A stretch of DNA of 64,000 bases, taken from Candidatus Kaiserbacteria bacterium. Lineage in GTDB: Bacteria; Patescibacteriota; Minisyncoccia; Phycocordibacterales; UBA2100. Positions within the stretch are counted from its first letter, which is position 1. Every line of letters starts with the position of its first letter. This document shows, piece after piece, positions 1 through 64,000 of the stretch. The stretch is taken from assembly GCA_017134395.1 (NCBI GenBank), contig CP070993.1, positions 320,210 through 384,209 on the forward strand, given 5' to 3'. The notes below the pieces were generated by a model. That model saw nothing but the letters and a program-made list of their open reading frames with translations. It searched no databases and was not told the origin of the DNA. A program made the translations under genes and the position numbers.

Positions 1-159
1 AATTCAGCTTCGCCTTCTGATACGCCAATAATCACTGGAACAGAAAGTTCTCGAGCTGCTGCCGCAATACCATTGAGCTGATTTGAGTCAGAAATATTAA
101 AGTGTCCTACCGCTACTTTGCGCTCAAGCGCATCTTGCATTACTTCTTTTAGTGTCATC
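1..159 (-). CDS. fba: class II fructose-bisphosphate aldolase, N-terminal ~53 codons only (5' part of a gene that continues off the left window edge)
   Basis: The reverse complement of 1..159 translates MMTLKEVMQDALERKVAVGHFNISDSNQLNGIAAAARELSVPVIIGVSEGEAE, with the start ATG at 157..159. This matches the conserved class II FBA N-terminus (..YAVGQFN.. / ..ILGVSEGA..). It is absent from the ORF track because the window edge truncates it. Confidence 0.6.
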
Positions 160-254
160 ATACAAAAATAGTATAACGCACCTATCCAGCTTAGAAAGTA
201 CCCTACATTGCTGTGGTACTATGTACCCATACTACGTAAAATAGACACAATACT

Positions 255-1238
255 ATGCGGTACACATTTGTAGGACTTGGAGACATCGTCACTGATGCAT
301 TCATTAAATTAAAAGACGGCGTTCATGTCGAAGAAGAAGTCACAGGAAAAGAACTCTGCATAAATTTCGGTGACAAACTAGAATATGAAGATGTAACTGT
401 TGTTGCTGCTGTTGGTAATGCACCAAATGCGAGTGTATCTGCCCACCGACTAGGTCTTTCAACTGCGCTCGTTACAGACCTTGGTGATGATGATTTTGGA
501 AAAGAGAAACTTAAAGCATTAGAGGCCGAAGGGGTCAGTACCGAATTTGTTGATGTACACGAAGGAATGCAAAGTAACTATCACTACGTGCTACGATTTG
601 GTCCGGAGAGAACTATTCTTATAAAACACCACGAATATCCGTATGCTGTTCCAGAATTTGCAGAGGCACCTGAATGGATTTATTTTTCAAGCGTTGGAGA
701 ACACGGTATCGAATACCACCACGAACTTGCTACCTATTGTAAAGAAAACAATGTAAAACTAGCATTCCAACCTGGAAGTTTTCAAATCTCTCTTGGTGCA
801 GAAAAACTGAAAGATGTATACGAAGCAGCAGAGATTTTCTTCTGCAACAAAGAAGAAGCTCAAAAGATTCTTAATAACACGAGTAATGACATGAAAGAAC
901 TTCTTGATGGAGTTCGAGCATTAGGCCCAACTATTGCTGTGGTAACTGATGGGCCAACAGGAGCCTTCGCCTCAGACGGTACAGGCTACTGGAAGATGCC
1001 CATGTATCCAGACCCAGCACCTCCAGTCGATCGTACCGGTGCGGGAGACTCATTCTCCAGCACTGTTGTTTCTATGCTTGCTGAAGGATTACCACTTCCT
1101 GAAGCGCTCCGCCGTGGTCCAATTAACTCAATGTCAGTTGTGCAACATATTGGTGCACAAAAAGGACTCCTTACCCGCGACCAGCTAGAAAAGTATGTCG
1201 AGGAGGCTCCTGAAAGTTATAAACTGGAAGAATTGTAA
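255..1238 (+). CDS. pfkB-family carbohydrate kinase (ribokinase/6-phosphofructokinase-II-like)
   Basis: 327-aa ORF. It has an N-terminal GLGDIVTD/AAVGNAPNAS Gly-rich region and the C-terminal pfkB signature DRTGAGDSFSSTVV. It lies next to fba, which suggests a sugar-phosphate kinase role (inference). Confidence 0.8.
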   Translation: MRYTFVGLGDIVTDAFIKLKDGVHVEEEVTGKELCINFGDKLEYEDVTVVAAVGNAPNASVSAHRLGLSTALVTDLGDDDFGKEKLKALEAEGVSTEFVDVHEGMQSNYHYVLRFGPERTILIKHHEYPYAVPEFAEAPEWIYFSSVGEHGIEYHHELATYCKENNVKLAFQPGSFQISLGAEKLKDVYEAAEIFFCNKEEAQKILNNTSNDMKELLDGVRALGPTIAVVTDGPTGAFASDGTGYWKMPMYPDPAPPVDRTGAGDSFSSTVVSMLAEGLPLPEALRRGPINSMSVVQHIGAQKGLLTRDQLEKYVEEAPESYKLEEL

Positions 1239-1266
1239 AAAAGGTTTCTATTGCTACTATAACTAT

Positions 1267-1725
1267 ATGAATAGACAAAAAAGTCAGCGTGGTTTTACCC
1301 TTATTGAACTCTTGGTAGTTATTGCCATTATCGGCATGCTTTCATCAGTGGTGCTTGCCTCACTTAATTCAGCACGAGAGAGTGCGCGCGATGCCCGACG
1401 TCTTGCTGATATACGTCAAATACAAACGGCACTTGAGCTTCGATTCGATGGTGTATCACCAGCAGAATATCCCGACAGTCTTTCACTACTAGTATCAGGT
1501 GGCTACATGCCCAGCATTGCAACTGATCCTCGCACTGGTATTGAGTATTATTACGACAACCTCACCAGTGCCGCAGGAGCATGTGCCACTGCAACAGGAG
1601 TATGTACAAGTTATGTGCTTGGCGCAAACTTAGAAAACACGGCTCATAACGTACTGGTGGGTGACGCTGATGGCACAGTTGGCGCTGTGACCTGTACTGA
1701 CCCAGTCTATTGTGTACGTCCTTAA
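1267..1725 (+). CDS. type IV pilin / pseudopilin-like protein with prepilin (class III) signal
   Basis: Starting at the ATG at 1267 gives MNRQKSQRG|FTLIELLVVIAIIGMLSSVVLASL. This is the canonical prepilin peptidase cleavage/N-methylation motif (G/FTLIE) followed by a hydrophobic helix. The C-terminal region is Cys-containing. The track ORF extends upstream to 1195, but 1267 is the conserved pilin start. Confidence 0.75.
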   Translation: MNRQKSQRGFTLIELLVVIAIIGMLSSVVLASLNSARESARDARRLADIRQIQTALELRFDGVSPAEYPDSLSLLVSGGYMPSIATDPRTGIEYYYDNLTSAAGACATATGVCTSYVLGANLENTAHNVLVGDADGTVGAVTCTDPVYCVRP

Positions 1726-1744
1726 AAAGCACTCTGTGAAAACC

Positions 1745-1795
1745 AAAACGAATGCCTCATCCGCCAGCTGGCGGATGAGGCATTCGTTTTGTGGC
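1745..1795. terminator. bidirectional rho-independent terminator between the convergent pilin and transketolase genes
   Basis: A perfect 19-bp stem (aacgaatgcctcatccgcc / ggcggatgaggcattcgtt) with a 4-nt loop. An A-run lies upstream and a T-run downstream (cgttttgtgg), so it can function on both strands. Confidence 0.75.
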
Positions 1796-1816
1796 ACATT
1801 TTATTCCAAGTAACCA

Positions 1817-2815
1817 CTAGGCTACTTTTTTGCGTGCAATAGCCATATGCACGGCATCAATAATAGCACTGGTGTCCAACTGATAATGTTCAATAAGTTC
1901 TTCTGGTGTTCCTGATTGTCCAAATAAATCATCAACTCCTACAAACTCTATCGGCACCGGCTCATTCTTTGCTAATACTTCAGCAACTGCTCCGCCAAGC
2001 CCGCCTGAGGCTTGATGCTCTTCTAGGGTAACCACCGCGCCAACTTCACGCGCGAGCGCAACAATAGTTTCATCATCAAGGGGTTTAATAGTATGGCTAT
2101 TAAGCACTACTGTGCCAATATCTTTTTCTTCTAATTTTTTTGCTGCAAGTAGCGCGCCGTGAAGAAGCGGGCCGCAGCCAATTATTGCAACATCAACGTT
2201 TTTACCTCGCCACATTTCATACGCCTTCCCTATTTCAAATGAAGTTTCTTCGGTCGTCATCACCGGAGTCTTTTCGCGTGCAAGTCGCATGTACGTTGGA
2301 GCCTTACTGCTAGCAATTTCTATAGTTGCCTTTTTAGCCTCGTTTGTATCACAAGGTGAAATAACTTCAATGCGTGGTATCACACGCATAATTGCCATGT
2401 CTTCAATTGCCTGATGCGTCCCTCCGTCAGGGCCAACAGAAACACCTGCATGACTTCCAATTATTTTCACAGGTTGATTATTGTAACAGATGGTTGTTCG
2501 TATTTGTTCCCAATTCCGCCCGGGAGAAAACATGGCGTATGATGTAATGAAAGGAACTTTTCCCAATGCCGCCAACCCACTTGCAACACTTGCAAGATTT
2601 TGTTCGGCGACACCAATTTGTACAAACCGCTCTGGGTACTTCTTAGCGAATGCATCCATGCGAGTTGAGCCGGTCAAATCAGCACACAGTCCAACTACGT
2701 TTTCATCAGTGTCCGCCGCTTCTACAAGACCCTCTCCAAACCCATTGCGCAGTGGTACCTGTTCTACGTCGGTATTAAATACGTTCTCATTTATGTTTTG
2801 TTTTTTATTTAACAT
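1817..2815 (-). CDS. transketolase, C-terminal subunit (pyrimidine-binding + C-terminal domains of a split transketolase)
   Basis: 332 aa. Motifs FGEGLVEAA..VVGLCADLTGSTRMDAFAKKYPERFVQIGVAEQNLASVASGLA are typical of the transketolase central and C-terminal domains. It sits immediately downstream of the N-terminal-subunit gene, separated by a 3-nt gap. Confidence 0.85.
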   Translation of the reverse strand: MLNKKQNINENVFNTDVEQVPLRNGFGEGLVEAADTDENVVGLCADLTGSTRMDAFAKKYPERFVQIGVAEQNLASVASGLAALGKVPFITSYAMFSPGRNWEQIRTTICYNNQPVKIIGSHAGVSVGPDGGTHQAIEDMAIMRVIPRIEVISPCDTNEAKKATIEIASSKAPTYMRLAREKTPVMTTEETSFEIGKAYEMWRGKNVDVAIIGCGPLLHGALLAAKKLEEKDIGTVVLNSHTIKPLDDETIVALAREVGAVVTLEEHQASGGLGGAVAEVLAKNEPVPIEFVGVDDLFGQSGTPEELIEHYQLDTSAIIDAVHMAIARKKVA

Positions 2816-2818
2816 ATA

Positions 2819-3685
2819 TTAATCGCAATCATGACACACTATCCTGTCGCCAAGCGTACGAAGTTCCTTTAGTGCCATATCTCCTTCTTCCTTACTCGGT
2901 GGTTTACCGTGCCACTGGTAATCTCGTTCAAATTCTTTCACTCCTTTTCCAGGAATAGTATGGGCGATTAATACCGAAGGCTTATCGTTTACCGCTTTCG
3001 CTTCTCCAATTGCGTCGTTAAGTGCAGTGAAATTATGTCCATCCACCTCGATAACATGCCAACCAAATGATTCCCATTTGTCTTTTAAAGGTTCAAGAGG
3101 CATGACATCCCATGTGTACCCGTCTATCTGAATACCATTCCTATCAACAATACCTATAAGGTTCTGTAGTTTTTCGCGCCCAGCGAGCATCGCACTCTCC
3201 CAAATAATTCCACAGTCTAATTCGCCGTCACCCATCAACGCATATATGTAGCTCTCTGTACTTCTCCCACTATTCATCCTTTGAGCTAATGCCATTCCCA
3301 CTGCTTGTCCGAGCCCACTCCCAAGAGGGCCAGAGCTGGCCTCTATACCAGGTAGATATTCTCTATGTGGATGCCCCTGTAGACGTGAATGCAATTTTCG
3401 TAAAGTCTTTAACTCTTCAACAGGAAAATAACCAGAACGTGCCATAGCGGCATACTGTACGGGGCAAATGTGACCGTTGGAAAGTACGAGCCTGTCTCTC
3501 TCTTCCCATTCTGGGTTTTTTGGATCATGTTTTAATGTATTGAAATACAGCAGTGTAAATACGTCTGCCATTCCAAGTGGTCCTGCAGTGTGTCCACTTC
3601 CTGCTTCAAGAAGCATTTCTATAATATCTTTACGAATAGTGTTCGCTGTCTGCTCAAGCTCTAAAACTTTTTCATTAGTTAACAT
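2819..3685 (-). CDS. transketolase, N-terminal (TPP-binding) subunit
   Basis: 288 aa. GSGHTAGPLGMADVFTLLYF...DRLVLSNGHICPVQYAAMA...MGDGELDCG is the thiamine-diphosphate-binding motif set of transketolase. Confidence 0.85.
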   Translation of the reverse strand: MLTNEKVLELEQTANTIRKDIIEMLLEAGSGHTAGPLGMADVFTLLYFNTLKHDPKNPEWEERDRLVLSNGHICPVQYAAMARSGYFPVEELKTLRKLHSRLQGHPHREYLPGIEASSGPLGSGLGQAVGMALAQRMNSGRSTESYIYALMGDGELDCGIIWESAMLAGREKLQNLIGIVDRNGIQIDGYTWDVMPLEPLKDKWESFGWHVIEVDGHNFTALNDAIGEAKAVNDKPSVLIAHTIPGKGVKEFERDYQWHGKPPSKEEGDMALKELRTLGDRIVCHDCD

Positions 3686-3731
3686 ATATCTATCCTTAGT
3701 ATAGCATCTCTAAAAACAGTATCGTTATTTA

Positions 3732-4412
3732 TTAACGCTCTATGCTTTCATTAAAAGAAGTAAGCGCTGCCACAGGATTTTCTGATTTCATAATGGCCGA
3801 ACCGACTCCAAGTAACTCAGCCCCTCTCTCAATAAGTTGCGGAACAGTATCAATCTTCACGCCTCCATCAACTGCAATAGTAATATCTGGATATCTTTCT
3901 CGTAATACAGAAATTCGTTCATACGTACGCTCATCAAATTGTTCACCCTGATACCCAATACGTGCGATGCTCATTATTTGTACTATAGAAACAGCACCAG
4001 ATTGTATTAAAGAGTCCACCACCTCTAATGGAGTGTCGAGAAGTAAAGAAACGCCTGTTTCGACTCCCTGTTCTTTCCATTCTAAAAACACCCTTTCTGC
4101 TTCCCCTGCTCTGAAGCCTTCAATTTGAGCAATAATAGTATCGGCTCCTGCCGCAATAAATCTCTCACCTACTTCTTGCGGGTGTTGCACCATTAAATGT
4201 ACATCGTAGTGAATGGAATCTGTATGAGGAAATCGCTGATCACTCAGCATTGTTTTATTGTAAGGAAAACTAAACGACGGTACGAGTTGGCCGTCCATTA
4301 CATCTATTTGTACCCTCTTAGCTACAGGAGTAATGAGCTCGAGCTGCGCTACGAGACTCTCCCACTCATCGGCCATTATTGCTGGCACGATTAAAGGATG
4401 CAGGTCTCTCAT
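3732..4412 (-). CDS. rpe: ribulose-phosphate 3-epimerase
   Basis: 226 aa. IVPAIMADEW...VQIDVMDGQLVPSFSFP...HYDVHLMV...VDGGV is the RPE TIM-barrel motif pattern. Pentose-phosphate context. Confidence 0.75.
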   Translation of the reverse strand: MRDLHPLIVPAIMADEWESLVAQLELITPVAKRVQIDVMDGQLVPSFSFPYNKTMLSDQRFPHTDSIHYDVHLMVQHPQEVGERFIAAGADTIIAQIEGFRAGEAERVFLEWKEQGVETGVSLLLDTPLEVVDSLIQSGAVSIVQIMSIARIGYQGEQFDERTYERISVLRERYPDITIAVDGGVKIDTVPQLIERGAELLGVGSAIMKSENPVAALTSFNESIER

Positions 4413-4413
4413 G

Positions 4414-4668
4414 TTAGCGACTTAAGTATGAAATTCCCAAACCTGGCTGTGGTACCAGTTCGTACTCTGAACCTCGAGGGAAAAAGATAAATGCAACAAT
4501 AACCGCAAGGACAGCAACAGCTATAAGCACCACGGTCGCCTGCTTCGTATCTTTAGCAAGACCTAATTTCATTACAAGCTTAGTAGGCCATGATTGTCGA
4601 GGACCACGCGACCCTTTATTAAATCCTGGCATCGGTTCATCAAATTGTACTCGATTGTTATTTACCAT
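4414..4668 (-). CDS. small hypothetical membrane protein (single predicted TM helix)
   Basis: 84-aa ORF packed between rpiB and rpe, with the hydrophobic stretch VVLIAVAVLAVIVAFIFF. No recognisable family. Confidence 0.3.
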   Translation of the reverse strand: MVNNNRVQFDEPMPGFNKGSRGPRQSWPTKLVMKLGLAKDTKQATVVLIAVAVLAVIVAFIFFPRGSEYELVPQPGLGISYLSR

Positions 4669-4704
4669 ACTGTAATACTATCATTGGTAAAAAGAGCACA
4701 AAAA

Positions 4705-5157
4705 TTATGTGTGGAGAACCTTCTCAATTTTTTCTATCCTTCGAACATGACGTTCGTCGTGAGTAAATTCTGTCTCAAGCCATATTTTGACTGCTTCTTG
4801 TGCGTGAGTAATATCCACGAAACGCGCTCCTATACTTAATACATTCGCATCATTATGTTCTCTTGATGCCGTCAAAACTCCCGTACCTCCCCCGTACCAG
4901 ACAACTGCACGTACCCCCTTAAATCGATTTGCAACGATTGCTTCACCCTGCCCTGAACCTCCAAAAATAATCGCTTTAGAGTCTGGATGCTGAGAAACTC
5001 TCTCTGCCGCACGTGCTATGTACTCTGGATAATCATCACCGCCTACATATTCGTGTGCACCTAAATCTTCTACTTCGTATCCAAGATCACTAACAAACAC
5101 AAGGAGTTGTTCTTTTAACTCAAAGCCTGCATGGTCAGTCGCAAAAAAAACTTTCAT
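4705..5157 (-). CDS. rpiB: ribose-5-phosphate isomerase B (RpiB/LacAB family)
   Basis: 150 aa. MKVFFATDHAGFELKE...IIFGGSGQGEAIVANRFKGVRAV is the RpiB signature. Confidence 0.85.
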   Translation of the reverse strand: MKVFFATDHAGFELKEQLLVFVSDLGYEVEDLGAHEYVGGDDYPEYIARAAERVSQHPDSKAIIFGGSGQGEAIVANRFKGVRAVVWYGGGTGVLTASREHNDANVLSIGARFVDITHAQEAVKIWLETEFTHDERHVRRIEKIEKVLHT

Positions 5158-5159
5158 AT

Positions 5160-6167
5160 CTATATATGTGAACCAGAGGTAATTACATGCTCAACTAGTG
5201 CTTGTGCATATCCTACTTCATTATCGTACCAAGCTAAAACTTTTACCAAATTCCCACCCACCACACGTGTCATACCGAGGTCAGCGATAGATGCATGTGT
5301 ATCGCCAATAATGTCAGTAGAGACCAGTGGTTCGTTTGTTACCGCAAATACCTTACTCCACCGTACATTTCCCGCAGCACTACTCAGCACTTCATTTACC
5401 TCTTCTACACTTGTATCACGTTTTGCAATAAAAGTGATGTCTGCAATAGAGCCTGAAGGAACAGGAACTCGCAATGCAATGCCATCAAATTTATCTTCGA
5501 GTTGCGTATGCGCTTGGGTTGTCGCTTTCGCAGCGCCGGTCGACGTTGGGATAATGTTCACTGCGGCAGCGCGACCTCGACGTGGGTCTTTAGCTGACGG
5601 TCCATCAACAGTTCTCTGCGTTGCAGTATAACCGTGTACTGTGTTAAGCATCGCTTTATCAATACCTATAACTTCATCAAGAATTCCTATCACGGGACTC
5701 CCAGCATTTGTTGTACACGATGCGTTCGAACTTATTTCACATGTCTCGAGGTCATCATCATTTACTCCCATAAGCACCGTTGCGCCAGTCACTCCAGCAT
5801 CTTCCGGATTATCTTTAACCGGAGCCGAAACAACGACTCGTTTAGCACCCGAAGTAAGGTGTACCTTAGCTTTTTCATAACTCGCGAATACACCTGTTGC
5901 TTCAACTACGATATCAATGTCTAAATCTCCCCATGGAAGCTTCTCTGGATCACGTTCTTGTAAAAACTCTACTGAACTAAACTGTTTTAAAATACTTTCA
6001 CCGGTCTTTCCATATACTGAATCATATGTAAGTAAGTATTCTAAATTTGATTTATCACCTAAATCATTAACAGCGACTATTTCTAACTCACTACGCATTG
6101 CTGCTAATTTAAAGAATGCGCGACCGATACGTCCAAAACCATTTATAGCTATTTTTGTCTTTTTCAT
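5160..6167 (-). CDS. gap: glyceraldehyde-3-phosphate dehydrogenase (type I)
   Basis: 335 aa. INGFGRIGRAFFK (NAD-binding), the catalytic ASCTTN motif, and WYDNEVGYA near the C-terminus. Confidence 0.9.
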   Translation of the reverse strand: MKKTKIAINGFGRIGRAFFKLAAMRSELEIVAVNDLGDKSNLEYLLTYDSVYGKTGESILKQFSSVEFLQERDPEKLPWGDLDIDIVVEATGVFASYEKAKVHLTSGAKRVVVSAPVKDNPEDAGVTGATVLMGVNDDDLETCEISSNASCTTNAGSPVIGILDEVIGIDKAMLNTVHGYTATQRTVDGPSAKDPRRGRAAAVNIIPTSTGAAKATTQAHTQLEDKFDGIALRVPVPSGSIADITFIAKRDTSVEEVNEVLSSAAGNVRWSKVFAVTNEPLVSTDIIGDTHASIADLGMTRVVGGNLVKVLAWYDNEVGYAQALVEHVITSGSHI

Positions 6168-6199
6168 AATTCTTTAATAATCAGCATTTAAACATCTTG

Positions 6200-6227
6200 A
6201 TATATGGACATCGGATGTCCATATATA
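6200..6227. repeat. REP-like hairpin palindrome, family A copy 1 (tatatggacat-cgg-atgtccatata)
   Basis: 11-bp perfect arms around a 3-nt centre. It is intergenic, between the divergent gap and RAYT genes. The centre (cgg vs ccg) is the reverse complement of copies 2 and 3, so this copy is inverted relative to them. Confidence 0.6.
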
Positions 6228-6293
6228 GGATTACCTTTCATGTTAGTACCGTTTAGTATTATTACACGTCATCCTCTTTTTCCTTCTCCTCTA

Positions 6294-6334
6294 TCCCCAC
6301 ATATATGGACATCCGATGTCCATATATGTGGGGA
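6294..6334. repeat. REP-like hairpin palindrome, family A copy 2 (41-nt perfect palindrome ccccacatatatggacat-ccg-atgtccatatatgtgggg)
   Basis: 19-bp perfect arms. It sits 18 nt upstream of the RAYT-like gene start. Confidence 0.65.
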
Positions 6335-6351
6335 TACGTTAAGATAGAATT

Positions 6352-7002
6352 ATGTTCTTCCATGTACTGAATCGTGGTGTAGAAAAACGACCTATAGTCC
6401 ACGATGATATTGACCGAATACGTTTTGTTCATGACCTTTTCATATTCAACAACAAGTGCTCTGTAGACCCAAATCATAGGCTTAAAGAAAATCCATTTGG
6501 TGACCAAGGTAGAGACCCTTTAGTGCATATACATGCGTGGTGTCTTATGGATAATCACTATCACCTACTTCTCTCTCCTGTCGATAATGATGTCGCAAAT
6601 ATTTCGCTTTTCATGAAAAAGTTAAATATGGGGTATGCAAAGTACTTTAATGAAAAATATGAGCGCTCGGGCTACCTGTGGCAAGGAAAGTACAAAAAGA
6701 TAGAAATAGAAAGAGATGCACATTTTCTCTATATCCCTTTCTATATCCATCTTAACCCGCTTGACTACACCCATCCAAATTGGCGCAACGGATCTATTAA
6801 GAATCTAAAAAAGATGTTGTCTGATTTATCTTCATATCGCTGGAGTAGTTACCTAGATTATATGGGCACCAAAAATTTTCCTTCTGTTATAGAAGAACAA
6901 ACATTACATGAAGTGCTCGGTTCGTCATCTAGTCAGAAAAAGCAAATTGCTCAAATTGTTACACAAGCAGATGTAGCTACTCTCTCGAACAACTTCGAAT
7001 AA
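6352..7002 (+). CDS. HuH-family Y1 transposase, REP-associated tyrosine transposase (RAYT) / IS200-like TnpA family
   Basis: 216 aa. The N-terminus is FHVLNRG.EKRPIV, the HuH motif is CLMDNHYHLLLSP, and the C-terminal region is GYAKYFNEKYERSGYLWQGKYK (catalytic-Tyr WQ..Y region). It is flanked on both sides by the family-A palindromes. Confidence 0.65.
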   Translation: MFFHVLNRGVEKRPIVHDDIDRIRFVHDLFIFNNKCSVDPNHRLKENPFGDQGRDPLVHIHAWCLMDNHYHLLLSPVDNDVANISLFMKKLNMGYAKYFNEKYERSGYLWQGKYKKIEIERDAHFLYIPFYIHLNPLDYTHPNWRNGSIKNLKKMLSDLSSYRWSSYLDYMGTKNFPSVIEEQTLHEVLGSSSSQKKQIAQIVTQADVATLSNNFE

Positions 7003-7052
7003 GAACCTCGTTTTGATGATTCTTTCATACGTTTATAGTGTATTCACATCGT

Positions 7053-7091
7053 ACACAAATATATGGACATCCGATGTCCATATATTTGTGT
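7053..7091. repeat. REP-like hairpin palindrome, family A copy 3 (acacaaatatatggacat-ccg-atgtccatatatttgtgt)
   Basis: 18-bp perfect arms. The outer arm sequence differs from copy 2 (acacaa vs ccccac) but is compensated on the other arm, which indicates selection for hairpin structure. It lies between the convergent RAYT and giant gene. Confidence 0.65.
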
Positions 7092-7095
7092 TGGG

Positions 7096-7135
7096 TTAAT
7101 TAAATTTAATTTAATTTAATCTTATCTTATCTTAT
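7096..7135. repeat. pentanucleotide tandem repeats (TTAAT/TAAAT)x5 followed by (CTTAT)x3
   Basis: ttaat taaat ttaat ttaat ttaat cttat cttat cttat. The last CTTAT unit overlaps the stop codon (7132..7134) and last codon of the giant gene. Confidence 0.7.
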
Positions 7136-10100
7136 ATTGTTGAGTCGGTAGTGGTTGCTGTTTCTTCTGCAGGTGTGTCTGTTGCCACTGGTTCAATGAC
7201 TTCGTCCACTGTGTCCTCTACCACTTCCTCTTCTACTGTTTCTTCTACTACAGGTTCTGTTGTGTCGTTTACGACTGGTTCAGTACTTGTGGCTGTAGTG
7301 TCTTCTACAACTTCTTCTTCTACGATAACGGGGTCTGTACTGGTTGCTGTGTCGTCTTCAATGACTACGGCAGGAGTTGAAGTGGCTGTGTCTTCTACTA
7401 CTGGTTCTTCAGTTGGTGTTCCTGTTCCCACTATCACGGTGCGTTCGATTGTTGCTGTTTGTTCGTTGGTGTCTGTAGCACTGTAGGTAATGGTGTGGGT
7501 GGCATCTGTGGTGGTGTCTATATCTATAGTGGTGACTGCTTCACCGTTGAGGGTGAGTGTGATGCTTAAGTCGTTACCGTCTGCGTCTTGTGCGGTGATA
7601 CCGAGGTCGCTGTAGTTAGCGTTAAGAGCAATTTCAGCGGGGTTGGTTCCGATGAGGGTGAGGGTTGGTGGGGTTGAAGTAGTTGTTGATGTAGCTTCTG
7701 TTTGAGTGGTTGCTGAAGCGACACCGGCGAGCTGTGCCTCTACCGCTACGAGTCGCTCTTCAAGTGCCGCAATTTGTATGTCCTTAGAACTCTGCCAGTC
7801 AATGAGTTCGGCGATCCTTTTTGTATTCTCCTGCACAATCACCCACAATTCTTTAATTGCCTGTATTAAATACAAAGGTAAGTCAGAAAGGTTAGTATCA
7901 AAATATTCTGTTCCATTAATAGTTGTTGTGCCTACCATTTCAGGGAACGTAACCTTTAATTCTTGTGCAATGAAACCAGAAATACGGCGACTTCGTGTTT
8001 CTTCATCATATCCAGTCAATTCGTTATAGTTATAAGTTACTGGACGTAATTCACTAATTCTTTCGAGGGTAGTAGTATCCTCTGTCGATAACTCGGTAAT
8101 GTTTTCCTTTAGGCGTCGATCGGAATAGTTCGTCCATGCAGTATACCCATTTGCTGCAGGCTGGCCGTTTAATTGAAGTTTATACGTTGGGTTTGTTACA
8201 CCAATACCGACTTCGCCAGCGGGGTCGATAACTATTGCATCATTAGTTATACCACTACCGTAACTATTTGAAGTTCCAAAATGCAATTCCGTTCCAGAAG
8301 GAGTTATCTTTGCTGCTATTCTTGCTAAAGGTACAGCGCTAGATCCAGACGCACCAGCAAAATCAATACTATTGAAATAATTTGCTGTATATGGACTACT
8401 TATTCTTAATACACCATCACTGGTACCAGTAAAAGATGAGATAGATGTTCCTTCTACATGCAATTTCGTGTCGGGAGTATCAATACCAATACCGACGTTG
8501 CCACCTTCAAGAATACGCATGCGTTCGGTTAGTGAACCTGCTGAAGGAGTAGTTGAGAATGTTAAATACCCTTGGTAGTTTGATGAAGCAGTACTTCCTA
8601 CACCCATAGTTATGCTTGAAAGGTCTTGGCGAGCCACTGTACCGGTTGTTGTGATGGTATTTTTAAGAACGGGACTCACACCAGAAACGGCAAAGTTAAC
8701 GGTTGAGTCATTAGAACCAAGGTTAACTGAGAGCTTTGATTCTGGCGTTGTGGTGCCGATACCGACGTTGCCAAGTAGATAGTTGTTTCCTGTACCATCT
8801 ATGGAAAGAGCACCATCTAATTGTAAGTCACCAGCGCGAGATACACTTCCGACAACTGTTGCAGCACCATCTCCAAATTTTATCCCTCCACCAGTAGAGC
8901 CTTCGTCCCAGTTTAAATACACACTTCCCCCTGCGGTAATTGGGTTTATGACGGTATTTACATTGTCTGTCAGTCGAAGTACGTGTGTACCGGCGTCCGC
9001 GATAATGCTTCCGGTAACGTTTATATTTCCTTGTACATCAAGTACTTGCGATGGTGTCGTCGTACCAATACCCACACTACCTTGTACTGCCAAACCATTG
9101 TCGAGCTCGGTTGTGTAGTATGAATCTCCAATTGAAACTCCACCTATTACACCTACGTGACTTCTATCGTATACGCCACTACCTGGGTCGAGCACAATAC
9201 CCGTAGCAAAAGACACTTGTAGTTGTTGATACGTATTTGCTGTCCATGCACCTGCAGTTCTGTAAATTCCGTACCCGGAAGCAGTATGCCAGTAAATACC
9301 TTGACTTCCATCAGTCGTGACATTGTCACCAAAGGTTATTTGCCCTGTCGTTGATAAGTCTAAGTCTCTCGCGGGAGTTGCCGTACCAATACCGACGTTA
9401 TCAGTCCCCGTTGCTAAGTACACATCAGTACCGCCATCAGTCCACCCACCGCCAGATGATGCCGAGAAGTCAGTCCATGCGCCTGCGTTGTTTTTATATT
9501 GAATAGTTCCTGCGTTGTCGCGGAAACCGTAGCCAGTAGTGCCCGTGGTATCGCCCCAGTTGATGTAGCTTGAGGCTGTAAGACCGATGTTGCCTGCAAC
9601 ATCGAGTTTGTGGTCTGGTGTTGAATCTCCAATACCGACGTTGCCACCAACAAGATGCATAATATTTGCCGCGCCTGCACTGAAGAACAGACGGTCAGTA
9701 GCATGATCGTATTGAATACGTCCTATGTCATTATCACTCGGATCACCAAACAAAACCGAACCAACACTTGATGCAGTATTGAAAATGGTCAAGCCAGTAT
9801 TGCCGCTACTTTCAAGAACAAGTTCGTCGCCATTTGAAATTGGACTTCCTACCGCACCAGCGGAACTGTCATAAATCCATACTTTTGCTGAAGGCGTCGT
9901 GGTGCCGATGCCGACGTTGCCTGCATCGTTTACATACAGTTCAGGGTTTCCTGAGATAGTGCCTCCTCCCCATATACCAATACCACCATTTGAACCATCG
10001 CCGTAACCACCAATCGCTCCAGAATATACATCTGATGATCCTTGGAAGGAAATAATCTGCCCGCTCCCTGCCACGGAAACATTCTGTGTATTAGTGTCGA

Positions 10101-13100
10101 GAGTTAGTAGATTTACTATAGAACCATTACTTCCATTTTCTACCAATTGCAATTTCGTAGCTGGGGTGGTGGTTCCGATACCGACGTTGCCGGTGTTGGT
10201 AAAGGTAAGTACATCACCTGCACCATCAATAAAGAGTCGCCCATCATCACCAGTAGGGTTATATAACCAAGCATTACTACCTGAGCTATCACGTGGTCCT
10301 GCAAGGAAGCCTGCACGCGAATCATTACCCGAACGTACAACACCGATAACATCAAGTTTTTCAGTTGGTGTCGTGGTTCCGATGCCGACGTTGCCTGCGG
10401 TGTAGCTGATGTCGGGGCTGTTGTGTGTCCAGAGACCGTTACCGCCGTCAATGCGGGAGCCGGTGAAAGAAGTATATGCACTCCAGCCATTTATATCTTT
10501 ATTGCTTGCACTCGATTGATGGACGTAGACTTCGAAATAATCTGTTGTTCCATTTGCATCTACTACAACACTCACTTGATTCGTTCTAAAAGTACCTGTC
10601 GAAGTCTTATAGTCACTGCTATATAATGCCCCATTCTTGTAAATTGCCATATATGTCTGGTCACTATCTGAGACACTCTCGAATCTTGTTTTTGTTGTTA
10701 ACAAATATTTACCAGCAACCGTTGGGGTAAATCTATCACTCGCAAAATCAGAGTTAGTATCAAAGTGCTCTGTTGTCCAAGCCACCTTTGTCCATGTATT
10801 TCCTGGGATGCTTTGAGCCACATTGTTTCGATGTACCGAGAAGGATGGTGAAATACCGTCCCCTGCGGTGGCAAAGGAGAGGTTGCCACTGGCGTCAGTG
10901 GTGAGGAACTGTCCTGCGGTACCGTCAGCAGTTGGGAGGGTGAAGGTGGTGTTGCTGGTGATGGCGTCTGGTGCCTTCAGAGCAACATAGTTGTCACCGT
11001 TAGCTTCGAGCTCTTCAAAGCGTACTTCACCGGTGTTGCCTGCGGAGGTGCCGAATGGATTAAGTGAAAGTGCTGATGCTGATTCATCAAAGAATAGCGG
11101 TGCGTCACTTGTTGTTCCTCCAATGGCAAGGTCGTCGGTGAGTGAGGTGAGGTAGGTGGTGGTGCCACCGTCGGTGAAGAGTGCGGCACCACTGCCTACT
11201 GCACTACCATTCCAGTACAAACTACCACTAACGTTGTAGAGTGCGTTAACGGTAGTTGCAGGAGTCGTTGAGGCAAGTGAGAGAGCGCCATTAACTGAGA
11301 GTTTGGTGGTGGGGGTGGTGGTGCCGATACCGACGTTGCCTGAGGAGTTGATAGTCAAGTCGCTACCTGAACCAGTTCCAAATTGCACGGCGTATTCTCC
11401 ACGTATAACCATAGCGTTCGTAAGTGCATCGCTAAAGACTTGACCTGGTGTCGCGTAACCAGAATACCCAACCAAAGCGTTTGAATTGTTTTTATATGTT
11501 ATGTACCCAGCAAGATCTGAACCTTGGAAAATAGCGAGGTCAGGGTTGTTTTTATAAAGATGTAATAGCGCTTGAGGGGATGTGGTGCCGATACCGACGT
11601 TGCCTGTACTGTCAATCACCAAATCTGAAGCTGAGTTCGTCCATAAATGTAGGTCACCAGTTGTTTGGTGAACACCTATATTCGCTTCTTGATCTCCGGC
11701 ATTATCGAAGAACGCTAGACCTGGGTAACCACCAGGTGTACCGATTCTTACTGCGTCACCACTACTTATTCCCGTTTTTACACTTAGACCCCAACCAGCC
11801 AACGTAGATGTGCCAATTCCCACATTCCCATTGCTGACATCTGCGAACAACGCTGGTGTACTTGAGGTGCCGACGCGGAAGTCACCCCAGACGTCCAGTT
11901 TAGATGCGGGGGAAGAGGTGCCGATACCAACGTTGCCTGATGAAAGTGTTGATTGAGTACCATCAAGACCTGTACCGTAAATGAGATTTCCAATGACTAA
12001 TTGATTATTGGCTGTTGCGCTCGGTACAGCCACGTTGTAACCAATAGAAATGTTATTTGCACCACTTGTTATTTGGTTTTGTGCTCCAGATAAAGTTGCT
12101 GCACCAATAATAGTGTTATTTGAACCAGTAGTAACTCCATATCCTGATTTGAATCCGAGGAAGGTGTTGTAGTTGCTGCTTGTTGCTGCTGAATACCCAG
12201 ACTGTGTACCAACGTACGTTCCTCCTTCGTTATAATAGTTACTTAAACCTGCTGCTGCTGCTGCACCGACAGCTACTACACTATCTGGTGATGTATTGAA
12301 TCTTAAGGTTCCAATTGCATTACTTAAACCACCAATAGCAACGTTTGAAGAACCGTCAATATTTCCGATACCAGTATAGTATCCAAGAAACACATTTGCG
12401 TTACCAGTAGTGTTGTTAAGCCCTGCATTTGCTCCAAGAAATGAATTGGCAAACCCAGTGGTGTTGTTCATTCCTGATTGTACTCCAATAGCAATACTGC
12501 TCCCACCAATATATGCTGCTCCGCCCGCAGTTGAACTTCGCAGTGCGCGATACCCGATAGCTACGTTGCTTGCCGTTGATGTGGCATTCTCGAGCGCCTG
12601 ATAACCAACCGCAACATTCTTGGTTCCAGTTGTAAGTGAGGAAAGAGCACTCGTTCCTAAAGCGGTGTTTTCATTTCCTGTATGTGTTGTATTGCCAGTG
12701 TTACCAACAAATAGTGAACCCGTAGTTGTGCTTGCTTGCAATATTGTGTTTCCCTCTAACTTGTAACCGTTGCTAGTGTTTATGTAACCAAGTACATCTA
12801 GTTTGGAGCTAGGATTAGTAGTGCCGATGCCGACGTTGCCTGCGCTTGTGACAACCATTTGGTCATTAACACCATTTGTTCTGAATGAGAATCCGTTGCC
12901 AACGTTATCGTAAATTATCCTACCCATAACAGCACTGTCTGTGTCACCAAAATCTAAGAATGATTTTGTAGTAGGTGAGCTAATTATAGAAACTATAGTG
13001 TCACCGCTTCTTTGGAATGAAGCCACCGTTTGTGCAGAAGCAGTTATTGCTGTTCCACTTTGGACGACCTGCAGATTAGTACTTGGTGAGTCTGTTCCGA

Positions 13101-16100
13101 TACCGACGTTGCCTTGATTCATTATTACGTCTCCATCTGACTGAACAAGCAGACTGTCTTGCCCGGCTCCAGCTTGAACAGTAAACGGATAAACGCTTCC
13201 AGCTGTCAAATCTCTAAGGCTAAAATTACCGCCCAGAGAATGAACAAACCATTCCTGATTAGATGCATCACTTTCTTTAAACACTATACCTGGATCATTT
13301 CGCGTAATTCTAAGTTTTTGGTTTGAATCTAATCCATAAGTTGATGCGTCATTTATTGTCAGGGCTGTGCCAACTTCGAGTAATGCACCGCTACCAGATA
13401 TATCTAACTTTGAAGACGGACTCGCTGTACCTATACCCACATTCCCACTACTTACATCAGTAAACAATGCAGGAGTGCTTGAGGTTCCGACACGTAAGTC
13501 GCCCCAGACGTCGAGGGTTGATGCAGGTGAAGTGGTGCCGATACCGACGTTGCCTGTACTTCCGTCTAGCATCAGTAGCCCAGGATAAGACGTTGATGGA
13601 CTGAATGCTATATCACTAGAACCAGAAGCTCCTCTAACAACAAGATTTTTTGTATTTAAATCTGAAAGTCCGGTGTCTCCTACTTCAAAAGAGAAACTTT
13701 GCTGATTACCCGATGTAGTTGAGCCACCAAACAACTGTACTAGACTTGAATCTAAACCTATGCCGTCATAACCAAATTTGCTTACACCAGCAACATGCAG
13801 TAGTGAGTCAGGTGTTGTGGTGCCAATACCGACGTTGCCTGTATTACCCTCCACGAAGAGCATACCGCTACCAACATTTAAGTCAGTGTCGGAATCAAGC
13901 GTAGCGTTAATATCACTCGTGCCTCCAGGCTGGAAAACAATGTTACCTGGCGGCTGTAAGGTAGCAGTACCATCTAATTTCACTTCAGCATTTGCTCCAA
14001 CTATCGTTTGGTTGCCAGAATTGTATCCAATTAGGTTAACCGAGGTTCCAGTCGTCAATCTCGATTTCAAGTATTGATTATTATCTATCTGGATATTACC
14101 TCCCACAACTTCGAGTTTTTGTTCAGGAGTTGTTGTACCGATACCGACGTTGCCTGAAGTATTATTGATATTTAGATTACCAGCATCAAGTGCATTGTTC
14201 CCTCCAATAGATGTATAGCCATCCTCGGCCAAAAGATAGCTTGTTGTATCGTCATCAGAAATAGTGATTACTGCATTGTTATCAGAACTATTAAACAGTG
14301 CCACCGCATTGTAAGTATTAGAGTAGACTCTTAGAGGATTAGCTACTGCCGTTTCGTAAATAGAAAGTGTTGCGTCTGGGGTTGTGGTACCAATACCGAC
14401 GTTGCCGGAGGAATCAATGGTTAGCCTCTCTGTTGCAGTAGTCCAAAGTGATAAATCGTTTGCATTATTATCGTATACGATTCGTCCCATTGTTTGACTT
14501 CCGCTATCACCAAAAAAGATACTAGTGTCTGATGACGTTCCACCCACAATAGATATTCCGGCTGGTCCAATGCCTTCAACAACCAACTCATCCGCACTAC
14601 TAGATACAGCCGGAGCTCCTGATACTGCGCTTGATATGTGCAACTTCCCCAGTGGCGTCGTAGTACCAATACCGACGTTACCCGTACTGGTAATTCGCAG
14701 GCGTTCTGCACGATTAGAACTCGTAATAGTACCTGTGGTGAACGCGAGGCCGTATGCTGCTCCTGTTGCACTGTCTGAGATTGCGCTGATTTCAGCTCCG
14801 ATACCATCTGCATAGGTACCTGTGTAGCTCGCATCATTTGTGATGAAGTTAAGAGAACCTATTCCATCTCCTGTGGTGCGCGCTCCTTGTGTAGAAATGG
14901 AGAGTGCTGTTCCTGTGAGAATTGAGTCTGGATTGGTGGTGCCGATACCAATATTTCCACTCTCATTAACCGTTAAGCGGTCTTGTAGTGTTCCACCTGA
15001 ATCTGAAACCTGTAGCTTGAAATCGCCACCACTACGTTGGAATGCTGCCTTATTTGTAGAGTTATAGGTTATTTGAAATTGTGGCTGGTCTGTCGATAAT
15101 ATCTCTAGGGCAGTGTCTGGACTTGCTGTCCCAATACCAACATTACCTGAGCTTCCTTCGACGAATAATGCATTGACTTCACCAACTCCTTCTACTCTAA
15201 AATCAATGTCTGCTCCGAGTTCGTTGAAAGTGTATGAAGTGGCTAATGCTCTTGAGACCTCTACACCGCCAGCATAGGTTCGTATACCATTAAGGCTATC
15301 CTGGATATAAAAACCTTCTCCGGTAGCTAATGCGTTATTACCTATCCATCCACCATTTACGTCACCTGCAATTATTATACCTTCATGTACTGAATCTGAA
15401 TCTTTAAATCGAGCGAGAACACCGCCGTTTTCGTTATGAACATCAAGTTTGTATGAAGCAGAAGTTGTACCAATACTTACGTTGCCATTTGGGAAAAATA
15501 CAGTACCAACATTATTCGCAGCTCCCATTACTTGAGTAAGATTGGTTCCTGAGTAAATACCAAATCCATTATTTGTATCCCAATTGTGAGATATCACGGA
15601 ACGATAGCTGCTAGGACTGCTAGCATTTGTGAGCTTTACACTAGGATCACTATTGTAAATATGCAATGTCTCTTCTGGCGTCGTGGTACCTATACCAATG
15701 TTGCCAGAGAAGAAACCGTCAATGGTGTACAAATCTTGCCATTGCTTAGATGCAGTACCCAGATCATTTGCATCATTAAAATATGGAGAGAAATCGCTTG
15801 TTAAAAATTGATACTCCCAATTATCATTTTGTCTAACAAATATCTGCCCGTCTCGTATATCAAAGAGATCGCCGCTATCTTTACCGAAGTTACCACCATT
15901 AACACCATCGTATGCATAGATAGTACCCGTAGCTGCACCAAGATCTCCTCCGACATTTAATCCCGTTGCTATAATTACGTCGCCTTCTACATCCAACTTC
16001 GCTCCTGGACCTGTCGTTCCGATACCTACATTACCTTCTATAATCGCACCGTTAGATGGAGCGACAACATTGTTATAGCCAGAACCTACTCGTAATGCTC

Positions 16101-19100
16101 CCTGCACATCAAGTTTGTTAGAAGGAGTTGGATCACCAATACCAATCATATTCGCACTTGAGTCAATGTAGAGCGTATTGTTGTCGAAATCCAAATCAGC
16201 ACTGTTGGTGTCGAGATCGAAGGTGGTGGTGGCGTCTACGGTGAGTGCATCCTTGAACTCAGTGAAGTCGAGTGTGTCTGCGTCGATGAGACTTGCATCA
16301 ATAGTGGTGGTTGAGACGACACCTGAGCTGTTGGTGGTGAGGATGCCTCCGGTGAGTGCAGCAAACTGTACAGAGCCGGTGGTGGTGAGTTGGTTGGCAG
16401 GGGTGGTGGTGCCGATGCCGATGTTGCCTGTGTTTGTTATTCTGAATCTCTCTGCACCACCAGTTTGAACGTTGAAGTCTCCTCCAGTTGCTACTAAATT
16501 AACGAGTCCAGTTCCTGTTTTTAACTGCAATGCAGTAAATCCTCCGTCAGTTTCTATTACAGCAGGTGTACCGGCTGATGCTTGGTACACGATAAGTTTT
16601 TGACTTGGGCTCGCCGTCCCAATACCTACATTCCCACTACTTACATCGGTAAACAACGCTGGTGTGCTTGAAGTACCTACACGTAGGTCACCCCAGACGT
16701 CGAGTTTTGATGCTGGCGTCGTTGTGCCGATTCCGACATTTCCTGCACCTGTTACATATAAATCATCGCTGTTAACGGCAAATACGCCATCTGTGGCGTC
16801 ATGAATAAATACCGTTCCTCCGTCAGTATTCAAATACAAAGAACTGGCAACGCCGGACCCAATTGCTTGAATTTCATTATTATCTATAGCGATAAAATCA
16901 GTATTTGAAGCACCAACCCTTAATGCTCCACCTCCCGAGGAACTGACATCGGTTGAATCCCATACTACAAGTTTTGCCTCTGGTGTTGAAGTACCGATAC
17001 CGACGTTGCCTGAAGTATCTATAGATAGTCTTTCAGTATTCCCAACCATCAAATCTAGTTGATGAGATGATTGTGTACCAAATTTTGCTGCTTGAGGTGT
17101 TCCTGAATCAAACCATCCAGATAATTTTGTCGCTGCATCGTCACCATAAATGGTAACGGCTCCACCATAAGTACCTCCTGCGATATCGAGATTGGTTCTG
17201 AAGTTCATGTTTCCAGGTGTACTAGTACCTATACCGACGTTGCCGGCGCTCGTTATTCTTAACCTCTCAGATGTATCGGATGCACCGGCTGATCCAGTGT
17301 GTAAAGAAACATAATCTTGTCTGAAAACTGCATTTAGAGCAGAGCTAGTGGCTGTTTGATTATTATTTCCCAATTTAGACGAATAAATTCTTATATCGTC
17401 TCCATAGTTTCCCGTATATGTGGAGCCTATCCAAGCTCTGGATGCATTTGTTCCTACCCCCCCTCGTGGAAAGCGAATCCAGCCGCCTTCCTTCCCGTAA
17501 GCTCCACCAGCTGCAATGTCAAAAATATTTGTGGAGTCATCTGCACCTCCAACCAATATACCAAAGGGAGTTCCTCCTGTTATTGTTGTATTCTCACTGT
17601 AGAATCCTGTGGTTGCTAATACCTCCCCAACTACTGCAAGGTTTGCTACAGGACTAGTAGTGCCGATGCCGACGTTGCCTGAATCTGTTATCCGCACCGC
17701 TTCAGTTGCTCCATCTGGGAAAAATCCTATTTTCTTTGAAGCTGTACCTGCATATATATTTACGTCACCAGTAACACTAGTTCCTGAATGCCCGATAATT
17801 AAGTTTTCCGTTGCATCATATCCGATAAGATTTCTATCAAAACCACTAGCTAAACTCCCCTTTAAGAATTGATTATTATCTAAAAGGATATCGCCTTCAC
17901 TAACATGTAATTTTTCAGCGGGTGTAGTAGTTCCAATACCGACGTTGCCAGAGGCATCAATCCTTAACGCCTCGCTACCACTTGTGGAAAAAGCAAGCGA
18001 ATCATTTGCGTGTTCATAATCTATGAGACCTGGACTTCCACTTGTGTCAGAGAAAGTAAGTACTGAATTCCCCGTATCTCCTGCAACATTGGCTTTAATA
18101 TCAACCTGTGTATATCCAGATCCAGAAGTTCTTTCAAACGTAGAGACTAGTTGATCTGCACTTGTTACATGCAGTTTCCCAGAGGGCGTAGTAGTACCAA
18201 TACCTACGTTGCCAGTGTTATCAAGTGTAAGTCGAGGTGTTGATGTCAAATCAGTACCATCAGTAATACGGAATGTATCGTCTACATTGTAATATCCTAC
18301 TGAGTAATCTGTACCACTTCCGAATCGTAGTGGTGTGTTGTTATTTACACGCAGGAATCCACTACCCCACTGCAAAAGATCTGCGCCATTGCTTTTTATA
18401 TAACCATTGACTAAAGCGTTTACATTCAAATATCCTGTCGCATCAACATAAAATTCGCCATAACGTGTTGAACGGTCATCGTACCCGTATACTCGCAAAC
18501 CGTTGTCATCTGCGTTTTGGGCAATCGTCAGACCGAGTGCTGGAGTGGCAGTGTTGATACCAACATTCCCACTACTCACATCGGTAAACAATGTAGGAGT
18601 GCTTGAAGTACCTACACGTAGATCACCCCAGACGTCGAGTGCTGATGCGGGTGAAGTGGTGCCGATACCTACGTTGCCTGAAGTATCTATTGTTAATCTT
18701 GCACCAGCATTTGTTATTAATTGAAGAGGATGACTAGTCTGTGTTCCAATCTGCCCAGCTGACGCTTGTGCCTGTACTTTTACCTTTGCACCTCCTGAGC
18801 GCTCTGCAAGAATATCTGCATTTCCTGTATCAAACACATGTAAAGTACCGTCTGGAGTAGTCGTTCCAATACCGACGTTACCGCCTGTAAGGCGAATGTA
18901 CTCCGTACCACGGTTACTTATTGTCGTATCAACACCAAACGCATAGACTGATCCGAAGTTAATGGTTGAACCATCGTACCCTACAAATCCATAGTTATTA
19001 GTTGCACTTCCTGTTCCAAATTCAATTCCTGCAGGACGTCCTGTTGAGTTTGAGTGTACTCCAACAAGCACTGTTGTTCCTGGGTTTCGTACATCCAGCT

Positions 19101-22100
19101 TATATTCTGAATCTGGTGTTGCTTGAATACCTACACTCCCATTAGAATCAATAATAAACGGAGTTGTATCGCTTGCTGAATCGTTCACAACAAAACTGTT
19201 GCCCGTACCTGTGTTAGTGATGGAGAGTACTTCAGTACCATCTGCTGCTATGTCAGTTGAAGCATCGAGTGCAAGCGCATCCTTAAATTCAGTGAAATCG
19301 AGCGTGTCGGCAGTAACATCAGCACCGTCAACGGTGGTGGTTGAGACAACACCTGAGCTGTTGGTGGTGAGGATGCCTCCGGTGAGTGCGCTAAGAGTAA
19401 GTGCTGATTCAAGTATGGTGTTGCCGGTGATACGTGCGGTGCCTGAGACATCTAGTTTGTATGATGGCGCAGCGTTTCCAAGACCTAACTGCCCAGTATT
19501 ATCAATATAAACAGTCTGAGTGTTATTGGAACCTCCTCCACGCAACTCTAACTTATGTGAATTAGAGTTCTCACCGATGTATGTATTTTGGTTACTAAAA
19601 TAGATATGAGAATTATCGGGACTCAACCCTATAGAGCCAGCAACATCGAGCGCATACGATGGGGTGCTGTCGCCAATCCCCACATTTCCACTACTCACAT
19701 CAGCAAACAATGCGGGAGTACTTGAGGTACCGACGCGTAGGTCGCCCCAGACGTCGAGTGCTGATGCGGGTGAAGTAGTGCCGATACCGACGTTGCCACC
19801 ATCTGCTATCACAATTCCGTCGCCAGCACCTTCACCCCATACATTGAGGTAACCAAAATTAGAGGCTTCGTTGTATCCGATAACAAGGGCGTCATCTGCA
19901 ATTGCGCTTTGTCCTATTGCTATGAAGTCAACATCGTTATCATCTGCATTAGTATTAAAGAAGCTTGCTATGTTTACCGTTCCACTTGAATCAGCTTCTA
20001 CATGCAATTTGGAGTTTGGCGAGGTGGTGCCAATACCGACGTTGCCTCCGGTTGATGGATTGATGTAAGTTTCTGCTCCTTCCAACCATAAATTTTTGTA
20101 AGAAGATGCGCCACGATCGTATGCCTGAACAAATCCATATCCGTTATATCCTAATTCGACTCCAGCACCGGAGGCTGTCATTGACGGCGCTCCAGTTGCA
20201 CGAAGATTTCCGGATACATCTAGAGTTGCCACAGGCGACGCCACCCCCACCCCAACTCTATTCGTTGAACTATCAATCACGAGAGTGTTTGCATCAAAGT
20301 TGAGATCAGCAGAGTTGGTGTCGAGGTCGAAGGTGGTGGTGGCGTCTACGGTGAGTGCATCTTTGAATTCAGTGAAGTCGAGTGTGTCTGCGTCGATGAC
20401 ACTTGCGTCGATAGTGGTGGTTGAGACGACACCTGAGCTGTTGGTGGTGAGGATGCCTCCGGTGAGTGCGCTGAGAGTAAGTGCTGATTCAAGTATGGTG
20501 TTGCCGGTGATACGTGCGGTGCCTGCTACGGTGAGTTTTTCAGCGGGAGTGGTGGTGCCGATACCGACGTTACCTAAATTATTTATCACAATCCCTTTAC
20601 TTGAACCATCAAAACCGTCTCTAGTAATTTTTAAGTTGTCTTCAGAATAATCAACCCCAATGAAACCGTATCTGGGTGTGCCATCAGCATCAGATGCCAT
20701 TCTGATGAATGAGTTGTCTGTATCATTTGTACTCAACCCAATATCTGCAATTCCGGTTGTTGAAAGTACATCTAATTTCCTACCTGGACTACCTGTACCA
20801 ATCCCAACCCTGTTCGTTGAACTGTCAATGTACAAGGTGTTTGAGTCGAAGTTTAAGTCAGCGGAGTTGGTGTCGAGATCGAAAGTTGTGGTGGTATCTA
20901 CCACTAGTGAGTCTGAGAGCTGTGCGAAGTTGAGTGAGTCGTTAACGATGTCTAAGGTGACGGCTGCTGATTCAGTACCAGAATTAGAAACCGTAAAGAA
21001 AGCGTTGCCTGCGTCTGCAAGCGTTGCGAGATAATTACCTGTTGTGTGTGTACCGAGTGTGATGAGGTTGTTAAGTGTGGTGGTTCCTGTGCCTCCGTTG
21101 GTTACAGGAAGAACTCCAGTGACCTCAGTGGTGAGATCAACCGAGGTACCAAGTGTTGTTTCGAGTGATCCTGAATTGAGAGTAAGTCCAGTACCAGTGA
21201 AGTCGGTGATTGTTTCTGAGTTGGTGCGGAATCCACCAGAGGCTCGTGTGACACCAACAACGTCGAGTGGATATGATGGAGTTACTCCTATACCAAAATT
21301 ACCAGATGAATCGAAACGAGCCACCTCTGTATTTGACGTACTAAACAATATCGCGCCAGCTTCCCTGTTGATAATAGCTAGATTTAGTCCGTTTCCTTGA
21401 ATAAGGCTACCGTCAGCAGCCAAAGTGCCTGTTGTTCCGTTAGTAAGTTTTAATTCGGGAAATGAAGTTGCATTGATGTGTAGCCCTGTTCCTCCACCAG
21501 CAAGAGCAGGTGCCGCGGTACCAATACCCACATTTCCTGCTATTTCTATGTCCCCATCACTTTGTGCTACCAACAATTCTGTACCTGCAGAATTTTCCAA
21601 ACGGATTGAACCACCACTTACTATTGGCCTGATATTTGAAAGCCACGCTATGTCAGCACCGTCATTCAATTGTAAATCTCCATCGATATGCAACTTCGAT
21701 CCAGGTGTTGTGGTACCAATACCGACGTTGCCTGCTCCATTAATGATCATTTGTGTATCGAGAGTTCCGTTCGAAGTGGAAAATCGCAAATCGCCGTACT
21801 CTGCACCAGATTCATTTTCAGAACTTATACGAGCACCTATATAATTTTCAGGACTTGCATCATTATTATCCCAATTCTGAAAATCTAAACGTCCATAATC
21901 TGCTCCCGCACTTTGCTTTGCGCCTCCAATGGTAACGGTGCGTTGTACATCAGCACTTCCCCCTCTATCTGCAACTATGTTCCCACCGTAAATATGTAGT
22001 TTCTCACTTGGTGAAGTAGTACCGATACCGATGTTGCCATCCACACCAACAGTCAGTACGCGACTACCACTGAAATCATCAGCTACAAAAATAGGTGCAG

Positions 22101-25044
22101 TTTGCGTATTAGAGCCTACAAGATGCAGTGTTGGTACAGTTGTAGTGCTTGAATCATTTTGAATAAAGAACGGTTGGTTTATATCAAACCGTTCGGACGT
22201 TGAATCCCATTTAACGACAGCATTTGGTACTACTGTTCCGCGGAAAAAGACAAGGTTCGAATCCTCCGTATCAACGGAGGCATTATCTGTATTAATCGTG
22301 AATGAATTATTACTCGTGCCTCCAATAGTTGTTGAAGCTGCAGAGATACTGTTCACGTTGATGTTATCAGCGTAAATTTCGTCCCAATAATATGATGGCG
22401 AACCGAGATCTCGCACTGCATTTACGTCAGGGATTAAATCTGAATTGATAGATGCATTAACGGTCAATGTATCAGAAGATGTGTCTCCGATAATGTTTGC
22501 ATTTCCGTTTACCGTTAAGCTACCGGTTACTGTTGTTGTTGCGAGATTCGCGCTGTTCGTTGCGACAAGATTAGTTGTTGTTGCGTTTGTTGCTGTGAGA
22601 TTTGTAAAAATGCTTGTAAGCGAAGTGAAGAGTGAGGTGTAAAAATTAGTTGAAGTTGCATTGGTAAATACAGAATTTGTTGCAACCAAATTTGTTGATG
22701 TTGCGTTAGTAAACACACCTGTACTTGGAGTTGCTGCACCAATGGGTGTGTTTTCGATGGTTCCTGCGGTGATGGTGAGGTCGTCTGCAACGTTTGCGTC
22801 TGGAAGAACTCCTGTTACGTCTGCTGTGAGGTCTATGAGTGACGTTGCAACACTACCCGCTGTTGCCTTTAGAAAGCCTGTGAGTGAGCCGAGTGAAAGT
22901 GAGGCAATTGTTGTTGTAGCGAGGGTTGTGGTACCGGTTGCAACGAGATTCGTTGACGTTGCATTTGTTGCAGTTAAATCAGTTACGACGCCGGTCGTAA
23001 TAGTTGCATCCGTAATAGTTGTTGTAGCAAGATTTGAATTTCCTGAAACGATGAGTGTTCCTGATGTTGTGTCGTTTGCAGCAAGATTTGTGATTGTCGT
23101 AGTCGCGAGAGTTGCTGAGTTGGTTGCAACAAAATCAGTTGTTGTTGCGTTGGTAAACGTGGCTTCAGTCGCGGTTAGGTTTGTTGTGAATGTGTTCGTG
23201 CTGGTTGCGTTCACTGCGGTAACATTTGTAAATTCGGCGGTGAGTGCTGAGAGGAATGAGCTAAAGAAATTAGTACTCGTTGCATTTACCAATACAGAAC
23301 TTGTTGCAAAAAGATTCGCTGTCGTGGCATTTGTTGTGAGTAAGTCGGTAATATTTCCTGTTGTAATAGTTGCATCGGTGATGGTTGTGGTTGCAAGGTT
23401 CGCGCTGTTCGTTGCGACAAGGTTTGTTGTTGTTGCGTTGGTGAGTATTGCATCATCTGCGGTGAGATTAGCAAATGCACCAGTGATGGCAGTGATAAGC
23501 GAAGTGTAAAAATTGGTACTCGTTGCGTTGGTGAGTACTGCGTCTGTTGCTACAAAGTTTGTGGCAGTTGCGTTGTTGACAGTGAGTTCTGTGATGGTCG
23601 TGGTTGCGAGAGTAGTAAGACCTGTTGCAGTAAAATCATTTACGGTAAGTGCACCTCCGAGAGATGTAGCTCCAGTCACTGAAAGATTCCCAGCAATACT
23701 TACATTATCACCAAACGTTGCTGCATTATTTACAGAAAGTGTCGTGGCTGCAACTGATGTATTGGTAATTCGTGAATTACTAATATCAACATCGCCAAGA
23801 TTATCGATACGCTGTGTAAGAGCTACTGCATGGAAGTTTCCGGCAACACCGCCGGCGTTTCTTGTCGAAACGCGCACTATTTCCTGACGTAATTCATTTT
23901 CTAACTGTTGCAGATCTACCAGCGATACACCGCTTTGAGTAACGATACGTTGTGTTTCTACAACACGTTCTACTACTGGTTGGTTAATTACATTGGTTAT
24001 ATTTCCTGAACCAGTTTGTTGTATCGGTACATATAGTGCATCGGTGTTTGGCGTTGTGGTAACAGTAATTTGAGGAGTATCTGTATTGTTCTGTGCAATA
24101 GCTTTTACTGAAAGTTCAACACGACCACGGCTATTTCCTGAATGTACGAACATCAAACTCGAACCGATGTCAGCATTAACCCCAGCAAAGAAACCTTGAA
24201 CATTAACATATACTTTTCCGAACAAATCCAATGCGCTCACTTGCGCCACTACGTTTTTTCCCAAAACAGAAGCTGCTGGCTGTGAAGCAAAGTCGTCTAG
24301 AGCGATAACTGAATTACTAAAATCTGTGTTGATCTTTGTAATAAGATTAGGTAACGCATCAAAAACACTTGCAACCTTAATTATTTCTTCTTCGAAAGTA
24401 TCAAGTGCAGTAGTTCGATACTGTGCATGAGAAAGTGCTGAGGTACTAAACACCAATGTGACTGCAGTTATGAGAGCCACGGACTTTTGCACAAAAGTGT
24501 ACACAGGATTCGCGGGCACAATTGGCGTACGAACAATTACCTCTTGCCGAAGACCATCGGCGGCAGCACCAGTTTCAAGCAAACGCTTTCGGAAGTACGT
24601 ACCGGTGATTGGTTGTTCTAGTTTGTGAACACTAACGGCCTTTTGTACACTTTTGGCTTTTGAAACAATTGGGGTAACGAGATTCTTTTCTACCTTATTT
24701 TTGTTTGCTGCGTATACTTCTTCTGCAATTTCTTTTGCCTGCTTTGCGTGTGCAGCAATTTTCTGTGCAAGAATTTTTTGTGCAGGAGCAATTTCTGGTG
24801 TCTTATATTCGTCCTTACGCTCTTTAGAAAGTTCTTCCTTGCGTACTACACGAGCATGTTCGATTCGTACAATGTGCTCCTTTAATGAAGTCTCTTCGAC
24901 AAACCACGCTCGTCCGATTCGGCGACAACTCACAGAACCTTCGCGGCACATTTTTCCAATATAGTCAGGAGTATACCCAGCAGCTTTACCAGCGGCATCC
25001 GATGAAAGGTACTTTTTGTTGTCGAGAGTTAAATGTTTGCTCAC
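7132..25044 (-). CDS. giant (5970 aa) membrane-anchored, fibre-like surface protein. It has an N-terminal excisionase-type HTH-like module, one TM helix, and a very long extracellular region. That region contains about 48 GNVGIGTTxPxxKL repeats, phage tail-fibre-like NxAIGYxAL repeats, a C1q/TNF-like domain, a peptidase-S74-like intramolecular chaperone motif, an Ig-like domain and an acidic T/E/V-rich tail.
   Basis: One uninterrupted 17,913-nt ORF, essentially impossible by chance. The start is GTG at 25044, with no ATG in frame until residue 32 and no SD within 20 nt. Residues ~12-50 read YLSSDAAGKAAGYTPDYIGKMCREGSVSCRRIGRAWFV, which is HTH_17-like. The TM helix is FVQKSVALITAVTLVFSTSAL at 24425..24500. 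The repeated motifs are listed in the findings. Confidence 0.85.
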   Translation of the reverse strand: MSKHLTLDNKKYLSSDAAGKAAGYTPDYIGKMCREGSVSCRRIGRAWFVEETSLKEHIVRIEHARVVRKEELSKERKDEYKTPEIAPAQKILAQKIAAHAKQAKEIAEEVYAANKNKVEKNLVTPIVSKAKSVQKAVSVHKLEQPITGTYFRKRLLETGAAADGLRQEVIVRTPIVPANPVYTFVQKSVALITAVTLVFSTSALSHAQYRTTALDTFEEEIIKVASVFDALPNLITKINTDFSNSVIALDDFASQPAASVLGKNVVAQVSALDLFGKVYVNVQGFFAGVNADIGSSLMFVHSGNSRGRVELSVKAIAQNNTDTPQITVTTTPNTDALYVPIQQTGSGNITNVINQPVVERVVETQRIVTQSGVSLVDLQQLENELRQEIVRVSTRNAGGVAGNFHAVALTQRIDNLGDVDISNSRITNTSVAATTLSVNNAATFGDNVSIAGNLSVTGATSLGGALTVNDFTATGLTTLATTTITELTVNNATATNFVATDAVLTNATSTNFYTSLITAITGAFANLTADDAILTNATTTNLVATNSANLATTTITDATITTGNITDLLTTNATTANLFATSSVLVNATSTNFFSSFLSALTAEFTNVTAVNATSTNTFTTNLTATEATFTNATTTDFVATNSATLATTTITNLAANDTTSGTLIVSGNSNLATTTITDATITTGVVTDLTATNATSTNLVATGTTTLATTTIASLSLGSLTGFLKATAGSVATSLIDLTADVTGVLPDANVADDLTITAGTIENTPIGAATPSTGVFTNATSTNLVATNSVFTNATSTNFYTSLFTSLTSIFTNLTATNATTTNLVATNSANLATTTVTGSLTVNGNANIIGDTSSDTLTVNASINSDLIPDVNAVRDLGSPSYYWDEIYADNINVNSISAASTTIGGTSNNSFTINTDNASVDTEDSNLVFFRGTVVPNAVVKWDSTSERFDINQPFFIQNDSSTTTVPTLHLVGSNTQTAPIFVADDFSGSRVLTVGVDGNIGIGTTSPSEKLHIYGGNIVADRGGSADVQRTVTIGGAKQSAGADYGRLDFQNWDNNDASPENYIGARISSENESGAEYGDLRFSTSNGTLDTQMIINGAGNVGIGTTTPGSKLHIDGDLQLNDGADIAWLSNIRPIVSGGSIRLENSAGTELLVAQSDGDIEIAGNVGIGTAAPALAGGGTGLHINATSFPELKLTNGTTGTLAADGSLIQGNGLNLAIINREAGAILFSTSNTEVARFDSSGNFGIGVTPSYPLDVVGVTRASGGFRTNSETITDFTGTGLTLNSGSLETTLGTSVDLTTEVTGVLPVTNGGTGTTTLNNLITLGTHTTGNYLATLADAGNAFFTVSNSGTESAAVTLDIVNDSLNFAQLSDSLVVDTTTTFDLDTNSADLNFDSNTLYIDSSTNRVGIGTGSPGRKLDVLSTTGIADIGLSTNDTDNSFIRMASDADGTPRYGFIGVDYSEDNLKITRDGFDGSSKGIVINNLGNVGIGTTTPAEKLTVAGTARITGNTILESALTLSALTGGILTTNSSGVVSTTTIDASVIDADTLDFTEFKDALTVDATTTFDLDTNSADLNFDANTLVIDSSTNRVGVGVASPVATLDVSGNLRATGAPSMTASGAGVELGYNGYGFVQAYDRGASSYKNLWLEGAETYINPSTGGNVGIGTTSPNSKLHVEADSSGTVNIASFFNTNADDNDVDFIAIGQSAIADDALVIGYNEASNFGYLNVWGEGAGDGIVIADGGNVGIGTTSPASALDVWGDLRVGTSSTPALFADVSSGNVGIGDSTPSYALDVAGSIGLSPDNSHIYFSNQNTYIGENSNSHKLELRGGGSNNTQTVYIDNTGQLGLGNAAPSYKLDVSGTARITGNTILESALTLSALTGGILTTNSSGVVSTTTVDGADVTADTLDFTEFKDALALDASTDIAADGTEVLSITNTGTGNSFVVNDSASDTTPFIIDSNGSVGIQATPDSEYKLDVRNPGTTVLVGVHSNSTGRPAGIEFGTGSATNNYGFVGYDGSTINFGSVYAFGVDTTISNRGTEYIRLTGGNVGIGTTTPDGTLHVFDTGNADILAERSGGAKVKVQAQASAGQIGTQTSHPLQLITNAGARLTIDTSGNVGIGTTSPASALDVWGDLRVGTSSTPTLFTDVSSGNVGINTATPALGLTIAQNADDNGLRVYGYDDRSTRYGEFYVDATGYLNVNALVNGYIKSNGADLLQWGSGFLRVNNNTPLRFGSGTDYSVGYYNVDDTFRITDGTDLTSTPRLTLDNTGNVGIGTTTPSGKLHVTSADQLVSTFERTSGSGYTQVDIKANVAGDTGNSVLTFSDTSGSPGLIDYEHANDSLAFSTSGSEALRIDASGNVGIGTTTPAEKLHVSEGDILLDNNQFLKGSLASGFDRNLIGYDATENLIIGHSGTSVTGDVNIYAGTASKKIGFFPDGATEAVRITDSGNVGIGTTSPVANLAVVGEVLATTGFYSENTTITGGTPFGILVGGADDSTNIFDIAAGGAYGKEGGWIRFPRGGVGTNASRAWIGSTYTGNYGDDIRIYSSKLGNNNQTATSSALNAVFRQDYVSLHTGSAGASDTSERLRITSAGNVGIGTSTPGNMNFRTNLDIAGGTYGGAVTIYGDDAATKLSGWFDSGTPQAAKFGTQSSHQLDLMVGNTERLSIDTSGNVGIGTSTPEAKLVVWDSTDVSSSGGGALRVGASNTDFIAIDNNEIQAIGSGVASSLYLNTDGGTVFIHDATDGVFAVNSDDLYVTGAGNVGIGTTTPASKLDVWGDLRVGTSSTPALFTDVSSGNVGIGTASPSQKLIVYQASAGTPAVIETDGGFTALQLKTGTGLVNLVATGGDFNVQTGGAERFRITNTGNIGIGTTTPANQLTTTGSVQFAALTGGILTTNSSGVVSTTTIDASLIDADTLDFTEFKDALTVDATTTFDLDTNSADLDFDNNTLYIDSSANMIGIGDPTPSNKLDVQGALRVGSGYNNVVAPSNGAIIEGNVGIGTTGPGAKLDVEGDVIIATGLNVGGDLGAATGTIYAYDGVNGGNFGKDSGDLFDIRDGQIFVRQNDNWEYQFLTSDFSPYFNDANDLGTASKQWQDLYTIDGFFSGNIGIGTTTPEETLHIYNSDPSVKLTNASSPSSYRSVISHNWDTNNGFGIYSGTNLTQVMGAANNVGTVFFPNGNVSIGTTSASYKLDVHNENGGVLARFKDSDSVHEGIIIAGDVNGGWIGNNALATGEGFYIQDSLNGIRTYAGGVEVSRALATSYTFNELGADIDFRVEGVGEVNALFVEGSSGNVGIGTASPDTALEILSTDQPQFQITYNSTNKAAFQRSGGDFKLQVSDSGGTLQDRLTVNESGNIGIGTTNPDSILTGTALSISTQGARTTGDGIGSLNFITNDASYTGTYADGIGAEISAISDSATGAAYGLAFTTGTITSSNRAERLRITSTGNVGIGTTTPLGKLHISSAVSGAPAVSSSADELVVEGIGPAGISIVGGTSSDTSIFFGDSGSQTMGRIVYDNNANDLSLWTTATERLTIDSSGNVGIGTTTPDATLSIYETAVANPLRVYSNTYNAVALFNSSDNNAVITISDDDTTSYLLAEDGYTSIGGNNALDAGNLNINNTSGNVGIGTTTPEQKLEVVGGNIQIDNNQYLKSRLTTGTSVNLIGYNSGNQTIVGANAEVKLDGTATLQPPGNIVFQPGGTSDINATLDSDTDLNVGSGMLFVEGNTGNVGIGTTTPDSLLHVAGVSKFGYDGIGLDSSLVQLFGGSTTSGNQQSFSFEVGDTGLSDLNTKNLVVRGASGSSDIAFSPSTSYPGLLMLDGSTGNVGIGTTSPASTLDVWGDLRVGTSSTPALFTDVSSGNVGIGTASPSSKLDISGSGALLEVGTALTINDASTYGLDSNQKLRITRNDPGIVFKESDASNQEWFVHSLGGNFSLRDLTAGSVYPFTVQAGAGQDSLLVQSDGDVIMNQGNVGIGTDSPSTNLQVVQSGTAITASAQTVASFQRSGDTIVSIISSPTTKSFLDFGDTDSAVMGRIIYDNVGNGFSFRTNGVNDQMVVTSAGNVGIGTTNPSSKLDVLGYINTSNGYKLEGNTILQASTTTGSLFVGNTGNTTHTGNENTALGTSALSSLTTGTKNVAVGYQALENATSTASNVAIGYRALRSSTAGGAAYIGGSSIAIGVQSGMNNTTGFANSFLGANAGLNNTTGNANVFLGYYTGIGNIDGSSNVAIGGLSNAIGTLRFNTSPDSVVAVGAAAAAGLSNYYNEGGTYVGTQSGYSAATSSNYNTFLGFKSGYGVTTGSNNTIIGAATLSGAQNQITSGANNISIGYNVAVPSATANNQLVIGNLIYGTGLDGTQSTLSSGNVGIGTSSPASKLDVWGDFRVGTSSTPALFADVSNGNVGIGTSTLAGWGLSVKTGISSGDAVRIGTPGGYPGLAFFDNAGDQEANIGVHQTTGDLHLWTNSASDLVIDSTGNVGIGTTSPQALLHLYKNNPDLAIFQGSDLAGYITYKNNSNALVGYSGYATPGQVFSDALTNAMVIRGEYAVQFGTGSGSDLTINSSGNVGIGTTTPTTKLSVNGALSLASTTPATTVNALYNVSGSLYWNGSAVGSGAALFTDGGTTTYLTSLTDDLAIGGTTSDAPLFFDESASALSLNPFGTSAGNTGEVRFEELEANGDNYVALKAPDAITSNTTFTLPTADGTAGQFLTTDASGNLSFATAGDGISPSFSVHRNNVAQSIPGNTWTKVAWTTEHFDTNSDFASDRFTPTVAGKYLLTTKTRFESVSDSDQTYMAIYKNGALYSSDYKTSTGTFRTNQVSVVVDANGTTDYFEVYVHQSSASNKDINGWSAYTSFTGSRIDGGNGLWTHNSPDISYTAGNVGIGTTTPTEKLDVIGVVRSGNDSRAGFLAGPRDSSGSNAWLYNPTGDDGRLFIDGAGDVLTFTNTGNVGIGTTTPATKLQLVENGSNGSIVNLLTLDTNTQNVSVAGSGQIISFQGSSDVYSGAIGGYGDGSNGGIGIWGGGTISGNPELYVNDAGNVGIGTTTPSAKVWIYDSSAGAVGSPISNGDELVLESSGNTGLTIFNTASSVGSVLFGDPSDNDIGRIQYDHATDRLFFSAGAANIMHLVGGNVGIGDSTPDHKLDVAGNIGLTASSYINWGDTTGTTGYGFRDNAGTIQYKNNAGAWTDFSASSGGGWTDGGTDVYLATGTDNVGIGTATPARDLDLSTTGQITFGDNVTTDGSQGIYWHTASGYGIYRTAGAWTANTYQQLQVSFATGIVLDPGSGVYDRSHVGVIGGVSIGDSYYTTELDNGLAVQGSVGIGTTTPSQVLDVQGNINVTGSIIADAGTHVLRLTDNVNTVINPITAGGSVYLNWDEGSTGGGIKFGDGAATVVGSVSRAGDLQLDGALSIDGTGNNYLLGNVGIGTTTPESKLSVNLGSNDSTVNFAVSGVSPVLKNTITTTGTVARQDLSSITMGVGSTASSNYQGYLTFSTTPSAGSLTERMRILEGGNVGIGIDTPDTKLHVEGTSISSFTGTSDGVLRISSPYTANYFNSIDFAGASGSSAVPLARIAAKITPSGTELHFGTSNSYGSGITNDAIVIDPAGEVGIGVTNPTYKLQLNGQPAANGYTAWTNYSDRRLKENITELSTEDTTTLERISELRPVTYNYNELTGYDEETRSRRISGFIAQELKVTFPEMVGTTTINGTEYFDTNLSDLPLYLIQAIKELWVIVQENTKRIAELIDWQSSKDIQIAALEERLVAVEAQLAGVASATTQTEATSTTTSTPPTLTLIGTNPAEIALNANYSDLGITAQDADGNDLSITLTLNGEAVTTIDIDTTTDATHTITYSATDTNEQTATIERTVIVGTGTPTEEPVVEDTATSTPAVVIEDDTATSTDPVIVEEEVVEDTTATSTEPVVNDTTEPVVEETVEEEVVEDTVDEVIEPVATDTPAEETATTTDSTI

Positions 25045-25502
25045 AAAGTGTTTGATGACTTGTTCGGAACTCCGTTATATCTATATAATACTAGGTATTT
25101 CGGCACTCTCCCAACTCTCGCTTGGGGATAAAGTCTGCGCCTTTTTTTGACAAAAAGGACTCTGAAAACAGTCAAAAACCTTCTACTAAAAATAATCAAT
25201 ATCTGGCAATCTCAATTTTTATGCATAATCAAAGTTTCCCAGATACTTTTTTATCTTGAAGAACCTTCCTAACTCACTGCAACTATTTTTATTACTCGAT
25301 AAGCACGATAACCACCTCCTAACCCTAACAACCCAGGAAAGTACTCAGTGACTTCACAGTCCCTTGTAAGCAGCCAAAGATTACCATTGTCGAGATCTTT
25401 AAGGGACAACGATGTGTTCTTCTTAGCGTCTAATTGTTCTTAGAAATATAAACAAAGCGGTTTGTGGGCAGCATTTGTATAGAATTATATAAAATGGCTC
25501 TA

Positions 25503-25561
25503 AATCTCGGCTAGTGCAGGTATACAGTGCCAATCTCGGATATTATCTCGCTATATCTCGG
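25503..25561. promoter_or_regulatory. cluster of four direct ATCTCG[G/C] repeats in the 807-bp region upstream of the giant gene
   Basis: atctcgg at 25503, 25533 and 25555, and atctcgc at 25545. Spacing is irregular. The sequence between and around them is AT-rich, with TATAAT-like hexamers nearby. Confidence 0.3.
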
Positions 25562-25680
25562 TTATCCGAGGTTCATATTTGCACATCTTATCTTGCACTT
25601 TGCTGCCCTTTAGGCGTTTAAAACTAAATAATTCATACTACCATGCAGGAAAAGAGAGCTTATAAGTCCAGTAATCTGCG

Positions 25681-25717
25681 AGTACCAATTCAGACATGGG
25701 ATGTCTGAATTGGTACT
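25681..25717. repeat. 37-nt perfect palindrome agtaccaattcagacat-ggg-atgtctgaattggtact (family A-related core GACAT-NNN-ATGTC)
   Basis: 17-bp perfect arms. It lies between the stub-paralog stop and the giant gene start. Confidence 0.6.
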
Positions 25718-25769
25718 ATCCTGTATAACTCACCCCTCCCACACACATAATGCCTACATACCATCAAAA

Positions 25770-25797
25770 ATATATGGACATCGGATGTTCATATATG
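25770..25797. repeat. REP-like hairpin palindrome, family A copy 4 (tatatggacat-cgg-atgttcatata). It doubles as the likely intrinsic terminator of the upstream minus-strand gene.
   Basis: One arm mismatch relative to copies 1-3. On the minus-strand transcript the hairpin is followed by UUUUUGAUGG. It lies 55 nt downstream of the stop of gene 25852..26904. Confidence 0.55.
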
Positions 25798-25851
25798 TGA
25801 ATTTTTTAGGAAACGTAAGAGGAGAAAGCTAAAAAAGCTATTATTGTAGTT

Positions 25852-26904
25852 CTATTCAGAAGAGTAGTTGAATTCTGATCCAGGTAGTATGTCTCCGTAC
25901 TTATCTTGCATCATTTCGATGAAAGTATTGTCTTCAAATAAGTTGCTCACAGCATCAAGACCAGAGAGACCAAACAGGTATAGATATGCTCCAGTAGAGA
26001 TAAGAATGAGCGCTAAAATTAGCATGCCTATAACTCCAACAATTGGAAATGAACGCTTTGCGGGTTTACTCTGAATGAAGTAGCTTTCCTCTCGTTCCCT
26101 TTTTTGTACCCCGCCTTCCCGAGATGGTATATTTCTAGGCGTGGTTTGAGTAGTTATCGGTGGAACTGCTCTAGGAGTGGAGACAGGACGAATATCGGGG
26201 TTCATTTGCTTAATTGGAGGGCGTTCACTTAATATATCACCAGACGCATAGGTTTGGGCTTCATTAAATGCAGTTTCTTTTTTTACAGAAGGAATTTCTG
26301 GATTACTTTCAGCTACGTAGCGTACGTTGAAATTGATGTCTCCAGGATCAATATCAGTTTGGATATTTACAGCAACTCCAGTAGCATCCTTTCCAACTGC
26401 TCCCTTCTCAGTACTATAACCTTCAGTGCGTACACCACTGGACTGTGCCTGAACTTCAGCCAGTAGACCATCGTTGTGTTTTTTGTGAGCGATAAGTGAG
26501 TCCTTACCTACAAACCAACGGCGACCTACTTTTCGTGCTTCTAATTCACCACTTCTGGCAAGCTGACCAATATAATCTTGTGCGTAGCCAGTAACAGCAG
26601 CAGCGCGAGATGTTGCGATGTACTCTGTGCCGTCATACTTGAATGTGTCGTCACGAACATTCCCTACCTTCATACCAAGTGCGCTCTTGCCTTGCTCATT
26701 TTTATTTTTTGTATCAGCTTCAACACCATTTTCTTGGTACCGCTTCAACCCATTTTCATCGACATACCAATGCCCAGACACTCGTCGACACTCAATTTTA
26801 TCTTCCCTGCAAAGCTGGCCAATATAGTCCTTCGAATAACCACTCAGCTCTGAAGCACGAGTAGTTGATATTAAAGTGTCATCACCGATAGTAACGTCTT
26901 CCAT
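25852..26904 (-). CDS. membrane protein with two tandem excisionase-type HTH-like modules, a low-complexity linker and a C-terminal TM anchor. It is a 'stub' paralog of the giant protein N-terminus.
   Basis: 350 aa. The modules are RASELSGYSKDYIGQLCREDKIECRRVSGHWYV and SRAAAVTGYAQDYIGQLARSGELEARKVGRRWFV. Both match the giant protein's N-terminal module and the HTH_17 pattern (A..G.s...I..l.R.G.l...rvGrrW.v). The TM helix is IVGVIGMLILALILISTGAYLYLFGL near the C-terminus. Confidence 0.6.
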   Translation of the reverse strand: MEDVTIGDDTLISTTRASELSGYSKDYIGQLCREDKIECRRVSGHWYVDENGLKRYQENGVEADTKNKNEQGKSALGMKVGNVRDDTFKYDGTEYIATSRAAAVTGYAQDYIGQLARSGELEARKVGRRWFVGKDSLIAHKKHNDGLLAEVQAQSSGVRTEGYSTEKGAVGKDATGVAVNIQTDIDPGDINFNVRYVAESNPEIPSVKKETAFNEAQTYASGDILSERPPIKQMNPDIRPVSTPRAVPPITTQTTPRNIPSREGGVQKREREESYFIQSKPAKRSFPIVGVIGMLILALILISTGAYLYLFGLSGLDAVSNLFEDNTFIEMMQDKYGDILPGSEFNYSSE

Positions 26905-26973
26905 TTAAGCATTGTACAATATCCGCCGAGATATGCGAGATCCCCTCTAAAATGTGTGGATAACGTACCTCGC

Positions 26974-28416
26974 TTAAGCGAGTTTAGCCTTTATAAGCTC
27001 TTTAAGCTTTGCAGGATTCGCAGAACCCTTACTGAGTTTCATACCTTGCCCGACAAGATATTGCAGAGCTTGCTCCTTCCCTTCTTTGTATTCTTTTACC
27101 ACTTCTTCATTTTGAGATACAAGCGCTTCTATGATTTCGTTAAGTGCCTCATCATCATTTTGTTGCAGCAGACCTGCTTCCTCTGCCAATTCTTTAATGG
27201 TCTTACTCTGCTCATGAGGTTTAGCTAAGTGTCCAATTAACTCTACGGCGCCATTAGAAGATATGTCGCCTTGAAGTGCCAGTAGTACAAGCTCACTAAA
27301 TTCATTTGGACCTATATTCTCTGTAACATGCTCATTGTTCTCTCCTCGTAATGCCACGAGGTTGTTTGTTATGTAGTTAGAAGCAAGCTTTGCGTGTTTA
27401 GCTTGATCTTCACTATTAGATTGAGATAATTCGACAACGACTCTCTCGAAAAACTCACAAAGTCTTATATCAGCAACATAGGCTTCTACATCCTCTACCT
27501 GTAGCCCGTACGCCTTCTGTAGGCGCTCACGCTTCGCCTGAGGCAGTTCTGGAAGTGTTTCTTGTAAATTGTCTACGGATAGTTCTGGAAGCTCTGAGAG
27601 TTTCAATTTGGGCAAATCTGGCTCTGGGAAGTATCGGTAGTCGGCTGCCTCTTCTTTTACACGCTGACTGAATGTAACGGCTTTATTTTCGTCCCATCCC
27701 CGTGTTTCTTGAATGATATTCTCGCCTTTTTCTATTATTTCAATCTGCCGCTTTATTTCAAAATCTATGGCACGTTCTACTGCTCTGAATGAGTTCAAAT
27801 TTTTTACCTCTACCTTAGTTCCTAATTGACCCTTTACTTTAGAGACGGAGATATTCGCTTCCACTCGCATCTCTCCCTTTTCCATATTAGCATCAGATGC
27901 TTCTAAGGTGCGTAATAGTAACTGTAACTCACGTGCAAATGCTACGGAATCTTTTGCATTATGTAAGACAGGTTCGGTTACCAGCTCCATAAGCGGTACG
28001 CCTGCACGATTAAAATCAACAAGGCTATGGTCTGACTCGTTTGTGTGTGATGAACGAGCAGTATCTTCTTCAAGATGAATACGAGTTAATTCCACACCGT
28101 GTAAGATACCTCCAGAAACGAGTGGAAATTCGTACTGACTCAACTGAAAAGCCTTTGGTATGTCAGGATAAAAGTAATTCTTTCTATCAAACTCAGAGTA
28201 GTCAGCAAGCTCACCGTTCATTGCCAGACCGACACGCAACACCTGCTTTACTGCTTCCTTGTTGATTGTTGGCAAGACACCAGGGTGTGCCATGCACACC
28301 GGACATATATTTACATTTGGTTTTTTTTCGTTTGGGTCGTTCTTAGAATTACAAAACATCTTCGTGTGAGTACGAAGTTCTGCATGCACTTCTAGACCAA
28401 TTGTAGGCTCAAACAT
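26974..28416 (-). CDS. gatB: Asp-tRNA(Asn)/Glu-tRNA(Gln) amidotransferase subunit B
   Basis: 480 aa. MFEPTIGLEVHAEL...CPVCMAHPGVLP is the GatB N-terminal signature. A GatB/YqeY-like C-terminal domain is present. Confidence 0.9.
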   Translation of the reverse strand: MFEPTIGLEVHAELRTHTKMFCNSKNDPNEKKPNVNICPVCMAHPGVLPTINKEAVKQVLRVGLAMNGELADYSEFDRKNYFYPDIPKAFQLSQYEFPLVSGGILHGVELTRIHLEEDTARSSHTNESDHSLVDFNRAGVPLMELVTEPVLHNAKDSVAFARELQLLLRTLEASDANMEKGEMRVEANISVSKVKGQLGTKVEVKNLNSFRAVERAIDFEIKRQIEIIEKGENIIQETRGWDENKAVTFSQRVKEEAADYRYFPEPDLPKLKLSELPELSVDNLQETLPELPQAKRERLQKAYGLQVEDVEAYVADIRLCEFFERVVVELSQSNSEDQAKHAKLASNYITNNLVALRGENNEHVTENIGPNEFSELVLLALQGDISSNGAVELIGHLAKPHEQSKTIKELAEEAGLLQQNDDEALNEIIEALVSQNEEVVKEYKEGKEQALQYLVGQGMKLSKGSANPAKLKELIKAKLA

Positions 28417-28457
28417 GTAGGCGTCATGGTAAAACGATTTGAACTAAAAAGCCACCT

Positions 28458-29435
28458 TTACTTCGTGAGCGACCTTAGGAAAATGATTATCTCGTCAGCA
28501 AATGTCTTTAGTATCTCATCATCATATATTGAGATTGGGTACACTTTGTCGGTTACTTTCTGTAAATCTTTCACACATTTGGCAACTTCCTCTTCTGAAG
28601 CAAGATCCGTTTTGGTTAGTGCAATCATGAATGGTAATTCTGCCATAGCTGGGTCGTACTTCAGCAACTCGTCAAACAGAGCTCGGTAAGCCGATATGGG
28701 GTCTTCTTGCTCAACCGAGATACAGAATATAAGGGTTTTAGTGCGATTTATGTGCTTCAAGAATTTATGACCCAACCCCTTACCAGTAGATGCCCCTTCA
28801 ATAATACCTGGTATATCAGCTATGATATACCCAAACAGGTTCCCGAGATTTGGATCAAGTGTGGTAAATGCATAATCTCCCACTTTTGCTTTTGCATTTG
28901 TAAGCGCATTTAACAGAGAAGATTTACCTGCATTAGGATACCCAACTAAGCCAATGTCTGCTATAAGTTTAAGCTCAACTTCTAAAATATCTCGTTCCCC
29001 AGATTTTCCTTTAGTAGATTCCTGTGGACTTACATTTGTTGAACTCTTAAAGTGCTCGTTCCCGAGACCGCCATTACCTCCTTTCAATATTACATGTTCT
29101 TCTCCTTCTTCGAGAAGTTCGAAAGTCTTACCTTTTTCTTTCAAGGTAACGACAGAACCGATTGGCAAATGTATTACAACATTTTCACCATCAAGTCCAT
29201 GCAAACTACTTTTTCCTCCACCTCCACCGTGACCAGCTTGGAAAATATTATTTCCTCTGTACTTACTAAGGAGTGAATTATCTCGAAAAGCCCGAATGAG
29301 CACATCGCCGCCTCTTCCACCATTGCCACCGGCTGGTCCACCCTTCGGATTGTTTCGATTTGCATGCCATCGAACAACTCCATCGCCTCCATTTCCGGCA
29401 TGAGCCTGTAAAATTATTTCATCAACAAATTTCAT
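28458..29435 (-). CDS. obg: GTPase Obg/CgtA (short form, no TGS extension)
   Basis: 325 aa. The Obg fold begins MKFVDE..AGNGGDGVV.W and is glycine-rich (GGxGGxGG). The G1 motif is GYPNAGKSSL and G3 is DIPG. Confidence 0.9.
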   Translation of the reverse strand: MKFVDEIILQAHAGNGGDGVVRWHANRNNPKGGPAGGNGGRGGDVLIRAFRDNSLLSKYRGNNIFQAGHGGGGGKSSLHGLDGENVVIHLPIGSVVTLKEKGKTFELLEEGEEHVILKGGNGGLGNEHFKSSTNVSPQESTKGKSGERDILEVELKLIADIGLVGYPNAGKSSLLNALTNAKAKVGDYAFTTLDPNLGNLFGYIIADIPGIIEGASTGKGLGHKFLKHINRTKTLIFCISVEQEDPISAYRALFDELLKYDPAMAELPFMIALTKTDLASEEEVAKCVKDLQKVTDKVYPISIYDDEILKTFADEIIIFLRSLTK

Positions 29436-29558
29436 ATTATTTTTTATCCCTTCTGGGATTAATTACTATAGTCTAGAATCTTCTTAAACCCTAATTTTTT
29501 ACAAAAAAGGCGCTTTAATTAACTAAAGTTTGCCAAAAAGTCACCACCTATTCTTTAG

Positions 29559-29867
29559 CTAACAAGTGCGCTTTGCAGTTTGCTCGAGTTTGCCTATCAT
29601 GAGACCGTAACCACCTGATCCTTCCTCCATTGCTTTGCGAATTCGTGACACTGTGGCAGAACTCATGCCTGTTACACGCTCTATTTTTCGGTAACTGGCA
29701 CCGAAAGTAAGCATCTTTGCAGCCTTCCAACGGTTTGCAGCCTCTTGAATTTCACTTTTAGTAAATATGTCACCAAGAAATGCACGTGCCTCTGCAAGGT
29801 TGTCTAACTCGAGCACAGAAAGCATGAATTCATCAGTGTCGTCGTTTATCCATTTGTGTTCTTTCAT
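29559..29867 (-). CDS. TrpR/YerC/YecD-like small DNA-binding protein
   Basis: 102 aa. The C-terminal HTH LTFGASYRKIERVTGMSSATVSRIRK resembles the Trp-repressor-like YerC family. Confidence 0.45.
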   Translation of the reverse strand: MKEHKWINDDTDEFMLSVLELDNLAEARAFLGDIFTKSEIQEAANRWKAAKMLTFGASYRKIERVTGMSSATVSRIRKAMEEGSGGYGLMIGKLEQTAKRTC

Positions 29868-29935
29868 ATTGCTTTATTATAATAAAGCGTTTCGTGAAGT
29901 AAAGCACTCTGTTTGTGGGTAACTCCCCTTTTAGA

Positions 29936-30262
29936 CTATGAGAAGTGCGTACCGAGAGTTCCGGCAAGAGATACTGCGAGTGAGCCAAGAAGTGCTGGTA
30001 TGAACCCTGCGACTGCAAAGCCTTCTATAAATGTTGATAGGAACCAAAAAATTCCAGCGTTCACTAGAAATGCTGATAATCCAAAGGTAACTAAATGGAT
30101 TGGTAATGTAAGAATTGTAAGTAGTGGTTTGATGGTGATGCTTGCTAAACCAAGAAGTATTGCAACTATGAGGGCGATGTAAAAACTTTCGACCTCGATT
30201 CCTGGTATCCAGCGTTCCGAAGCAAGAAGTGCAAGAACGATAAGTGCGAGTCTAATGAACAT
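29936..30262 (-). CDS. phage-holin-family 4 / YvlD-like small membrane protein (3-4 TM)
   Basis: 108 aa. MFIRLALIVLALLASERWIPGIEVESFYIALIVAILLGLASITIKPLLTILTLPIHLVTFGLSAFLVNAGIFW closely follows the YvlD/Phage_holin_4_2 pattern (MFIR...W.VPGI.V.GF..AL..A.VLGL.N..I.P.L..LTLP...LTLGLF.LV.NA). Confidence 0.55.
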   Translation of the reverse strand: MFIRLALIVLALLASERWIPGIEVESFYIALIVAILLGLASITIKPLLTILTLPIHLVTFGLSAFLVNAGIFWFLSTFIEGFAVAGFIPALLGSLAVSLAGTLGTHFS

Positions 30263-30268
30263 ACGTAT

Positions 30269-30799
30269 TTATTTTAATTTGGTAACTAGTGCTGTGAGGG
30301 CGTCATTGACGAAACCAATGTATCTCTCGTCGGTTGGTATCCCCTCTTCATTGAACAGAGATTCTACATTTGAAGTAGCAATAGTATCCCCTAACGTTTC
30401 AATAGACGCAGCAAGTAGTACTGGCGCGAGCTGCTGTATAACACGAACGCCACCATATTGCCCTGAGGACACACCTACAAGAATAGCTGGTTTTCCTTTA
30501 TATTCTTTAAACGCTGAGTCAAAAAAGAGCTTAAATTCGCCAGGAAAGCTTCTATTGTACTCTGGAACTACAAATACGAATCCGGCAGCCTCATGGGCTA
30601 TTTTGCGCCATTTAGCGGCGTTTTCGTCCTCTACCCAAGCTGGAATAGTGAAGGGAGACACGAGATGATTGCGTACATCCACCAATTCTGACTTAACGTC
30701 CTCAAAACCAGACAATTGCGTGTGTACGAAGCGTGCCACTTTTTCTGATTGACGTTCTAGACGCCCTGTTCCTAATACTACTGGAATAGAAATATTCAT
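30269..30799 (-). CDS. NAD(P)H-dependent FMN reductase (flavodoxin-like fold)
   Basis: Preferred start is the ATG at 30799 (MNISIPVVLGTGRLE...). FVFVVPEYNRSFPGEFK is the FMN_red family motif. Confidence 0.65.
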   Translation of the reverse strand: MNISIPVVLGTGRLERQSEKVARFVHTQLSGFEDVKSELVDVRNHLVSPFTIPAWVEDENAAKWRKIAHEAAGFVFVVPEYNRSFPGEFKLFFDSAFKEYKGKPAILVGVSSGQYGGVRVIQQLAPVLLAASIETLGDTIATSNVESLFNEEGIPTDERYIGFVNDALTALVTKLK

Positions 30800-30900
30800 G
30801 AATCGAAGTGTATCACACACCTTTCGTATCAAAAAATAAAACCGGCAGTGTCACGGGAAATGACACTGCCGGTTTTATGTATTATATATTTAGTAGTGCT

Positions 30901-33516
30901 CTACCCGCCTATTTTAGTTTGAGTTTGGTTTTGACTTTGATTCTGAGTTTGAGTGGTGGCGCCTTGCCCGCCGCTTTGGGTACGTTTTTGATGTTCTTCT
31001 GAGTTCATGATGCCACACTTTTTGTACTTCTGACCTGAGCCACACGGGCATGGTTCGTTACGTCCGACGCTGTTTTCTTGAGTGCGCTTTACTGCGTGAG
31101 CTTTTGAATCGCCATCTTTCTTTCCGAGTATCGCTGCGTTTTCGTGTACTTCTTGCATTTTTTGGTTTTCGCGTTGCGCGAACATTTCACCTGAAAGCTG
31201 CGGGAGAAGACGGGTCACGTGTTCTTCGTATGACAGCTCAAGGTCATTGAACAATCGGAGTCCTTCTTTTTTATATTCCAACAGTGGGTCACGTTGACCG
31301 TACGCACGCAGGTTTACACTGCTTCGGAGGTAGTCCATCGTTTCAAGATGCTCTACCCAAAGCATATCGAGTGTTTGCAAGAAGACCCGCTGTAGTGCGA
31401 CATAGAATGCCTCCTCCCCTATTTCTTTTTTCTTTTCTGCTATGACTTGTATGTTCTTTTCGTCAGTCCCAATGATGGTTTCTAGTTCTGCATCGAGTGC
31501 ATCGTTTCCACCGAGTAGTATGTTGTTTCGTCGTTTGTAGAGACCTGTTCGTTGGAGGCTTAACACATCATCGTATGCGAGAACTTGTTTTCGTGAATCA
31601 AAGTGGAAGCCCTCGATTTTCTTTTGCGCTGTTTCAAGAGAGCGAGTGATGATTTTGTTTTGAATCGGCTCGTCTTCTGGAATACCAAAACGTCCCATCA
31701 TTCCTTTGATTGTGTCGCTCGCAAACACTCGCATGAGTGTGTCTTCAAGAGATACGAAGAATTGCGTTTCTCCAGGATCTCCTTGGCGCCCAGAACGACC
31801 CCGTAGTTGGTTGTCGATACGACGTGCTTCGTGACGTTCTGTACCAAGTACAAACAAACCACCAATGTCTCTTATTTCCTGCTGTTGTTCTGGAGTTGCG
31901 TTTTCTCCACCAAGTTTAATGTCTACTCCGCGACCAGCCATGTTAGTTGAAACAGTTACCGCACCTTTGTGCCCAGCATCAGCAATAATACTTCCCTCTC
32001 GTGCGTGATTCTTAGCATTTAAAATTTCGTGAGGAATGCCCTCTTGCTTTAAATAAGCGCCTAAAAGCTCGTTTTTTTCGACTGAAACAGTACCAATAAG
32101 TACCGGTTGACCCTTTTCGTTTAGTTCTTTTACCTTCCGTGCGATTGCCTTGAACTTTCCACTTTCGGTTTGAAAAATGAAGTCATCGTGGTCGATTCGT
32201 TTTATGTGCTGATTGGTTGGAACTTCAACGGTGTTAAGGCCGTATACTTTAAAGAATTCTTCTGAGCTCGTAACAGCCGTTCCTGTCATTCCGGCTAACT
32301 TTCCATAATTACGGAAATAGTTTTGATACGTAATAGATGCAAAGGTACGTGATTCTTGCTGTACTTCTACATTTTCTTTTGCTTCCATCGCTTGATGTAG
32401 TCCTTCGCTCCACCTGCGACCTGGTTGCATACGTCCGGTGAATTCGTCAACTATAATGACTTCACCATTGTTTACCACGTAATCTTTATCTCGTTCGAAA
32501 AGTGCTCGTGCACGGACCGCAGTCTCGAGGTGGTGAACGTATTTAATGCCTTTGTCGGTATAAATATTGTCTACTCCGAGTATCTTCTCGGCTTTTTCAA
32601 TCCCTTCATTGGTAAGCTGTATGGCCTTTAATTTTTCATCAACTGTATAGTCTGTCTCTCTTTCCATTGTTTGTGCGATTTGTGCAAACTGCCCGTAGAG
32701 TTTTTCGGCGTCGGACGCAGGGGCTGAGATAATTAGCGGGGTACGAGCTTCATCAATAAGAATGGAGTCGATTTCGTCAACGATAGCGAAGTTATATCCC
32801 CCATTGTCAGGAGTACGTTGTCGTAATTCTTCTTTATTATATGAAATATTGTCACGTAGATAGTCGAAGCCAAACTCATTGTTTGTTCCATAGGTGATAT
32901 CAGCGGCGTACGCTTCTTTACGAGTACACACTGTAAGAAAGTCTTCTACTACTTCTGACCCTCCTTTTTCATCTCGTTCTTTATCGGCTTCCAAAAGTTC
33001 TTCTTTAGGTACGTGCATTTCGTCGTACAAATATGATGCCTCGTGATTAATGATTCCAGTACTGAGACCCAAGAACGCATACACTTGTCCCATCCAAACT
33101 GCGTCACGACGTGACAGATAGTCGTTAACCGTGACCACATGTACACCCTTTCCGGTAAGCGCGTTGAGATACGCAGGAAGTGTTGCTACGAGAGTTTTAC
33201 CTTCACCAGTACGCATTTCCGCAATATCGCCGTTATGTAATACAGCACCACCAATAATTTGCACATCGTAGTGTCGTTGTCCCAAAGTGCGTTTTGAGGC
33301 TTCGCGAACGGCGGCGAACGCTTCGGCCATTATATCTTCAAGTGTCTCCCCTTTTTCTAAACGAGCCTTAAATTCAGCTGTTTTTCCGCGAAGGGCTTCG
33401 TCAGATAGTGCGACGTATTCATCTTCTAGTGCATTAACACGCGTCACAATACGAGACGCTTTTTTCAAAGCCCCTGCATTTTCGTCACCAAGTAATTTTT
33501 TTATTCCTTCAAACAT
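30901..33516 (-). CDS. secA: preprotein translocase ATPase SecA
   Basis: 871 aa. The DEAD-motor motifs start with MRTGEGKTLVATLPAYLNAL. The C-terminal zinc-binding motif is CPCGSGQKYKKCG, followed by an extra Q/T-rich ~30-aa tail. Confidence 0.95.
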   Translation of the reverse strand: MFEGIKKLLGDENAGALKKASRIVTRVNALEDEYVALSDEALRGKTAEFKARLEKGETLEDIMAEAFAAVREASKRTLGQRHYDVQIIGGAVLHNGDIAEMRTGEGKTLVATLPAYLNALTGKGVHVVTVNDYLSRRDAVWMGQVYAFLGLSTGIINHEASYLYDEMHVPKEELLEADKERDEKGGSEVVEDFLTVCTRKEAYAADITYGTNNEFGFDYLRDNISYNKEELRQRTPDNGGYNFAIVDEIDSILIDEARTPLIISAPASDAEKLYGQFAQIAQTMERETDYTVDEKLKAIQLTNEGIEKAEKILGVDNIYTDKGIKYVHHLETAVRARALFERDKDYVVNNGEVIIVDEFTGRMQPGRRWSEGLHQAMEAKENVEVQQESRTFASITYQNYFRNYGKLAGMTGTAVTSSEEFFKVYGLNTVEVPTNQHIKRIDHDDFIFQTESGKFKAIARKVKELNEKGQPVLIGTVSVEKNELLGAYLKQEGIPHEILNAKNHAREGSIIADAGHKGAVTVSTNMAGRGVDIKLGGENATPEQQQEIRDIGGLFVLGTERHEARRIDNQLRGRSGRQGDPGETQFFVSLEDTLMRVFASDTIKGMMGRFGIPEDEPIQNKIITRSLETAQKKIEGFHFDSRKQVLAYDDVLSLQRTGLYKRRNNILLGGNDALDAELETIIGTDEKNIQVIAEKKKEIGEEAFYVALQRVFLQTLDMLWVEHLETMDYLRSSVNLRAYGQRDPLLEYKKEGLRLFNDLELSYEEHVTRLLPQLSGEMFAQRENQKMQEVHENAAILGKKDGDSKAHAVKRTQENSVGRNEPCPCGSGQKYKKCGIMNSEEHQKRTQSGGQGATTQTQNQSQNQTQTKIGG

Positions 33517-33657
33517 TTTCTATTTCGGTCGTATCGTGCGCAAATACTGAAGGAGCAGTATACCATTTAGAAGATACGAGAGCACGAAAATGAAGAATCC
33601 TTGCCTGGGCGAGGATTCTTATGATTTTATAAGCTGTACTACGAGATTATTCTTGTT

Positions 33658-35889
33658 TTATTGAGATAGCGTACGTATCTCTTCAAGTGCTTGGTCTGCG
33701 ATTACAGTGAATTTTGGATATTCTTTTTTTATGTGCAAAACTTCACTGCGTGCGTTATTTAAATCACCTATTGCGACATATATTCTCGCAAGTGAGAAAA
33801 GTGCACCAACATCGTCTTTTTCAACACTTTCATTTGCCACGAGTGCTTTGGACCACATGTCACGTGCTTGTACATGCAGACCCTTACTTATGAGTGCTGC
33901 GAGTATGTCGGTGTCCCCTGCGTATATAGGTGTTTCGCTTAGTAAAGCAATAGCGTCACTCGCTAAATTAGCCCTAATTAATACATTCGCGTATAAAATG
34001 CGAGCTGATTGATATTCTTTTTCTGCTTCAAAAGAAGTTTTTGCGTATGTGAGAGCGCTTTCCAGATCACCTGAATTTGCAGTCGAAGCTACGAGGAGTG
34101 CCAAAATACGTTGTCTGTCTGGACTGAGTTCAAGAGCTCTTTTGAAATTCTCAGTTGCTTTTGCAAAATCACCAAAACTATAGTGTGTTGAACCAATAAA
34201 GAAAGGGTAGCGTGCATCATTAGGCACACGCTCTTGTTGGTGTGTAAGTGAATTAATAGATGCGTTGTACCATTCGTTCTTTTGTTCTGTAGAAACCCAC
34301 GTAGCTGCGGCTACCTTTCTTGCGGCTTCGCTCCACTGTTCAGCAACCTCTTGCGAACCGTAGGTATCAAATGCGTACGCTTTCTCAAATAATTCTAAAG
34401 CTCTATCTACATTAGATACTGCAGACTCTATACCATTTTCTTGATCTTGATTTGCTTGCAGTTGTGCCACATGTATAGCCGACAAAGCATCAAGTAGTGT
34501 TGTTGATGTACGCCACGGTTGTATGTTTATAAACCATATAGAAATACCGATAGCGAGAACGAGGAGAGGTGCCCCTACTAATACACCAATCTTTTCTGAA
34601 AGAATCAATGTCGTCTGTTCTTTATTTTTCCTAAAGGTCCATACATCATGTGCAGATCCATATATCCATGCGAGTACTGTGAAGAACAGGAGGTAGCTTA
34701 TAACATTATCAAACACTGTTAGGTTATGTATTCCGTACGCAGCGAGTAGCCCTAACAGCAACCACTTTTGGATAATTGTGAAAGCCTCTGTTCTATAGAG
34801 TGTCCATACTGTCGTAAGGAAAATAGAAATATATGTGAGCAACCCAAGAATTCCTGCCGCGATTAACCAGTCAAAAACAACGTTGTGTGTTCTATCGAAC
34901 CACGGTTCTTGACCATACATTCGAGGGTCGTAATACTTATTGAATACGAAGTTGAAGTTCTCTTGACCCCACCCTAGCAATGGCCGCTCCTTAACACCCT
35001 CCCACGCAACTCCCCATATAAGTGTACGAGCGTATACCGTCCCTTCGGAAAGTGAAAGAGTTGCGAACCTTTTAAGAACAGGGCTGTCCTGCACAAATGC
35101 TGTGTCTTTAGCAATCCAAAATGATCCAACACCTAAGACCATGACCACAGTAAGTAAAGCGGCACCAAGCCTAACTTTTCTGTTACCTTTGAGAGATAGC
35201 GAGATTCCAATAACAGCTAGCAACAGTCCCCCAATCACACCAAGTGTTGCACCTCTTGTCGCGGTAAAAAATAGTACGGTAAAGAGAAGCGGTAATGTAA
35301 TGGCAGTAAGAATTTGCTCAGTGCGTTCACTATTGCGCCGTGCTAGTAAAACTAGGGCAATGAAAATATGGAACAAAACGTACACTGCTAAATAAATAGG
35401 ATTTCCCAATGTTGAATCTAAACGACCCTTTTCTGTCAAAAGGAGTTGCCCGATAGCATGCATCGAAACAAATGTGCTGACGACAAGAGATGCGCGCCAA
35501 AGCCATAACCATAGGTTTTGTGTATTCATAACAGCTCCAGCTGCGATTACATACATGAGTGCGTGTATCAACGTCACTAGTCCGTCCATTCTCTCGAAAT
35601 TGCTCCAGATACTTTTAAACGGGTTCTCTCCAAACAAATCAGCCACTGCAACAACCGCCACGAAAGCAAGAATCGATAGTAATAGTGCCGTCCATCGTGG
35701 ACGATACGCAGCGTTGAGTAATGCGAGCAGAATCCAAGCACCAAACATTATTTCAATGATAGAGCGGAAGGCTATATTTTTTCCAACGATGTACGGAAAA
35801 AACGTACTGCCAGAGACAATGAAAACAATCAGTGGCAATGAGAATACACCTGCCAATACAATTCCTCGTAATACCTTCTCTAAATTCAC
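33658..35889 (-). CDS. polytopic membrane protein with an O-antigen-ligase/Wzy_C-like domain and C-terminal TPR repeats (PglL/O-oligosaccharyltransferase-like or O-antigen ligase-like)
   Basis: 743 aa. The N-terminal half has at least 10 hydrophobic helices with FFTATRGATLGVIGGLLLAV (Wzy_C-like). The C-terminal ~300 aa are TPR-like (ALELSPDRQRILALL..., AIGDLNNARSE...). Confidence 0.6.
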   Translation of the reverse strand: MNLEKVLRGIVLAGVFSLPLIVFIVSGSTFFPYIVGKNIAFRSIIEIMFGAWILLALLNAAYRPRWTALLLSILAFVAVVAVADLFGENPFKSIWSNFERMDGLVTLIHALMYVIAAGAVMNTQNLWLWLWRASLVVSTFVSMHAIGQLLLTEKGRLDSTLGNPIYLAVYVLFHIFIALVLLARRNSERTEQILTAITLPLLFTVLFFTATRGATLGVIGGLLLAVIGISLSLKGNRKVRLGAALLTVVMVLGVGSFWIAKDTAFVQDSPVLKRFATLSLSEGTVYARTLIWGVAWEGVKERPLLGWGQENFNFVFNKYYDPRMYGQEPWFDRTHNVVFDWLIAAGILGLLTYISIFLTTVWTLYRTEAFTIIQKWLLLGLLAAYGIHNLTVFDNVISYLLFFTVLAWIYGSAHDVWTFRKNKEQTTLILSEKIGVLVGAPLLVLAIGISIWFINIQPWRTSTTLLDALSAIHVAQLQANQDQENGIESAVSNVDRALELFEKAYAFDTYGSQEVAEQWSEAARKVAAATWVSTEQKNEWYNASINSLTHQQERVPNDARYPFFIGSTHYSFGDFAKATENFKRALELSPDRQRILALLVASTANSGDLESALTYAKTSFEAEKEYQSARILYANVLIRANLASDAIALLSETPIYAGDTDILAALISKGLHVQARDMWSKALVANESVEKDDVGALFSLARIYVAIGDLNNARSEVLHIKKEYPKFTVIADQALEEIRTLSQ

Positions 35890-35971
35890 TCAGTGATTAT
35901 AGCAACGTCATATCCTCTCGCAATCTTAGATAATAATAGTATTATAGAAGTTCATTCAACACGTCTCATTT

Positions 35972-37054
35972 ATGAAAAAAGCACTCATTACAGGAATAAC
36001 CGGACAAGACGGATCGTATCTTGCAGAACTGCTTTTGGAAAAAGGATATGAAGTTCACGGTATTATTCGTCGCTCAAGCTCGTTCAATACAGAACGTATA
36101 GATCATTTATACCAAGGACCTGAAGAAAAAAATCGACATCTTGTTCTTCATTATGGTGACTTAAGTGGAACAACTAGCCTCATTCGCATCATTCAAGAGA
36201 TACAACCTGATGAGATCTATAATCTGGGCGCAATGAGTCATGTAAAAGTTTCGTTTGAAACTCCCGAATATACTGGCGACATTGACGGACTCGGTGCACT
36301 GCGTCTTCTTGAAGCACTACGTATTCTTGGACTCGAAAGGAAAACTCGTTTTTATCAAGCCTCTACTTCAGAAATGTTTGGTGCTAGTAAAGCACCTCAA
36401 TCTCTAGAAACTCCGTTTTACCCAAGAAGTCCTTATGGTGTTGCGAAACTCTATGCTCATTGGACTACTATTAATTATCGCGAGGCCTATGGGTTACATG
36501 CGAGTACAGGTATTCTTTTTAATCACGAATCACCACGTCGAGGTGAGACTTTTGTAACACGCAAGATCACTCGTGCTGCTGCTCGTATAAAACTTGGTGT
36601 TCAGGAAACCTTATATCTCGGGAACTTGGATGCGCTACGCGATTGGGGACACGCCCGTGACTATGTGGAGGGTATGTGGCTCATGCTTCAACAGAATACT
36701 CCTGACGATTATATTCTAGCTTCTGGCGAACAACATAGTGTTCGGGAATTTTGCGAAATTGCATTCAATAGGATTGGTATCGAATTGAAATTTAAAGGAA
36801 CTGGCGAGAATGAAAAAGGTATTGACGTTAAGACTGGTAATACAATTGTGGCAGTTGACCCACGCTACTATCGCCCTACCGAGGTTGAAACATTACTTGG
36901 TGACCCTAGTTACGCTGAACAGAAACTGAGTTGGAAACGCGAAGTTTCTTTTACTCAACTCATTGCAGAAATGGTAGATCACGATATGCATGAAACAAAA
37001 CGTGAACTACACTTAAAAAATGGTGGTTTTGAAGTACGAGCTGATTCGGAATAA
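35972..37054 (+). CDS. gmd: GDP-mannose 4,6-dehydratase
   Basis: 360 aa. [47 protein letters not shown] matches Gmd almost residue for residue, and the catalytic triad region is present. Confidence 0.9.
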
Positions 37055-37075
37055 TTGCGATAATATATAAAGATT

Positions 37076-38014
37076 ATGGAAAAGAACTCAAAAATCTTTA
37101 TAGCAGGACATCAGGGGTTGGTTGGCTCTGCCATTGTTCGCAAACTAGAAACTGAAGGCTATACTAATAGTATTACTCGTACTCGTAACGAATTAGACTT
37201 ACTTGACCAACAAGCTGTGGCTGATTTCTTTGCCAATGAGAAACCAGAGTACGTATTCCAAGCCGCCGCGAAAGTTGGCGGTATTATGGCAAATAAAACT
37301 TATCCTGCTCATTTTATTTATGAGAATCTACAAATCCAGAATAACATCATACATTCTGCGTATGTGAATAATGTGAATAAGCTCATATTCCTTGGTTCCT
37401 CTTGCATTTATCCAAAGATGGCAGAACAACCAATAAAAGAAGATTCCCTTCTCACTGGACCTCTCGAATCGACTAATGACGCTTATGCCATTGCTAAGAT
37501 AGCAGGTATCAAGTTATGTCAATCCTATAATCAACAATACGGCACCAACTTTATAAGTCTCATGCCAACTAATCTTTATGGACCAGGTGATAATTTCGAT
37601 CCGCAGACATCGCATGTACTCCCCGCTTTTATCAGAAAGTTCCATGAGGCTAAAAAGTCAAATATCCCAAGTGTGACGTTATGGGGTAGTGGTAATGCAA
37701 TGCGCGAATTTTTGCATGTTGACGATCTTGCTGATGCTTGTATCCACTTGATGAAATATTATGATGGCACTGAAATAGTTAATGTCGGCACAGGCAAAGA
37801 CATGACCATAAAGGATCTAGCAGCCACTGTACAAGAGATTGTCGGGTATAAAGGAGATATTATCTGGGATACTTCAAAACCAGATGGTACCCCAAGAAAA
37901 CTTCTTGATGTTTCTAAACTTTCTGCACTTGGATGGGAACCTAAGATAAAATTTATGGATGGTATCGTTGAAACGTATGAATGGTTCCAAGTAAATCATG
38001 GACGACATGATTAG
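37076..38014 (+). CDS. fcl: GDP-L-fucose synthase family (Fcl, or the homologous GDP-L-colitose synthase ColC)
   Basis: 312 aa. [34 protein letters not shown] (YxxxK), and [10 protein letters not shown]. It sits immediately downstream of gmd. Confidence 0.85.
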
Positions 38015-39170
38015 ATTGATGGAAAAAAGCTTTTTCAAGAACGAGGAAACTAAAGAGGCATTGATAGAATTCATTAGAAACACTGACCGTTTCAGTATGG
38101 GTCAACAATGCGCAGAATTTGAAACTGCTTTCGCAAAATGGCAGGGACGTAAGTATGCTGCTTTTGTATCAAGCGGTAGCATGGCTAACTTAGTCCTTAT
38201 TCAATCGCTCCTCAATAGTGGAAAATTACAAAAAGGTGACAAAGTTGGGTTTTCAGCTGTTACTTGGCCAACCAATGTGATGCCGCTTTTACAGCTTGGC
38301 TTAGAACCTGTGCCACTTGATTGTGAATTAGACACACTTAATACTTCAAGTGCTCAGTTAGTTGAATTGTTATCGCACACCGACCTGAAAGCTTTTTTTA
38401 TAACTAACGTACTTGGTTTTGCTGACGATATTGATACGATTACGAATATATGTAGAGAACGAGGTATCCTTCTCATTGAAGACAATTGTGAATCTATCGG
38501 AACTAAACTCAACGATACAAAACTAGGAAATTTTGGTCTAGCATCAACATTCTCTACTTTTATCGGACACCACCTCTCTACGATTGAAGGTGGTGTCGTC
38601 TGCACTGATGATGAAGATTTATACCATCACTTACTTATGTGCCGTGCTCACGGCTGGGATAGAAATTTACCTGAGCAATACAAAAATGACCTGCGCTCAA
38701 AAAATGACGTGGATGACTTTTATTCACTGTATACCTTTTATGAACTTGCTTACAATGCTCGCCCAACGGAAATCCAGGGGTTCTTGGGAAATCATCAGAT
38801 TCAATACTTAGACCAGATGATTGAGCAGAGACATCTAAACTTTGAAGAGCTGAATGCGGCAGTAATTAATGCTGGAGCAATAGGGATTAATTCTAGTCAC
38901 CTTTCTCTCGTTTCAAACTTTTCAATTCCAGTCGTCTTTAAGGAAATTGAACCATTTGAAATACTCAGAGATCTTTTTATTAAGAATGGAGTAGAGATTA
39001 GGCCGATTATTGCCGGCAATATATTAAATCAGCCATTTTATAAAAAGCAGGGCTTGCATTCTTCACGATTGCCAAATGCTGAAATCATCCACAACAATGG
39101 CTTCTATTTTACAAACCGGCCTGATCTTACAAATCAAGATAAAGATCTGCTTATAAAAATTCTTTCTTGA
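37998..39170 (+). CDS. DegT/DnrJ/EryC1-family PLP enzyme with His-His in place of the Schiff-base lysine. This makes it ColD-like (GDP-4-keto-6-deoxy-D-mannose 3-dehydratase), not an aminotransferase.
   Basis: 390 aa. It has the DegT fold motifs ([24 protein letters not shown]). At the position of the PLP lysine (FSF..xK....GEGG) the sequence is [15 protein letters not shown], with H191/H192 at nt 38568..38573. The ColD active site uses a histidine here (established knowledge). The gene follows gmd and fcl and overlaps the fcl stop. Confidence 0.55.
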
Positions 39171-39182
39171 ATATAAATTTAT

Positions 39183-40190
39183 ATGCCTTCTTACACCTTT
39201 AACTACATTGTTACAATCCACAATAAACAAGACCTAATTGAGTCAGTGATGATGGGTTTGATCAGCAGCTGTGGAGAGAATAGTACAATCTACCCTGTCC
39301 TTGATGGCTGCACTGATGACACTGAAAAAATTATAGATGGTTTGATAGAAAAAAACAAAAATATTTCTATAAAGAAAATATACGCCCCCGATGTTCATGA
39401 GATAAAATCAATAAACTTAGCACTCAAACAAATACCTCAAAAAGGCAAAGCGTTAAATATAACGCTGCAGGATGATGTTATTTTGTCTGACAAAAATCTG
39501 GAAGAGAATTTGGCAAAAATCTATGATGAGCTTGGGTTTGAAAATGTTGGGACACTTAGTTTCCGACATGGCACAAGCTTAATCCTCGATCATCGTAAGA
39601 AAGAAGTTCGAGAAAAAGGTTTAATTGAGAGTTGTTTTGGTGTAGGTATGTCAAATACGATACTCCTCCCTTATCACCTTGTAGAACGGATGGTGAGTGT
39701 CCGTAGCCCTGAGTGTATTTCAAGCTACGTACTAGAAAATGTTGGATATCTAGATGAAGCACTTGCCCCCTACACTTGGGATAATCACGACCTCTCGATA
39801 CGATGTCTTAAAAAGGGCTTGCGTAACTTTGTTTTTGCTCTCCCTTTTGTTTCTGATGTTCAATGGGGCGGTATGCGCACGAACCCTCATCCAGAATTTG
39901 ACCGCATTCAAATTCGTAATAAACAGTATCTTTATAATAAACATCATGATTTTTTGATGCAGTTTAAAAAAACAAACAGATACCTTGAAGTACGTCTGGC
40001 ACAACCATTCTTACTGACCACTCTTATCACTGACCAGTCACCCGTGATTATTGATGTAATTAAAAATTACCAATTGAAGCGTTCACAATTACTAAACTCA
40101 AAATGGAAGGAATTCTATATTGATGTAATCAGAAAAAATTTGCGTGATTTATTTTACACTTTATTGAGGGTTAAAAGAATCTTCGGGTAA
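39183..40190 (+). CDS. putative GT2-like (GT-A fold) glycosyltransferase
   Basis: 335 aa. The N-terminal region reads YIVTIHNKQDLIESVMMGLISS...IYPVLDGCTDDTEKII, which is GT2-like (nucleotide-binding D..DD pattern), and there is a QDDVIL motif. The assignment is weak. Confidence 0.4.
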   Translation: MPSYTFNYIVTIHNKQDLIESVMMGLISSCGENSTIYPVLDGCTDDTEKIIDGLIEKNKNISIKKIYAPDVHEIKSINLALKQIPQKGKALNITLQDDVILSDKNLEENLAKIYDELGFENVGTLSFRHGTSLILDHRKKEVREKGLIESCFGVGMSNTILLPYHLVERMVSVRSPECISSYVLENVGYLDEALAPYTWDNHDLSIRCLKKGLRNFVFALPFVSDVQWGGMRTNPHPEFDRIQIRNKQYLYNKHHDFLMQFKKTNRYLEVRLAQPFLLTTLITDQSPVIIDVIKNYQLKRSQLLNSKWKEFYIDVIRKNLRDLFYTLLRVKRIFG

Positions 40191-40277
40191 ACTTCTCACA
40201 TGAGTATTTTGTGGGTCAAAAACAAAAATATAGAAGGTTATCTGTATGTTTACGTCGTATTCTAAAAAACGCCTAAA

Positions 40278-41549
40278 ATGAAAAACTTACTAAAAACGAA
40301 AATGCCATTCTCTTTTTATGGCTTGAGACGTTACGCTGGCAGTGCTGGCTGGTCACTTTTCGGCAAATTAATAACCATGAGCATTGGTTTATTTGCCACA
40401 CTTTATATTGCCCGAGCACTTGGACCCACCAATTTTGGAGAGTTGAGTTACGCGCTTAGTTTCATTGCCTTATTCTCCTTTATTGCTTCGCTAGGCATCG
40501 ACAACGTTCTCTACCGAGAACTTGTAAAAAACCCAGGGCAGAAAAACTTTTTGCTAGGATCTGCTCTCGTCATCAAGCTCACTACCGGTAGCGGTGCGGC
40601 TGTATTAGCAATTCTCACTGCCTGGATATTATCGTCTCCTGATGTTTCTTTACTGCTCATCGCCCTCTTGTCTATTACCTTCATAAGTCAATCTGTATTT
40701 TTTATAAGTTATGAATTTGGCGCAGCAGTCAAAGCACGTGCAGTCGCTTTGCTTTCAATTTTTGTTGTTATCGTTATCAACTTTTTAAAAATTGGTGCTA
40801 TTTACTTAGGTGGCGGAGTTATTTACTTAGCGATCATCTTAGTGTTTGAATCCTTGCTCTATGCAATAGGATACATATTCATCCGTCAAAGAACTTTCGG
40901 TACTCTTAGAGAATGGAAATTTGACCTTTCGACCACCAAAGGTTTATTGATAGATTCATGGCCATATATGTTTATCACTGCCTTCGCTCTGATATACTCT
41001 CGCGTCGATCAAGTTCTACTTAAAAACTTGATTGATTCAACTGAAGTCGGTTTATACGATGCTGCTGTCCGATTGAGTGAATTGTGGTATTTTATCCCGA
41101 CACTGCTGGCAGGATCCTTGCTCCCTGCGCTTATTAATGCAAAACAGCATTCATTAGAAGATTATATTCACCGTTTTATTTTACTCATTCTTCTTTCTTT
41201 TGGATTAGCCGTTTCTATCGCTATTGGTGTTTATTTACTTGCGCCAACTATTGTCCACGTAATTTATGGTCCTGATTTTGTAGGAACCGCCGGCATTTTA
41301 CGCATCTACATCTGGGCACTTATACCAATGTCGCTAATAATTGTTATTAATCAATTTTTCCTTGCTGAAAATGAGCGTTTTATGATATTTGTTTCGGCTT
41401 TTTCCGGCATGTTTATTAATATTGTGGCAAATATTTGGCTCATCCCACTTTATCAAGGGATTGGTGCTGCTATAGCTACTCTTATATCAAGCTGTGTAAT
41501 GGTTGCTGTTTCCACGTTGTTGTACGTAGTATACAAAAGGTTATCATGA
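40278..41549 (+). CDS. Wzx-type oligosaccharide flippase (polysaccharide biosynthesis protein, MOP superfamily)
   Basis: 423 aa with about 12 predicted TM helices. The N-terminus SLFGKLITMSIGLFATLYIARALGPTNFGELSYALSF is typical of Polysacc_synt/Wzx. Confidence 0.7.
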   Translation: MKNLLKTKMPFSFYGLRRYAGSAGWSLFGKLITMSIGLFATLYIARALGPTNFGELSYALSFIALFSFIASLGIDNVLYRELVKNPGQKNFLLGSALVIKLTTGSGAAVLAILTAWILSSPDVSLLLIALLSITFISQSVFFISYEFGAAVKARAVALLSIFVVIVINFLKIGAIYLGGGVIYLAIILVFESLLYAIGYIFIRQRTFGTLREWKFDLSTTKGLLIDSWPYMFITAFALIYSRVDQVLLKNLIDSTEVGLYDAAVRLSELWYFIPTLLAGSLLPALINAKQHSLEDYIHRFILLILLSFGLAVSIAIGVYLLAPTIVHVIYGPDFVGTAGILRIYIWALIPMSLIIVINQFFLAENERFMIFVSAFSGMFINIVANIWLIPLYQGIGAAIATLISSCVMVAVSTLLYVVYKRLS

Positions 41550-41598
41550 GCTTATATTGTTTTAAGGAAACAAAAAGTATTATAATCCACCCCTAAAT

Positions 41599-42471
41599 AT
41601 GAAAACCTCCGACACACGATCGATTGTCACATCTGCCTCTAACAAATTTTTTCCATCTGTTTTAAATTTAATTGGTTCGATAAAAGAAAATTACGAAGAA
41701 CATCCACATATCTACGTTTGGGATCTTGGCTTATTTCCAACATTTCGTTACGAACTTGCCACTATTGACGGGGTCACTGTCGTACCAATGCCCCACTTCA
41801 ATTCTTTTTGGAGGAAATGCTACACATGGAAAACATATATTTTTACTAAACCATTCACTGACATAACTTTATATTTGGACGCCGGTACGCAAGTCTTACA
41901 GCCACTCGATGAAGTGTTTGCGCAAATTAAAAAAGATGGATATATAGCGGTCGGACAAGACATCTCGTGCGAATTGCTAGTGCCACGTGAGTACATAACT
42001 ACCCTTTCAATGCGTGTACCAGAACTCCAAAAAGAAGTTGTCACCGCTGGAATATTCGGTTTCTCTAAGCATTACGCTGACATACAGAAAGTGATCGAGG
42101 CCACGCATGACGCATCTTTATGTGGACTCTGTCTTGGATTTTCCCCCAGTGAACAATGGAAAAATAAACGTCCGAACAAGACTTTTTTTGTAAGAGATTG
42201 TAAGTTATTTCGACACGACACTACCTTACTGAGCGTTTTTCTCCACAAAATAATGCCTGACGCTAAAATAACCGACCTATCTTTATTTTCTGCTGAAAGA
42301 CATGGTGGAGAACAATTTGTCTGGAACCTGCGTTTACTGTACTCAAAACTTGATTACATCTCTCCTAGTTATACCAAATCAAAGAAACATGTTATCACTT
42401 TGATAAATAGAGCGTATGTGCAAGTATTCTTTATCCTAAAGAGAATTAGTAAAATAGTTAAAAGAAACTAG
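41599..42471 (+). CDS. hypothetical protein of the glycan island (possibly a GT-A-fold glycosyltransferase)
   Basis: 290 aa with no confident motif. It lies in the operonic context between wzx and GT2 genes. Confidence 0.3.
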   Translation: MKTSDTRSIVTSASNKFFPSVLNLIGSIKENYEEHPHIYVWDLGLFPTFRYELATIDGVTVVPMPHFNSFWRKCYTWKTYIFTKPFTDITLYLDAGTQVLQPLDEVFAQIKKDGYIAVGQDISCELLVPREYITTLSMRVPELQKEVVTAGIFGFSKHYADIQKVIEATHDASLCGLCLGFSPSEQWKNKRPNKTFFVRDCKLFRHDTTLLSVFLHKIMPDAKITDLSLFSAERHGGEQFVWNLRLLYSKLDYISPSYTKSKKHVITLINRAYVQVFFILKRISKIVKRN

Positions 42472-42474
42472 GTT

Positions 42475-43173
42475 ATGTCTATTTCAATCATTATTTCAAT
42501 GTATCGTACTGATCAGCATCTTGATAGATTTTTGTATGATGCCACGAAATTGAGTCATGCCTTGAAACTGGCGAAAGTCGATCACAACTTCATTTTAATT
42601 GTTAATGACGGGACTAAAAAAGAAAGGTCTGCATTGGCTAGTCTCGCAAGTCAGTTCAAAGTTTTGTTTGTTGAACGCGAACCAATCTACGCTAGTTGGA
42701 ACAGAGGGGTAAAGGAAGCTGAAGGGAAATTTGTTACCTTCTGGGGAGTGGACGACACTCGTTTTGGCGAGGCAATTATTGATGGTCTCAACGCCCTACA
42801 AAATAGTAGAGCAGATATTGGTTACTTCCCCTTCCGTTATCATCGATTCGTACAAGTATTCGGTTTGAAAATCTTAGCAAAAGTAAAAACATTTACCCCA
42901 CCAAAATTTGAAAAAGAACGTTTTCTTAAAGAAATGCACCTTGGCCCACACTTTATAGCACGGCGCTCGCTTTTTGAGCGCGTCGGTTACTTCGATGAAT
43001 CATTTAAAATCGCCGGTGATTATGAATTCCAAACAAGAGCAGTTAAAGCGGGCGCTTACCTTATACGCATCTTATCTATCAGTGGAATATTCCGGAACGA
43101 CGGGACTACCCTTTCGGGTTCCCGTAATAAATTGCAAGCAGAAGAAAATGAACGAGCAACTGTATACATATGA
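42475..43173 (+). CDS. GT2-family glycosyltransferase
   Basis: 232 aa. ISIIISMYRTDQHL...FILIVNDGT is a GT2 N-terminal nucleotide-sugar binding pattern. Confidence 0.5.
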   Translation: MSISIIISMYRTDQHLDRFLYDATKLSHALKLAKVDHNFILIVNDGTKKERSALASLASQFKVLFVEREPIYASWNRGVKEAEGKFVTFWGVDDTRFGEAIIDGLNALQNSRADIGYFPFRYHRFVQVFGLKILAKVKTFTPPKFEKERFLKEMHLGPHFIARRSLFERVGYFDESFKIAGDYEFQTRAVKAGAYLIRILSISGIFRNDGTTLSGSRNKLQAEENERATVYI

Positions 43174-44096
43174 AAACTATTACACTCCTCCCTGTAAAAA
43201 ATGAAGCTTGGATACTTCCCTACACATTAGAAAATTTTTCCCAATTCTCTGATCATATTATTATTGCAGACCAGCATTCTAGCGACGGATCTCGAGAGAT
43301 ATACAAACGATTTCCTAAAGTATCAGTTATCGATAACAACTCAACCGGTGCTTCAAATAAGATACGCTGGCGATTACTGAGAGAGGCACGTAAAATCCCT
43401 GGGAATAACCTCATTATCTGCCTCGACGCTGATGAGCTCCTTTCTCCAAAAGTAGTTAGAACAATGAAAAAATTAAGTAACGGAAAAGCCATTTCTTTCC
43501 AAGCTAATTGGATACAATTAATAGAAGATGGGACGAAATACAGGATTGACGGTGTATGGAAAGATAGTGTAAAAGAGTTTGCCTTTATTGATGATAGACT
43601 AAGTGTACAATACGACGAAAAAGAATTGTTGATTGACCATACGGCTCGCATACCAAGTATCAAAACTCAATTCAAAGTGGAGTATCCGATATTGCACCTC
43701 CATTATATGGCAAAAGCGCGTTCTGAAATAAAGCAGGTATGGTATATGTGTATAGAATTGCTTAATGATGTCAAACCATTCCGCATTAATCACCGTTACG
43801 CTGCTGCAAAATTCAAAAACATTATATCAGCACCCATTGAATCAAAATGGGTAGAAAATATCACCATGCCTCCTTTAGATGTTTTCGCTGATACTTACGC
43901 AAAAAGACGCGACGAAGTCTCTGATATGTTCGTAGAGAAAGGTATACTGTATTTTGAACCGCTCGATATTTGGCACATCCCCGAATTACGGGACTTATTT
44001 ATAAAAGAGGTTGGGCGTGAGCCCAAACCATCTTTGGCACCAAGATGGTTATTAAGGCTCAATGATATAAGAAATGCGCTTAAAATAAAGAAATAA
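43170..44096 (+). CDS. putative glycosyltransferase (GT-A-like, DxD motif)
   Basis: 308 aa. ITLLPVKNEAWILPYTLENF...HIIIADQHSSDGS...ICLDADELL. Its start overlaps the upstream stop by 4 nt. Confidence 0.4.
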   Translation: MKTITLLPVKNEAWILPYTLENFSQFSDHIIIADQHSSDGSREIYKRFPKVSVIDNNSTGASNKIRWRLLREARKIPGNNLIICLDADELLSPKVVRTMKKLSNGKAISFQANWIQLIEDGTKYRIDGVWKDSVKEFAFIDDRLSVQYDEKELLIDHTARIPSIKTQFKVEYPILHLHYMAKARSEIKQVWYMCIELLNDVKPFRINHRYAAAKFKNIISAPIESKWVENITMPPLDVFADTYAKRRDEVSDMFVEKGILYFEPLDIWHIPELRDLFIKEVGREPKPSLAPRWLLRLNDIRNALKIKK

Positions 44097-44138
44097 AAGT
44101 TAGCCTACTAAACTTCAAATCGTTCATAGACATTTACA

Positions 44139-45392
44139 ATGAGAAATCTTACTAAGAAAATACTGCTCGTACTACCCCATTCTGCACGAATATTGGCACT
44201 TAGGATACGCGAATGGTATTGGCGAACACGGATGCTACGGTGGGAGAAAAAGCAGTACCCTAACCTACCGGATCAAACCCATCCTAACCAACATGTCAAA
44301 AATATTCTTGTTTATCATATTACTGGCCTAGCATTTGCTGGCACAGAAAAATGCCTCCAATTGATAGCTAGTTCTCTCGCGAAAGAATACAAAGTATTTT
44401 TTGTGTATGGTGAAAAAACTAGTGCCGAAGAGCGAAAGCAAACGATGCATCCTGATATTACCTTCATACCATTTTCATACAAAACTTCTGAACTTGCAGT
44501 CCCTCATCGTATCACCGAAATGCAACCACATATTAAAAATATTTTGTCTGAGCATGCTATTGATTTGATTGTTACCGCCAGCCCTGGCTACTCTCACTAC
44601 CCCTGGAATGTAATTACTAACGTCCCAATAATCCTCATAAACATTTTTGGAGCTCCTACGTTACAGAAAAATGTACGCAAATTCATTAGCATATCAGATA
44701 CCGTTCGTTTGCATGCCGAAAAATGGACGGGTAAATTATCTGACCGTGATATCACTATGTATGCACCCTTGGCAAAGTTACCACCTGAAAATATTACTGA
44801 AATGGGTCGTGACCTAAGAGCGAAATTAAATATTCCGGAAACTGATTTTGTGTTTGGACGTATTGGACGCAATGATGACAGTATCTTTGATCCAATTGGC
44901 ATACGAGCTTGGCAAAGAATTGCACCGGAGTATCCAAACGTTCATTATTTAATAATGTCACCACCTCCAGTACTAGTTGATTTAGTTAAACGCGAAAATA
45001 TACCACGTGTGCACTTCGTACCTCAAAGTGCATCCGAAGACGCTGTATGGGCTTTTCATGGGGCTATTAATTCTATGGCACATTTCCGGCGAGATGGCGA
45101 GACAAGTGGCGTAGCTATTGCTGAGTCACTTATAGCGGGTAATCCCATAATTACCCACCGTTCACATATTTGGAACGCACACCTAGAGTATCTTGATGAT
45201 TCTTGCGCCTTGATTGCAGGGCTTGATAACGTAGATGAATACAGCCTACACATGAAGGCATTTTTTGAAATATTTAACAAACAACCTTCAAAATGGTCAA
45301 ATATGTGTGCCGCTGCTCGAACAGTCGGAATGGATAAATTTTCTCCTCACACATATTCTGTTAGAATGAGGGAGATAGTGGCTACTATCTAA
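44139..45392 (+). CDS. GT4-like (GT-B fold) glycosyltransferase
   Basis: 417 aa. The C-terminal GETSGVAIAESLIAGNPIITHRS resembles the GT1/GT4 E..(G)...E.a.G.P.I. motif. Confidence 0.45.
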   Translation: MRNLTKKILLVLPHSARILALRIREWYWRTRMLRWEKKQYPNLPDQTHPNQHVKNILVYHITGLAFAGTEKCLQLIASSLAKEYKVFFVYGEKTSAEERKQTMHPDITFIPFSYKTSELAVPHRITEMQPHIKNILSEHAIDLIVTASPGYSHYPWNVITNVPIILINIFGAPTLQKNVRKFISISDTVRLHAEKWTGKLSDRDITMYAPLAKLPPENITEMGRDLRAKLNIPETDFVFGRIGRNDDSIFDPIGIRAWQRIAPEYPNVHYLIMSPPPVLVDLVKRENIPRVHFVPQSASEDAVWAFHGAINSMAHFRRDGETSGVAIAESLIAGNPIITHRSHIWNAHLEYLDDSCALIAGLDNVDEYSLHMKAFFEIFNKQPSKWSNMCAAARTVGMDKFSPHTYSVRMREIVATI

Positions 45393-45398
45393 TCATCT

Positions 45399-46508
45399 AT
45401 GAAAAATAAAAACTTCTGGTTTGGAAAGAGAGTATTAGTTACTGGGGCTGATGGGTTTGTAGCAGCTCACCTTATCAAGAAACTAATTGACAACGATGCT
45501 GTGGTAATTGCCACTGTAAGACATAAGCGTTCGCTGAAAACCCTTGATTTATTACGGGAAGGAAAAGTAGCCAACCAACCAGATATGGAGTACTGTGACC
45601 TCCTTGATTATGAAGAAATCAGACGCGTATGTGATCGTCATCAAATCGATACTATTTTCCACTTAGCCGCTACAGCTATCGTAAGTGATGCTGCTAATGC
45701 ACCGATGTCCACGATTGAGAATAATGTTATGGGAACGCTTAACGTACTTGAAGTTGCCCGTATCAACAACATACCCCGTGTGTTGATTGCTTCTTCTGAT
45801 AAATCTTATGGTGATCACACTACTGATAAATATGAAAAACTCCCCTACAAAGAAAACTATGCTCTGCGTGGTCTAGATGTGTATAGTTCGTCAAAAGTGT
45901 GTTCTGACATGATCGCTCAAACCTACGCTTTTCAATTTAAGCTGCCAGTCATGATTTGCCGTTCAAGTAATATTTATGGACCGGGAGATATGAATTTCAC
46001 TAGACTTATTCCTCGTACAATAATGCGCTTGATGTCTGATAAGCCTCCAGTTATTAACACTGGGAATGAGAATGTTTTGCGTGAATACATTTATGTAGAG
46101 GATGTTGTGGATGCCTATATGTTGATGGCAGAACAAGCAGAAACCTACTATGGCGCTGATCATAAAAATATACCGCGGGACGGAGTTGATACATATGGTT
46201 GGCCAGCATTTAATGTTGGTTCTTACACCAAAAAGGATTTGATTGACATTAATAAGTGTTCAAGCATCAAGAGCGTTAATTCTCTTATAAAAATACTGCG
46301 TGAAAAAGTACGAGATATAGAACCAAATATTATTCCCAAGCCATCAAATTTTATTGAAATACCTGATCAGTATATTGATGCATCAAAGTTGTTTGATTTG
46401 GGATTTAAGCCAAAAGTATCTTTCGAGGAGGGTATAGAAAAAACAACGGCCTGGTACAAGAAAAACTTCTCAAAACTTGAGCCGTTAGCTGCCAAGTACT
46501 TAGAGTAA
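45399..46508 (+). CDS. NAD-dependent sugar epimerase/dehydratase (extended SDR; CDP/NDP-hexose 4,6-dehydratase-like)
   Basis: 369 aa. The Rossmann motif is VLVTGADGFVAAHLIKKL and the catalytic motif is YSSSKVCSDMIAQTY (YxxxK). Confidence 0.75.
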   Translation: MKNKNFWFGKRVLVTGADGFVAAHLIKKLIDNDAVVIATVRHKRSLKTLDLLREGKVANQPDMEYCDLLDYEEIRRVCDRHQIDTIFHLAATAIVSDAANAPMSTIENNVMGTLNVLEVARINNIPRVLIASSDKSYGDHTTDKYEKLPYKENYALRGLDVYSSSKVCSDMIAQTYAFQFKLPVMICRSSNIYGPGDMNFTRLIPRTIMRLMSDKPPVINTGNENVLREYIYVEDVVDAYMLMAEQAETYYGADHKNIPRDGVDTYGWPAFNVGSYTKKDLIDINKCSSIKSVNSLIKILREKVRDIEPNIIPKPSNFIEIPDQYIDASKLFDLGFKPKVSFEEGIEKTTAWYKKNFSKLEPLAAKYLE

Positions 46509-46516
46509 AGTCTGGT

Positions 46517-47341
46517 ATGCGAGAAATATTTTTTAAACTAATCTCACTGCTCAATAAAGTTACGGGCAAAAAGTTTTTATACATTACCCCAAATCAGTAT
46601 AATGATCTCGGGAAAACTGCCGTCTGGTGTGACCTTGGTTTCTGGTATGTTGGCAATGTTTACAATAATTCTGACATAGCTTACGGTATTGCTCAGAATG
46701 GTGTAGTAGAAAAAGAAGATACCAGCTTAGTGACAAGTATACTTAACACGCTTGACTCCCCAACCGTATACGATGTAGGTGCTAACACTGGTTACTATGG
46801 CATTCTTGCTGCGACAAAATTTAATGCGTCAGTCTATGCTTTCGAGCCTATACCAGATTATATCTCTTGTATAAAGGAATCTTCACGAATCAACAGAGTA
46901 GAGGATAGGGTCACTACACACGCCCTCGCTCTTGGTGATCATGAGTCAGAGCTTGACCTGAATTTATCTGGTTCCGGCTCCACTCTCGCTAAAGATTTCC
47001 TTGGTGATATCACTACTCCACACATGTCCGTAGCTGTTAAAACGCTGGATTCGCTTGATCTTCCTCCGCCAGATTTTATTAAAATTGATGTTGAAGGATA
47101 TGAGTGGGAGGTGCTACAAGGTGCATATAAAACCATTTCTCGTTACAAGCCTATCTGTTTTATTGAGATAGCTAGAACATTGTCTGAACGGAATTTTATA
47201 CACCCTCATTTCGAGGACATTGTAGAATTTTTTGAAAAAATCGGATACAAAATAGAAAGAAATACTAAGAACGGCTTAGTTCCCATTGATAATGTGTCAG
47301 ATGGTGTGTCAATGTACCTTTGTAAGCCTTCAAAACAATGA
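46517..47341 (+). CDS. FkbM-family SAM-dependent methyltransferase
   Basis: 274 aa. VYDVGANTGYYGILAA...VYAFEPIP...FIKIDVEGYEWEVLQG is the FkbM-domain pattern. Confidence 0.7.
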   Translation: MREIFFKLISLLNKVTGKKFLYITPNQYNDLGKTAVWCDLGFWYVGNVYNNSDIAYGIAQNGVVEKEDTSLVTSILNTLDSPTVYDVGANTGYYGILAATKFNASVYAFEPIPDYISCIKESSRINRVEDRVTTHALALGDHESELDLNLSGSGSTLAKDFLGDITTPHMSVAVKTLDSLDLPPPDFIKIDVEGYEWEVLQGAYKTISRYKPICFIEIARTLSERNFIHPHFEDIVEFFEKIGYKIERNTKNGLVPIDNVSDGVSMYLCKPSKQ

Positions 47342-48228
47342 TCCTCACTATTTATACTCATAGCAGTTCGCCTTTTTCAAGAGAATTTTGGAAATCTTTG
47401 GTGCAGAAAATTAGTGGTAAATACTCAGGGCCAAATGCTGTACGAGATAGTTTACTTCGTGGCCTTGAGGAAAACGGGATCGATTATGAACTAAATCCAG
47501 CTAAACCTAGTGGGGATACCGTTTTAGTACTTTCGGGTGTTGAGGCGCTTAAAAATGCAATTCGTGCTAAAGAACGTGGAGAAATAAAAAGACTTATTGC
47601 AGGCCCAAATATAGTTGTCACTCCACATGACTCGAATTGTTTAATACACGCCAATGCTATTGATACAATCTTAGTCCCATCGCAATGGGTTGCTGACTTT
47701 TGGAAACGCGAAGCAGCAGAACTTTCGGAAAAAATATTTGTATGGACAGCAGGTGTTGCTATAAAAAATCCAAGCTCACGAGCTGGCGCCCCTGTTATAT
47801 ACGATAAAATGAGGAGCAAGGAGTTACTTACTATAGTTGATGAAGTTGTTAAAAGTACTGGCAAAATCCCTAACGTCTTCACCTACGGAACATATAGACA
47901 TTCTACATATCTTGAAGCTCTTTCTAATGCGCCGTATCTTATTTACCTTGCACAGTCAGAAAGCCAAGGCCTCTCTCTACAAGAGGCCTGGTCATATAAT
48001 GTTCCAACTTTTGTTAACAAAAGTACAAAGTGGGAAAATAAAAACTACTCTTTTGAATCAACACAAATAAATGCGCCGTATCTTACTAACCAGCTAGGTG
48101 GTATATTTGGCAACAAGAACGAACTTTCTTCGCTTATAGCTGATGCAAAAACCTTCAATCCTAAGCACTATTGCGACGAGCGCTTGTCTGATGGTATCAG
48201 CACAAAAACCTTACTTACTGTACTATGA
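47338..48228 (+). CDS. hypothetical protein, possible GT-B-like glycosyltransferase
   Basis: 296 aa. The only hint is weak: the C-terminal PYLIYLAQSESQGLSLQEAWSYNVPTF resembles a GT1 E..G....EA...G.P motif. Confidence 0.3.
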   Translation: MILTIYTHSSSPFSREFWKSLVQKISGKYSGPNAVRDSLLRGLEENGIDYELNPAKPSGDTVLVLSGVEALKNAIRAKERGEIKRLIAGPNIVVTPHDSNCLIHANAIDTILVPSQWVADFWKREAAELSEKIFVWTAGVAIKNPSSRAGAPVIYDKMRSKELLTIVDEVVKSTGKIPNVFTYGTYRHSTYLEALSNAPYLIYLAQSESQGLSLQEAWSYNVPTFVNKSTKWENKNYSFESTQINAPYLTNQLGGIFGNKNELSSLIADAKTFNPKHYCDERLSDGISTKTLLTVL

Positions 48229-48965
48229 AAAAAGCTGTAAAAAAGATACTTCGAATAGTGCAAATACCTTTTATATTTCTGGATTTTTTGCGTTTCCGTA
48301 AAAATAATACCGACAAACGGTTCGTATCAAAAATCTCTAATGCTTACCCGTGTATTAAAGATAGGACTGTGAAAACTGGGTTTGATAGGCACTATGTGTA
48401 CCATACCTCTTGGGCAGCGCGCGTATTGAGAGAAATTAACCCAAAAGAACATACAGATATAGCATCGAGTCTCTTTTTTTCTTCTATAGTCTCTGCCTTT
48501 ATACCTATAAAATTTTTTGATTATAGACCTGCGGATCTAGAATTAGATAACTTGGAAACAGGATCGGTTGACCTTACACGTTTAGATTTCGCTGATGACT
48601 CTATTCCTTCTCTTTCTTGCATGCATACTCTTGAACATATAGGGCTCGGCCGTTATGGTGACCCAATCGACCCAGAAGGCGATAAAAAAGCAGCAAAAGA
48701 ATTAGCCCGAGTAGTCTCTGAAGGAGGTTCACTTCTTTTTGTAGTCCCTATTGGAGAAAAGGCGTTAATCGAATTTAATGCTCATCGCATCTACACGTAT
48801 ACTCAAGTTCTTGAATTATTTCCAGGCTTAGAGTTAGAGGAATTTTCTCTCATTCCTGAATATTCAGAAAGAGGCGGCTTAATAAGAAATGCTGATCCGG
48901 CTCTACTGGAAGGAGAACATTATGCCTGCGGTTGTTTTTGGTTTAAGAAGCCAAGAAAAAATTAA
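48225..48965 (+). CDS. putative class I SAM-dependent methyltransferase (DUF268-like)
   Basis: 246 aa. LSCMHTLEHIG and GGSLLFVVP are consistent with a methyltransferase fold, but the match is weak. Confidence 0.35.
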   Translation: MKKAVKKILRIVQIPFIFLDFLRFRKNNTDKRFVSKISNAYPCIKDRTVKTGFDRHYVYHTSWAARVLREINPKEHTDIASSLFFSSIVSAFIPIKFFDYRPADLELDNLETGSVDLTRLDFADDSIPSLSCMHTLEHIGLGRYGDPIDPEGDKKAAKELARVVSEGGSLLFVVPIGEKALIEFNAHRIYTYTQVLELFPGLELEEFSLIPEYSERGGLIRNADPALLEGEHYACGCFWFKKPRKN

Positions 48966-48966
48966 G

Positions 48967-49839
48967 ATGATTATCGTTAATGTTAAAGGAGGGTTGGGAA
49001 ATCAAATGTTTCAGTATGCGCTGGGTCGTAAGCTTTCTTTGAAAACCAAGCAACAGCTTAAACTAGACATTACTACATTAAAAAGGGTTGATAGCGGTAA
49101 AGATACGCATCGTTCGTTTACTCTTGATGCGTACACTATAGAAAAAAATATAGCTGCTGCAGAAGAAATACAACGTCTCAAGTATCCATACGGACTATTT
49201 TCGAAAGCACTACGTTGGTTTACATGTAAGATACTACGAAACACGAACACAGGGTTCGAACCCGCTGCTCTCTTAAAGAAAGGTGATGTGTACTTAGATG
49301 GATACTGGCAATCACCAAAATATTTTGAAGATATTCGCGACGTGTTACTCGAGGATTTCCAGCTCACAACACCATTATCAAAAACGGTTGTATCATATTG
49401 TGCAAAGATAGATCATGGAGCATCTGTTTCTGTTCATATTCGTCGTGGCGACTACGTAAAAAATCCGCGCGTTTTGAAAGAATTTGGGATCTGTTCAAAG
49501 ACTTATTACCAAAAAGCTGTTTCGTATATACAAGAACATGTTACCGAGCCTTCTTTCTTTATATTTTCAGATGATATTGCTTGGGTAAAAGAAAACATAC
49601 CTTTGCCCAATAGTACAACATACGTTTCTGACCCCGCCCTTTCGGCTGAAGAAGAACTCATACTTATGAGCAGATGTTCCCACAATATCATAGCCAACAG
49701 TACGTTTAGCTGGTGGGGCGCATGGCTTAACCAAAATCGAGAAAAGATTGTGATCGCCCCCACTCCTTGGTTTAATGAAAACAATCATCTTTTTAAAGAT
49801 TTGATTCCTGATTCATGGATACAATTACCGAGAAATTAA
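48967..49839 (+). CDS. GT11-family alpha-1,2-fucosyltransferase-like glycosyltransferase (may transfer fucose or colitose)
   Basis: Starts at the ATG at 48967 (MIIVNVKGGLGNQMFQYALGRKL). Both GT11 hallmarks are present: GGLGNQMFQYA near the N-terminus and ANSTFSWWGAWLN near the C-terminus. Confidence 0.8.
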   Translation: MIIVNVKGGLGNQMFQYALGRKLSLKTKQQLKLDITTLKRVDSGKDTHRSFTLDAYTIEKNIAAAEEIQRLKYPYGLFSKALRWFTCKILRNTNTGFEPAALLKKGDVYLDGYWQSPKYFEDIRDVLLEDFQLTTPLSKTVVSYCAKIDHGASVSVHIRRGDYVKNPRVLKEFGICSKTYYQKAVSYIQEHVTEPSFFIFSDDIAWVKENIPLPNSTTYVSDPALSAEEELILMSRCSHNIIANSTFSWWGAWLNQNREKIVIAPTPWFNENNHLFKDLIPDSWIQLPRN

Positions 49840-50603
49840 ATAAACGCCCATTGGTAAGCATCTTGATGCTTACGTATAATCGAGCGCATTATATACCTGA
49901 CGCTATTGAAAGCGTGTTGGCACAAACATATCAAAACTGGGAATTAGTAATTATTGATGATGGCTCAACAGATCACACTGAAAGTGTTGTACTGTCTTAC
50001 AATGACAGTCGTATACAATATAAAAAGCATGCAAAAAACGAAGGTTTGTTTGTGCGCAGGCAGGAATCACTTACGTACGCAAACGGCCACTATGTCGCCG
50101 TTCTTGATAGTGATGATATATGGAGCTCTCCTCTAAAACTCGAACAGCAAGTACTGCTCCTAGAGAATAACTTAGACCACGTTCTGGTTGGTACTTTTAT
50201 TACAGTAATCGACGCAAAAGGAAATGCTGTAGGTAAGGATTCTTATCACATAACTGATCAAGATATAAGAAATAAGGTGCTCATTCGTAACCAATTTACT
50301 CATTCTAGTGTTCTCATTCGTAAAACAGCCCTTGATCAAACAAAGGGATACCAACCAACACTTGCAGAAGATTTAGAACTCTTTTTACAACTTGGGAAAT
50401 TTGGGGAGTTGGCAAATATTCCAGAATTCCTTACAGAACACAGAGTTCATAAAGAAGGTACGAATGATTACGGTATTGAAATGGCACACGCATTACGCGC
50501 AATTATAAAAGCTCACGATAATTATCCTCACTCGCATATAGCATCACTTAAAAACTTTTTCCGCATTCTTATTGGGTACGTAAAATTATACTTGCCGCAC
50601 TAG
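49815..50603 (+). CDS. GT2-family glycosyltransferase
   Basis: 262 aa. VSILMLTYNRAHYIPDAIESVLAQTYQNWELVIIDDGSTDHT is the classic GT2 N-terminus, and there is a DSDD motif. Confidence 0.8.
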   Translation: MDTITEKLNKRPLVSILMLTYNRAHYIPDAIESVLAQTYQNWELVIIDDGSTDHTESVVLSYNDSRIQYKKHAKNEGLFVRRQESLTYANGHYVAVLDSDDIWSSPLKLEQQVLLLENNLDHVLVGTFITVIDAKGNAVGKDSYHITDQDIRNKVLIRNQFTHSSVLIRKTALDQTKGYQPTLAEDLELFLQLGKFGELANIPEFLTEHRVHKEGTNDYGIEMAHALRAIIKAHDNYPHSHIASLKNFFRILIGYVKLYLPH

Positions 50604-51754
50604 TCTTTAAAATATAATTCTTTTGTTTTTTGGAACATTGCTGTTTTGGTGAATGTGCTTGCGACATACTGTTTGAGATTACTGCCAAGCTCTTTACGTT
50701 TCTCACTATCAGTAACGAGTATCTCTAGCTCATTTACGAATAGTTCTTCATTATTCACTGGAGTTAGTACCCCCCTATCTTCACCGAGTATTTCTGGAAT
50801 ACCCCCAACTTCCGACGCAACTACCGCTAATCCTACTGAGCCTGCTTCAAGTAGTGTGTAGGGCAATCCTTCTTTGAGAGAAGGTAGCGTGAAGATATCA
50901 AGTGCTTTGAGGTACTTGCTTGCATTCTCGTCAAACCCTAGCCAATACACGGCATCTTGAAGGTTATGCCTCCGCGTTTCCTTTTCTAATGCATCTTTTA
51001 ATTCCCCATCACCAAAATGAATATATATGAAGTTTGGATTGTTTTCTTTTAATTGAGAAAGGATCGGTAAGAACTCGATGAGCCCTTTATTTTTTGTGAG
51101 TTCTGCAATACTTCCAATTACACATGTATTTTCAAGTGGAATTCCAATTCGAGAAGAAATGATTTTGCGTGCCTCTTCTTGTGAAAAGTACTCGACAGCG
51201 TCTACCCCATTATAAATCCTTACTACCTTATTCTTAACACCGAACCACTTGCTCACTTCGTGTAGCTCTTTATCTGATACGACAATAACTTTGTGAGAAA
51301 GTAAGAACGTAAACCATGTAATAAACTTAATAGTAATTCTCTGCCATCGGGGGCGAGGTTCCATGTGTGGCAGACCGTGTGTCGTATAGATAATTCGTGG
51401 ACACCCTGCAATACGGGCTGCTAAAGCCCCTAAGGCACCTATTTTAGAGCTATTGAGATGCACTATATCTGGTGACCACTTGCGAAATAAACGTATTAAT
51501 TCAAAAAAGACTTTAGTATCGGAAAAAAAGTGGACATCGCGATTAAGGCTTTTGATATGTATTATGCGTGCTCCTGCCTCCTGCAGAATACGGTCAAACA
51601 TGCTGCTATCCACGAAATTATTTTTTCCGTGTGCGACTATAATTTCGCAGCCCTCTTTTGCACTCATAGATGCGAGGTCGGCTACATATTTTTGGGCGCC
51701 GCCAAAATCCGATTTTGTGATGACATAGAGTATTTTCTTTTTTACAGTATTCAT
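50600..51754 (-). CDS. GT4-family glycosyltransferase (Glycos_transf_1)
   Basis: 384 aa. The N-terminus ILYVITKSDFGGAQKYVADLA and the C-terminal region FTLPSLKEGLPYTLLEAGSVGLAVVASEVGGIPEIL match the GT4 E..G..LLEA.A.G.PVV pattern. It is convergent with the upstream GT2 and their stops overlap. Confidence 0.8.
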   Translation of the reverse strand: MNTVKKKILYVITKSDFGGAQKYVADLASMSAKEGCEIIVAHGKNNFVDSSMFDRILQEAGARIIHIKSLNRDVHFFSDTKVFFELIRLFRKWSPDIVHLNSSKIGALGALAARIAGCPRIIYTTHGLPHMEPRPRWQRITIKFITWFTFLLSHKVIVVSDKELHEVSKWFGVKNKVVRIYNGVDAVEYFSQEEARKIISSRIGIPLENTCVIGSIAELTKNKGLIEFLPILSQLKENNPNFIYIHFGDGELKDALEKETRRHNLQDAVYWLGFDENASKYLKALDIFTLPSLKEGLPYTLLEAGSVGLAVVASEVGGIPEILGEDRGVLTPVNNEELFVNELEILVTDSEKRKELGSNLKQYVASTFTKTAMFQKTKELYFKD

Positions 51755-51756
51755 AC

Positions 51757-53097
51757 TTATTCTTTTACTTCAATCACCTCGTATCCTTCTACTACAAGCT
51801 TTCGCGGTCGGATAAGTAGTACACCGACTATAGCAAATAAGAGCATCGCTCCCAATGCGATATACCAATACAGAGCACTTCCTCCGGTTTGTACAGGCTC
51901 GCTAAGAATAATAGCTGCTGCTTGGCTTGAACTGGCGTTTTGAGTTATTTCCTTTTCTGGTTCAACGCTCTCTTGTACATCCTGTTTTGGAGTATACGTT
52001 TCAATGCTAACAAGCGGATATCCAATAACGGTAGCACCAGATGATCCGCCTGTTTGAGAAGCTACACCTACTGATGCATCAGTAGGTGTAGCTTCTTGCA
52101 TAGTTTCAGTGAGTGCAGTAGTTGTAGCTAGAGACACCGCGACATCTTCATTTTGTGTCGCACTGTCGAGTGCCACTTCGTCATTAGGATATTTTAAGAA
52201 CGCGCGCTGTGTTCCTGATAATCGTGAGAGTTTTGTTATCTGGGTTGGAAAACGAACCTCTGCCCCACTTTGGATGTAGGTGCCTTCTGGGATAATAAAA
52301 TATTGACTATCAGTAGTGAGCCGCCAGTTTGATACATTTAAAGGCGTGGTGCTGTGATTCGCAATAGCTACCCATTCTCCTTTCTCAGAAATGACAAGCG
52401 ACGCATCAAGTGGTAGTACTGTCACCGTAATAGTCTTGGTGTCACTCAGCGCACCTAGTTCAAGCAAAATATGCACGATGTATGTCCCTTCGTACATGAA
52501 ACTATGCCCAACGTCTCTTCCATTTGCTGTGGCGCCATCGCCAAATGCCCACGAAACGTTGCCGTCCTCAACAACTGCACCGGTTGCATCGTAACTCTCA
52601 AACTCAAAAGGAGTAAACGAACCGGCAACTGTGGTGAGGGTTTCTGGTACACGAATATATACGTCCTCGGGTGGCTGGATAGTGACACTTTCGTACTGGA
52701 ATTGTGTCACATTGGTAATTGTTGTTCCGCTTGCCTGACTTTGTGTTGTTGTAGTAGTGCTAGATGTGTCAGCTGATTCATCGACCGTAATATGGTCTTT
52801 TATTTTTTCGTACGAAGACGAACCCGGCTCACCAATACCTGAAACATTACTAATGTCTTCAATAGTAGCAAAGAGGCCGTTGTTCGTTCGATAGTCGATA
52901 ATATCTTGAGCCCGTGACGGACCAATTCCATCGAGTGTATCGAGAAGCTCACTGTCCGCAGTATTAATATTTATAAGTTCACCGTCACCGTGAGCGGCAA
53001 AAAGAAGTACAGGCGAAAAAGTATAAAGCGAGACACAGAATAATAATGCTGATGTGAGTAGTGCCCGGAGCACTACGTTAGTCGAAGTAATAGCCAT
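51757..53097 (-). CDS. ComEA-like helix-hairpin-helix DNA-binding protein fused to PKD-like and lamin-tail-like (LTD) domains, with a C-terminal TM anchor
   Basis: 446 aa. There is an N-terminal signal/TM. INTADSELLDTLDGIGPSRAQDIIDYRTNNGLFATIEDISNVSGIG is the ComEA HhH motif. NVSWAFGDGATANGRDVGHSFMYEGTYIV is PKD-like. GEWVAIANHSTTPLNVSNWRL is LTD-like. The C-terminal helix is LYWYIALGAMLLFAIVGVLLI. Confidence 0.6.
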   Translation of the reverse strand: MAITSTNVVLRALLTSALLFCVSLYTFSPVLLFAAHGDGELININTADSELLDTLDGIGPSRAQDIIDYRTNNGLFATIEDISNVSGIGEPGSSSYEKIKDHITVDESADTSSTTTTTQSQASGTTITNVTQFQYESVTIQPPEDVYIRVPETLTTVAGSFTPFEFESYDATGAVVEDGNVSWAFGDGATANGRDVGHSFMYEGTYIVHILLELGALSDTKTITVTVLPLDASLVISEKGEWVAIANHSTTPLNVSNWRLTTDSQYFIIPEGTYIQSGAEVRFPTQITKLSRLSGTQRAFLKYPNDEVALDSATQNEDVAVSLATTTALTETMQEATPTDASVGVASQTGGSSGATVIGYPLVSIETYTPKQDVQESVEPEKEITQNASSSQAAAIILSEPVQTGGSALYWYIALGAMLLFAIVGVLLIRPRKLVVEGYEVIEVKE

Positions 53098-53770
53098 AAA
53101 ATTCTTTTTTAACTTTTTCTATCTCGCTTTTGTCAACCTCGCTTCTTTCGCGTGCGATTGCTTTTGTTGTTTCTTTCGCAAAACGAAGGTATGTTTCTAG
53201 TGAATTAAATTGTTCTAGTATTATATCCTTGCTGCACAAAGCACTTTTATTCTTTTTACCAGTATATTCAAGCCAACTTGACCTAACCAACTTAGTATTC
53301 GAAGCACTAAGTTGGTGTACACGGTTGTTGAGATTTACATATGCGCTCATACGCAACAAATCTGCATCGTTTGATATATGCCGTGCTTTAAACTTCCCTT
53401 GAAATAATACTCCTGTTCTTTCGTACTTCTCGTTGAAATACCGAGTGTACCCTGTTCCAAACTTCTGCATAAATTTTGATATTCCGCCATCGCTTATTTG
53501 CTTAAGAAGAAAATGAAAATGATTCGTGTTAAAGCAATAGCATACAATATCAACCAATGGATCGTCGATTTTAGTAACCGGACTACTTAAATTTATTTTA
53601 TTCTTGTAATAGTGACTATATATACTCCCTATTGATGATGCGGTGTTAAATGCAATAAGGCTTTGAACGAGCCTGTTGGCGTCTTCTGCGTCTAGAACAA
53701 TCTTGCGTTTATCAGTACCGCGATTATATACATGATAATACTCATCGTTTGCTAGTTGTGTTTTTCGCAT
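53078..53770 (-). CDS. HuH-family Y1 transposase, RAYT/IS200-like (second paralog)
   Basis: 230 aa. YYHVYNRGTDKRKIV, the HuH motif CYCFNTNHFHFLL, and GYTRYFNEKYERTGVLFQGKFK. These are clearly paralogous to the ORF at 6352..7002, with identical YFNEKYER.G..QGK.K spacing. Confidence 0.65.
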   Translation of the reverse strand: MRKTQLANDEYYHVYNRGTDKRKIVLDAEDANRLVQSLIAFNTASSIGSIYSHYYKNKINLSSPVTKIDDPLVDIVCYCFNTNHFHFLLKQISDGGISKFMQKFGTGYTRYFNEKYERTGVLFQGKFKARHISNDADLLRMSAYVNLNNRVHQLSASNTKLVRSSWLEYTGKKNKSALCSKDIILEQFNSLETYLRFAKETTKAIARERSEVDKSEIEKVKKEFYGYYFD

Positions 53771-53833
53771 ACTTTTGGAATTCAGCGTGCCCGGAGTACT
53801 GCTTTTTAAGTAACCGGACTACTTAATTTATGG

Positions 53834-55570
53834 TTACTCTTCTACATTAAGTAGTTTTTCGAGGGACTCTTTAGAAACCTCGCTGTTGGATTCTTCTTTT
53901 GCCGATTCTTTCTTTATAGGTGTCGGTGAAGGTTTCGTGTCTTGCTGCTCTTTTTGGGGAGCCACTGTACCCTTATTTCCCTTTTCTGGCTCCTTATTTT
54001 TAACAGATTTGGTAATTTCTGCCAGTGCGTCACGAAGTGCTGAATTCCCATTCTTGGGTGTTACCTCTTTAGATTTAGTGATCTTCTTCGCTTTTTTTCC
54101 ACCAGCTGGTTGATTATTGTCTTTAACCACTGCATCCTTTTTTTCTACGGATTGTTGTGTTGGAGTATTTCCGTTGTTCGCATCGTTGCCATTGCCATTG
54201 CCGTCCCCGTTTTTCTTTTTTTTCTTTGGCCACTGACTGGCTGGTTTTTCAAACCCTCCTGGAGCAATCTTAGAATCAACCTCGCCTATCATTTTTTCAA
54301 CCTCTGCGCGTGGCTTGCTGTAGACAGTTCGTGAATTCTCAATAATTTGCCCAACAAAATTAGAAGGTGCATTCTCCACCGGTGGAAGTGTTTTTGCAGA
54401 GAATGGTTTAGACCCAACACCATCTATCATGAGTGTGAGATAAATTTGAGCAAATCCAAGATTTACCAAGTCTTCCGCATAAAACGTGGGCTCAAATACT
54501 GTTTTCAGCACTTCTGCATCAAATGGACCGACGCGGAATGTAATAATACTTCCTACGTTTCCAAAAATTGCCGCTCGGATATCTTCATCTACCTGCTCTA
54601 TATACTGATGAGCAATGGTAAGCGACAGTTTGTATTTACGAGCTTCAGAGAGTATGTTCGCAAACGATGCGTTAACCACTGACTGAAATTCATCAACGTA
54701 TAAGTAAAACGGGGGTAACTGAGCAAGTGTTTCTGCTGAGTCTTCGGCACGGCTCATAGCAGCAAGGTAGATTTTTGTGGTAAGCATGCTTCCTAAAAGA
54801 TCTGCATTTTGTTCGCCCATGCGCCCTTTCGATAAGTTCACAATAAAAATCTTTTGGGTATCCATCATTTCTCGTATATCAAAGGTAGATTTCGGTTGCG
54901 CAATAATGTTTCGCACCAATGGATTTGACGCAAATTGCCCTATTTTGTTTTGAATTGCCGGCGTTGCTTCTTGAGTATACCGATCGGTGTAGGCAGCAAA
55001 TTCTTCTGTCCAAAAACGTTTTACGATTGGGTCGGTAACATACTCAACAACTTTTTTGCGAAATTCCTTGTTGATGAGCATGCGGTTTACATCAATAAGC
55101 GTCGTGCCTGGATACTCAAGCAAGGCTAAAAGTACATTTTGCAAAATATACTCCATACGAGCAGACCACGCATCTACCCAAATACGTTGAAACGAACTCA
55201 TAAGCCCTGCAACGACAAGGTGTCGTTTGTCGTACCCAACGTCTTCCATGACGTTGAATCCTATAGGGTATTCAATATCAAACGGTGCAAAATACACAAC
55301 GTCCTTAATACGTGACTCTGGTACGTACTCTAAGAGTTTTTCTGCTGTGCTTCCGTGCGGATCGATAAAACAAACTCCTTCGCCATTTTGTATGTCTTGA
55401 ATCGCCATGTTTTCTAACAAGGTCGATTTACCCATACCAGTCTTCCCAATCACATACGTGTGGCGCATTCGGTCAAGCGCTCGAATACCAAATGGAATCT
55501 GCTTGTTTCGTGAATCAGTCGCACCAAAATAGACTACGCGTTGCGGATCGTATTCGTAGTTATCATCCAT
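53834..55570 (-). CDS. VirD4/TraG/TraD-like (T4SS coupling-protein-type, TrwB_AAD_bind-like) P-loop ATPase with a long K/E/N-rich disordered C-terminal tail
   Basis: Preferred start is the ATG at 55570 (MDDNYEYDPQRVVYFG...). Walker A is VIGKTGMGKSTLL, Walker B is FYLYVDEFQSV, and TIAHQ is also present. The C-terminal ~170 aa are low complexity (KKKKKNGDGNGNGND..., K/E-rich). No N-terminal TM segments were seen. The longer track ORF (start 55735) runs through a GC hairpin and is rejected. Confidence 0.55.
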   Translation of the reverse strand: MDDNYEYDPQRVVYFGATDSRNKQIPFGIRALDRMRHTYVIGKTGMGKSTLLENMAIQDIQNGEGVCFIDPHGSTAEKLLEYVPESRIKDVVYFAPFDIEYPIGFNVMEDVGYDKRHLVVAGLMSSFQRIWVDAWSARMEYILQNVLLALLEYPGTTLIDVNRMLINKEFRKKVVEYVTDPIVKRFWTEEFAAYTDRYTQEATPAIQNKIGQFASNPLVRNIIAQPKSTFDIREMMDTQKIFIVNLSKGRMGEQNADLLGSMLTTKIYLAAMSRAEDSAETLAQLPPFYLYVDEFQSVVNASFANILSEARKYKLSLTIAHQYIEQVDEDIRAAIFGNVGSIITFRVGPFDAEVLKTVFEPTFYAEDLVNLGFAQIYLTLMIDGVGSKPFSAKTLPPVENAPSNFVGQIIENSRTVYSKPRAEVEKMIGEVDSKIAPGGFEKPASQWPKKKKKNGDGNGNGNDANNGNTPTQQSVEKKDAVVKDNNQPAGGKKAKKITKSKEVTPKNGNSALRDALAEITKSVKNKEPEKGNKGTVAPQKEQQDTKPSPTPIKKESAKEESNSEVSKESLEKLLNVEE

Positions 55571-55627
55571 AACGATAAGTATATCGTACTTCCTTTGTGC
55601 ATATATAGTATTAATCCCCGCCGTGCT

Positions 55628-55665
55628 ACGCACGGCGGGGACTTTTGTGGTAGTTTTCACGTATC
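55628..55665. terminator. GC-rich hairpin (ccccgccgtgc-tac-gcacggcgggg) followed by a T-rich tract. It is a candidate intrinsic terminator or attenuator between two minus-strand genes.
   Basis: 11-bp perfect GC stem with a 3-nt loop. On the plus strand it is followed by acttttgtggtagttttc. Both neighbouring genes are on the minus strand, where the U-tract is weak, so the strand assignment is uncertain. Confidence 0.35.
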
Positions 55666-55895
55666 GAGATGATGCAATACTGCACCAAGAAGCACCGCTG
55701 CGGCAAACAGCACAATTACCAGAAGCAGCGCCCATTTCTCCAAAAAACCATTTAGTCTTGAGAAATCATGGCTCGCTTCCCTTATGCTTTCTCTGATTTG
55801 ATACTCTTCGTCTAACCTCATCACTGGGCACCTCCGTGCTTAAATTAGATATCTATCTGAAAACTCTACCTTAGTTCAAGCTAACACAGCACTTA

Positions 55896-57155
55896 TTATT
55901 TTGCTAACTCAAGTCCTCCTCGTGTGTAGTAGTTGCTCGGTGCCCACAGCATCCAGCTGTGTAGCCCAGCATCGTATGCTGCTTGAATTTGTGCTCGCAC
56001 TTCTACCGGTCCGTAATCCCCTCCGTAGTCAAAATCTTGCAACCAGGGCCGTAGCACATTCGGATCGCGTGCCGGCTTACTGTAGATAGCAGGAGTGCTT
56101 GTACCCATACGCTCATACGCAAATGAGCCAATTTTTGTCGTCGTTGCCGTTACCCGCTCCACTGCCCTATCCATAGAATATTTTACTACTCCGTATACTT
56201 CATCGTTCGGGTTCGCGTATCCATTAAACCCTCGTGGGTAATGAGATGGGTATACCATTGGTGCAATGTAATCGAAATATGGTGTTGCGCGTTCAAGTAC
56301 CTGCCCAATAGTGAGGTCATCTGAGTTTGTGGTCGTCATTCCAAACAAGTCGGCTGAGAGCACTGGTATATTTCCAAAAGCATCTGGTTTTCGTACTTTT
56401 TGAGAGATATATCTGAAAAACTTCTCGAGCTCTACCTGTCGTTGCGAATAGTCGGAGTGATTAAACTGCACATCACTCATTGGACCATCTGAAGGATACC
56501 GAACGTAATCGAAGTTCAATTCATCAAATCCAATTGCATACGATTCGTTTGCAATGTCTACAATGTAATCCCAGAAAGGTTTTGCTCCAACATCTACAAA
56601 TGCTAACCCTTTGTGGTCTTGCCAAGGAATTCCTTTACTTTTGCTTTGAACTGCGAGCTCGGGATAGACACTCGTGTAGAGTGGGTCTTGGAAAACAGTG
56701 ATGCGTCCAATCAAGTAAATGTCGTCTTCATGAAGTTCCTCAAGGAATTCCTTCATGTCGGATACCTTACAGCCAGTTCCACCAAGGTCTTCAACACCTT
56801 CACCTCGAGGGAAACTTACCGTGCCGGTGAAGTCTTTAATATCAATAATAATAGAGTTCACTTCTGTTTCTGCAACAAGTGATGTAATCTCCTCGCGAAA
56901 AGTATTACTCGAAGCAGCGCACTGGCTCATATATACTGAACGTACAAATGGCGGAACAGGCACGTGCTTTACAGGTGGTGGTCCTTGCGAAACATGTTGT
57001 GGTTGAGTGGTATTTTTTGCCTGTGCGTTTGGAATATAGGTAGTAACACCCTTACCAAGTACCGGTGCACCGAAGATGATGACTACTCCGATAGCTAAAA
57101 CGACTACAAGAGTAGCTACCCACAATATGGTGATGCGGGCAATTCCTTTATTCAT
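55896..57155 (-). CDS. putative glycoside hydrolase-like TIM-barrel protein (DUF4015/GHL-type), N-terminally membrane anchored
   Basis: About 420 aa. The N-terminal TM is ITILWVATLVVVLAIGVVIIF. The region VRSVYMSQCAASSNTFREEITSLVAETEVNSIIIDIKDFTG resembles the 'putative glycosyl hydrolase domain' proteins common in small genomes. The start is ambiguous among the GTG at 57188 and the ATGs at 57176 and 57155. Confidence 0.4.
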   Translation of the reverse strand: MNKGIARITILWVATLVVVLAIGVVIIFGAPVLGKGVTTYIPNAQAKNTTQPQHVSQGPPPVKHVPVPPFVRSVYMSQCAASSNTFREEITSLVAETEVNSIIIDIKDFTGTVSFPRGEGVEDLGGTGCKVSDMKEFLEELHEDDIYLIGRITVFQDPLYTSVYPELAVQSKSKGIPWQDHKGLAFVDVGAKPFWDYIVDIANESYAIGFDELNFDYVRYPSDGPMSDVQFNHSDYSQRQVELEKFFRYISQKVRKPDAFGNIPVLSADLFGMTTTNSDDLTIGQVLERATPYFDYIAPMVYPSHYPRGFNGYANPNDEVYGVVKYSMDRAVERVTATTTKIGSFAYERMGTSTPAIYSKPARDPNVLRPWLQDFDYGGDYGPVEVRAQIQAAYDAGLHSWMLWAPSNYYTRGGLELAK

Positions 57156-57387
57156 GTGCCACTGAGATATCTGCATCAGGCATAGCACTCTGTTTGTAAG
57201 ATGAAAATTCTTCTCCGTCTGCAGCGCGGGTTTTAGTACGAGTTTCAGTGTACATACGGAATGCGAGTGCAGCGATACCAGCTCCCAGTATGAGGAACAT
57301 TATATTTTTCCATGAGCTCGGGAAACCTAAAAATGGCAACAATGCCACAATGATTCCAAGTGTAACAATAGTCTTTGTATGCTTCAT
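57148..57387 (-). CDS. small hypothetical membrane protein (two predicted TM helices)
   Basis: 79 aa with TIVTLGIIVALLPFLGF and IMFLILGAGIAALAF. It overlaps the downstream gene start. Confidence 0.3.
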   Translation of the reverse strand: MKHTKTIVTLGIIVALLPFLGFPSSWKNIMFLILGAGIAALAFRMYTETRTKTRAADGEEFSSYKQSAMPDADISVAHE

Positions 57388-57408
57388 ATCGCGCCATTAT
57401 AGCATGTC

Positions 57409-58128
57409 CTAGAAAGACGCAACTATGACGACAAATTCCCCTTTTTGTTTCTCTGGAGTCTCTGTAATGAGTGTCTTTAGTTCTTCTCCAGTACCACAAA
57501 GTACTTCTTCATATATTTTTGTGAGTTCACGGGCGATACAAATTTTTCTGTCTCCTACATGTTCGGTAAGTTCATCAAGTAGTTTTACAATTCGGTGAGT
57601 TGACTCGTATAACACGACAGTGCGGTTTGTTTCTGCGATTTCTTTCAGTTGCGTTTGCCTACCTTTTTTGTGTGGTAAAAACCCTAAAAACGTAAACTCG
57701 CTTGCTGATACTCCAGTTATTGAAAGTGCTGCGGTAACAGCTGAGGCCCCTGGAATAACTTCAATAGTAAAGTTGTGTTCACGAACTCGTGCAACGAGTT
57801 GTGAACCAGGGTCAGAGACTGTTGGGGTGCCTGCGTCTGAAACATACGCCACACGCTCTCCATTTTCGAGATGAGAAAGTACTTCGTCTATTTTTATAGA
57901 CTCAGTGCGGGCGTTTAGGCTCTTAAGATGAGTATTAATTTCATACTTCTCGAACAAGCGTCGAGTGACCCGTGTGTCTTCACAAAAAACGACATCTGCT
58001 TCACCAAGAATGCGAATGGCGCGAAGGGTGATGTCTTCAAGGTTGCCTATGGGTGTCGCTACTATATAGAGTGTTCCGTTTTCCATTGGAGAAACAATAC
58101 CGTGATAGCGAGACTTTGCATAGCCCAT
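57409..58128 (-). CDS. rsmI: 16S rRNA (cytidine1402-2'-O)-methyltransferase RsmI
   Basis: GTLYIVATPIGNLEDITLRAIRILGEADVVFCEDTRVTRRL is the RsmI N-terminal signature. The start is ambiguous, with ATGs at 58128 and 58086. The track start at 58239 adds a non-conserved extension. Confidence 0.75.
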   Translation of the reverse strand: MGYAKSRYHGIVSPMENGTLYIVATPIGNLEDITLRAIRILGEADVVFCEDTRVTRRLFEKYEINTHLKSLNARTESIKIDEVLSHLENGERVAYVSDAGTPTVSDPGSQLVARVREHNFTIEVIPGASAVTAALSITGVSASEFTFLGFLPHKKGRQTQLKEIAETNRTVVLYESTHRIVKLLDELTEHVGDRKICIARELTKIYEEVLCGTGEELKTLITETPEKQKGEFVVIVASF

Positions 58129-58178
58129 ACGTACAAAACATCCAATTAATTGGATGTTTTGTATTTGATGATGAGCGA

Positions 58179-58208
58179 TAACCGGACTACTACTTAGTAG
58201 TCCGGTTA
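58179..58208. repeat. hairpin palindrome taaccggactact-actt-agtagtccggtta (family B motif, shared with two sites near the second RAYT)
   Basis: 13-bp perfect arms with a 4-nt loop. It is nested with a second inverted pair, tacttagta/tactaagta (58191..58215). A further 12-nt palindrome, ccaattaattgg, lies at 58143..58154. Confidence 0.55.
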
Positions 58209-58220
58209 CTAAGTAGTAAT

Positions 58221-58250
58221 GGTTTAAAAAAGGTCGCACTTGCGTGCGAC
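58221..58250 (-). terminator. rho-independent terminator for the minus-strand gene ending at 58314
   Basis: On the minus strand the sequence is gggtcgcacgcaagtgcgacc followed by tttttt. The stem is 8 bp with a 4-nt loop. Confidence 0.65.
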
Positions 58251-58313
58251 CCTTAATGTACTCTTAACTCCCTGAGAGGCTTCTGCCGTTACGCATGACT
58301 TTCTGTCATCTAC

Positions 58314-58598
58314 TTACCCACGACGTGGGTTTGGAAGTGGAATGCGATAGTGAGCACCAGAAGGTGCAGCTACTGCTGTCACCCCAGTCGATTCAACGAT
58401 TGAACCGTACGTGGTGGCAGTTCTTGGGAAATGCAGCTTTCCTGTTTGGGTGGTGTAGTACGCATCCACAACCAACGGGGAAATGAGCGTATACAACACG
58501 AACCCAAGAGCGCATACCAACGCTCCTCCTGCGATAGCACTGAAAAACAATGACCCGCCGGAGATAACATCTAAACCATCTCTGAAACTTTGTCGCAT
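58314..58598 (-). CDS. hypothetical small membrane protein
   Basis: 94 aa. One hydrophobic helix (LFFSAIAGGALVCALGFVLYTLI). It is followed by a good terminator, which supports expression. Confidence 0.35.
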   Translation of the reverse strand: MRQSFRDGLDVISGGSLFFSAIAGGALVCALGFVLYTLISPLVVDAYYTTQTGKLHFPRTATTYGSIVESTGVTAVAAPSGAHYRIPLPNPRRG

Positions 58599-58683
58599 CT
58601 TATAACCTCTCTCAAAAGTTGAACAGGCTATATTAAAACATAGTGTACACCCTGCGTCAATAGTATATTTAAAGCTTTCAAAA

Positions 58684-58713
58684 TGTTGATTCCCCTACCT
58701 CGCGTGTTATATT
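58684..58713 (+). promoter_or_regulatory. sigma70-like promoter of the MurC/Mpl-family ligase gene. The transcript is possibly leaderless or has a very short leader.
   Basis: TTGATT, then 16 nt, then TATATT. The -10 hexamer ends about 6 nt before the ATG at 58720, and no SD is visible. Confidence 0.35.
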
Positions 58714-58719
58714 CAGCCA

Positions 58720-60123
58720 ATGAAGAAAGCTCATATTATTGGTGTTGCTGGAGTTGCTATGAGCGCAACGGCTAAATTACTCATGGATGCTGGCTGGGAC
58801 GTCAGTGGTTCTGATGACAACTTCTACCCTCCTGCTTCTGACTATGTCGAAAAACTTGGCTTTACCTTCCACCATGGATATCGAGCGTCAAACATTCCAG
58901 AAGATGTTGATCTTGTCATTATTGGCCGCAATGCAAAGCTGACACCAGAAACAAATGCAGAAGTAGAACATGCTCACGAAATAGGTGTCGACATAAAATC
59001 CTTCCCTGAGGTAATCGCAGAACTAACCGCCGACGCGCATCGCATTATCGTAGCTGGTAGTTACGGCAAATCTACCGTTACAAGCATCGTGTCGTGGGCA
59101 TTGGTACAAGCCGAAAAAGATCCGAGCTATTTTATCGGTGCCTACCCGCTGGATATGGAATTTACTTCGCACAAGGGAGCGGGTGAAGTGGCAATAATTG
59201 AAGGAGACGAGTACCCTACCGCACACTGGGATGACAGTTCTAAGTTTCTGCATTTTAACGCCGATGATGTACTTCTCACTGCAGTTGAACACGACCATGT
59301 GAATGTGTTTCCAACCTACAAAGAATACGTACAACCTTTTATTGAGCTGCTGCGAAACATGCCAGAACACGGTCTTCTTGTTGCCTGTATTGATAACAAA
59401 GGCGTAGCGGAGGTTTTAGAACACGCACCGCAATACATTACCTACGGACTTAGTGACGAAGCACTGTGGCACGCTACAAATATTTCCTACGGCGAAACCA
59501 CTACCTTTGACCTTACGCATGACGGTGAAGTAGTCGCCAAACTACAAACGCAACTATTAGGTAGCCACAATGTACAAAATATAGTTGGCGCTGCCGCTCT
59601 TCTTCTTACACGTGAATTAGTAACAGTCGACGAACTACAATCGGCAATTGCATCGTTTAGTGGGGTGCGGAGGCGTTTAAACAAAATCTCTACGACCTCT
59701 CGCATACCAACATACGAAGGGTTTGGCTCTTCGTATGAAAAAGCTCGCGCTGCGATTGATGCGATAGCGTTACACTATCCAGACAAAAAAATAGTTACTC
59801 TCTTTGAACCACATACGTTCAGCTGGCGAAACCGCGATGCATTAGAATGGTATGACACTGTTTTTAAAGACATGAAAGAGGTGCTGGTATTCCACCCAGC
59901 TGAACAAGGATCTGATACACATAAGCAGCTCACACAAAACGAAATAGTTGGTCGTATTAAAGCGTCTGGTATATCGGCTATCCCAGTACAAGATGCAAAC
60001 AGTGTGTACGAAAAACTAACTGGAACTCTTACTGAAGATACCGTTCTACTAGTACTTACTTCGGGCAACCTAGATGGTGTACTCGATACTCTTCCTGAAT
60101 GGCTCGATAACACGTTTACTTAA
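58720..60123 (+). CDS. MurC/Mpl-family UDP-N-acetylmuramate ligase. It shows features of Mpl (UDP-N-acetylmuramate:L-Ala-gamma-D-Glu-meso-DAP ligase).
   Basis: 467 aa. HIIGVAGVAMSATAKLLMDAGWDVSGSDDNFYPPASDYVEKLGFTFHHGYRASNIPEDVDLVIIGRNA parallels the Mpl N-terminus (GSD.N.YPPMS..LE..GI....GY.AS.L....DLVIIGNA). The ATP-binding P-loop is GSYGKSTVTS. Confidence 0.7.
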   Translation: MKKAHIIGVAGVAMSATAKLLMDAGWDVSGSDDNFYPPASDYVEKLGFTFHHGYRASNIPEDVDLVIIGRNAKLTPETNAEVEHAHEIGVDIKSFPEVIAELTADAHRIIVAGSYGKSTVTSIVSWALVQAEKDPSYFIGAYPLDMEFTSHKGAGEVAIIEGDEYPTAHWDDSSKFLHFNADDVLLTAVEHDHVNVFPTYKEYVQPFIELLRNMPEHGLLVACIDNKGVAEVLEHAPQYITYGLSDEALWHATNISYGETTTFDLTHDGEVVAKLQTQLLGSHNVQNIVGAAALLLTRELVTVDELQSAIASFSGVRRRLNKISTTSRIPTYEGFGSSYEKARAAIDAIALHYPDKKIVTLFEPHTFSWRNRDALEWYDTVFKDMKEVLVFHPAEQGSDTHKQLTQNEIVGRIKASGISAIPVQDANSVYEKLTGTLTEDTVLLVLTSGNLDGVLDTLPEWLDNTFT

Positions 60124-60138
60124 TATGCATTCAGATAC

Positions 60139-60170
60139 CTATTACAGTATTACATGTAATGCTGTAATAG
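60139..60170. promoter_or_regulatory. 32-nt near-perfect palindrome ctattacagtattacatgtaatgctgtaatag between the Mpl-like gene and the next gene
   Basis: There is a single mismatched mirror pair (t/g, which is a G-U wobble in RNA). The centre is ACATGT. It may be an operator or an RNA hairpin. Confidence 0.4.
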
Positions 60171-60226
60171 ACATCGCTCTTATAACTCTTTCCATTTCAG
60201 ACTTCTACATTTAATCACGCATCATT

Positions 60227-60988
60227 ATGAAAACATTCTCCAGCGAATTTGCACACAACTACGGAACCTATTCATTTGGGTACTGTAACTATTGCGAGTA
60301 CGAGGCCGGTGACTCTTTGAGCGAGATTTACGAAAAGGGATACCTTCCCTACTCGGGCTCAGAAGATATTTGGAGTACTTTTTATATGGCTCGCAGTTCT
60401 CGTATTGAAGTTCCTCGGTGGGAACCAAATAGTGAAAACCGCCGAGTACTTCGTGCACACGAATATGCATTTACTCGCACCGTATACGCTAAGAAAGATT
60501 TTGAGACGAATCAAGACTTTAAAGATTTCTGCCTTACGTATTTTGAAACACACCATGGTGCGCACGCTATGCCAGCAGGACGCTTGGATCACATACTAGA
60601 AGAAGACGCACTAACGCATATTGTGTCTTACGAAAATGGTGACACGTTGGCAGGCTATGTATTTCTTGCAGCTGACAAAGACATGACGCATGTATGGTTT
60701 TATTTTTATGCACCTGAATTTGCTAAAAGTTCGTTTGGTATGTGGTTCTTACTTAACGAAGCATCTGTGGCAAAAAGTGAAGGTAAAAAACATTTTTATA
60801 TTGGCACTGCCTACGGCGACAAATCGCGCTACAAAACAAATTTCTCTAACTTAGAATTCTGGGATGGCAAAGAATGGCTCCAAGACAAAAATAATCGTGA
60901 GGTGAAAGGGCGTATACATAATGACCACCTCGATTTGGTTGACACAACTGATGATTTTAAATCGGGAAAGAAGAACTATTTTGCGTAA
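60227..60988 (+). CDS. hypothetical protein, possibly arginyl/leucyl-tRNA-protein transferase-like (ATE_N/ATE_C, bacterial Bpt-like)
   Basis: 253 aa. A Cys pair GYCNYCEY sits near the N-terminus (ATE_N-like C.YC). The C-terminal HFYIGTAYGDKSRYKTNFSNLEFW resembles the ATE_C 'YLGYWI...KM.YK..F.P.E' region. This is tentative. Confidence 0.3.
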   Translation: MKTFSSEFAHNYGTYSFGYCNYCEYEAGDSLSEIYEKGYLPYSGSEDIWSTFYMARSSRIEVPRWEPNSENRRVLRAHEYAFTRTVYAKKDFETNQDFKDFCLTYFETHHGAHAMPAGRLDHILEEDALTHIVSYENGDTLAGYVFLAADKDMTHVWFYFYAPEFAKSSFGMWFLLNEASVAKSEGKKHFYIGTAYGDKSRYKTNFSNLEFWDGKEWLQDKNNREVKGRIHNDHLDLVDTTDDFKSGKKNYFA

Positions 60989-60995
60989 GTATTGA

Positions 60996-61077
60996 CACAC
61001 TTGTATTTCGAGGTACTATTGTCGATAGATTAGTATGCATGTTGTAACTCGTACGTTTTAACAGAAAGGAGGCGGCA
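60996..61077 (+). promoter_or_regulatory. promoter plus strong RBS for the gene at 61078
   Basis: A consensus TTGACA at 60996 is followed about 16-17 nt later by TACTAT. AAAGGAGG lies 5 nt upstream of the ATG at 61078. Confidence 0.45.
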
Positions 61078-61917
61078 ATGCTCGAAGCATCAGCCGTTAA
61101 CAGAAGTCGCGTAGAAACCCGTACTACGGGTTTCGGGCCAGCAGAAATTCAACTCTTCAGCGGTGCTGGGGATATTGATTGGTCAGTTGACCGCAGTAAA
61201 CTGGATACTTTCGATGAAATCCTCGGGGTAACCCCTCCTAACATTCAAAAACTCTGGATGCCGCGACCGACGGAAGCAAATGGAGAACTTGCGCCTCAAG
61301 GAGACTTTAGCCCCCTGTTTGATGGACACGAACACCCGATTATCATGGGTAACTGTGATGCGGATGGTTGTATTGTTCGGCATGGAGATGCCTTCGGTCT
61401 GCTCTCGGCAGATTGTGCCACGCTCGTTGCCTACGCAGACGACATGGTAATTGCGGCTCATGCTGGGCGTGACAGCGTCATGGACAGAACTGTCATTGCA
61501 GGCGGTGATCCAAGCCGAGACTATTCCGGTATTCTCGAGTCGATTGTCGTAGAATTCCTTGATGCAGGATATCGACCGCAAGATGTTCATCTGGGTATCT
61601 TCGGCGGTATCCAGAGCAATTTCTTGCACGACCCCACTCATCCAGAGTACGGTGAGTATAATCGTGGGCTGATACACTATGCAAAACAATTTGAGGGTGC
61701 TCTCATCAATGAAGAAATTGGTGACATCAATATGAACGCTCTCATAAGAGCGAAAGCAACTCAAATATACGGCATCAACCCTGACAAAATCATTGATGAC
61801 GGTGTTGATTCTGGCTCTGACCGTGATGCGCATGGCAACCTCTTGTGGGCTAGCCATCGCCATGCAAAGAATGGACATCGCGAGAGAAACTTTATTCTCG
61901 TGCGTCACACGCAGTAA
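61078..61917 (+). CDS. YfiH/PgeF (DUF152, purine-nucleoside-phosphorylase/peptidoglycan-editing-factor) family protein
   Basis: 279 aa. LLSADCATLVAYADDMVIAAHAGRDSV matches the YfiH '.tADC.Pvl......v.a.HAGWRG' core, and the C-terminal WASHRHAKNGHRERNFIL resembles the 'SyRR...tGR....i' end. Confidence 0.45.
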   Translation: MLEASAVNRSRVETRTTGFGPAEIQLFSGAGDIDWSVDRSKLDTFDEILGVTPPNIQKLWMPRPTEANGELAPQGDFSPLFDGHEHPIIMGNCDADGCIVRHGDAFGLLSADCATLVAYADDMVIAAHAGRDSVMDRTVIAGGDPSRDYSGILESIVVEFLDAGYRPQDVHLGIFGGIQSNFLHDPTHPEYGEYNRGLIHYAKQFEGALINEEIGDINMNALIRAKATQIYGINPDKIIDDGVDSGSDRDAHGNLLWASHRHAKNGHRERNFILVRHTQ

Positions 61918-61934
61918 ATTATACAAACGTTACA

Positions 61935-61970
61935 GACGCCGGCAGCTTTAGCTGTCGGCGTTTTCTTTTT
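61935..61970 (+). terminator. rho-independent terminator of the YfiH-like gene
   Basis: acgccggcagc-ttta-gctgtcggcgt is an 11-bp stem (one G-U pair) followed by ttttcttttt. Confidence 0.75.
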
Positions 61971-61987
61971 ATACTGCATTTAATTCC

Positions 61988-62983
61988 CTACTGATCGCTA
62001 TGTGACTGCTTTGCAAATGCACGCATGTCGGGGTGGAGATCGCGCTCGTCTACAATTTCGGTGCGAATAATTTCTTCGAGCACGTCTTCGAGTGTAAGCA
62101 CGCCTGCCATACCACCAAATTCATCTCGTACGATACTCAAATGCTTTCGTGTTTTTAAGAACATTTGGAGTGCGTCATCAAGACTCGCATCTTCAAGAAT
62201 AAACCGCACTTCTCCTGAGGCAATGTCTCCTACACGCGCACCGAGATTATCTTTTCCTATCAACTGTGAGGTATACAGCATGCCAACAATAGAATCCATA
62301 TCTTCTTCGAACACTGGAAAGCGAGAAAGGCCTGATTCTCGTACTTCTTGCAATAGCTCTTCGTTTATCACGTCGTCTGCAGAAAATGCATGTACCACCG
62401 TACGTGGGGTCATAATGTCTTCCACTTTTTTGTCTGAAAATGTTAGTGCGCCTTTAATGATTCTCTCTTCATCTTCGTCTACTTCACTTTCGTGTGCGTC
62501 TTCGTGCTCTTCAATTATTTTCATCAATTCTTGCTTTGAATAGACGTTGGGTAGTTCGGCGCCAAGAACTTTGTTTAATGCCATTGCTATTGGTTTTGCC
62601 ACTGGGTACAGCACAAACATGAAAATCCGTACCAGCCACGCAAAGCGAGCACCTAAGTAGATGCCGTCTCGGTTGAATGCAGCTTGAGGTAATATCTCTC
62701 CAAACGCGACAATAAGTACTGTTGCCAGCACTACGGCGATAACACCAGTCGTAATAGACCCAAGGAAAATCGAAAGTACGGCGTTTACCAAAACGTTACC
62801 GATAAGGAGTGTAGTGAGTAGTAAGTTACCATCGTGACGTATCGGATAGAGCTCTGCTGCGTCGGTATCGCCACCGTCAGCTTTACGTTTGAGCTCTTGT
62901 GGGTCCCAACTCATGAGACCCAGAGTGAGACCTGAGAATAATGCTGAAAATGCGAGGAGGGCTATGATTATAAAATATTCCAT
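61988..62983 (-). CDS. CNNM/CorC/HlyC-family transporter-associated protein (DUF21 transmembrane domain + CBS pair)
   Basis: 331 aa. The N-terminal DUF21 helices begin MEYFIIIALLAFSALFSGLTLGLMSW. The CBS-pair region runs from VEDIMTPRTVV to LSIVRDEFGGMAGVLTLEDVLEEII. Confidence 0.8.
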   Translation of the reverse strand: MEYFIIIALLAFSALFSGLTLGLMSWDPQELKRKADGGDTDAAELYPIRHDGNLLLTTLLIGNVLVNAVLSIFLGSITTGVIAVVLATVLIVAFGEILPQAAFNRDGIYLGARFAWLVRIFMFVLYPVAKPIAMALNKVLGAELPNVYSKQELMKIIEEHEDAHESEVDEDEERIIKGALTFSDKKVEDIMTPRTVVHAFSADDVINEELLQEVRESGLSRFPVFEEDMDSIVGMLYTSQLIGKDNLGARVGDIASGEVRFILEDASLDDALQMFLKTRKHLSIVRDEFGGMAGVLTLEDVLEEIIRTEIVDERDLHPDMRAFAKQSHSDQ

Positions 62984-63018
62984 ATTTATTTAATTGTATC
63001 TATTCTTTCACTCTGTAG

Positions 63019-63582
63019 TTACTTTAATGCCCTATTAGGAATACTGCTGCATACCGTTTTACCTGAAGTGACCACCTCACCATCTTGTATGACATCTGTA
63101 TGAACGAAAGTTTGTCGCTTGTCTAATATAAGACCTTTATCTTCTTCTTCTTTTAGCTCTACATCGGTTGCCTTGCGTGAGACTACTCGTACTGGCACGC
63201 CTGTACGTACAAACCCTGGAAATTTAATATTTAGATGTTCATTGGTAATTGCTACCTGATTAGGCTTCCCTACACTCATTGCAAAGGCACCAGCACTTGA
63301 ATCAATCATAAAAGTTGAGATGCCACCATGTGATATGCCATGATGCCCTTCTTGGTCTCGAGCAGGTGTAAAAGTTATTTCAACTTTGCTTGGCTCGGTA
63401 TCTGTTGCAGGGAAATAGCGAAAATTGTCGACAGTAACACCTTCGTTTTTATACCGTTCTTTAGTGTGATTTATGTAATCTATAAGAGGAACTCTCTGGT
63501 CTTTTTCAGCAAGCTCCATCATCGTCATAGATTGACGAGGTCTTTCGGCGTCTTCTGTTGGTGTATTAGGTGTTTCTTTCAT
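63019..63582 (-). CDS. PaaI/YbgC-like hotdog-fold thioesterase
   Basis: The start was moved to the ATG at 63582 (MKETPNTP...), because the longer track ORF overlaps the tRNA. HGGISTFMIDSSAGAFAM matches the PaaI-family HGG...a.aD.a.g.a motif. Confidence 0.5.
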   Translation of the reverse strand: MKETPNTPTEDAERPRQSMTMMELAEKDQRVPLIDYINHTKERYKNEGVTVDNFRYFPATDTEPSKVEITFTPARDQEGHHGISHGGISTFMIDSSAGAFAMSVGKPNQVAITNEHLNIKFPGFVRTGVPVRVVSRKATDVELKEEEDKGLILDKRQTFVHTDVIQDGEVVTSGKTVCSSIPNRALK

Positions 63583-63660
63583 TGTTATATATAGAATAGG
63601 CGCTGATAAGCGCTCTGTAAGTAATAGTAGCCTAGTGTAGGGTTGAATGGAAGGGATTTG

Positions 63661-63734
63661 TGCGACTGCCAGGACTCGAACCTGGGACCTCGTCATTATC
63701 AGTGACGCGCTCTAACCACCTGAGCTACAGTCGC
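63661..63734 (-). tRNA. tRNA-Ile (anticodon GAU)
   Basis: The minus-strand sequence GCGACTGTAGCTCAGGTGGTTAGAGCGCGTCACTGATAATGACGAGGTCCCAGGTTCGAGTCCTGGCAGTCGCA folds as a canonical cloverleaf. It has a 7-bp acceptor stem, a D-loop AGCTCAGGTGGTTAGAGC, an anticodon stem CGTCA/TGACG with loop CTGATAA (anticodon GAT), and a T-arm GGTTCGAGTCC. CCA is not encoded. Confidence 0.85.
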
Positions 63735-63756
63735 ATATTACTTCACAACCTATCAG

Positions 63757-63808
63757 GACTCGTCACTAACCTGCCTGATACAGTCGCATATTGCTTCACA
63801 ACCTGCCT
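63757..63808 (-). repeat. degenerate, internally deleted tandem copy of the tRNA-Ile 5' half plus its 5' flank
   Basis: caggactcg...acagtcgcatattgcttcacaacct duplicates caggactcg...acagtcgcatattacttcacaacct from 63671..63757, with a ~35-nt internal deletion. Confidence 0.5.
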
Positions 63809-63955
63809 TACATGGTTGCAATGGGAGCTACTATACCGAAAATATGGCTTGGTGTAAATGAAAATTGAACAGACAAAAGTGTGTAAATACAGTTGACATG
63901 CCCTATTACCCAAGGTACTTTTGCTATAGAAACTTGGATTGGAAAGGAATCTCAC

Positions 63956-64000
63956 ATGAGTGAACAACCACCATTTGATATGTTGGCCAATGACTTTTGG
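63956..64000 (+). CDS. 5' end of an unidentified gene running off the window edge
   Basis: An ATG at 63956 is preceded by aaaggaa about 9 nt upstream. It is open to the window end (MSEQPPFDMLANDFW...). Confidence 0.25.
   Translation, partial: MSEQPPFDMLANDFW

Follow-up and report, generated by a model that had tools for sequence, protein, structure and literature searches.

The window analysed here is a 64,000-nucleotide stretch of contig CP070993.1 from Candidatus Kaiserbacteria (Patescibacteria). It carries three consecutive genes for nucleotide-sugar enzymes at the head of a glycan-assembly cluster, with the following features:

33658..35889, minus strand, divergent: Wzy_C/O-antigen-ligase-like membrane protein with C-terminal TPR repeats (PF04932, 69.6 bits, plus TPR families)
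35972..37054, plus strand: Gmd, 360-aa ORF (TIGR01472, PF16363)
37076..38014, plus strand: Fcl-type GDP-4-keto-6-deoxymannose 3,5-epimerase/4-reductase, 312-aa ORF (NF047922)
37998..39170, plus strand: predicted ColD-type PMP-dependent NDP-4-keto-6-deoxyhexose 3-dehydratase, 390 aa as the longest ORF (DegT, PF01041)
38568..38573, plus strand: His191-His192 codons of the predicted dehydratase (translation of 38538-38600)
39183..51754, mixed strands: rest of the glycan-assembly cluster, from Pfam scans, including the genes below
39183-40190, 42475-43173, 43170-44096 and 49815-50603: GT2-like genes
40278-41549: Wzx-type flippase
45399-46508: extended SDR resembling NDP-hexose 4,6-dehydratases (also compared with the PDB)
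46517-47341: FkbM methyltransferase
48225-48965: DUF268-like gene
48889..49839, plus strand: GT11-family glycosyltransferase, candidate alpha-1,2-colitosyl/fucosyl transferase (PF01531, 140.8 bits against a gathering threshold of 23.9)
50600-51754, minus strand: GT4 gene

The initial annotation had read 35972-39170 as a triad of Gmd, an Fcl/ColC-family enzyme and a DegT-family enzyme, and we confirmed this reading, with the three ORFs at exactly the coordinates listed and with profile matches far beyond chance. The genes had also been described as overlapping, which holds for fcl and colD if colD is read as the longest ORF (17 nt) but not for gmd and fcl, which are separated by a gap of 21 nt. 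Most homologues begin at the equivalent of Met4 ('MIKL...'); with that start (38007) the fcl/colD overlap shrinks to 8 nt, and with Met8 (38019), the start in the 383-aa NCBI model, it disappears.

The triad is best explained as the nucleotide-sugar module heading a surface-glycan operon of ~15 kb. The GC content of the glycan cluster is 0.38-0.40 compared with 0.42-0.45 in the flanks, and a scan for promoters and terminators gave no enrichment over shuffles. Three ORFs within 39183..51754 had no Pfam match. The GT11 protein is 35% identical (E=3e-47) to WbgN, the GT11 protein of E. coli O55 (L002:11227-12099); nothing in its homologues corresponds to its first ~24 residues, and translation may actually begin further 3'. 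The divergent Wzy_C-like protein might polymerise or ligate the glycan. Pfam scans of window ORFs turned up neither ManC nor ManB, which would supply GDP-mannose, and gmm is absent from the cluster.

Gmd scored 580 bits (E=1.5e-174) on the TIGR01472 equivalog model, above its cut-off of 415, and 498 bits on PF16363, and is 63% identical to each E. coli Gmd copy. The DegT-family enzyme matched PF01041 with 184.6 bits (E=4e-54), consistent with a fold-type I, aspartate-aminotransferase-like (DegT) fold. In phmmer searches against the PDB it matched ColD (2gms) at E=1e-64, E1 at 2.5e-32, 9wvy at 1e-31, and the GDP-perosamine synthase Per at 2e-22 over the N-terminal half only. Its AF2 model (pLDDT 94.5) returned ColD chains at all of ranks 1-12 in a Foldseek search of the PDB (TM 0.86-0.89). 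Its closest solved relative by sequence and predicted fold is ColD, whose structures include 2gms, 2r0t, 3b8x and 3gr9; by both searches it groups with ColD and not with GDP-perosamine synthases, in keeping with the initial annotation.

Translation of 38538-38600 bore out the proposed histidine pair at nt 38568-38573. In HMMER alignments to ColD and to its H188N, H188K and S187N/H188K mutants, H191, the first His of 'GHH', pairs with His188 of E. coli ColD, at the position altered in 3b8x, 2r0t and 3gr9; His occupies this column in 205/205 family members, and there is no Lys close to it. As had been suggested, H191 replaces the Schiff-base lysine, and it is the predicted catalytic base. D162, E165, S186 and R222 of the enzyme align with D159, E162, S183 and R219 of ColD and are likewise conserved (D162 and S186 in 205/205, R222 in 204/205 and E165 in 202/205 members); ColD R219 presumably has a role in GDP binding, and the roles quoted here for ColD and GMER residues are general background. 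Ser187 of ColD is replaced by Gly190. The enzyme is 37% identical to the characterised E. coli ColD, and window-type proteins in general are 31-38% identical to it, compared with 56-61% for ColD-like proteins encoded on Paracoccus plasmids. Sequence comparison places the enzyme in a large clade that is sister to the E. coli/Paracoccus-type ColD and of which we know of no assayed member.

The middle gene had been presented as a ColC, that is, an Fcl homologue. Membership in the Fcl/ColC family stood, but the protein is not a ColC orthologue: it shares 60% identity with E. coli Fcl against 40% with E. coli O55 ColC, and it lies outside the ColC clade (E. coli, L074 and Paracoccus L084 and L091), which has 100% bootstrap support in a neighbour-joining tree. 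By every sequence measure it is of the GDP-L-fucose synthase type. It scored 512 bits (E=5e-154) on NF047922, above the cut-off of 500, compared with 551 for E. coli Fcl, 304 for E. coli ColC and 389-480 for other ColD-adjacent Fcl-type proteins; because a canonical Fcl from a NodZ cluster scores 463 bits and so falls below 500, this cut-off is no clean functional divider. The protein matched E. coli GMER (1bws) at E=3e-125, and its S108, C110, Y137, K141 and H180 align with GMER S107, C109, Y136, K140 and H179, of which we take S107/Y136/K140 to be the extended-SDR triad and C109/H179 the acid-base pair for C5 epimerisation. It is also 55-63% identical to Fcl from loci with no ColD-like gene in the ~4 kb flanks fetched, including a NodZ fucosylation cluster. 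We equally rejected the view that the gene is provably only an Fcl, given that the tree does not resolve the window group from canonical Fcl or from the gmd-colD-fcl group (bootstrap values of no more than 35%). A role as colitose synthase is suggested by synteny and gene linkage, and the enzyme may make GDP-fucose as well: since this enzyme and genuine GDP-fucose synthases cannot be distinguished, it probably also turns into GDP-L-fucose any Gmd product not taken up by ColD.

Linkage was counted in those GTDB loci with this type of dehydratase that had 2.5 kb or more of sequence on each side (63 loci). Within 3 kb of the dehydratase gene, gmd was present in 34/63 loci and an Fcl-type gene in 31, while 25 loci had both, and the Fcl-type gene was within 300 nt in 27. 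Some of the fcl linkage could follow from that of gmd, gmd-fcl being the standard fucose pair. Neither gmd nor an Fcl-like gene was nearby in 14 of the 63 loci, and in three of those examined a canonical DegT aminotransferase gene follows that of the dehydratase. Because some relatives have this neighbour instead, the dehydratase family is not bound to one end product. Such adjacency of the three genes, as gmd-colD-fcl or as gmd-fcl-colD, extends over Patescibacteria, DPANN archaea, Streptomyces and Flavobacterium, and the stop codon of one gene often overlaps the start codon of the next. At L072, L078 and L079 a GT11 gene abuts or lies directly 3' of the ColD-like gene. The cassette had been called unusual for a small-genome bacterium. 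At the gene level this did not hold up: Patescibacteria account for 48 of the best 80 GTDB loci with this dehydratase type, many with gmd and fcl alongside, so that the cassette, common in this group, is well founded as an annotation but not surprising.

As for the proposed GDP-colitose pathway, we consider synthesis of GDP-L-colitose, the donor of a rare 3,6-dideoxy sugar, for a surface glycan the best reading of the triad, with a probability of about 0.65. Both conditions that the initial annotation had named as refuting it turned out in its favour (the His sits at the catalytic position and no Lys is close by, and the enzyme groups with ColD), and what it had assigned to a ColC is suggested here by linkage. 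In the proposed pathway, Gmd would convert GDP-D-mannose to GDP-4-keto-6-deoxy-D-mannose. The DegT-fold enzyme would act on this as a 3-dehydratase of the ColD type, which depends on PMP and has no iron-sulfur cluster: with His191 as general base the C3-OH would be expelled, hydrolysis of the enamine would yield GDP-4-keto-3,6-dideoxy-D-mannose, and L-glutamate would regenerate PMP. That the substrate carries GDP and not another NDP, as the gmd context suggests, and that the Fcl-type SDR accepts a 3-deoxy sugar, are likewise proposals; if so, C5 epimerisation and C4 reduction by the SDR would give GDP-L-colitose. The GT11 transferase further down the operon would be the likely colitosyltransferase, and the Wzx-like and Wzy_C-like proteins may export the glycan and attach it to its acceptor. 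Against colitose stand the distance of the dehydratase from characterised ColD (37% identity, separate clade), the position of the SDR outside the ColC clade and above the Fcl cut-off, the occurrence of gmd-fcl as the standard fucose pair, the 14/63 relatives with neither gene, and the failure of Pfam scans of window ORFs to find ManB/ManC.

The strongest alternative is that Gmd and the Fcl-type enzyme make GDP-L-fucose for a GT11 fucosyltransferase while the His-containing DegT enzyme works in a separate branch, on the Gmd product or on an NDP-sugar made by the SDR at 45399-46508, and another reductase or aminotransferase completes a 3-deoxy sugar other than colitose. The score of the Fcl-type protein on NF047922, its 55-63% identity to Fcl from loci lacking a ColD-like gene in the fetched flanks (a NodZ cluster among them), the relatives in which a canonical aminotransferase gene takes the place of the Fcl-like gene, and the presence within the operon of an extended SDR resembling NDP-hexose 4,6-dehydratases all fit such an arrangement. 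However, fcl and colD overlap or abut, their pairing recurs in two gene orders and in distant phyla, the second SDR falls far below every 4,6-dehydratase cut-off, and Pfam scans of the cluster found neither a nucleotidyltransferase for another NDP-sugar nor a second DegT gene. We regard the separate-branch arrangement as unlikely.

We also considered that the DegT enzyme could be an E1-type (RfbH/DdhC/AscC) CDP-4-keto-6-deoxyglucose 3-dehydrase for sugars of the abequose, tyvelose, paratose or ascarylose type. The initial annotation had treated replacement of the PLP lysine by histidine as the defining feature of ColD; that does not hold, because E1 (RfbH/AscC) and SpnQ have the same substitution (PMC8987622), which is thus not sufficient to define ColD. 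In addition, many homologues carry the JGI label 'CDP-6-deoxy-D-xylo-4-hexulose-3-dehydrase', and the best NCBIfam match of the enzyme is the RfbH model NF011936. It nonetheless reaches only 189.6 bits on that model, whose cut-off is 423; the score of E. coli ColD itself is 263. The feature that sets ColD-type enzymes apart from E1 and SpnQ is the missing [2Fe-2S] cysteine motif, and the stretch of the Kaiserbacteria enzyme aligned to the E1 cluster (rdCyCapgCdntC) has no Cys. Furthermore, the PDB E-values favour ColD over E1, gmd is the usual neighbour, and in Pfam scans the cluster had no E3-like or ferredoxin-reductase-like gene, no CDP-glucose pyrophosphorylase and no recognisable CDP-glucose 4,6-dehydratase. 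On these grounds we rejected the E1-type reading as highly improbable. Hardly credible is a sugar aminotransferase (e.g. GDP-perosamine synthase) or a paralogue that has lost its activity, as the DegT/DnrJ/EryC1 fold and the NCBI name 'DegT aminotransferase family protein' might suggest, given the missing Schiff-base lysine with His in all 205 relatives, the weak, half-length Per match and, for a dead paralogue, at least 70 positions that are invariant across phyla.

If the GDP-L-colitose reading is correct, a 3,6-dideoxy-L-hexose joins the predicted surface chemistry of the Patescibacteria, a group in which envelopes and the glycans of host attachment have hardly been studied; in the literature searched we found no paper linking colitose with Patescibacteria. 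In two related plasmid cassettes PGAP names the dehydratase 'DegT aminotransferase family protein' and its partner 'GDP-L-fucose synthase', and because of such generic names the potential for colitose is invisible in thousands of genomes. The reading also raises the enzymological question whether canonical Fcl enzymes serve as colitose synthases, and since Minisyncoccus archaeiphilus (L029), which is in culture, also has the cassette, the question could be put to a laboratory test. More speculatively, and in our view doubtful as a whole, environmental colitose cassettes may mostly lack a dedicated ColC and instead combine the unassayed ColD-like clade with an ordinary, bifunctional GDP-fucose synthase that makes both fucose and colitose; colitose would then be displayed by episymbiotic Patescibacteria and DPANN archaea, perhaps for host recognition or phage evasion, and the cassettes would spread horizontally among ultrasmall cells.

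Among known systems, the closest is the GDP-L-colitose pathway that Alam, Beyer and Liu reportedly described in 2004, with Gmd, ColD/WbdK and ColC/WbdJ (E. coli O55/O111 and Yersinia pseudotuberculosis), the assayed ColC being said to come from Y. pseudotuberculosis. Colitose is also established outside the enterics, in Colwellia psychrerythraea 34H, Pseudoalteromonas, Aeromonas trota and V. cholerae O139. Searching E. coli genomes for colD relatives at the DNA level gave no match, and a gmd-fcl-colD query recovered only the colanic-acid gmd-fcl; the E. coli O55 cluster was reached instead from metG, by moving along NC_013941. The Kaiserbacteria locus resembles the O55/O111 systems in its three enzyme families, in the His at the His188 position and in the lack of an Fe-S motif, and resembles O55 also in the order colC then colD with an overlap (4 nt in O55) and in a GT11 gene related to wbgN in the same cluster. 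In contrast to the E. coli colitose system, its dehydratase is only 37% identical, belongs to a separate clade and has Gly190 for Ser187, its reductase is Fcl-type and lies outside the ColC clade, and its cluster lacks manB, manC and gmm. Patescibacteria and DPANN archaea are thought to lack LPS; if this host does, the acceptor would be something other than an O-antigen carried by lipid A-core. With the GDP-L-fucose pathway (Gmd plus Fcl/WcaG/GMER, as in E. coli colanic acid; 1bws, 1e6u) it shares the gmd-fcl adjacency, the catalytic residues and the NF047922 match, but canonical loci of this kind have no ColD-type dehydratase, whereas at this locus one is translationally coupled to fcl. With E1/E3 (RfbH/DdhC/AscC; 3bcx) and SpnQ it has in common the fold, the His for the PLP lysine and the chemistry of C3 deoxygenation, and differs in lacking the [2Fe-2S] motif and an E3 or ferredoxin partner and in its gmd rather than CDP-glucose context. 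Finally, GDP-perosamine synthase (Per; 3bn1, 3dr4) has the same fold and uses the Gmd product as substrate, but Per retains the catalytic lysine where the Kaiserbacteria enzyme has His.

Three consecutive genes carry the reading developed here:
35972-37054, + strand: gmd (ORF1), 360 aa
37076-38014, + strand: fcl (ORF2), 312 aa
37998-39170, + strand: colD-type dehydratase gene (ORF3), 390 aa as the longest ORF

These calls agree exactly with the coordinates in the initial annotation, which took the triad to point to GDP-L-colitose synthesis, with 3-deoxygenation of the Gmd product by ORF3 followed by reduction by ORF2, an Fcl/ColC-family reductase-epimerase. We regard this as the best explanation of the triad, with a probability of about 0.65, although a ColC label for ORF2 is not earned by its sequence. 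The genes had also been described as overlapping; this holds for fcl and colD on the longest ORF (17 nt) but not for gmd and fcl, which are separated by 21 nt. Met4 is the first residue of most homologues ('MIKL...'); with that start for ORF3 the fcl/colD overlap shrinks to 8 nt and the catalytic His becomes residue 188, its number in E. coli ColD too. Starting ORF3 at Met8, like the 383-aa NCBI model, removes the overlap altogether.

ORF1 is Gmd (TIGR01472, 580 bits; cut-off 415), and ORF3 has the DegT fold (PF01041). ORF3 shows 100% identity to an NCBI protein of a Candidatus Kaiserbacteria bacterium, which puts the window in the Patescibacteria (CPR). In a PDB sequence search, the closest solved structures to ORF3 were four ColD entries (E=1e-64 to 2e-63), followed by the RfbH-type dehydrase E1 (2.5e-32) and a putative NDP-hexose 3-dehydratase (1e-31); perosamine synthases, with which ORF3 might alternatively have grouped, lay far behind (2e-22, N-terminal half only). 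When the AlphaFold2 model of ORF3 (pLDDT 94.5) was compared with the PDB using Foldseek, the top 12 hits were all ColD chains (TM 0.86-0.89), with E1 and aminotransferases lower. Nt 38538-38600 translate to [21 protein letters not shown], which confirms the His191-His192 codons at nt 38568-38573. In HMMER alignments the first His of 'GHH' aligns with ColD His188. The mutant chains H188N, H188K and S187N/H188K depart from wild type at exactly this column, which leaves no ambiguity; the proposed His at the Schiff-base lysine position is thus borne out. The His is invariant in 205/205 family members (the window, 80 GTDB loci, 120 database matches, E. coli, Paracoccus and others), as are D162 and S186 (ColD D159 and S183), while R222 (ColD R219) is conserved in 204/205 and E165 (ColD E162) in 202/205. 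ColD differs in having Ser187 where ORF3 has Gly190, a position described in a preprint as variable among dehydratases.

The Lys-to-His replacement, initially taken as the defining feature of ColD, is also present in E1 and SpnQ (PMC8987622) and therefore does not by itself define ColD. E1 and SpnQ additionally hold a [2Fe-2S] cluster via four cysteines. Because the Cys motif of E1 (3bcx), 'rdCyCapgCdntC', faces [20 protein letters not shown] in ORF3, with zero Cys, because ORF3 scores 190 bits on the RfbH/E1 model, below the cut-off of 423, and because Pfam scans detected no E3-type reductase among the genes of the glycan cluster, we predict that ORF3 is a ColD-type 3-dehydratase without Fe-S. 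Window-type dehydratases are 31-38% identical to E. coli ColD compared with 56-61% for Paracoccus plasmid dehydratases, which places ORF3, as judged from sequence, in a large clade that is sister to the assayed ColD. Database proteins matching ORF3 at E≤1e-20 number more than 6,800; we know of no biochemically studied member of the window-type clade.

To assign ORF2, the E. coli O55:H7 O-antigen region (locus L002, whose coordinates are given below) served as reference; besides ColD and ColC it encodes the GT11 protein WbgN, an O-antigen Gmd and a colanic-acid gmd-fcl pair:
3701-4867, - strand: ColD
4864-5787, - strand: ColC

ORF2 is 60% identical to E. coli Fcl and 40% to O55 ColC, which are themselves 39% identical, and matches E. 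coli GMER (Fcl; PDB 1bws) with E=3e-125. Its S108, C110, Y137, K141 and H180 align with GMER S107, C109, Y136, K140 and H179, which we take to be the SDR triad and the acid/base pair for epimerisation. On the NCBIfam GDP-L-fucose synthase equivalog (NF047922, cut-off 500), ORF2 scores 512 bits, E. coli Fcl 551, ColD-adjacent Fcl-types of other phyla 389-480 and ColC-type proteins 304-310. This cut-off does not track function, because a canonical Fcl in a NodZ/gmd/manC fucosylation cluster on a Dinoroseobacter plasmid (L089:4001-4942) falls below it at 463 bits while the ColD-coupled ORF2 exceeds it. In a neighbour-joining tree (200 bootstraps), ORF2 lies outside the E. coli ColC clade (100% bootstrap; E. 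coli, L074 and two Paracoccus plasmid genes, each adjoining a ColD), and canonical Fcl, the window group and a large gmd-colD-fcl group are not separable from one another. ORF2 shares 55-63% identity with Fcl proteins whose loci show no ColD-like gene within the flanks retrieved, and 52-62% with Fcl-types next to a ColD. Based on identities, model score and tree position, ORF2 is an Fcl-type enzyme. We infer its role as colitose synthase from gene linkage and chemistry, the ColC reaction, which consists of epimerising C5 and reducing C4, being a subset of the Fcl reaction; the same cassette may co-produce GDP-fucose. A Saganbacteria MAG (L057) has two Fcl-like genes, a divergent one by gmd and an Fcl-type overlapping the ColD-like gene (3619-4560 and 7060-8004), and could be a natural example of distinct fucose and colitose reductases.

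From 586 confirmed relatives in GTDB species representatives, the best 80 were used (47-57% identity to ORF3, plus one conspecific at 96%). Judged by record title, forty-eight are Patescibacteria, including the cultured Minisyncoccus archaeiphilus, so that the cassette is common in small-genome bacteria rather than, as first suggested, unusual there; four are DPANN archaea, and the remainder include Streptomyces, Flavobacterium, Chitinophaga and various MAGs.

Genes within 3 kb of the dehydratase in the 63 loci for which each flank spans at least 2.5 kb
gmd: 34/63
Fcl-type gene: 31/63 (27 within 300 nt)
both: 25/63
at least one of the two: 40/63
no gmd and no Fcl-like gene: 14/63

The majority order is gmd-colD-fcl, seen also on a Streptomyces plasmid; gmd-fcl-colD occurs in the window, L003, L017, L072, L080 and one Paracoccus plasmid. 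Overlapping stop/start codons are frequent. That the coupling recurs in both orders is our main argument for an Fcl-type enzyme acting downstream of the dehydratase, with the caveat that gmd-fcl is a standard pair by itself and the fcl linkage could partly derive from the gmd linkage. In the three unlinked loci examined, of 14, a canonical DegT aminotransferase (PF01041, 297-387 bits) directly follows the dehydratase:
L009:9883-10989
L045:9200-10306
L058:9185-10303

Because the aminotransferase replaces gmd/fcl here, the family evidently supplies more than one end product, and this arrangement suggests a 4-amino-3,4,6-trideoxyhexose rather than colitose.

The triad opens a run of 15 co-oriented genes (35972-50603) including GT2-like, Wzx-type flippase, extended SDR, FkbM methyltransferase, DUF268-like and GT11 genes and one further GT2 gene. 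A GT4 gene is encoded on the other strand, and upstream lies a Wzy_C/TPR protein in divergent orientation. The GT11 protein is 35% identical to that of E. coli O55 (E=3e-47), and a GT11 gene lies directly 3' of the dehydratase in L072, L078 and L079. The longest GT11 ORF (48889-49839, +) begins 77 nt inside the gene before it; because its first ~24 residues lack counterparts in homologues (alignments begin at residues 25-27), the true start is probably downstream. The extended SDR (45399-46508, +, 369 aa) resembles dTDP-/CDP-glucose 4,6-dehydratases, at 143-149 bits, far below every curated cut-off (best PDB E=4e-30), with no nucleotidyltransferase nearby. Three operon ORFs without a Pfam match (41599-42471, 44139-45392 and 47338-48228, +; 290-417 aa) are candidates for new glycosyltransferases or a polymerase. 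Among the window ORFs compared with Pfam there is neither ManB nor ManC, and promoter and terminator scans gave no enrichment relative to shuffles. GC is 0.38-0.40 over the cluster (38000-52000) and 0.42-0.45 in the flanks, consistent with horizontal acquisition and as in many mobile glycan clusters. An ORF of 5970 aa (7132-25044, -), perhaps a giant fibre with a surface or adhesion role, matches Pfam only near its C-terminus, with Peptidase_S74 (endosialidase/tail-fibre intramolecular chaperone) and a bacterial surface Ig-like domain; its N-terminal 2985 aa have no match. IS200-like Y1 transposase ORFs (PF01797; 6352-7002, +, and 53078-53770, -) flank this ORF and the glycan cluster, the second adjoined by a TrwB/TraG-like coupling ATPase (53834-55735, -) and an HHH/PKD/lamin-tail protein (51757-53097, -).

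The literature searched contained no joint mention of colitose with Patescibacteria, CPR, Saccharibacteria or TM7, and our data raise the questions of whether Fcl enzymes can be bifunctional and whether Patescibacteria surfaces bear colitose. Experimentally, colitose has been shown in Gram-negative LPS or capsule (E. coli O55/O111, Salmonella, Y. pseudotuberculosis, V. cholerae O139, Aeromonas trota and Colwellia 34H); a genome survey describes it as phylogenetically widespread, and the ColD/ColC pathway has been inferred, on genomic grounds, for an endosymbiotic verrucomicrobium whose genome is tiny. Being common in small-genome lineages, the cassette is of a kind already known.

What the first reader, a model, noticed from the sequence alone, without database searches (positions are those of the whole stretch)
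53078..53830. Second RAYT paralog with a different associated motif: a 22-nt direct repeat bracketing its 5' end, one copy inside the CDS
agtaaccggactacttaa(a)ttta occurs at 53572..53593, inside the RAYT CDS and encoding ..KINLSSPVTK.., and again at 53809..53830, 40 nt upstream of its start. A hairpin version, taaccggactact-actt-agtagtccggtta, lies at 58179..58208. So RAYT #2 appears linked to its own repeat family (B), distinct from the GGACATCCGATGTCC family (A) around RAYT #1. That is two RAYT/REP pairs in one genome. A REP-like copy embedded in the transposase coding sequence is unusual. It may reflect a past insertion or duplication that rebuilt the 5' end of the gene.
Basis: seen in the sequence. 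Interest (0 to 1): 0.5.

Follow-up and report, generated by a model that had tools for sequence, protein, structure and literature searches.

The report
Transposase gene carrying its own hairpins
The repeat is real and belongs to a larger pattern: this REP-associated transposase-like gene, like most of its relatives in tiny-genome bacteria, carries copies of its own palindromic DNA hairpin before, after and twice in frame inside its coding sequence.

Summary
An exact 18-mer lies at 53573-53590, inside the RAYT-like CDS (53078-53770, minus strand), and again at 53809-53826, upstream of it. A doublet of the same motif lies at 58179-58218.

The motif is itself a hairpin (TTAAGTAG-TCCGG-TTACTTAA). 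There is also a decayed copy upstream and a second in-CDS site.

In 127 distinct homologous loci, mostly Patescibacteria, a locus-specific palindrome occupies four fixed places:
- about 28 nt before the ATG (82% of loci);
- CDS nt ~190 (57%);
- CDS nt ~470 (55%);
- just after the stop codon (72%).

It never occupies the control CDS zones. Copies within a locus are near-identical, while loci differ. Related orthologs show in-place flips and whole-set switches. The peptide LSSPVTK is therefore a translated hairpin in a disordered loop. It is not an insert that rebuilt the 5' end.

In-frame REPs inside RAYT genes were already reported for another subclass (Quentin et al. 2018). This is therefore a new variant of a known kind. 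How the copies are kept alike, and whether they have a function, is inferred, not shown.

The parts
53078..53770 (-). RAYT-like Y1 HUH gene (RAYT #2), 230 aa. HUH motif is H84-F-H86, the putative catalytic residue is Y144, and the tail motif is S164-S165-W166.
   Evidence: ORF. Pfam Y1_Tnp above its cutoff. Invariant H84, H86 and Y144 in alignments. AlphaFold model with pLDDT 85. Foldseek hits to 2vjv and 4er8.
53806..53826 (-). U1: upstream copy of the B-type hairpin. In gene sense it reads TTAAGTAG-TCCGG-TTACTTAA.
   Evidence: It is a weak hairpin, -2.9 kcal/mol. It is present in L002 but absent as a clean ~20-nt gap in L001 and L082.
53784..53803 (-). U2: decayed upstream copy of the C-type hairpin (GTAC-TCCGG-GCAC), 17 nt before the ATG.
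   Evidence: GTGCCCGGAGYACT is found only at 53787-53800 and 53061-53074. U2 is present in L001 and L082 and absent as a 16-nt gap in L002. It no longer folds.
53571..53590 (-). S1: in-frame B-type hairpin inside the CDS, encoding L61-S-S-P-V-T-K67.
   Evidence: The orthologs carry the C-type hairpin at the same codons. It coincides with the only segment of the model with pLDDT below 50, residues 58-66.
53286..53316 (-). S2: second in-frame palindrome, ACCAACTTAGT-gcttcgaat-ACTAAGTTGGT, encoding H152-Q-L-S-A-S-N-T-K-L-V162 just after the catalytic Tyr helix. The centre has decayed; the stem is intact.
   Evidence: It folds at -9.2 kcal/mol, z = -6.4. L001 and L082 have the intact C-type form GTGC-CCGGA-GCAC here.
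53058..53076 (-). DN: intact C-type 'double-foot' hairpin GTAGTGC-TCCGG-GCACTAC, starting 1 nt after the stop codon.
   Evidence: It folds at -6.4 kcal/mol, z = -3.6. It is conserved in L001, L002 and L082.
58179..58218 (.). The only dispersed copy in the window: two overlapping inverted B-type units (58179-58208 and 58188-58218). It sits between a terminator-like hairpin (58232-58251) and the likely start of rsmI.
   Evidence: It folds at -13.3 kcal/mol.
6352..7002 (+). RAYT #1, a within-window control. Family A hairpins flank it (6200-6226, 6292-6336, 7053-7091; one more at 25770-25799). None lies inside its CDS.

Best explanation
RAYT #2 and its hairpins form a REPtron-like unit: a domesticated, single-strand-DNA-cutting Y1 HUH enzyme together with the short palindrome it is paired with. 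In this protein family the paired palindrome sits at four inherited positions. These are about 28 nt before the ATG, at CDS nt ~190 (the disordered loop before the HUH strand), at CDS nt ~470 (the linker after the catalytic Tyr helix), and directly after the stop codon. The two internal copies are always read in the same frame, so they are translated as L-[GS]-x-x-x-[ST]-K.

In the window's lineage the hairpin at S1 was overwritten in place by the B variant that also sits upstream. The older C variant survives after the stop codon and, decayed, at U2 and S2.

Shown: the positions, the in-frame reading, the within-locus identity with between-locus divergence, and the in-place flips and switches between orthologs.

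Inferred: the copies are kept alike by block replacement at existing hairpin sites. Either the RAYT cuts and re-joins at the conserved feet of its own hairpins, acting mostly in cis, or replication switches template between neighbouring palindromes. On this view the peptide is a tolerated passenger, not the selected feature.
For: - Positions. In 127 distinct loci a cognate palindrome is found at UP in 82%, S1 in 57%, S2 in 55% and DN in 72%. It is found in 0% of three control CDS zones. 99 of 127 loci have at least one internal copy (first set; second set, drawn from metagenome contigs and sharing a few loci with the first).
- Placement is tight. Centres lie at -28, +190 and +470 from the ATG, and +15 past the end of the ORF.
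- Identity. The 21-nt core has median within-locus identity of 0.90-0.95 for UP against the other three sites, versus 0.40-0.48 between loci. S1-S2 and S2-DN are weaker (within-locus median 0.50; identity >=0.85 in about 40% of loci versus 2% between loci).
- Paralogs in one MAG each carry their own type.
- Frame. 70 of 71 internal copies with a CTT[AG]G foot read CTT as Leu.
- Internal copies have stems as long as the flanking ones (median 10-11 bp); perfect stems 67-70% (internal) versus 70-78% (flanking).
- Loop orientation is random, and there is no G.T-over-A.C bias on the sense strand. This points to a DNA-level palindrome.
- Ortholog pairs. L095/L132 show an exact in-place inversion at S2. 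L035/L062 and L009/L024 have switched hairpin type at all four sites while the feet and flanks stay the same.
- In the window and its orthologs, U1 and U2 are clean 16-20-nt presence/absence differences, and S1 is B-type in the window but C-type in L001, L002 and L082.
- S1 maps to the only segment of the model with pLDDT below 50.
- Region lengths are nearly the same with and without a hairpin.
- Cognate copies also occur outside the gene, 24 in 596 kb against 3 for control cores.
Against: - No biochemistry exists for this family. Transposition of REPs by any RAYT has not, to my knowledge, been shown in vivo; this rests on my own knowledge, not on a search.
- In this window the set is mixed and partly decayed. 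The two B copies are weak hairpins (-2.9 and -1.6 kcal/mol) and U2 no longer folds.
- Strict confinement to two internal sites could equally mean the copies are selected for a function.
- Internal copies are missing in about 45% of loci at each site.
- Only one dispersed copy lies in the 64-kb window, and the genome-wide count could not be made.
- The hairpin caller uses thresholds, and some true copies were scored negative.
Confidence: 0.7

Rival explanations
1. Self-regulation. The four hairpins are kept because the RAYT binds them in its own gene (exposed single-stranded DNA, or the mRNA) and so throttles its own transcription or translation. Positions are fixed because they are selected.
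For: There are no cognate copies in control CDS zones, while S1 and S2 are 55-57% occupied. Internal stems are about as intact as the flanking ones. The upstream copy sits between -17 and -40, where it could cover the leader or ribosome binding site.
Against: Internal copies are absent in about 45% of loci at each site, so they are dispensable. Loop orientation is random and there is no wobble bias on the sense strand, which argues against an mRNA element read in one orientation. No sigma-70-like promoter was detectable near U1 or U2. No Y1 enzyme is known to me to bind RNA hairpins.
Confidence: 0.2
2. Plain selfish in-frame insertion, as with Rickettsia palindromic elements and other intragenic REPs. 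Hairpins land anywhere, and only those in tolerant loops survive. The near-identity of copies simply reflects recent insertions.
For: Intragenic REPs in unrelated genes are documented (PMC3733652). Cognate copies also sit inside other long ORFs in L007, L046, L048 and L065. S1 lies in a disordered loop.
Against: There are no cognate copies in three control CDS zones across 127 loci. Loop length shows almost no gain where a hairpin is present: 28 against 25 aa, and 15 against 15 aa. The same two codon positions are used across proteins only 45-55% identical, with entirely different hairpin cores.
Confidence: 0.1
3. One reading: a past insertion or segmental duplication rebuilt the 5' end of the gene, leaving a direct repeat that brackets it.
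For: U1 and S1 are direct repeats bracketing the 5' UTR and codons 1-60. S1 was indeed replaced in this lineage.
Against: Only 18-22 nt are repeated. Codons 1-47 are colinear with L002 and nearly identical to it. The phylogenetic breakpoint in the gene lies at CDS nt 329-351, not at S1. The same arrangement is found in most homologs.
Confidence: 0.04
4. Protein-level cause: LSxPxTK and QLSxxxTKLV are functional peptide motifs, and the DNA similarity follows from them.
For: Both segments are recognisable in the family consensus.
Against: The same sequences occur in non-coding DNA before the ATG and after the stop. In-place flips change the middle residues freely, as at S2 in L095/L132. The two peptides co-vary within each protein but differ between proteins: at least 6 of 7 residues identical in 47% of proteins, against 2.3% between proteins.
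Confidence: 0.02

Closest known systems
REPtrons of TnpA_REP subclass 2.4 with REPs inserted inside the tnpAREP gene (Quentin, Siguier, Chandler, Fichant 2018, PMC6006769)
   Same: A RAYT gene flanked by its cognate REPs, with further REP copies inside its own coding sequence that keep the reading frame. 'Double-foot' palindromes are present (the window's DN copy is GTAG...CTAC). The inserts are predicted to be peripheral loops.
   Different: [quoted passage not shown] Here there are two fixed sites, one before HuH and one after Y, with little length change. The motifs differ: WQ and YIxNNP there, FQ and YVNLNN here. The taxa differ: Cyanobacteria and Bacteroidetes there, Patescibacteria here. 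Four-site concerted turnover was not mentioned in the sections read.
Classical RAYT/REP(IN) systems (E. coli TnpA_REP, PDB 4er8; Pseudomonas groups 2 and 3)
   Same: A low-copy Y1 HUH gene with its own specific flanking palindromes. Paralogs in one genome each have their own REP family. Gene position is syntenic between relatives.
   Different: The canonical 5' GT[AG]G foot is lacking in the family consensus ACTTGG...CCAAGT. Dispersal is low, about 0.4 copies per 10 kb. The score is below the NCBIfam REP_Tyr_transpos cutoff. Internal copies are present.
TnpA_Y1 subclass 2.1 / Bertels group 1 / TIRYT
   Same: By motif this is the nearest class: NH[YF]H, FQ in place of WQ, Y[IV]HLN-like, an SS tail motif, and about 230-240 aa (Table 1, compared).
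   Different: That subclass was reported to have no associated REPs, whereas this family plainly has them. The assignment rests on motifs only; their HMMs were not available.
Rickettsia palindromic elements and other intragenic REPs (Di Nocera et al. 2013, PMC3733652)
   Same: Short palindromic repeats translated in frame inside functional genes, presumably in tolerant loops.
   Different: Those hit many unrelated genes at scattered positions. Here the host gene is the element's own enzyme and the positions are fixed.
IS200/IS605 TnpA elements (IS608, ISDra2)
   Same: The same fold, and subterminal hairpins at both ends of the gene.
   Different: The Y---Q signature is absent and there is no tnpB. 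The two copies in the window are not near-identical (33% identity). The hairpins at the two ends are the same sequence and in random relative orientation.

Membership tests
RAYT / TnpA_REP (class 2 TnpA_Y1) | Y1 HUH fold with an HuH motif and a catalytic Tyr | tested here: met
   Pfam Y1_Tnp 30.2 bits against a cutoff of 23. H84, H86 and Y144 are invariant. Foldseek gives 4er8 at E 1.7e-5 (TMt 0.71) and 2vjv at E 9e-6.
RAYT / TnpA_REP (class 2 TnpA_Y1) | Class-2 signature Y---NP around the catalytic Tyr (PMC6006769) | tested here: inconclusive
   The window has Y144-V-N-L-N148-N149. The Asn is invariant, but Pro is replaced by N or D across the family.
RAYT / TnpA_REP (class 2 TnpA_Y1) | Curated NCBIfam equivalog REP_Tyr_transpos (NF047646) | tested here: not met
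   23.8 bits against a cutoff of 80. RAYT #1 scores 41.6 bits, also below the cutoff.
RAYT / TnpA_REP (class 2 TnpA_Y1) | Gene flanked by its own specific palindromes (REPtron) | tested here: met
   U1/U2 and DN in the window. UP is occupied in 82% and DN in 72% of 127 loci. Paralogs carry different types.
RAYT / TnpA_REP (class 2 TnpA_Y1) | The same palindrome dispersed in many copies across the genome | tested here: inconclusive
   One dispersed site in the 64-kb window. In homolog loci there are 24 copies in 596 kb against 3 for control cores. The source genome was not among the retrieved loci.
RAYT / TnpA_REP (class 2 TnpA_Y1) | Low copy number and stable (vertical) position | tested here: met
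   The neighbours are the same (TraG-like, ComEA-like, DUF4015, rsmI) in L001, and the flanks match in L002 and L082. The two RAYTs in the window are 33% identical.
RAYT / TnpA_REP (class 2 TnpA_Y1) | Canonical 5' GT[AG]G foot on the REP | tested here: inconclusive
   The window's DN copy is GTAG...CTAC. The family consensus is ACTTGGaNGT-cNg-ACNtCCAAGT, without GTAG.
TnpA_REP subclass 2.4 (REPs inserted in tnpAREP) | Motifs NH[IFV]H, WQ and YIxNNP | tested here: not met
   NHFH fits, but the W motif is FQ (L122-F-Q-G) and the Y motif is YVNLNN (compared, Table 1).
TnpA_REP subclass 2.4 (REPs inserted in tnpAREP) | [quoted passage not shown] | tested here: not met
   S1 (aa 61-67) precedes HuH (aa 84-86) and S2 (aa 152-162) follows Y144. 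The control zone between them has 0 of 127 cognate copies.
TnpA_Y1 subclass 2.1 (Bertels group 1, TIRYT) | NH[YF]H, FQ/W[EQ], Y[IV]HLNP, an SS tail, ~238 aa, and no REP | tested here: inconclusive
   The motifs and length fit apart from the final P. The 'no REP' property is contradicted here. The subclass HMMs were not available.
IS200/IS605 transposase (class 1) | Y---Q signature, several near-identical copies, and often a tnpB partner | tested here: not met
   The motif is YVNLN. The two window paralogs are 33% identical. The neighbours are TraG-like and ComEA-like genes.

The most novel reading that the evidence does not exclude
The RAYT actively rewrites its own gene. It recognises the four cognate hairpins, including the two translated ones, and flips or replaces them by cut-and-rejoin at the conserved feet. 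The gene would then serve as a protected master-copy store for the hairpin family in gene-dense genomes. Because S1 and S2 are in the same frame, it might also act as a self-limiting switch through in-frame excision of the catalytic core. If so, this would be a natural read-out of RAYT activity in vivo, something not yet available for any RAYT.
Probability: 0.15. Interest if true: 0.8.

Novelty: new variant of a known kind. Interest (0 to 1): 0.55.

Why it matters
What RAYTs do in cells, and how REP families stay matched to their enzyme, is still unsettled. This family offers a compact natural experiment. Each gene carries up to four copies of its partner hairpin at fixed coordinates, and two of them are visible even in protein sequence as co-varying heptapeptides. 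Related genomes show flips and whole-set switches.

That makes RAYT-hairpin co-evolution directly measurable from metagenomes, and it predicts substrates for biochemistry. It also shows that a RAYT class whose motifs resemble the 'REP-less' subclass 2.1 does have REPs. For annotation, conserved-looking motifs such as LGxPTSK in these proteins are translated palindromes, not functional protein motifs.

Tried and rejected
- **Hairpins as module boundaries for recombination.** The window, L001 and L002 do show mosaic ancestry. However, the best breakpoint is at CDS nt 329-351, between S1 and S2 and not at a hairpin (Fisher p 6e-11). Rejected.
- **Sense-strand RNA structure.** There is no excess of G.T over A.C mismatches, and loop orientation is random. 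Not supported.
- **Known RNA family.** An Rfam scan of 51000-60000 gave only a spurious sub-threshold miRNA hit on another palindrome.
- **Promoter or terminator role of U1/U2.** The consensus scan found no promoter and only two unrelated terminator-like sites. Uninformative.
- **Net insertion at S1/S2.** Region lengths barely differ.
- **PDB by sequence.** No hit. The fold search was needed instead.
- **Do RAYT #1-type genes also hold internal copies?** Only three such paralogs were present in the fetched loci. Not tested beyond the window, where RAYT #1 has none.
- **Extension to 150 representatives clustered at 50% identity.** Only 45 could be parsed. At least 6 of 7 residues matched between S1 and S2 in 16% of proteins, against 0.4% between proteins. 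Weak, and used only as a hint.
- **Close relatives in metagenomes.** Only one new one turned up (L082), and it is 99.5% identical to L001.
Full report
**1. The observation**

The 18-mer AGTAACCGGACTACTTAA occurs exactly twice in the window, at 53573-53590 and 53809-53826. None of 100 shuffles gave a match. The first copy lies inside the 230-aa ORF 53078-53770 (minus strand) and encodes N60-LSSPVTK67. The second lies in the 63-nt spacer upstream of that ORF. A palindromic version is at 58179-58208. It is really two overlapping inverted units, 58179-58208 and 58188-58218, and it folds well as single-stranded DNA (-13.3 kcal/mol, z = -5.9).

**2. The gene**

The ORF passes the Pfam Y1_Tnp threshold. 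It has the HUH histidines and an invariant Tyr144. Its model (pLDDT 85) matches IS608 TnpA and the E. coli RAYT 4er8. It scores below the NCBIfam RAYT equivalog cutoff and is 33% identical to RAYT #1 at 6352-7002. An identical protein is on record from a 687,746-bp Candidatus Kaiserbacteria contig. Three orthologous loci have the same neighbours or matching flanks: L001, L002 and L082, at about 81% amino-acid identity.

**3.

Read in gene sense, the motif is itself a hairpin: TTAAGTAG-TCCGG-TTACTTAA, here called type B. A sister variant with the same TCCGG loop, type C, occurs in three places:
- GTAGTGC-TCCGG-GCACTAC begins one nucleotide after the stop codon (53058-53076).
- A decayed copy lies 17 nt before the ATG (53784-53803).
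- Its position inside the CDS at 53286-53316 keeps an 11-bp stem but has an altered centre.

These are documented.

In the orthologs, the upstream spacer, CDS site 1, CDS site 2 and the post-stop position all carry B or C hairpins. The four loci differ by clean presence or absence of the upstream units. The window has U1 and U2, L001 and L082 have only U2, and L002 has only U1.

**4. The pattern is family-wide**

I fetched 79 homolog loci from genomes and 80 from metagenomes. After removing duplicates and truncated loci, 127 remained.

| Zone | Position (centre) | Loci with a cognate palindrome |
|---|---|---|
| UP | -28 from the ATG | 82% |
| S1 | +190 | 57% |
| S2 | +470 | 55% |
| DN | +15 after the ORF end | 72% |
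| Three control CDS zones | elsewhere in the CDS | 0% |

The palindrome is locus-specific, with a median stem of 10-11 bp and usually a 3-nt loop. Of the 127 loci, 99 have at least one internal copy and 31 have all four.

- The 21-nt cores are 0.90-0.95 identical (median) between UP and each other site within a locus, against 0.40-0.48 between loci. S1-S2 and S2-DN agree less often (about 40% of loci at >=0.85).
- Paralogs in the same MAG each carry their own type.
- The consensus is ACTTGGaNGT-cNg-ACNtCCAAGT.
- Internal copies with the CTT[AG]G foot are read with CTT as Leu in 70 of 71 cases. This produces the 'motifs' L-G/S-x-x-x-S/T-K at both sites.
- Accordingly, the two peptide segments co-vary within proteins. 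At least 6 of 7 residues match in 47% of proteins, against 2.3% between proteins.

**5. Nature of the constraint**

- Internal copies have stems as long as the flanking ones, and nearly as often perfect.
- Relative loop orientation among the four sites is close to random (16:10 and 22:11 for S1-S2 and S1-DN, near 1:1 otherwise). Stem mismatches show no preference for G.T on the sense strand. This points to a DNA palindrome usable on either strand. It does not point to a sense-RNA element.
- Site 1 coincides with the only segment of the model with pLDDT below 50 (residues 58-66). Site 2 lies in a lower-confidence linker after the Tyr helix.
- Loop lengths are nearly the same with and without a hairpin: 28 against 25 aa, and 15 against 15 aa. 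The sites are therefore overwritten or decay in place; they are not gained as net insertions.

**6. Dynamics**

Pairs of related orthologs show block events:
- an exact in-place inversion at S2 (L095/L132);
- single-centre loop flips (L100/L136);
- wholesale change of the hairpin core at all four sites while feet and flanking codons stay the same (L035/L062, L009/L024).

Cognate copies also occur outside the gene at low density, 24 in 596 kb against 3 for control cores. They are depleted from long ORFs compared with random positions (54% against 88%). Even so, some lie inside other genes.

**7. How it most likely works**

Shown: a RAYT-like gene with up to four fixed positions for its paired palindrome, two of them translated, evolving in concert.

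Inferred: positions are inherited and sequences are updated by block replacement at existing hairpin sites. One route is the enzyme cutting and re-joining at the conserved feet of its own hairpins, mainly in cis. The other is template switching between neighbouring palindromes during replication. A site that decays beyond recognition is no longer updated, as with U2 and the centre of S2 in this window.

I give this overall account 0.7. I cannot separate the enzyme-driven route from the replication-driven route. The main rival, at 0.2, is that the positions are kept by selection for self-regulation. Random in-frame insertion with survival in tolerant loops fits poorly with the zero counts in control zones and the lack of length gain.

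**8. Comparison with what is known**

Intragenic in-frame REPs are known from Rickettsia and other bacteria (PMC3733652). More to the point, Quentin et al. [quoted passage not shown] The present family differs from that subclass in several ways:
- motifs (FQ and YVNLNN here, closest to their REP-less subclass 2.1);
- site positions (before HuH and after Y);
- host phylum;
- the strict four-site, co-evolving arrangement.

I searched RAYT/REPIN papers and read these papers in part. I found no description of this arrangement. I therefore rate it a new variant of a known kind. It is not categorically new.

**9. Limits**

- In this window the set is mixed (types B and C) and partly decayed, and the B copies are weak hairpins.
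- Hairpin calling used fixed thresholds, and some true copies were scored negative, so occupancies are lower bounds.
- Some metagenome loci duplicate genome loci. These duplicates were removed for only.
- All mechanistic statements are inference.

Noticed in passing
window 52057-52096: A perfect 40-nt palindrome (17-bp arms, 6-nt centre) lies inside the ComEA-like CDS (51757-53097, minus strand), translated as QEATPTDASVGVASQ in a variable linker. The L001 ortholog has a diverged, imperfect version. The weak Rfam mir-4041 hit there is below threshold and spurious.
   Followed up: partly
window 53058-53097: The predicted ComEA-like ORF starts at the ATG at 53097, overlapping the RAYT 3' end by 20 nt. 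The post-stop hairpin would then be translated as part of its signal-peptide region (NVVLRAL). The same overlap is called in L001. A downstream GTG start is possible.
   Followed up: partly
window 53078-53770 compared with L001 and L002: The gene has mosaic ancestry. Upstream of CDS nt ~340 the window is closer to L002 (82.5% against 70%). Downstream of it, and in the ComEA-like gene, the window is closer to L001 (92% against 79%, and 89% against 72%). The breakpoint is not at a hairpin.
   Followed up: yes
window 58132-58163: A 13-bp-arm palindrome, TACAAAACATCCA-attaat-TGGATGTTTTGTA, lies just upstream of the likely rsmI start, next to the B-type doublet and a terminator-like hairpin at 58232-58251.
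   Followed up: no
window 7132-25044: A giant 5,970-aa ORF on the minus strand next to RAYT #1 contains dozens of copies of a G-N-V-G-I-G-T-coding repeat, which dominates the direct-repeat families in the window.
   Followed up: no
window 25681-25717 and 25770-25799: A 15-bp-arm palindrome unrelated to families A, B or C lies about 50 nt from a fourth family A copy. Both are just upstream of the giant ORF's start.
   Followed up: no
window 1744-1791: A 48-nt perfect palindrome (24-nt arms, no spacer), CAAAACGAATGCCTCATCCGCCAG / CTGGCGGATGAGGCATTCGTTTTG; context not examined.
   Followed up: no
L048 (+4858, +4884, +5538 from the RAYT start); L046 (-2931, -2908, -701, -591): Cognate hairpins of those loci also lie inside other long ORFs (482, 532 and 226 aa), sometimes as adjacent inverted pairs. 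Translated copies are therefore not limited to the RAYT gene.
   Followed up: partly
L069 about +662 to +745; L135 downstream copy: Half-hairpin units are tandemly repeated just after the stop codon: AAAACTTCTCAGTAAA repeated in L069, and CTTCCAAGTGCAT duplicated in L135 relative to L094. This suggests slippage at these sites.
   Followed up: no
L006 +764 to +783; L076, L086, L089: Several homolog loci use hairpin cores (TGGACATCCGATGTCCA) nearly identical to the window's family A core, the one that flanks RAYT #1. The two families in the window therefore belong to one broader palindrome superfamily with different feet.
   Followed up: no
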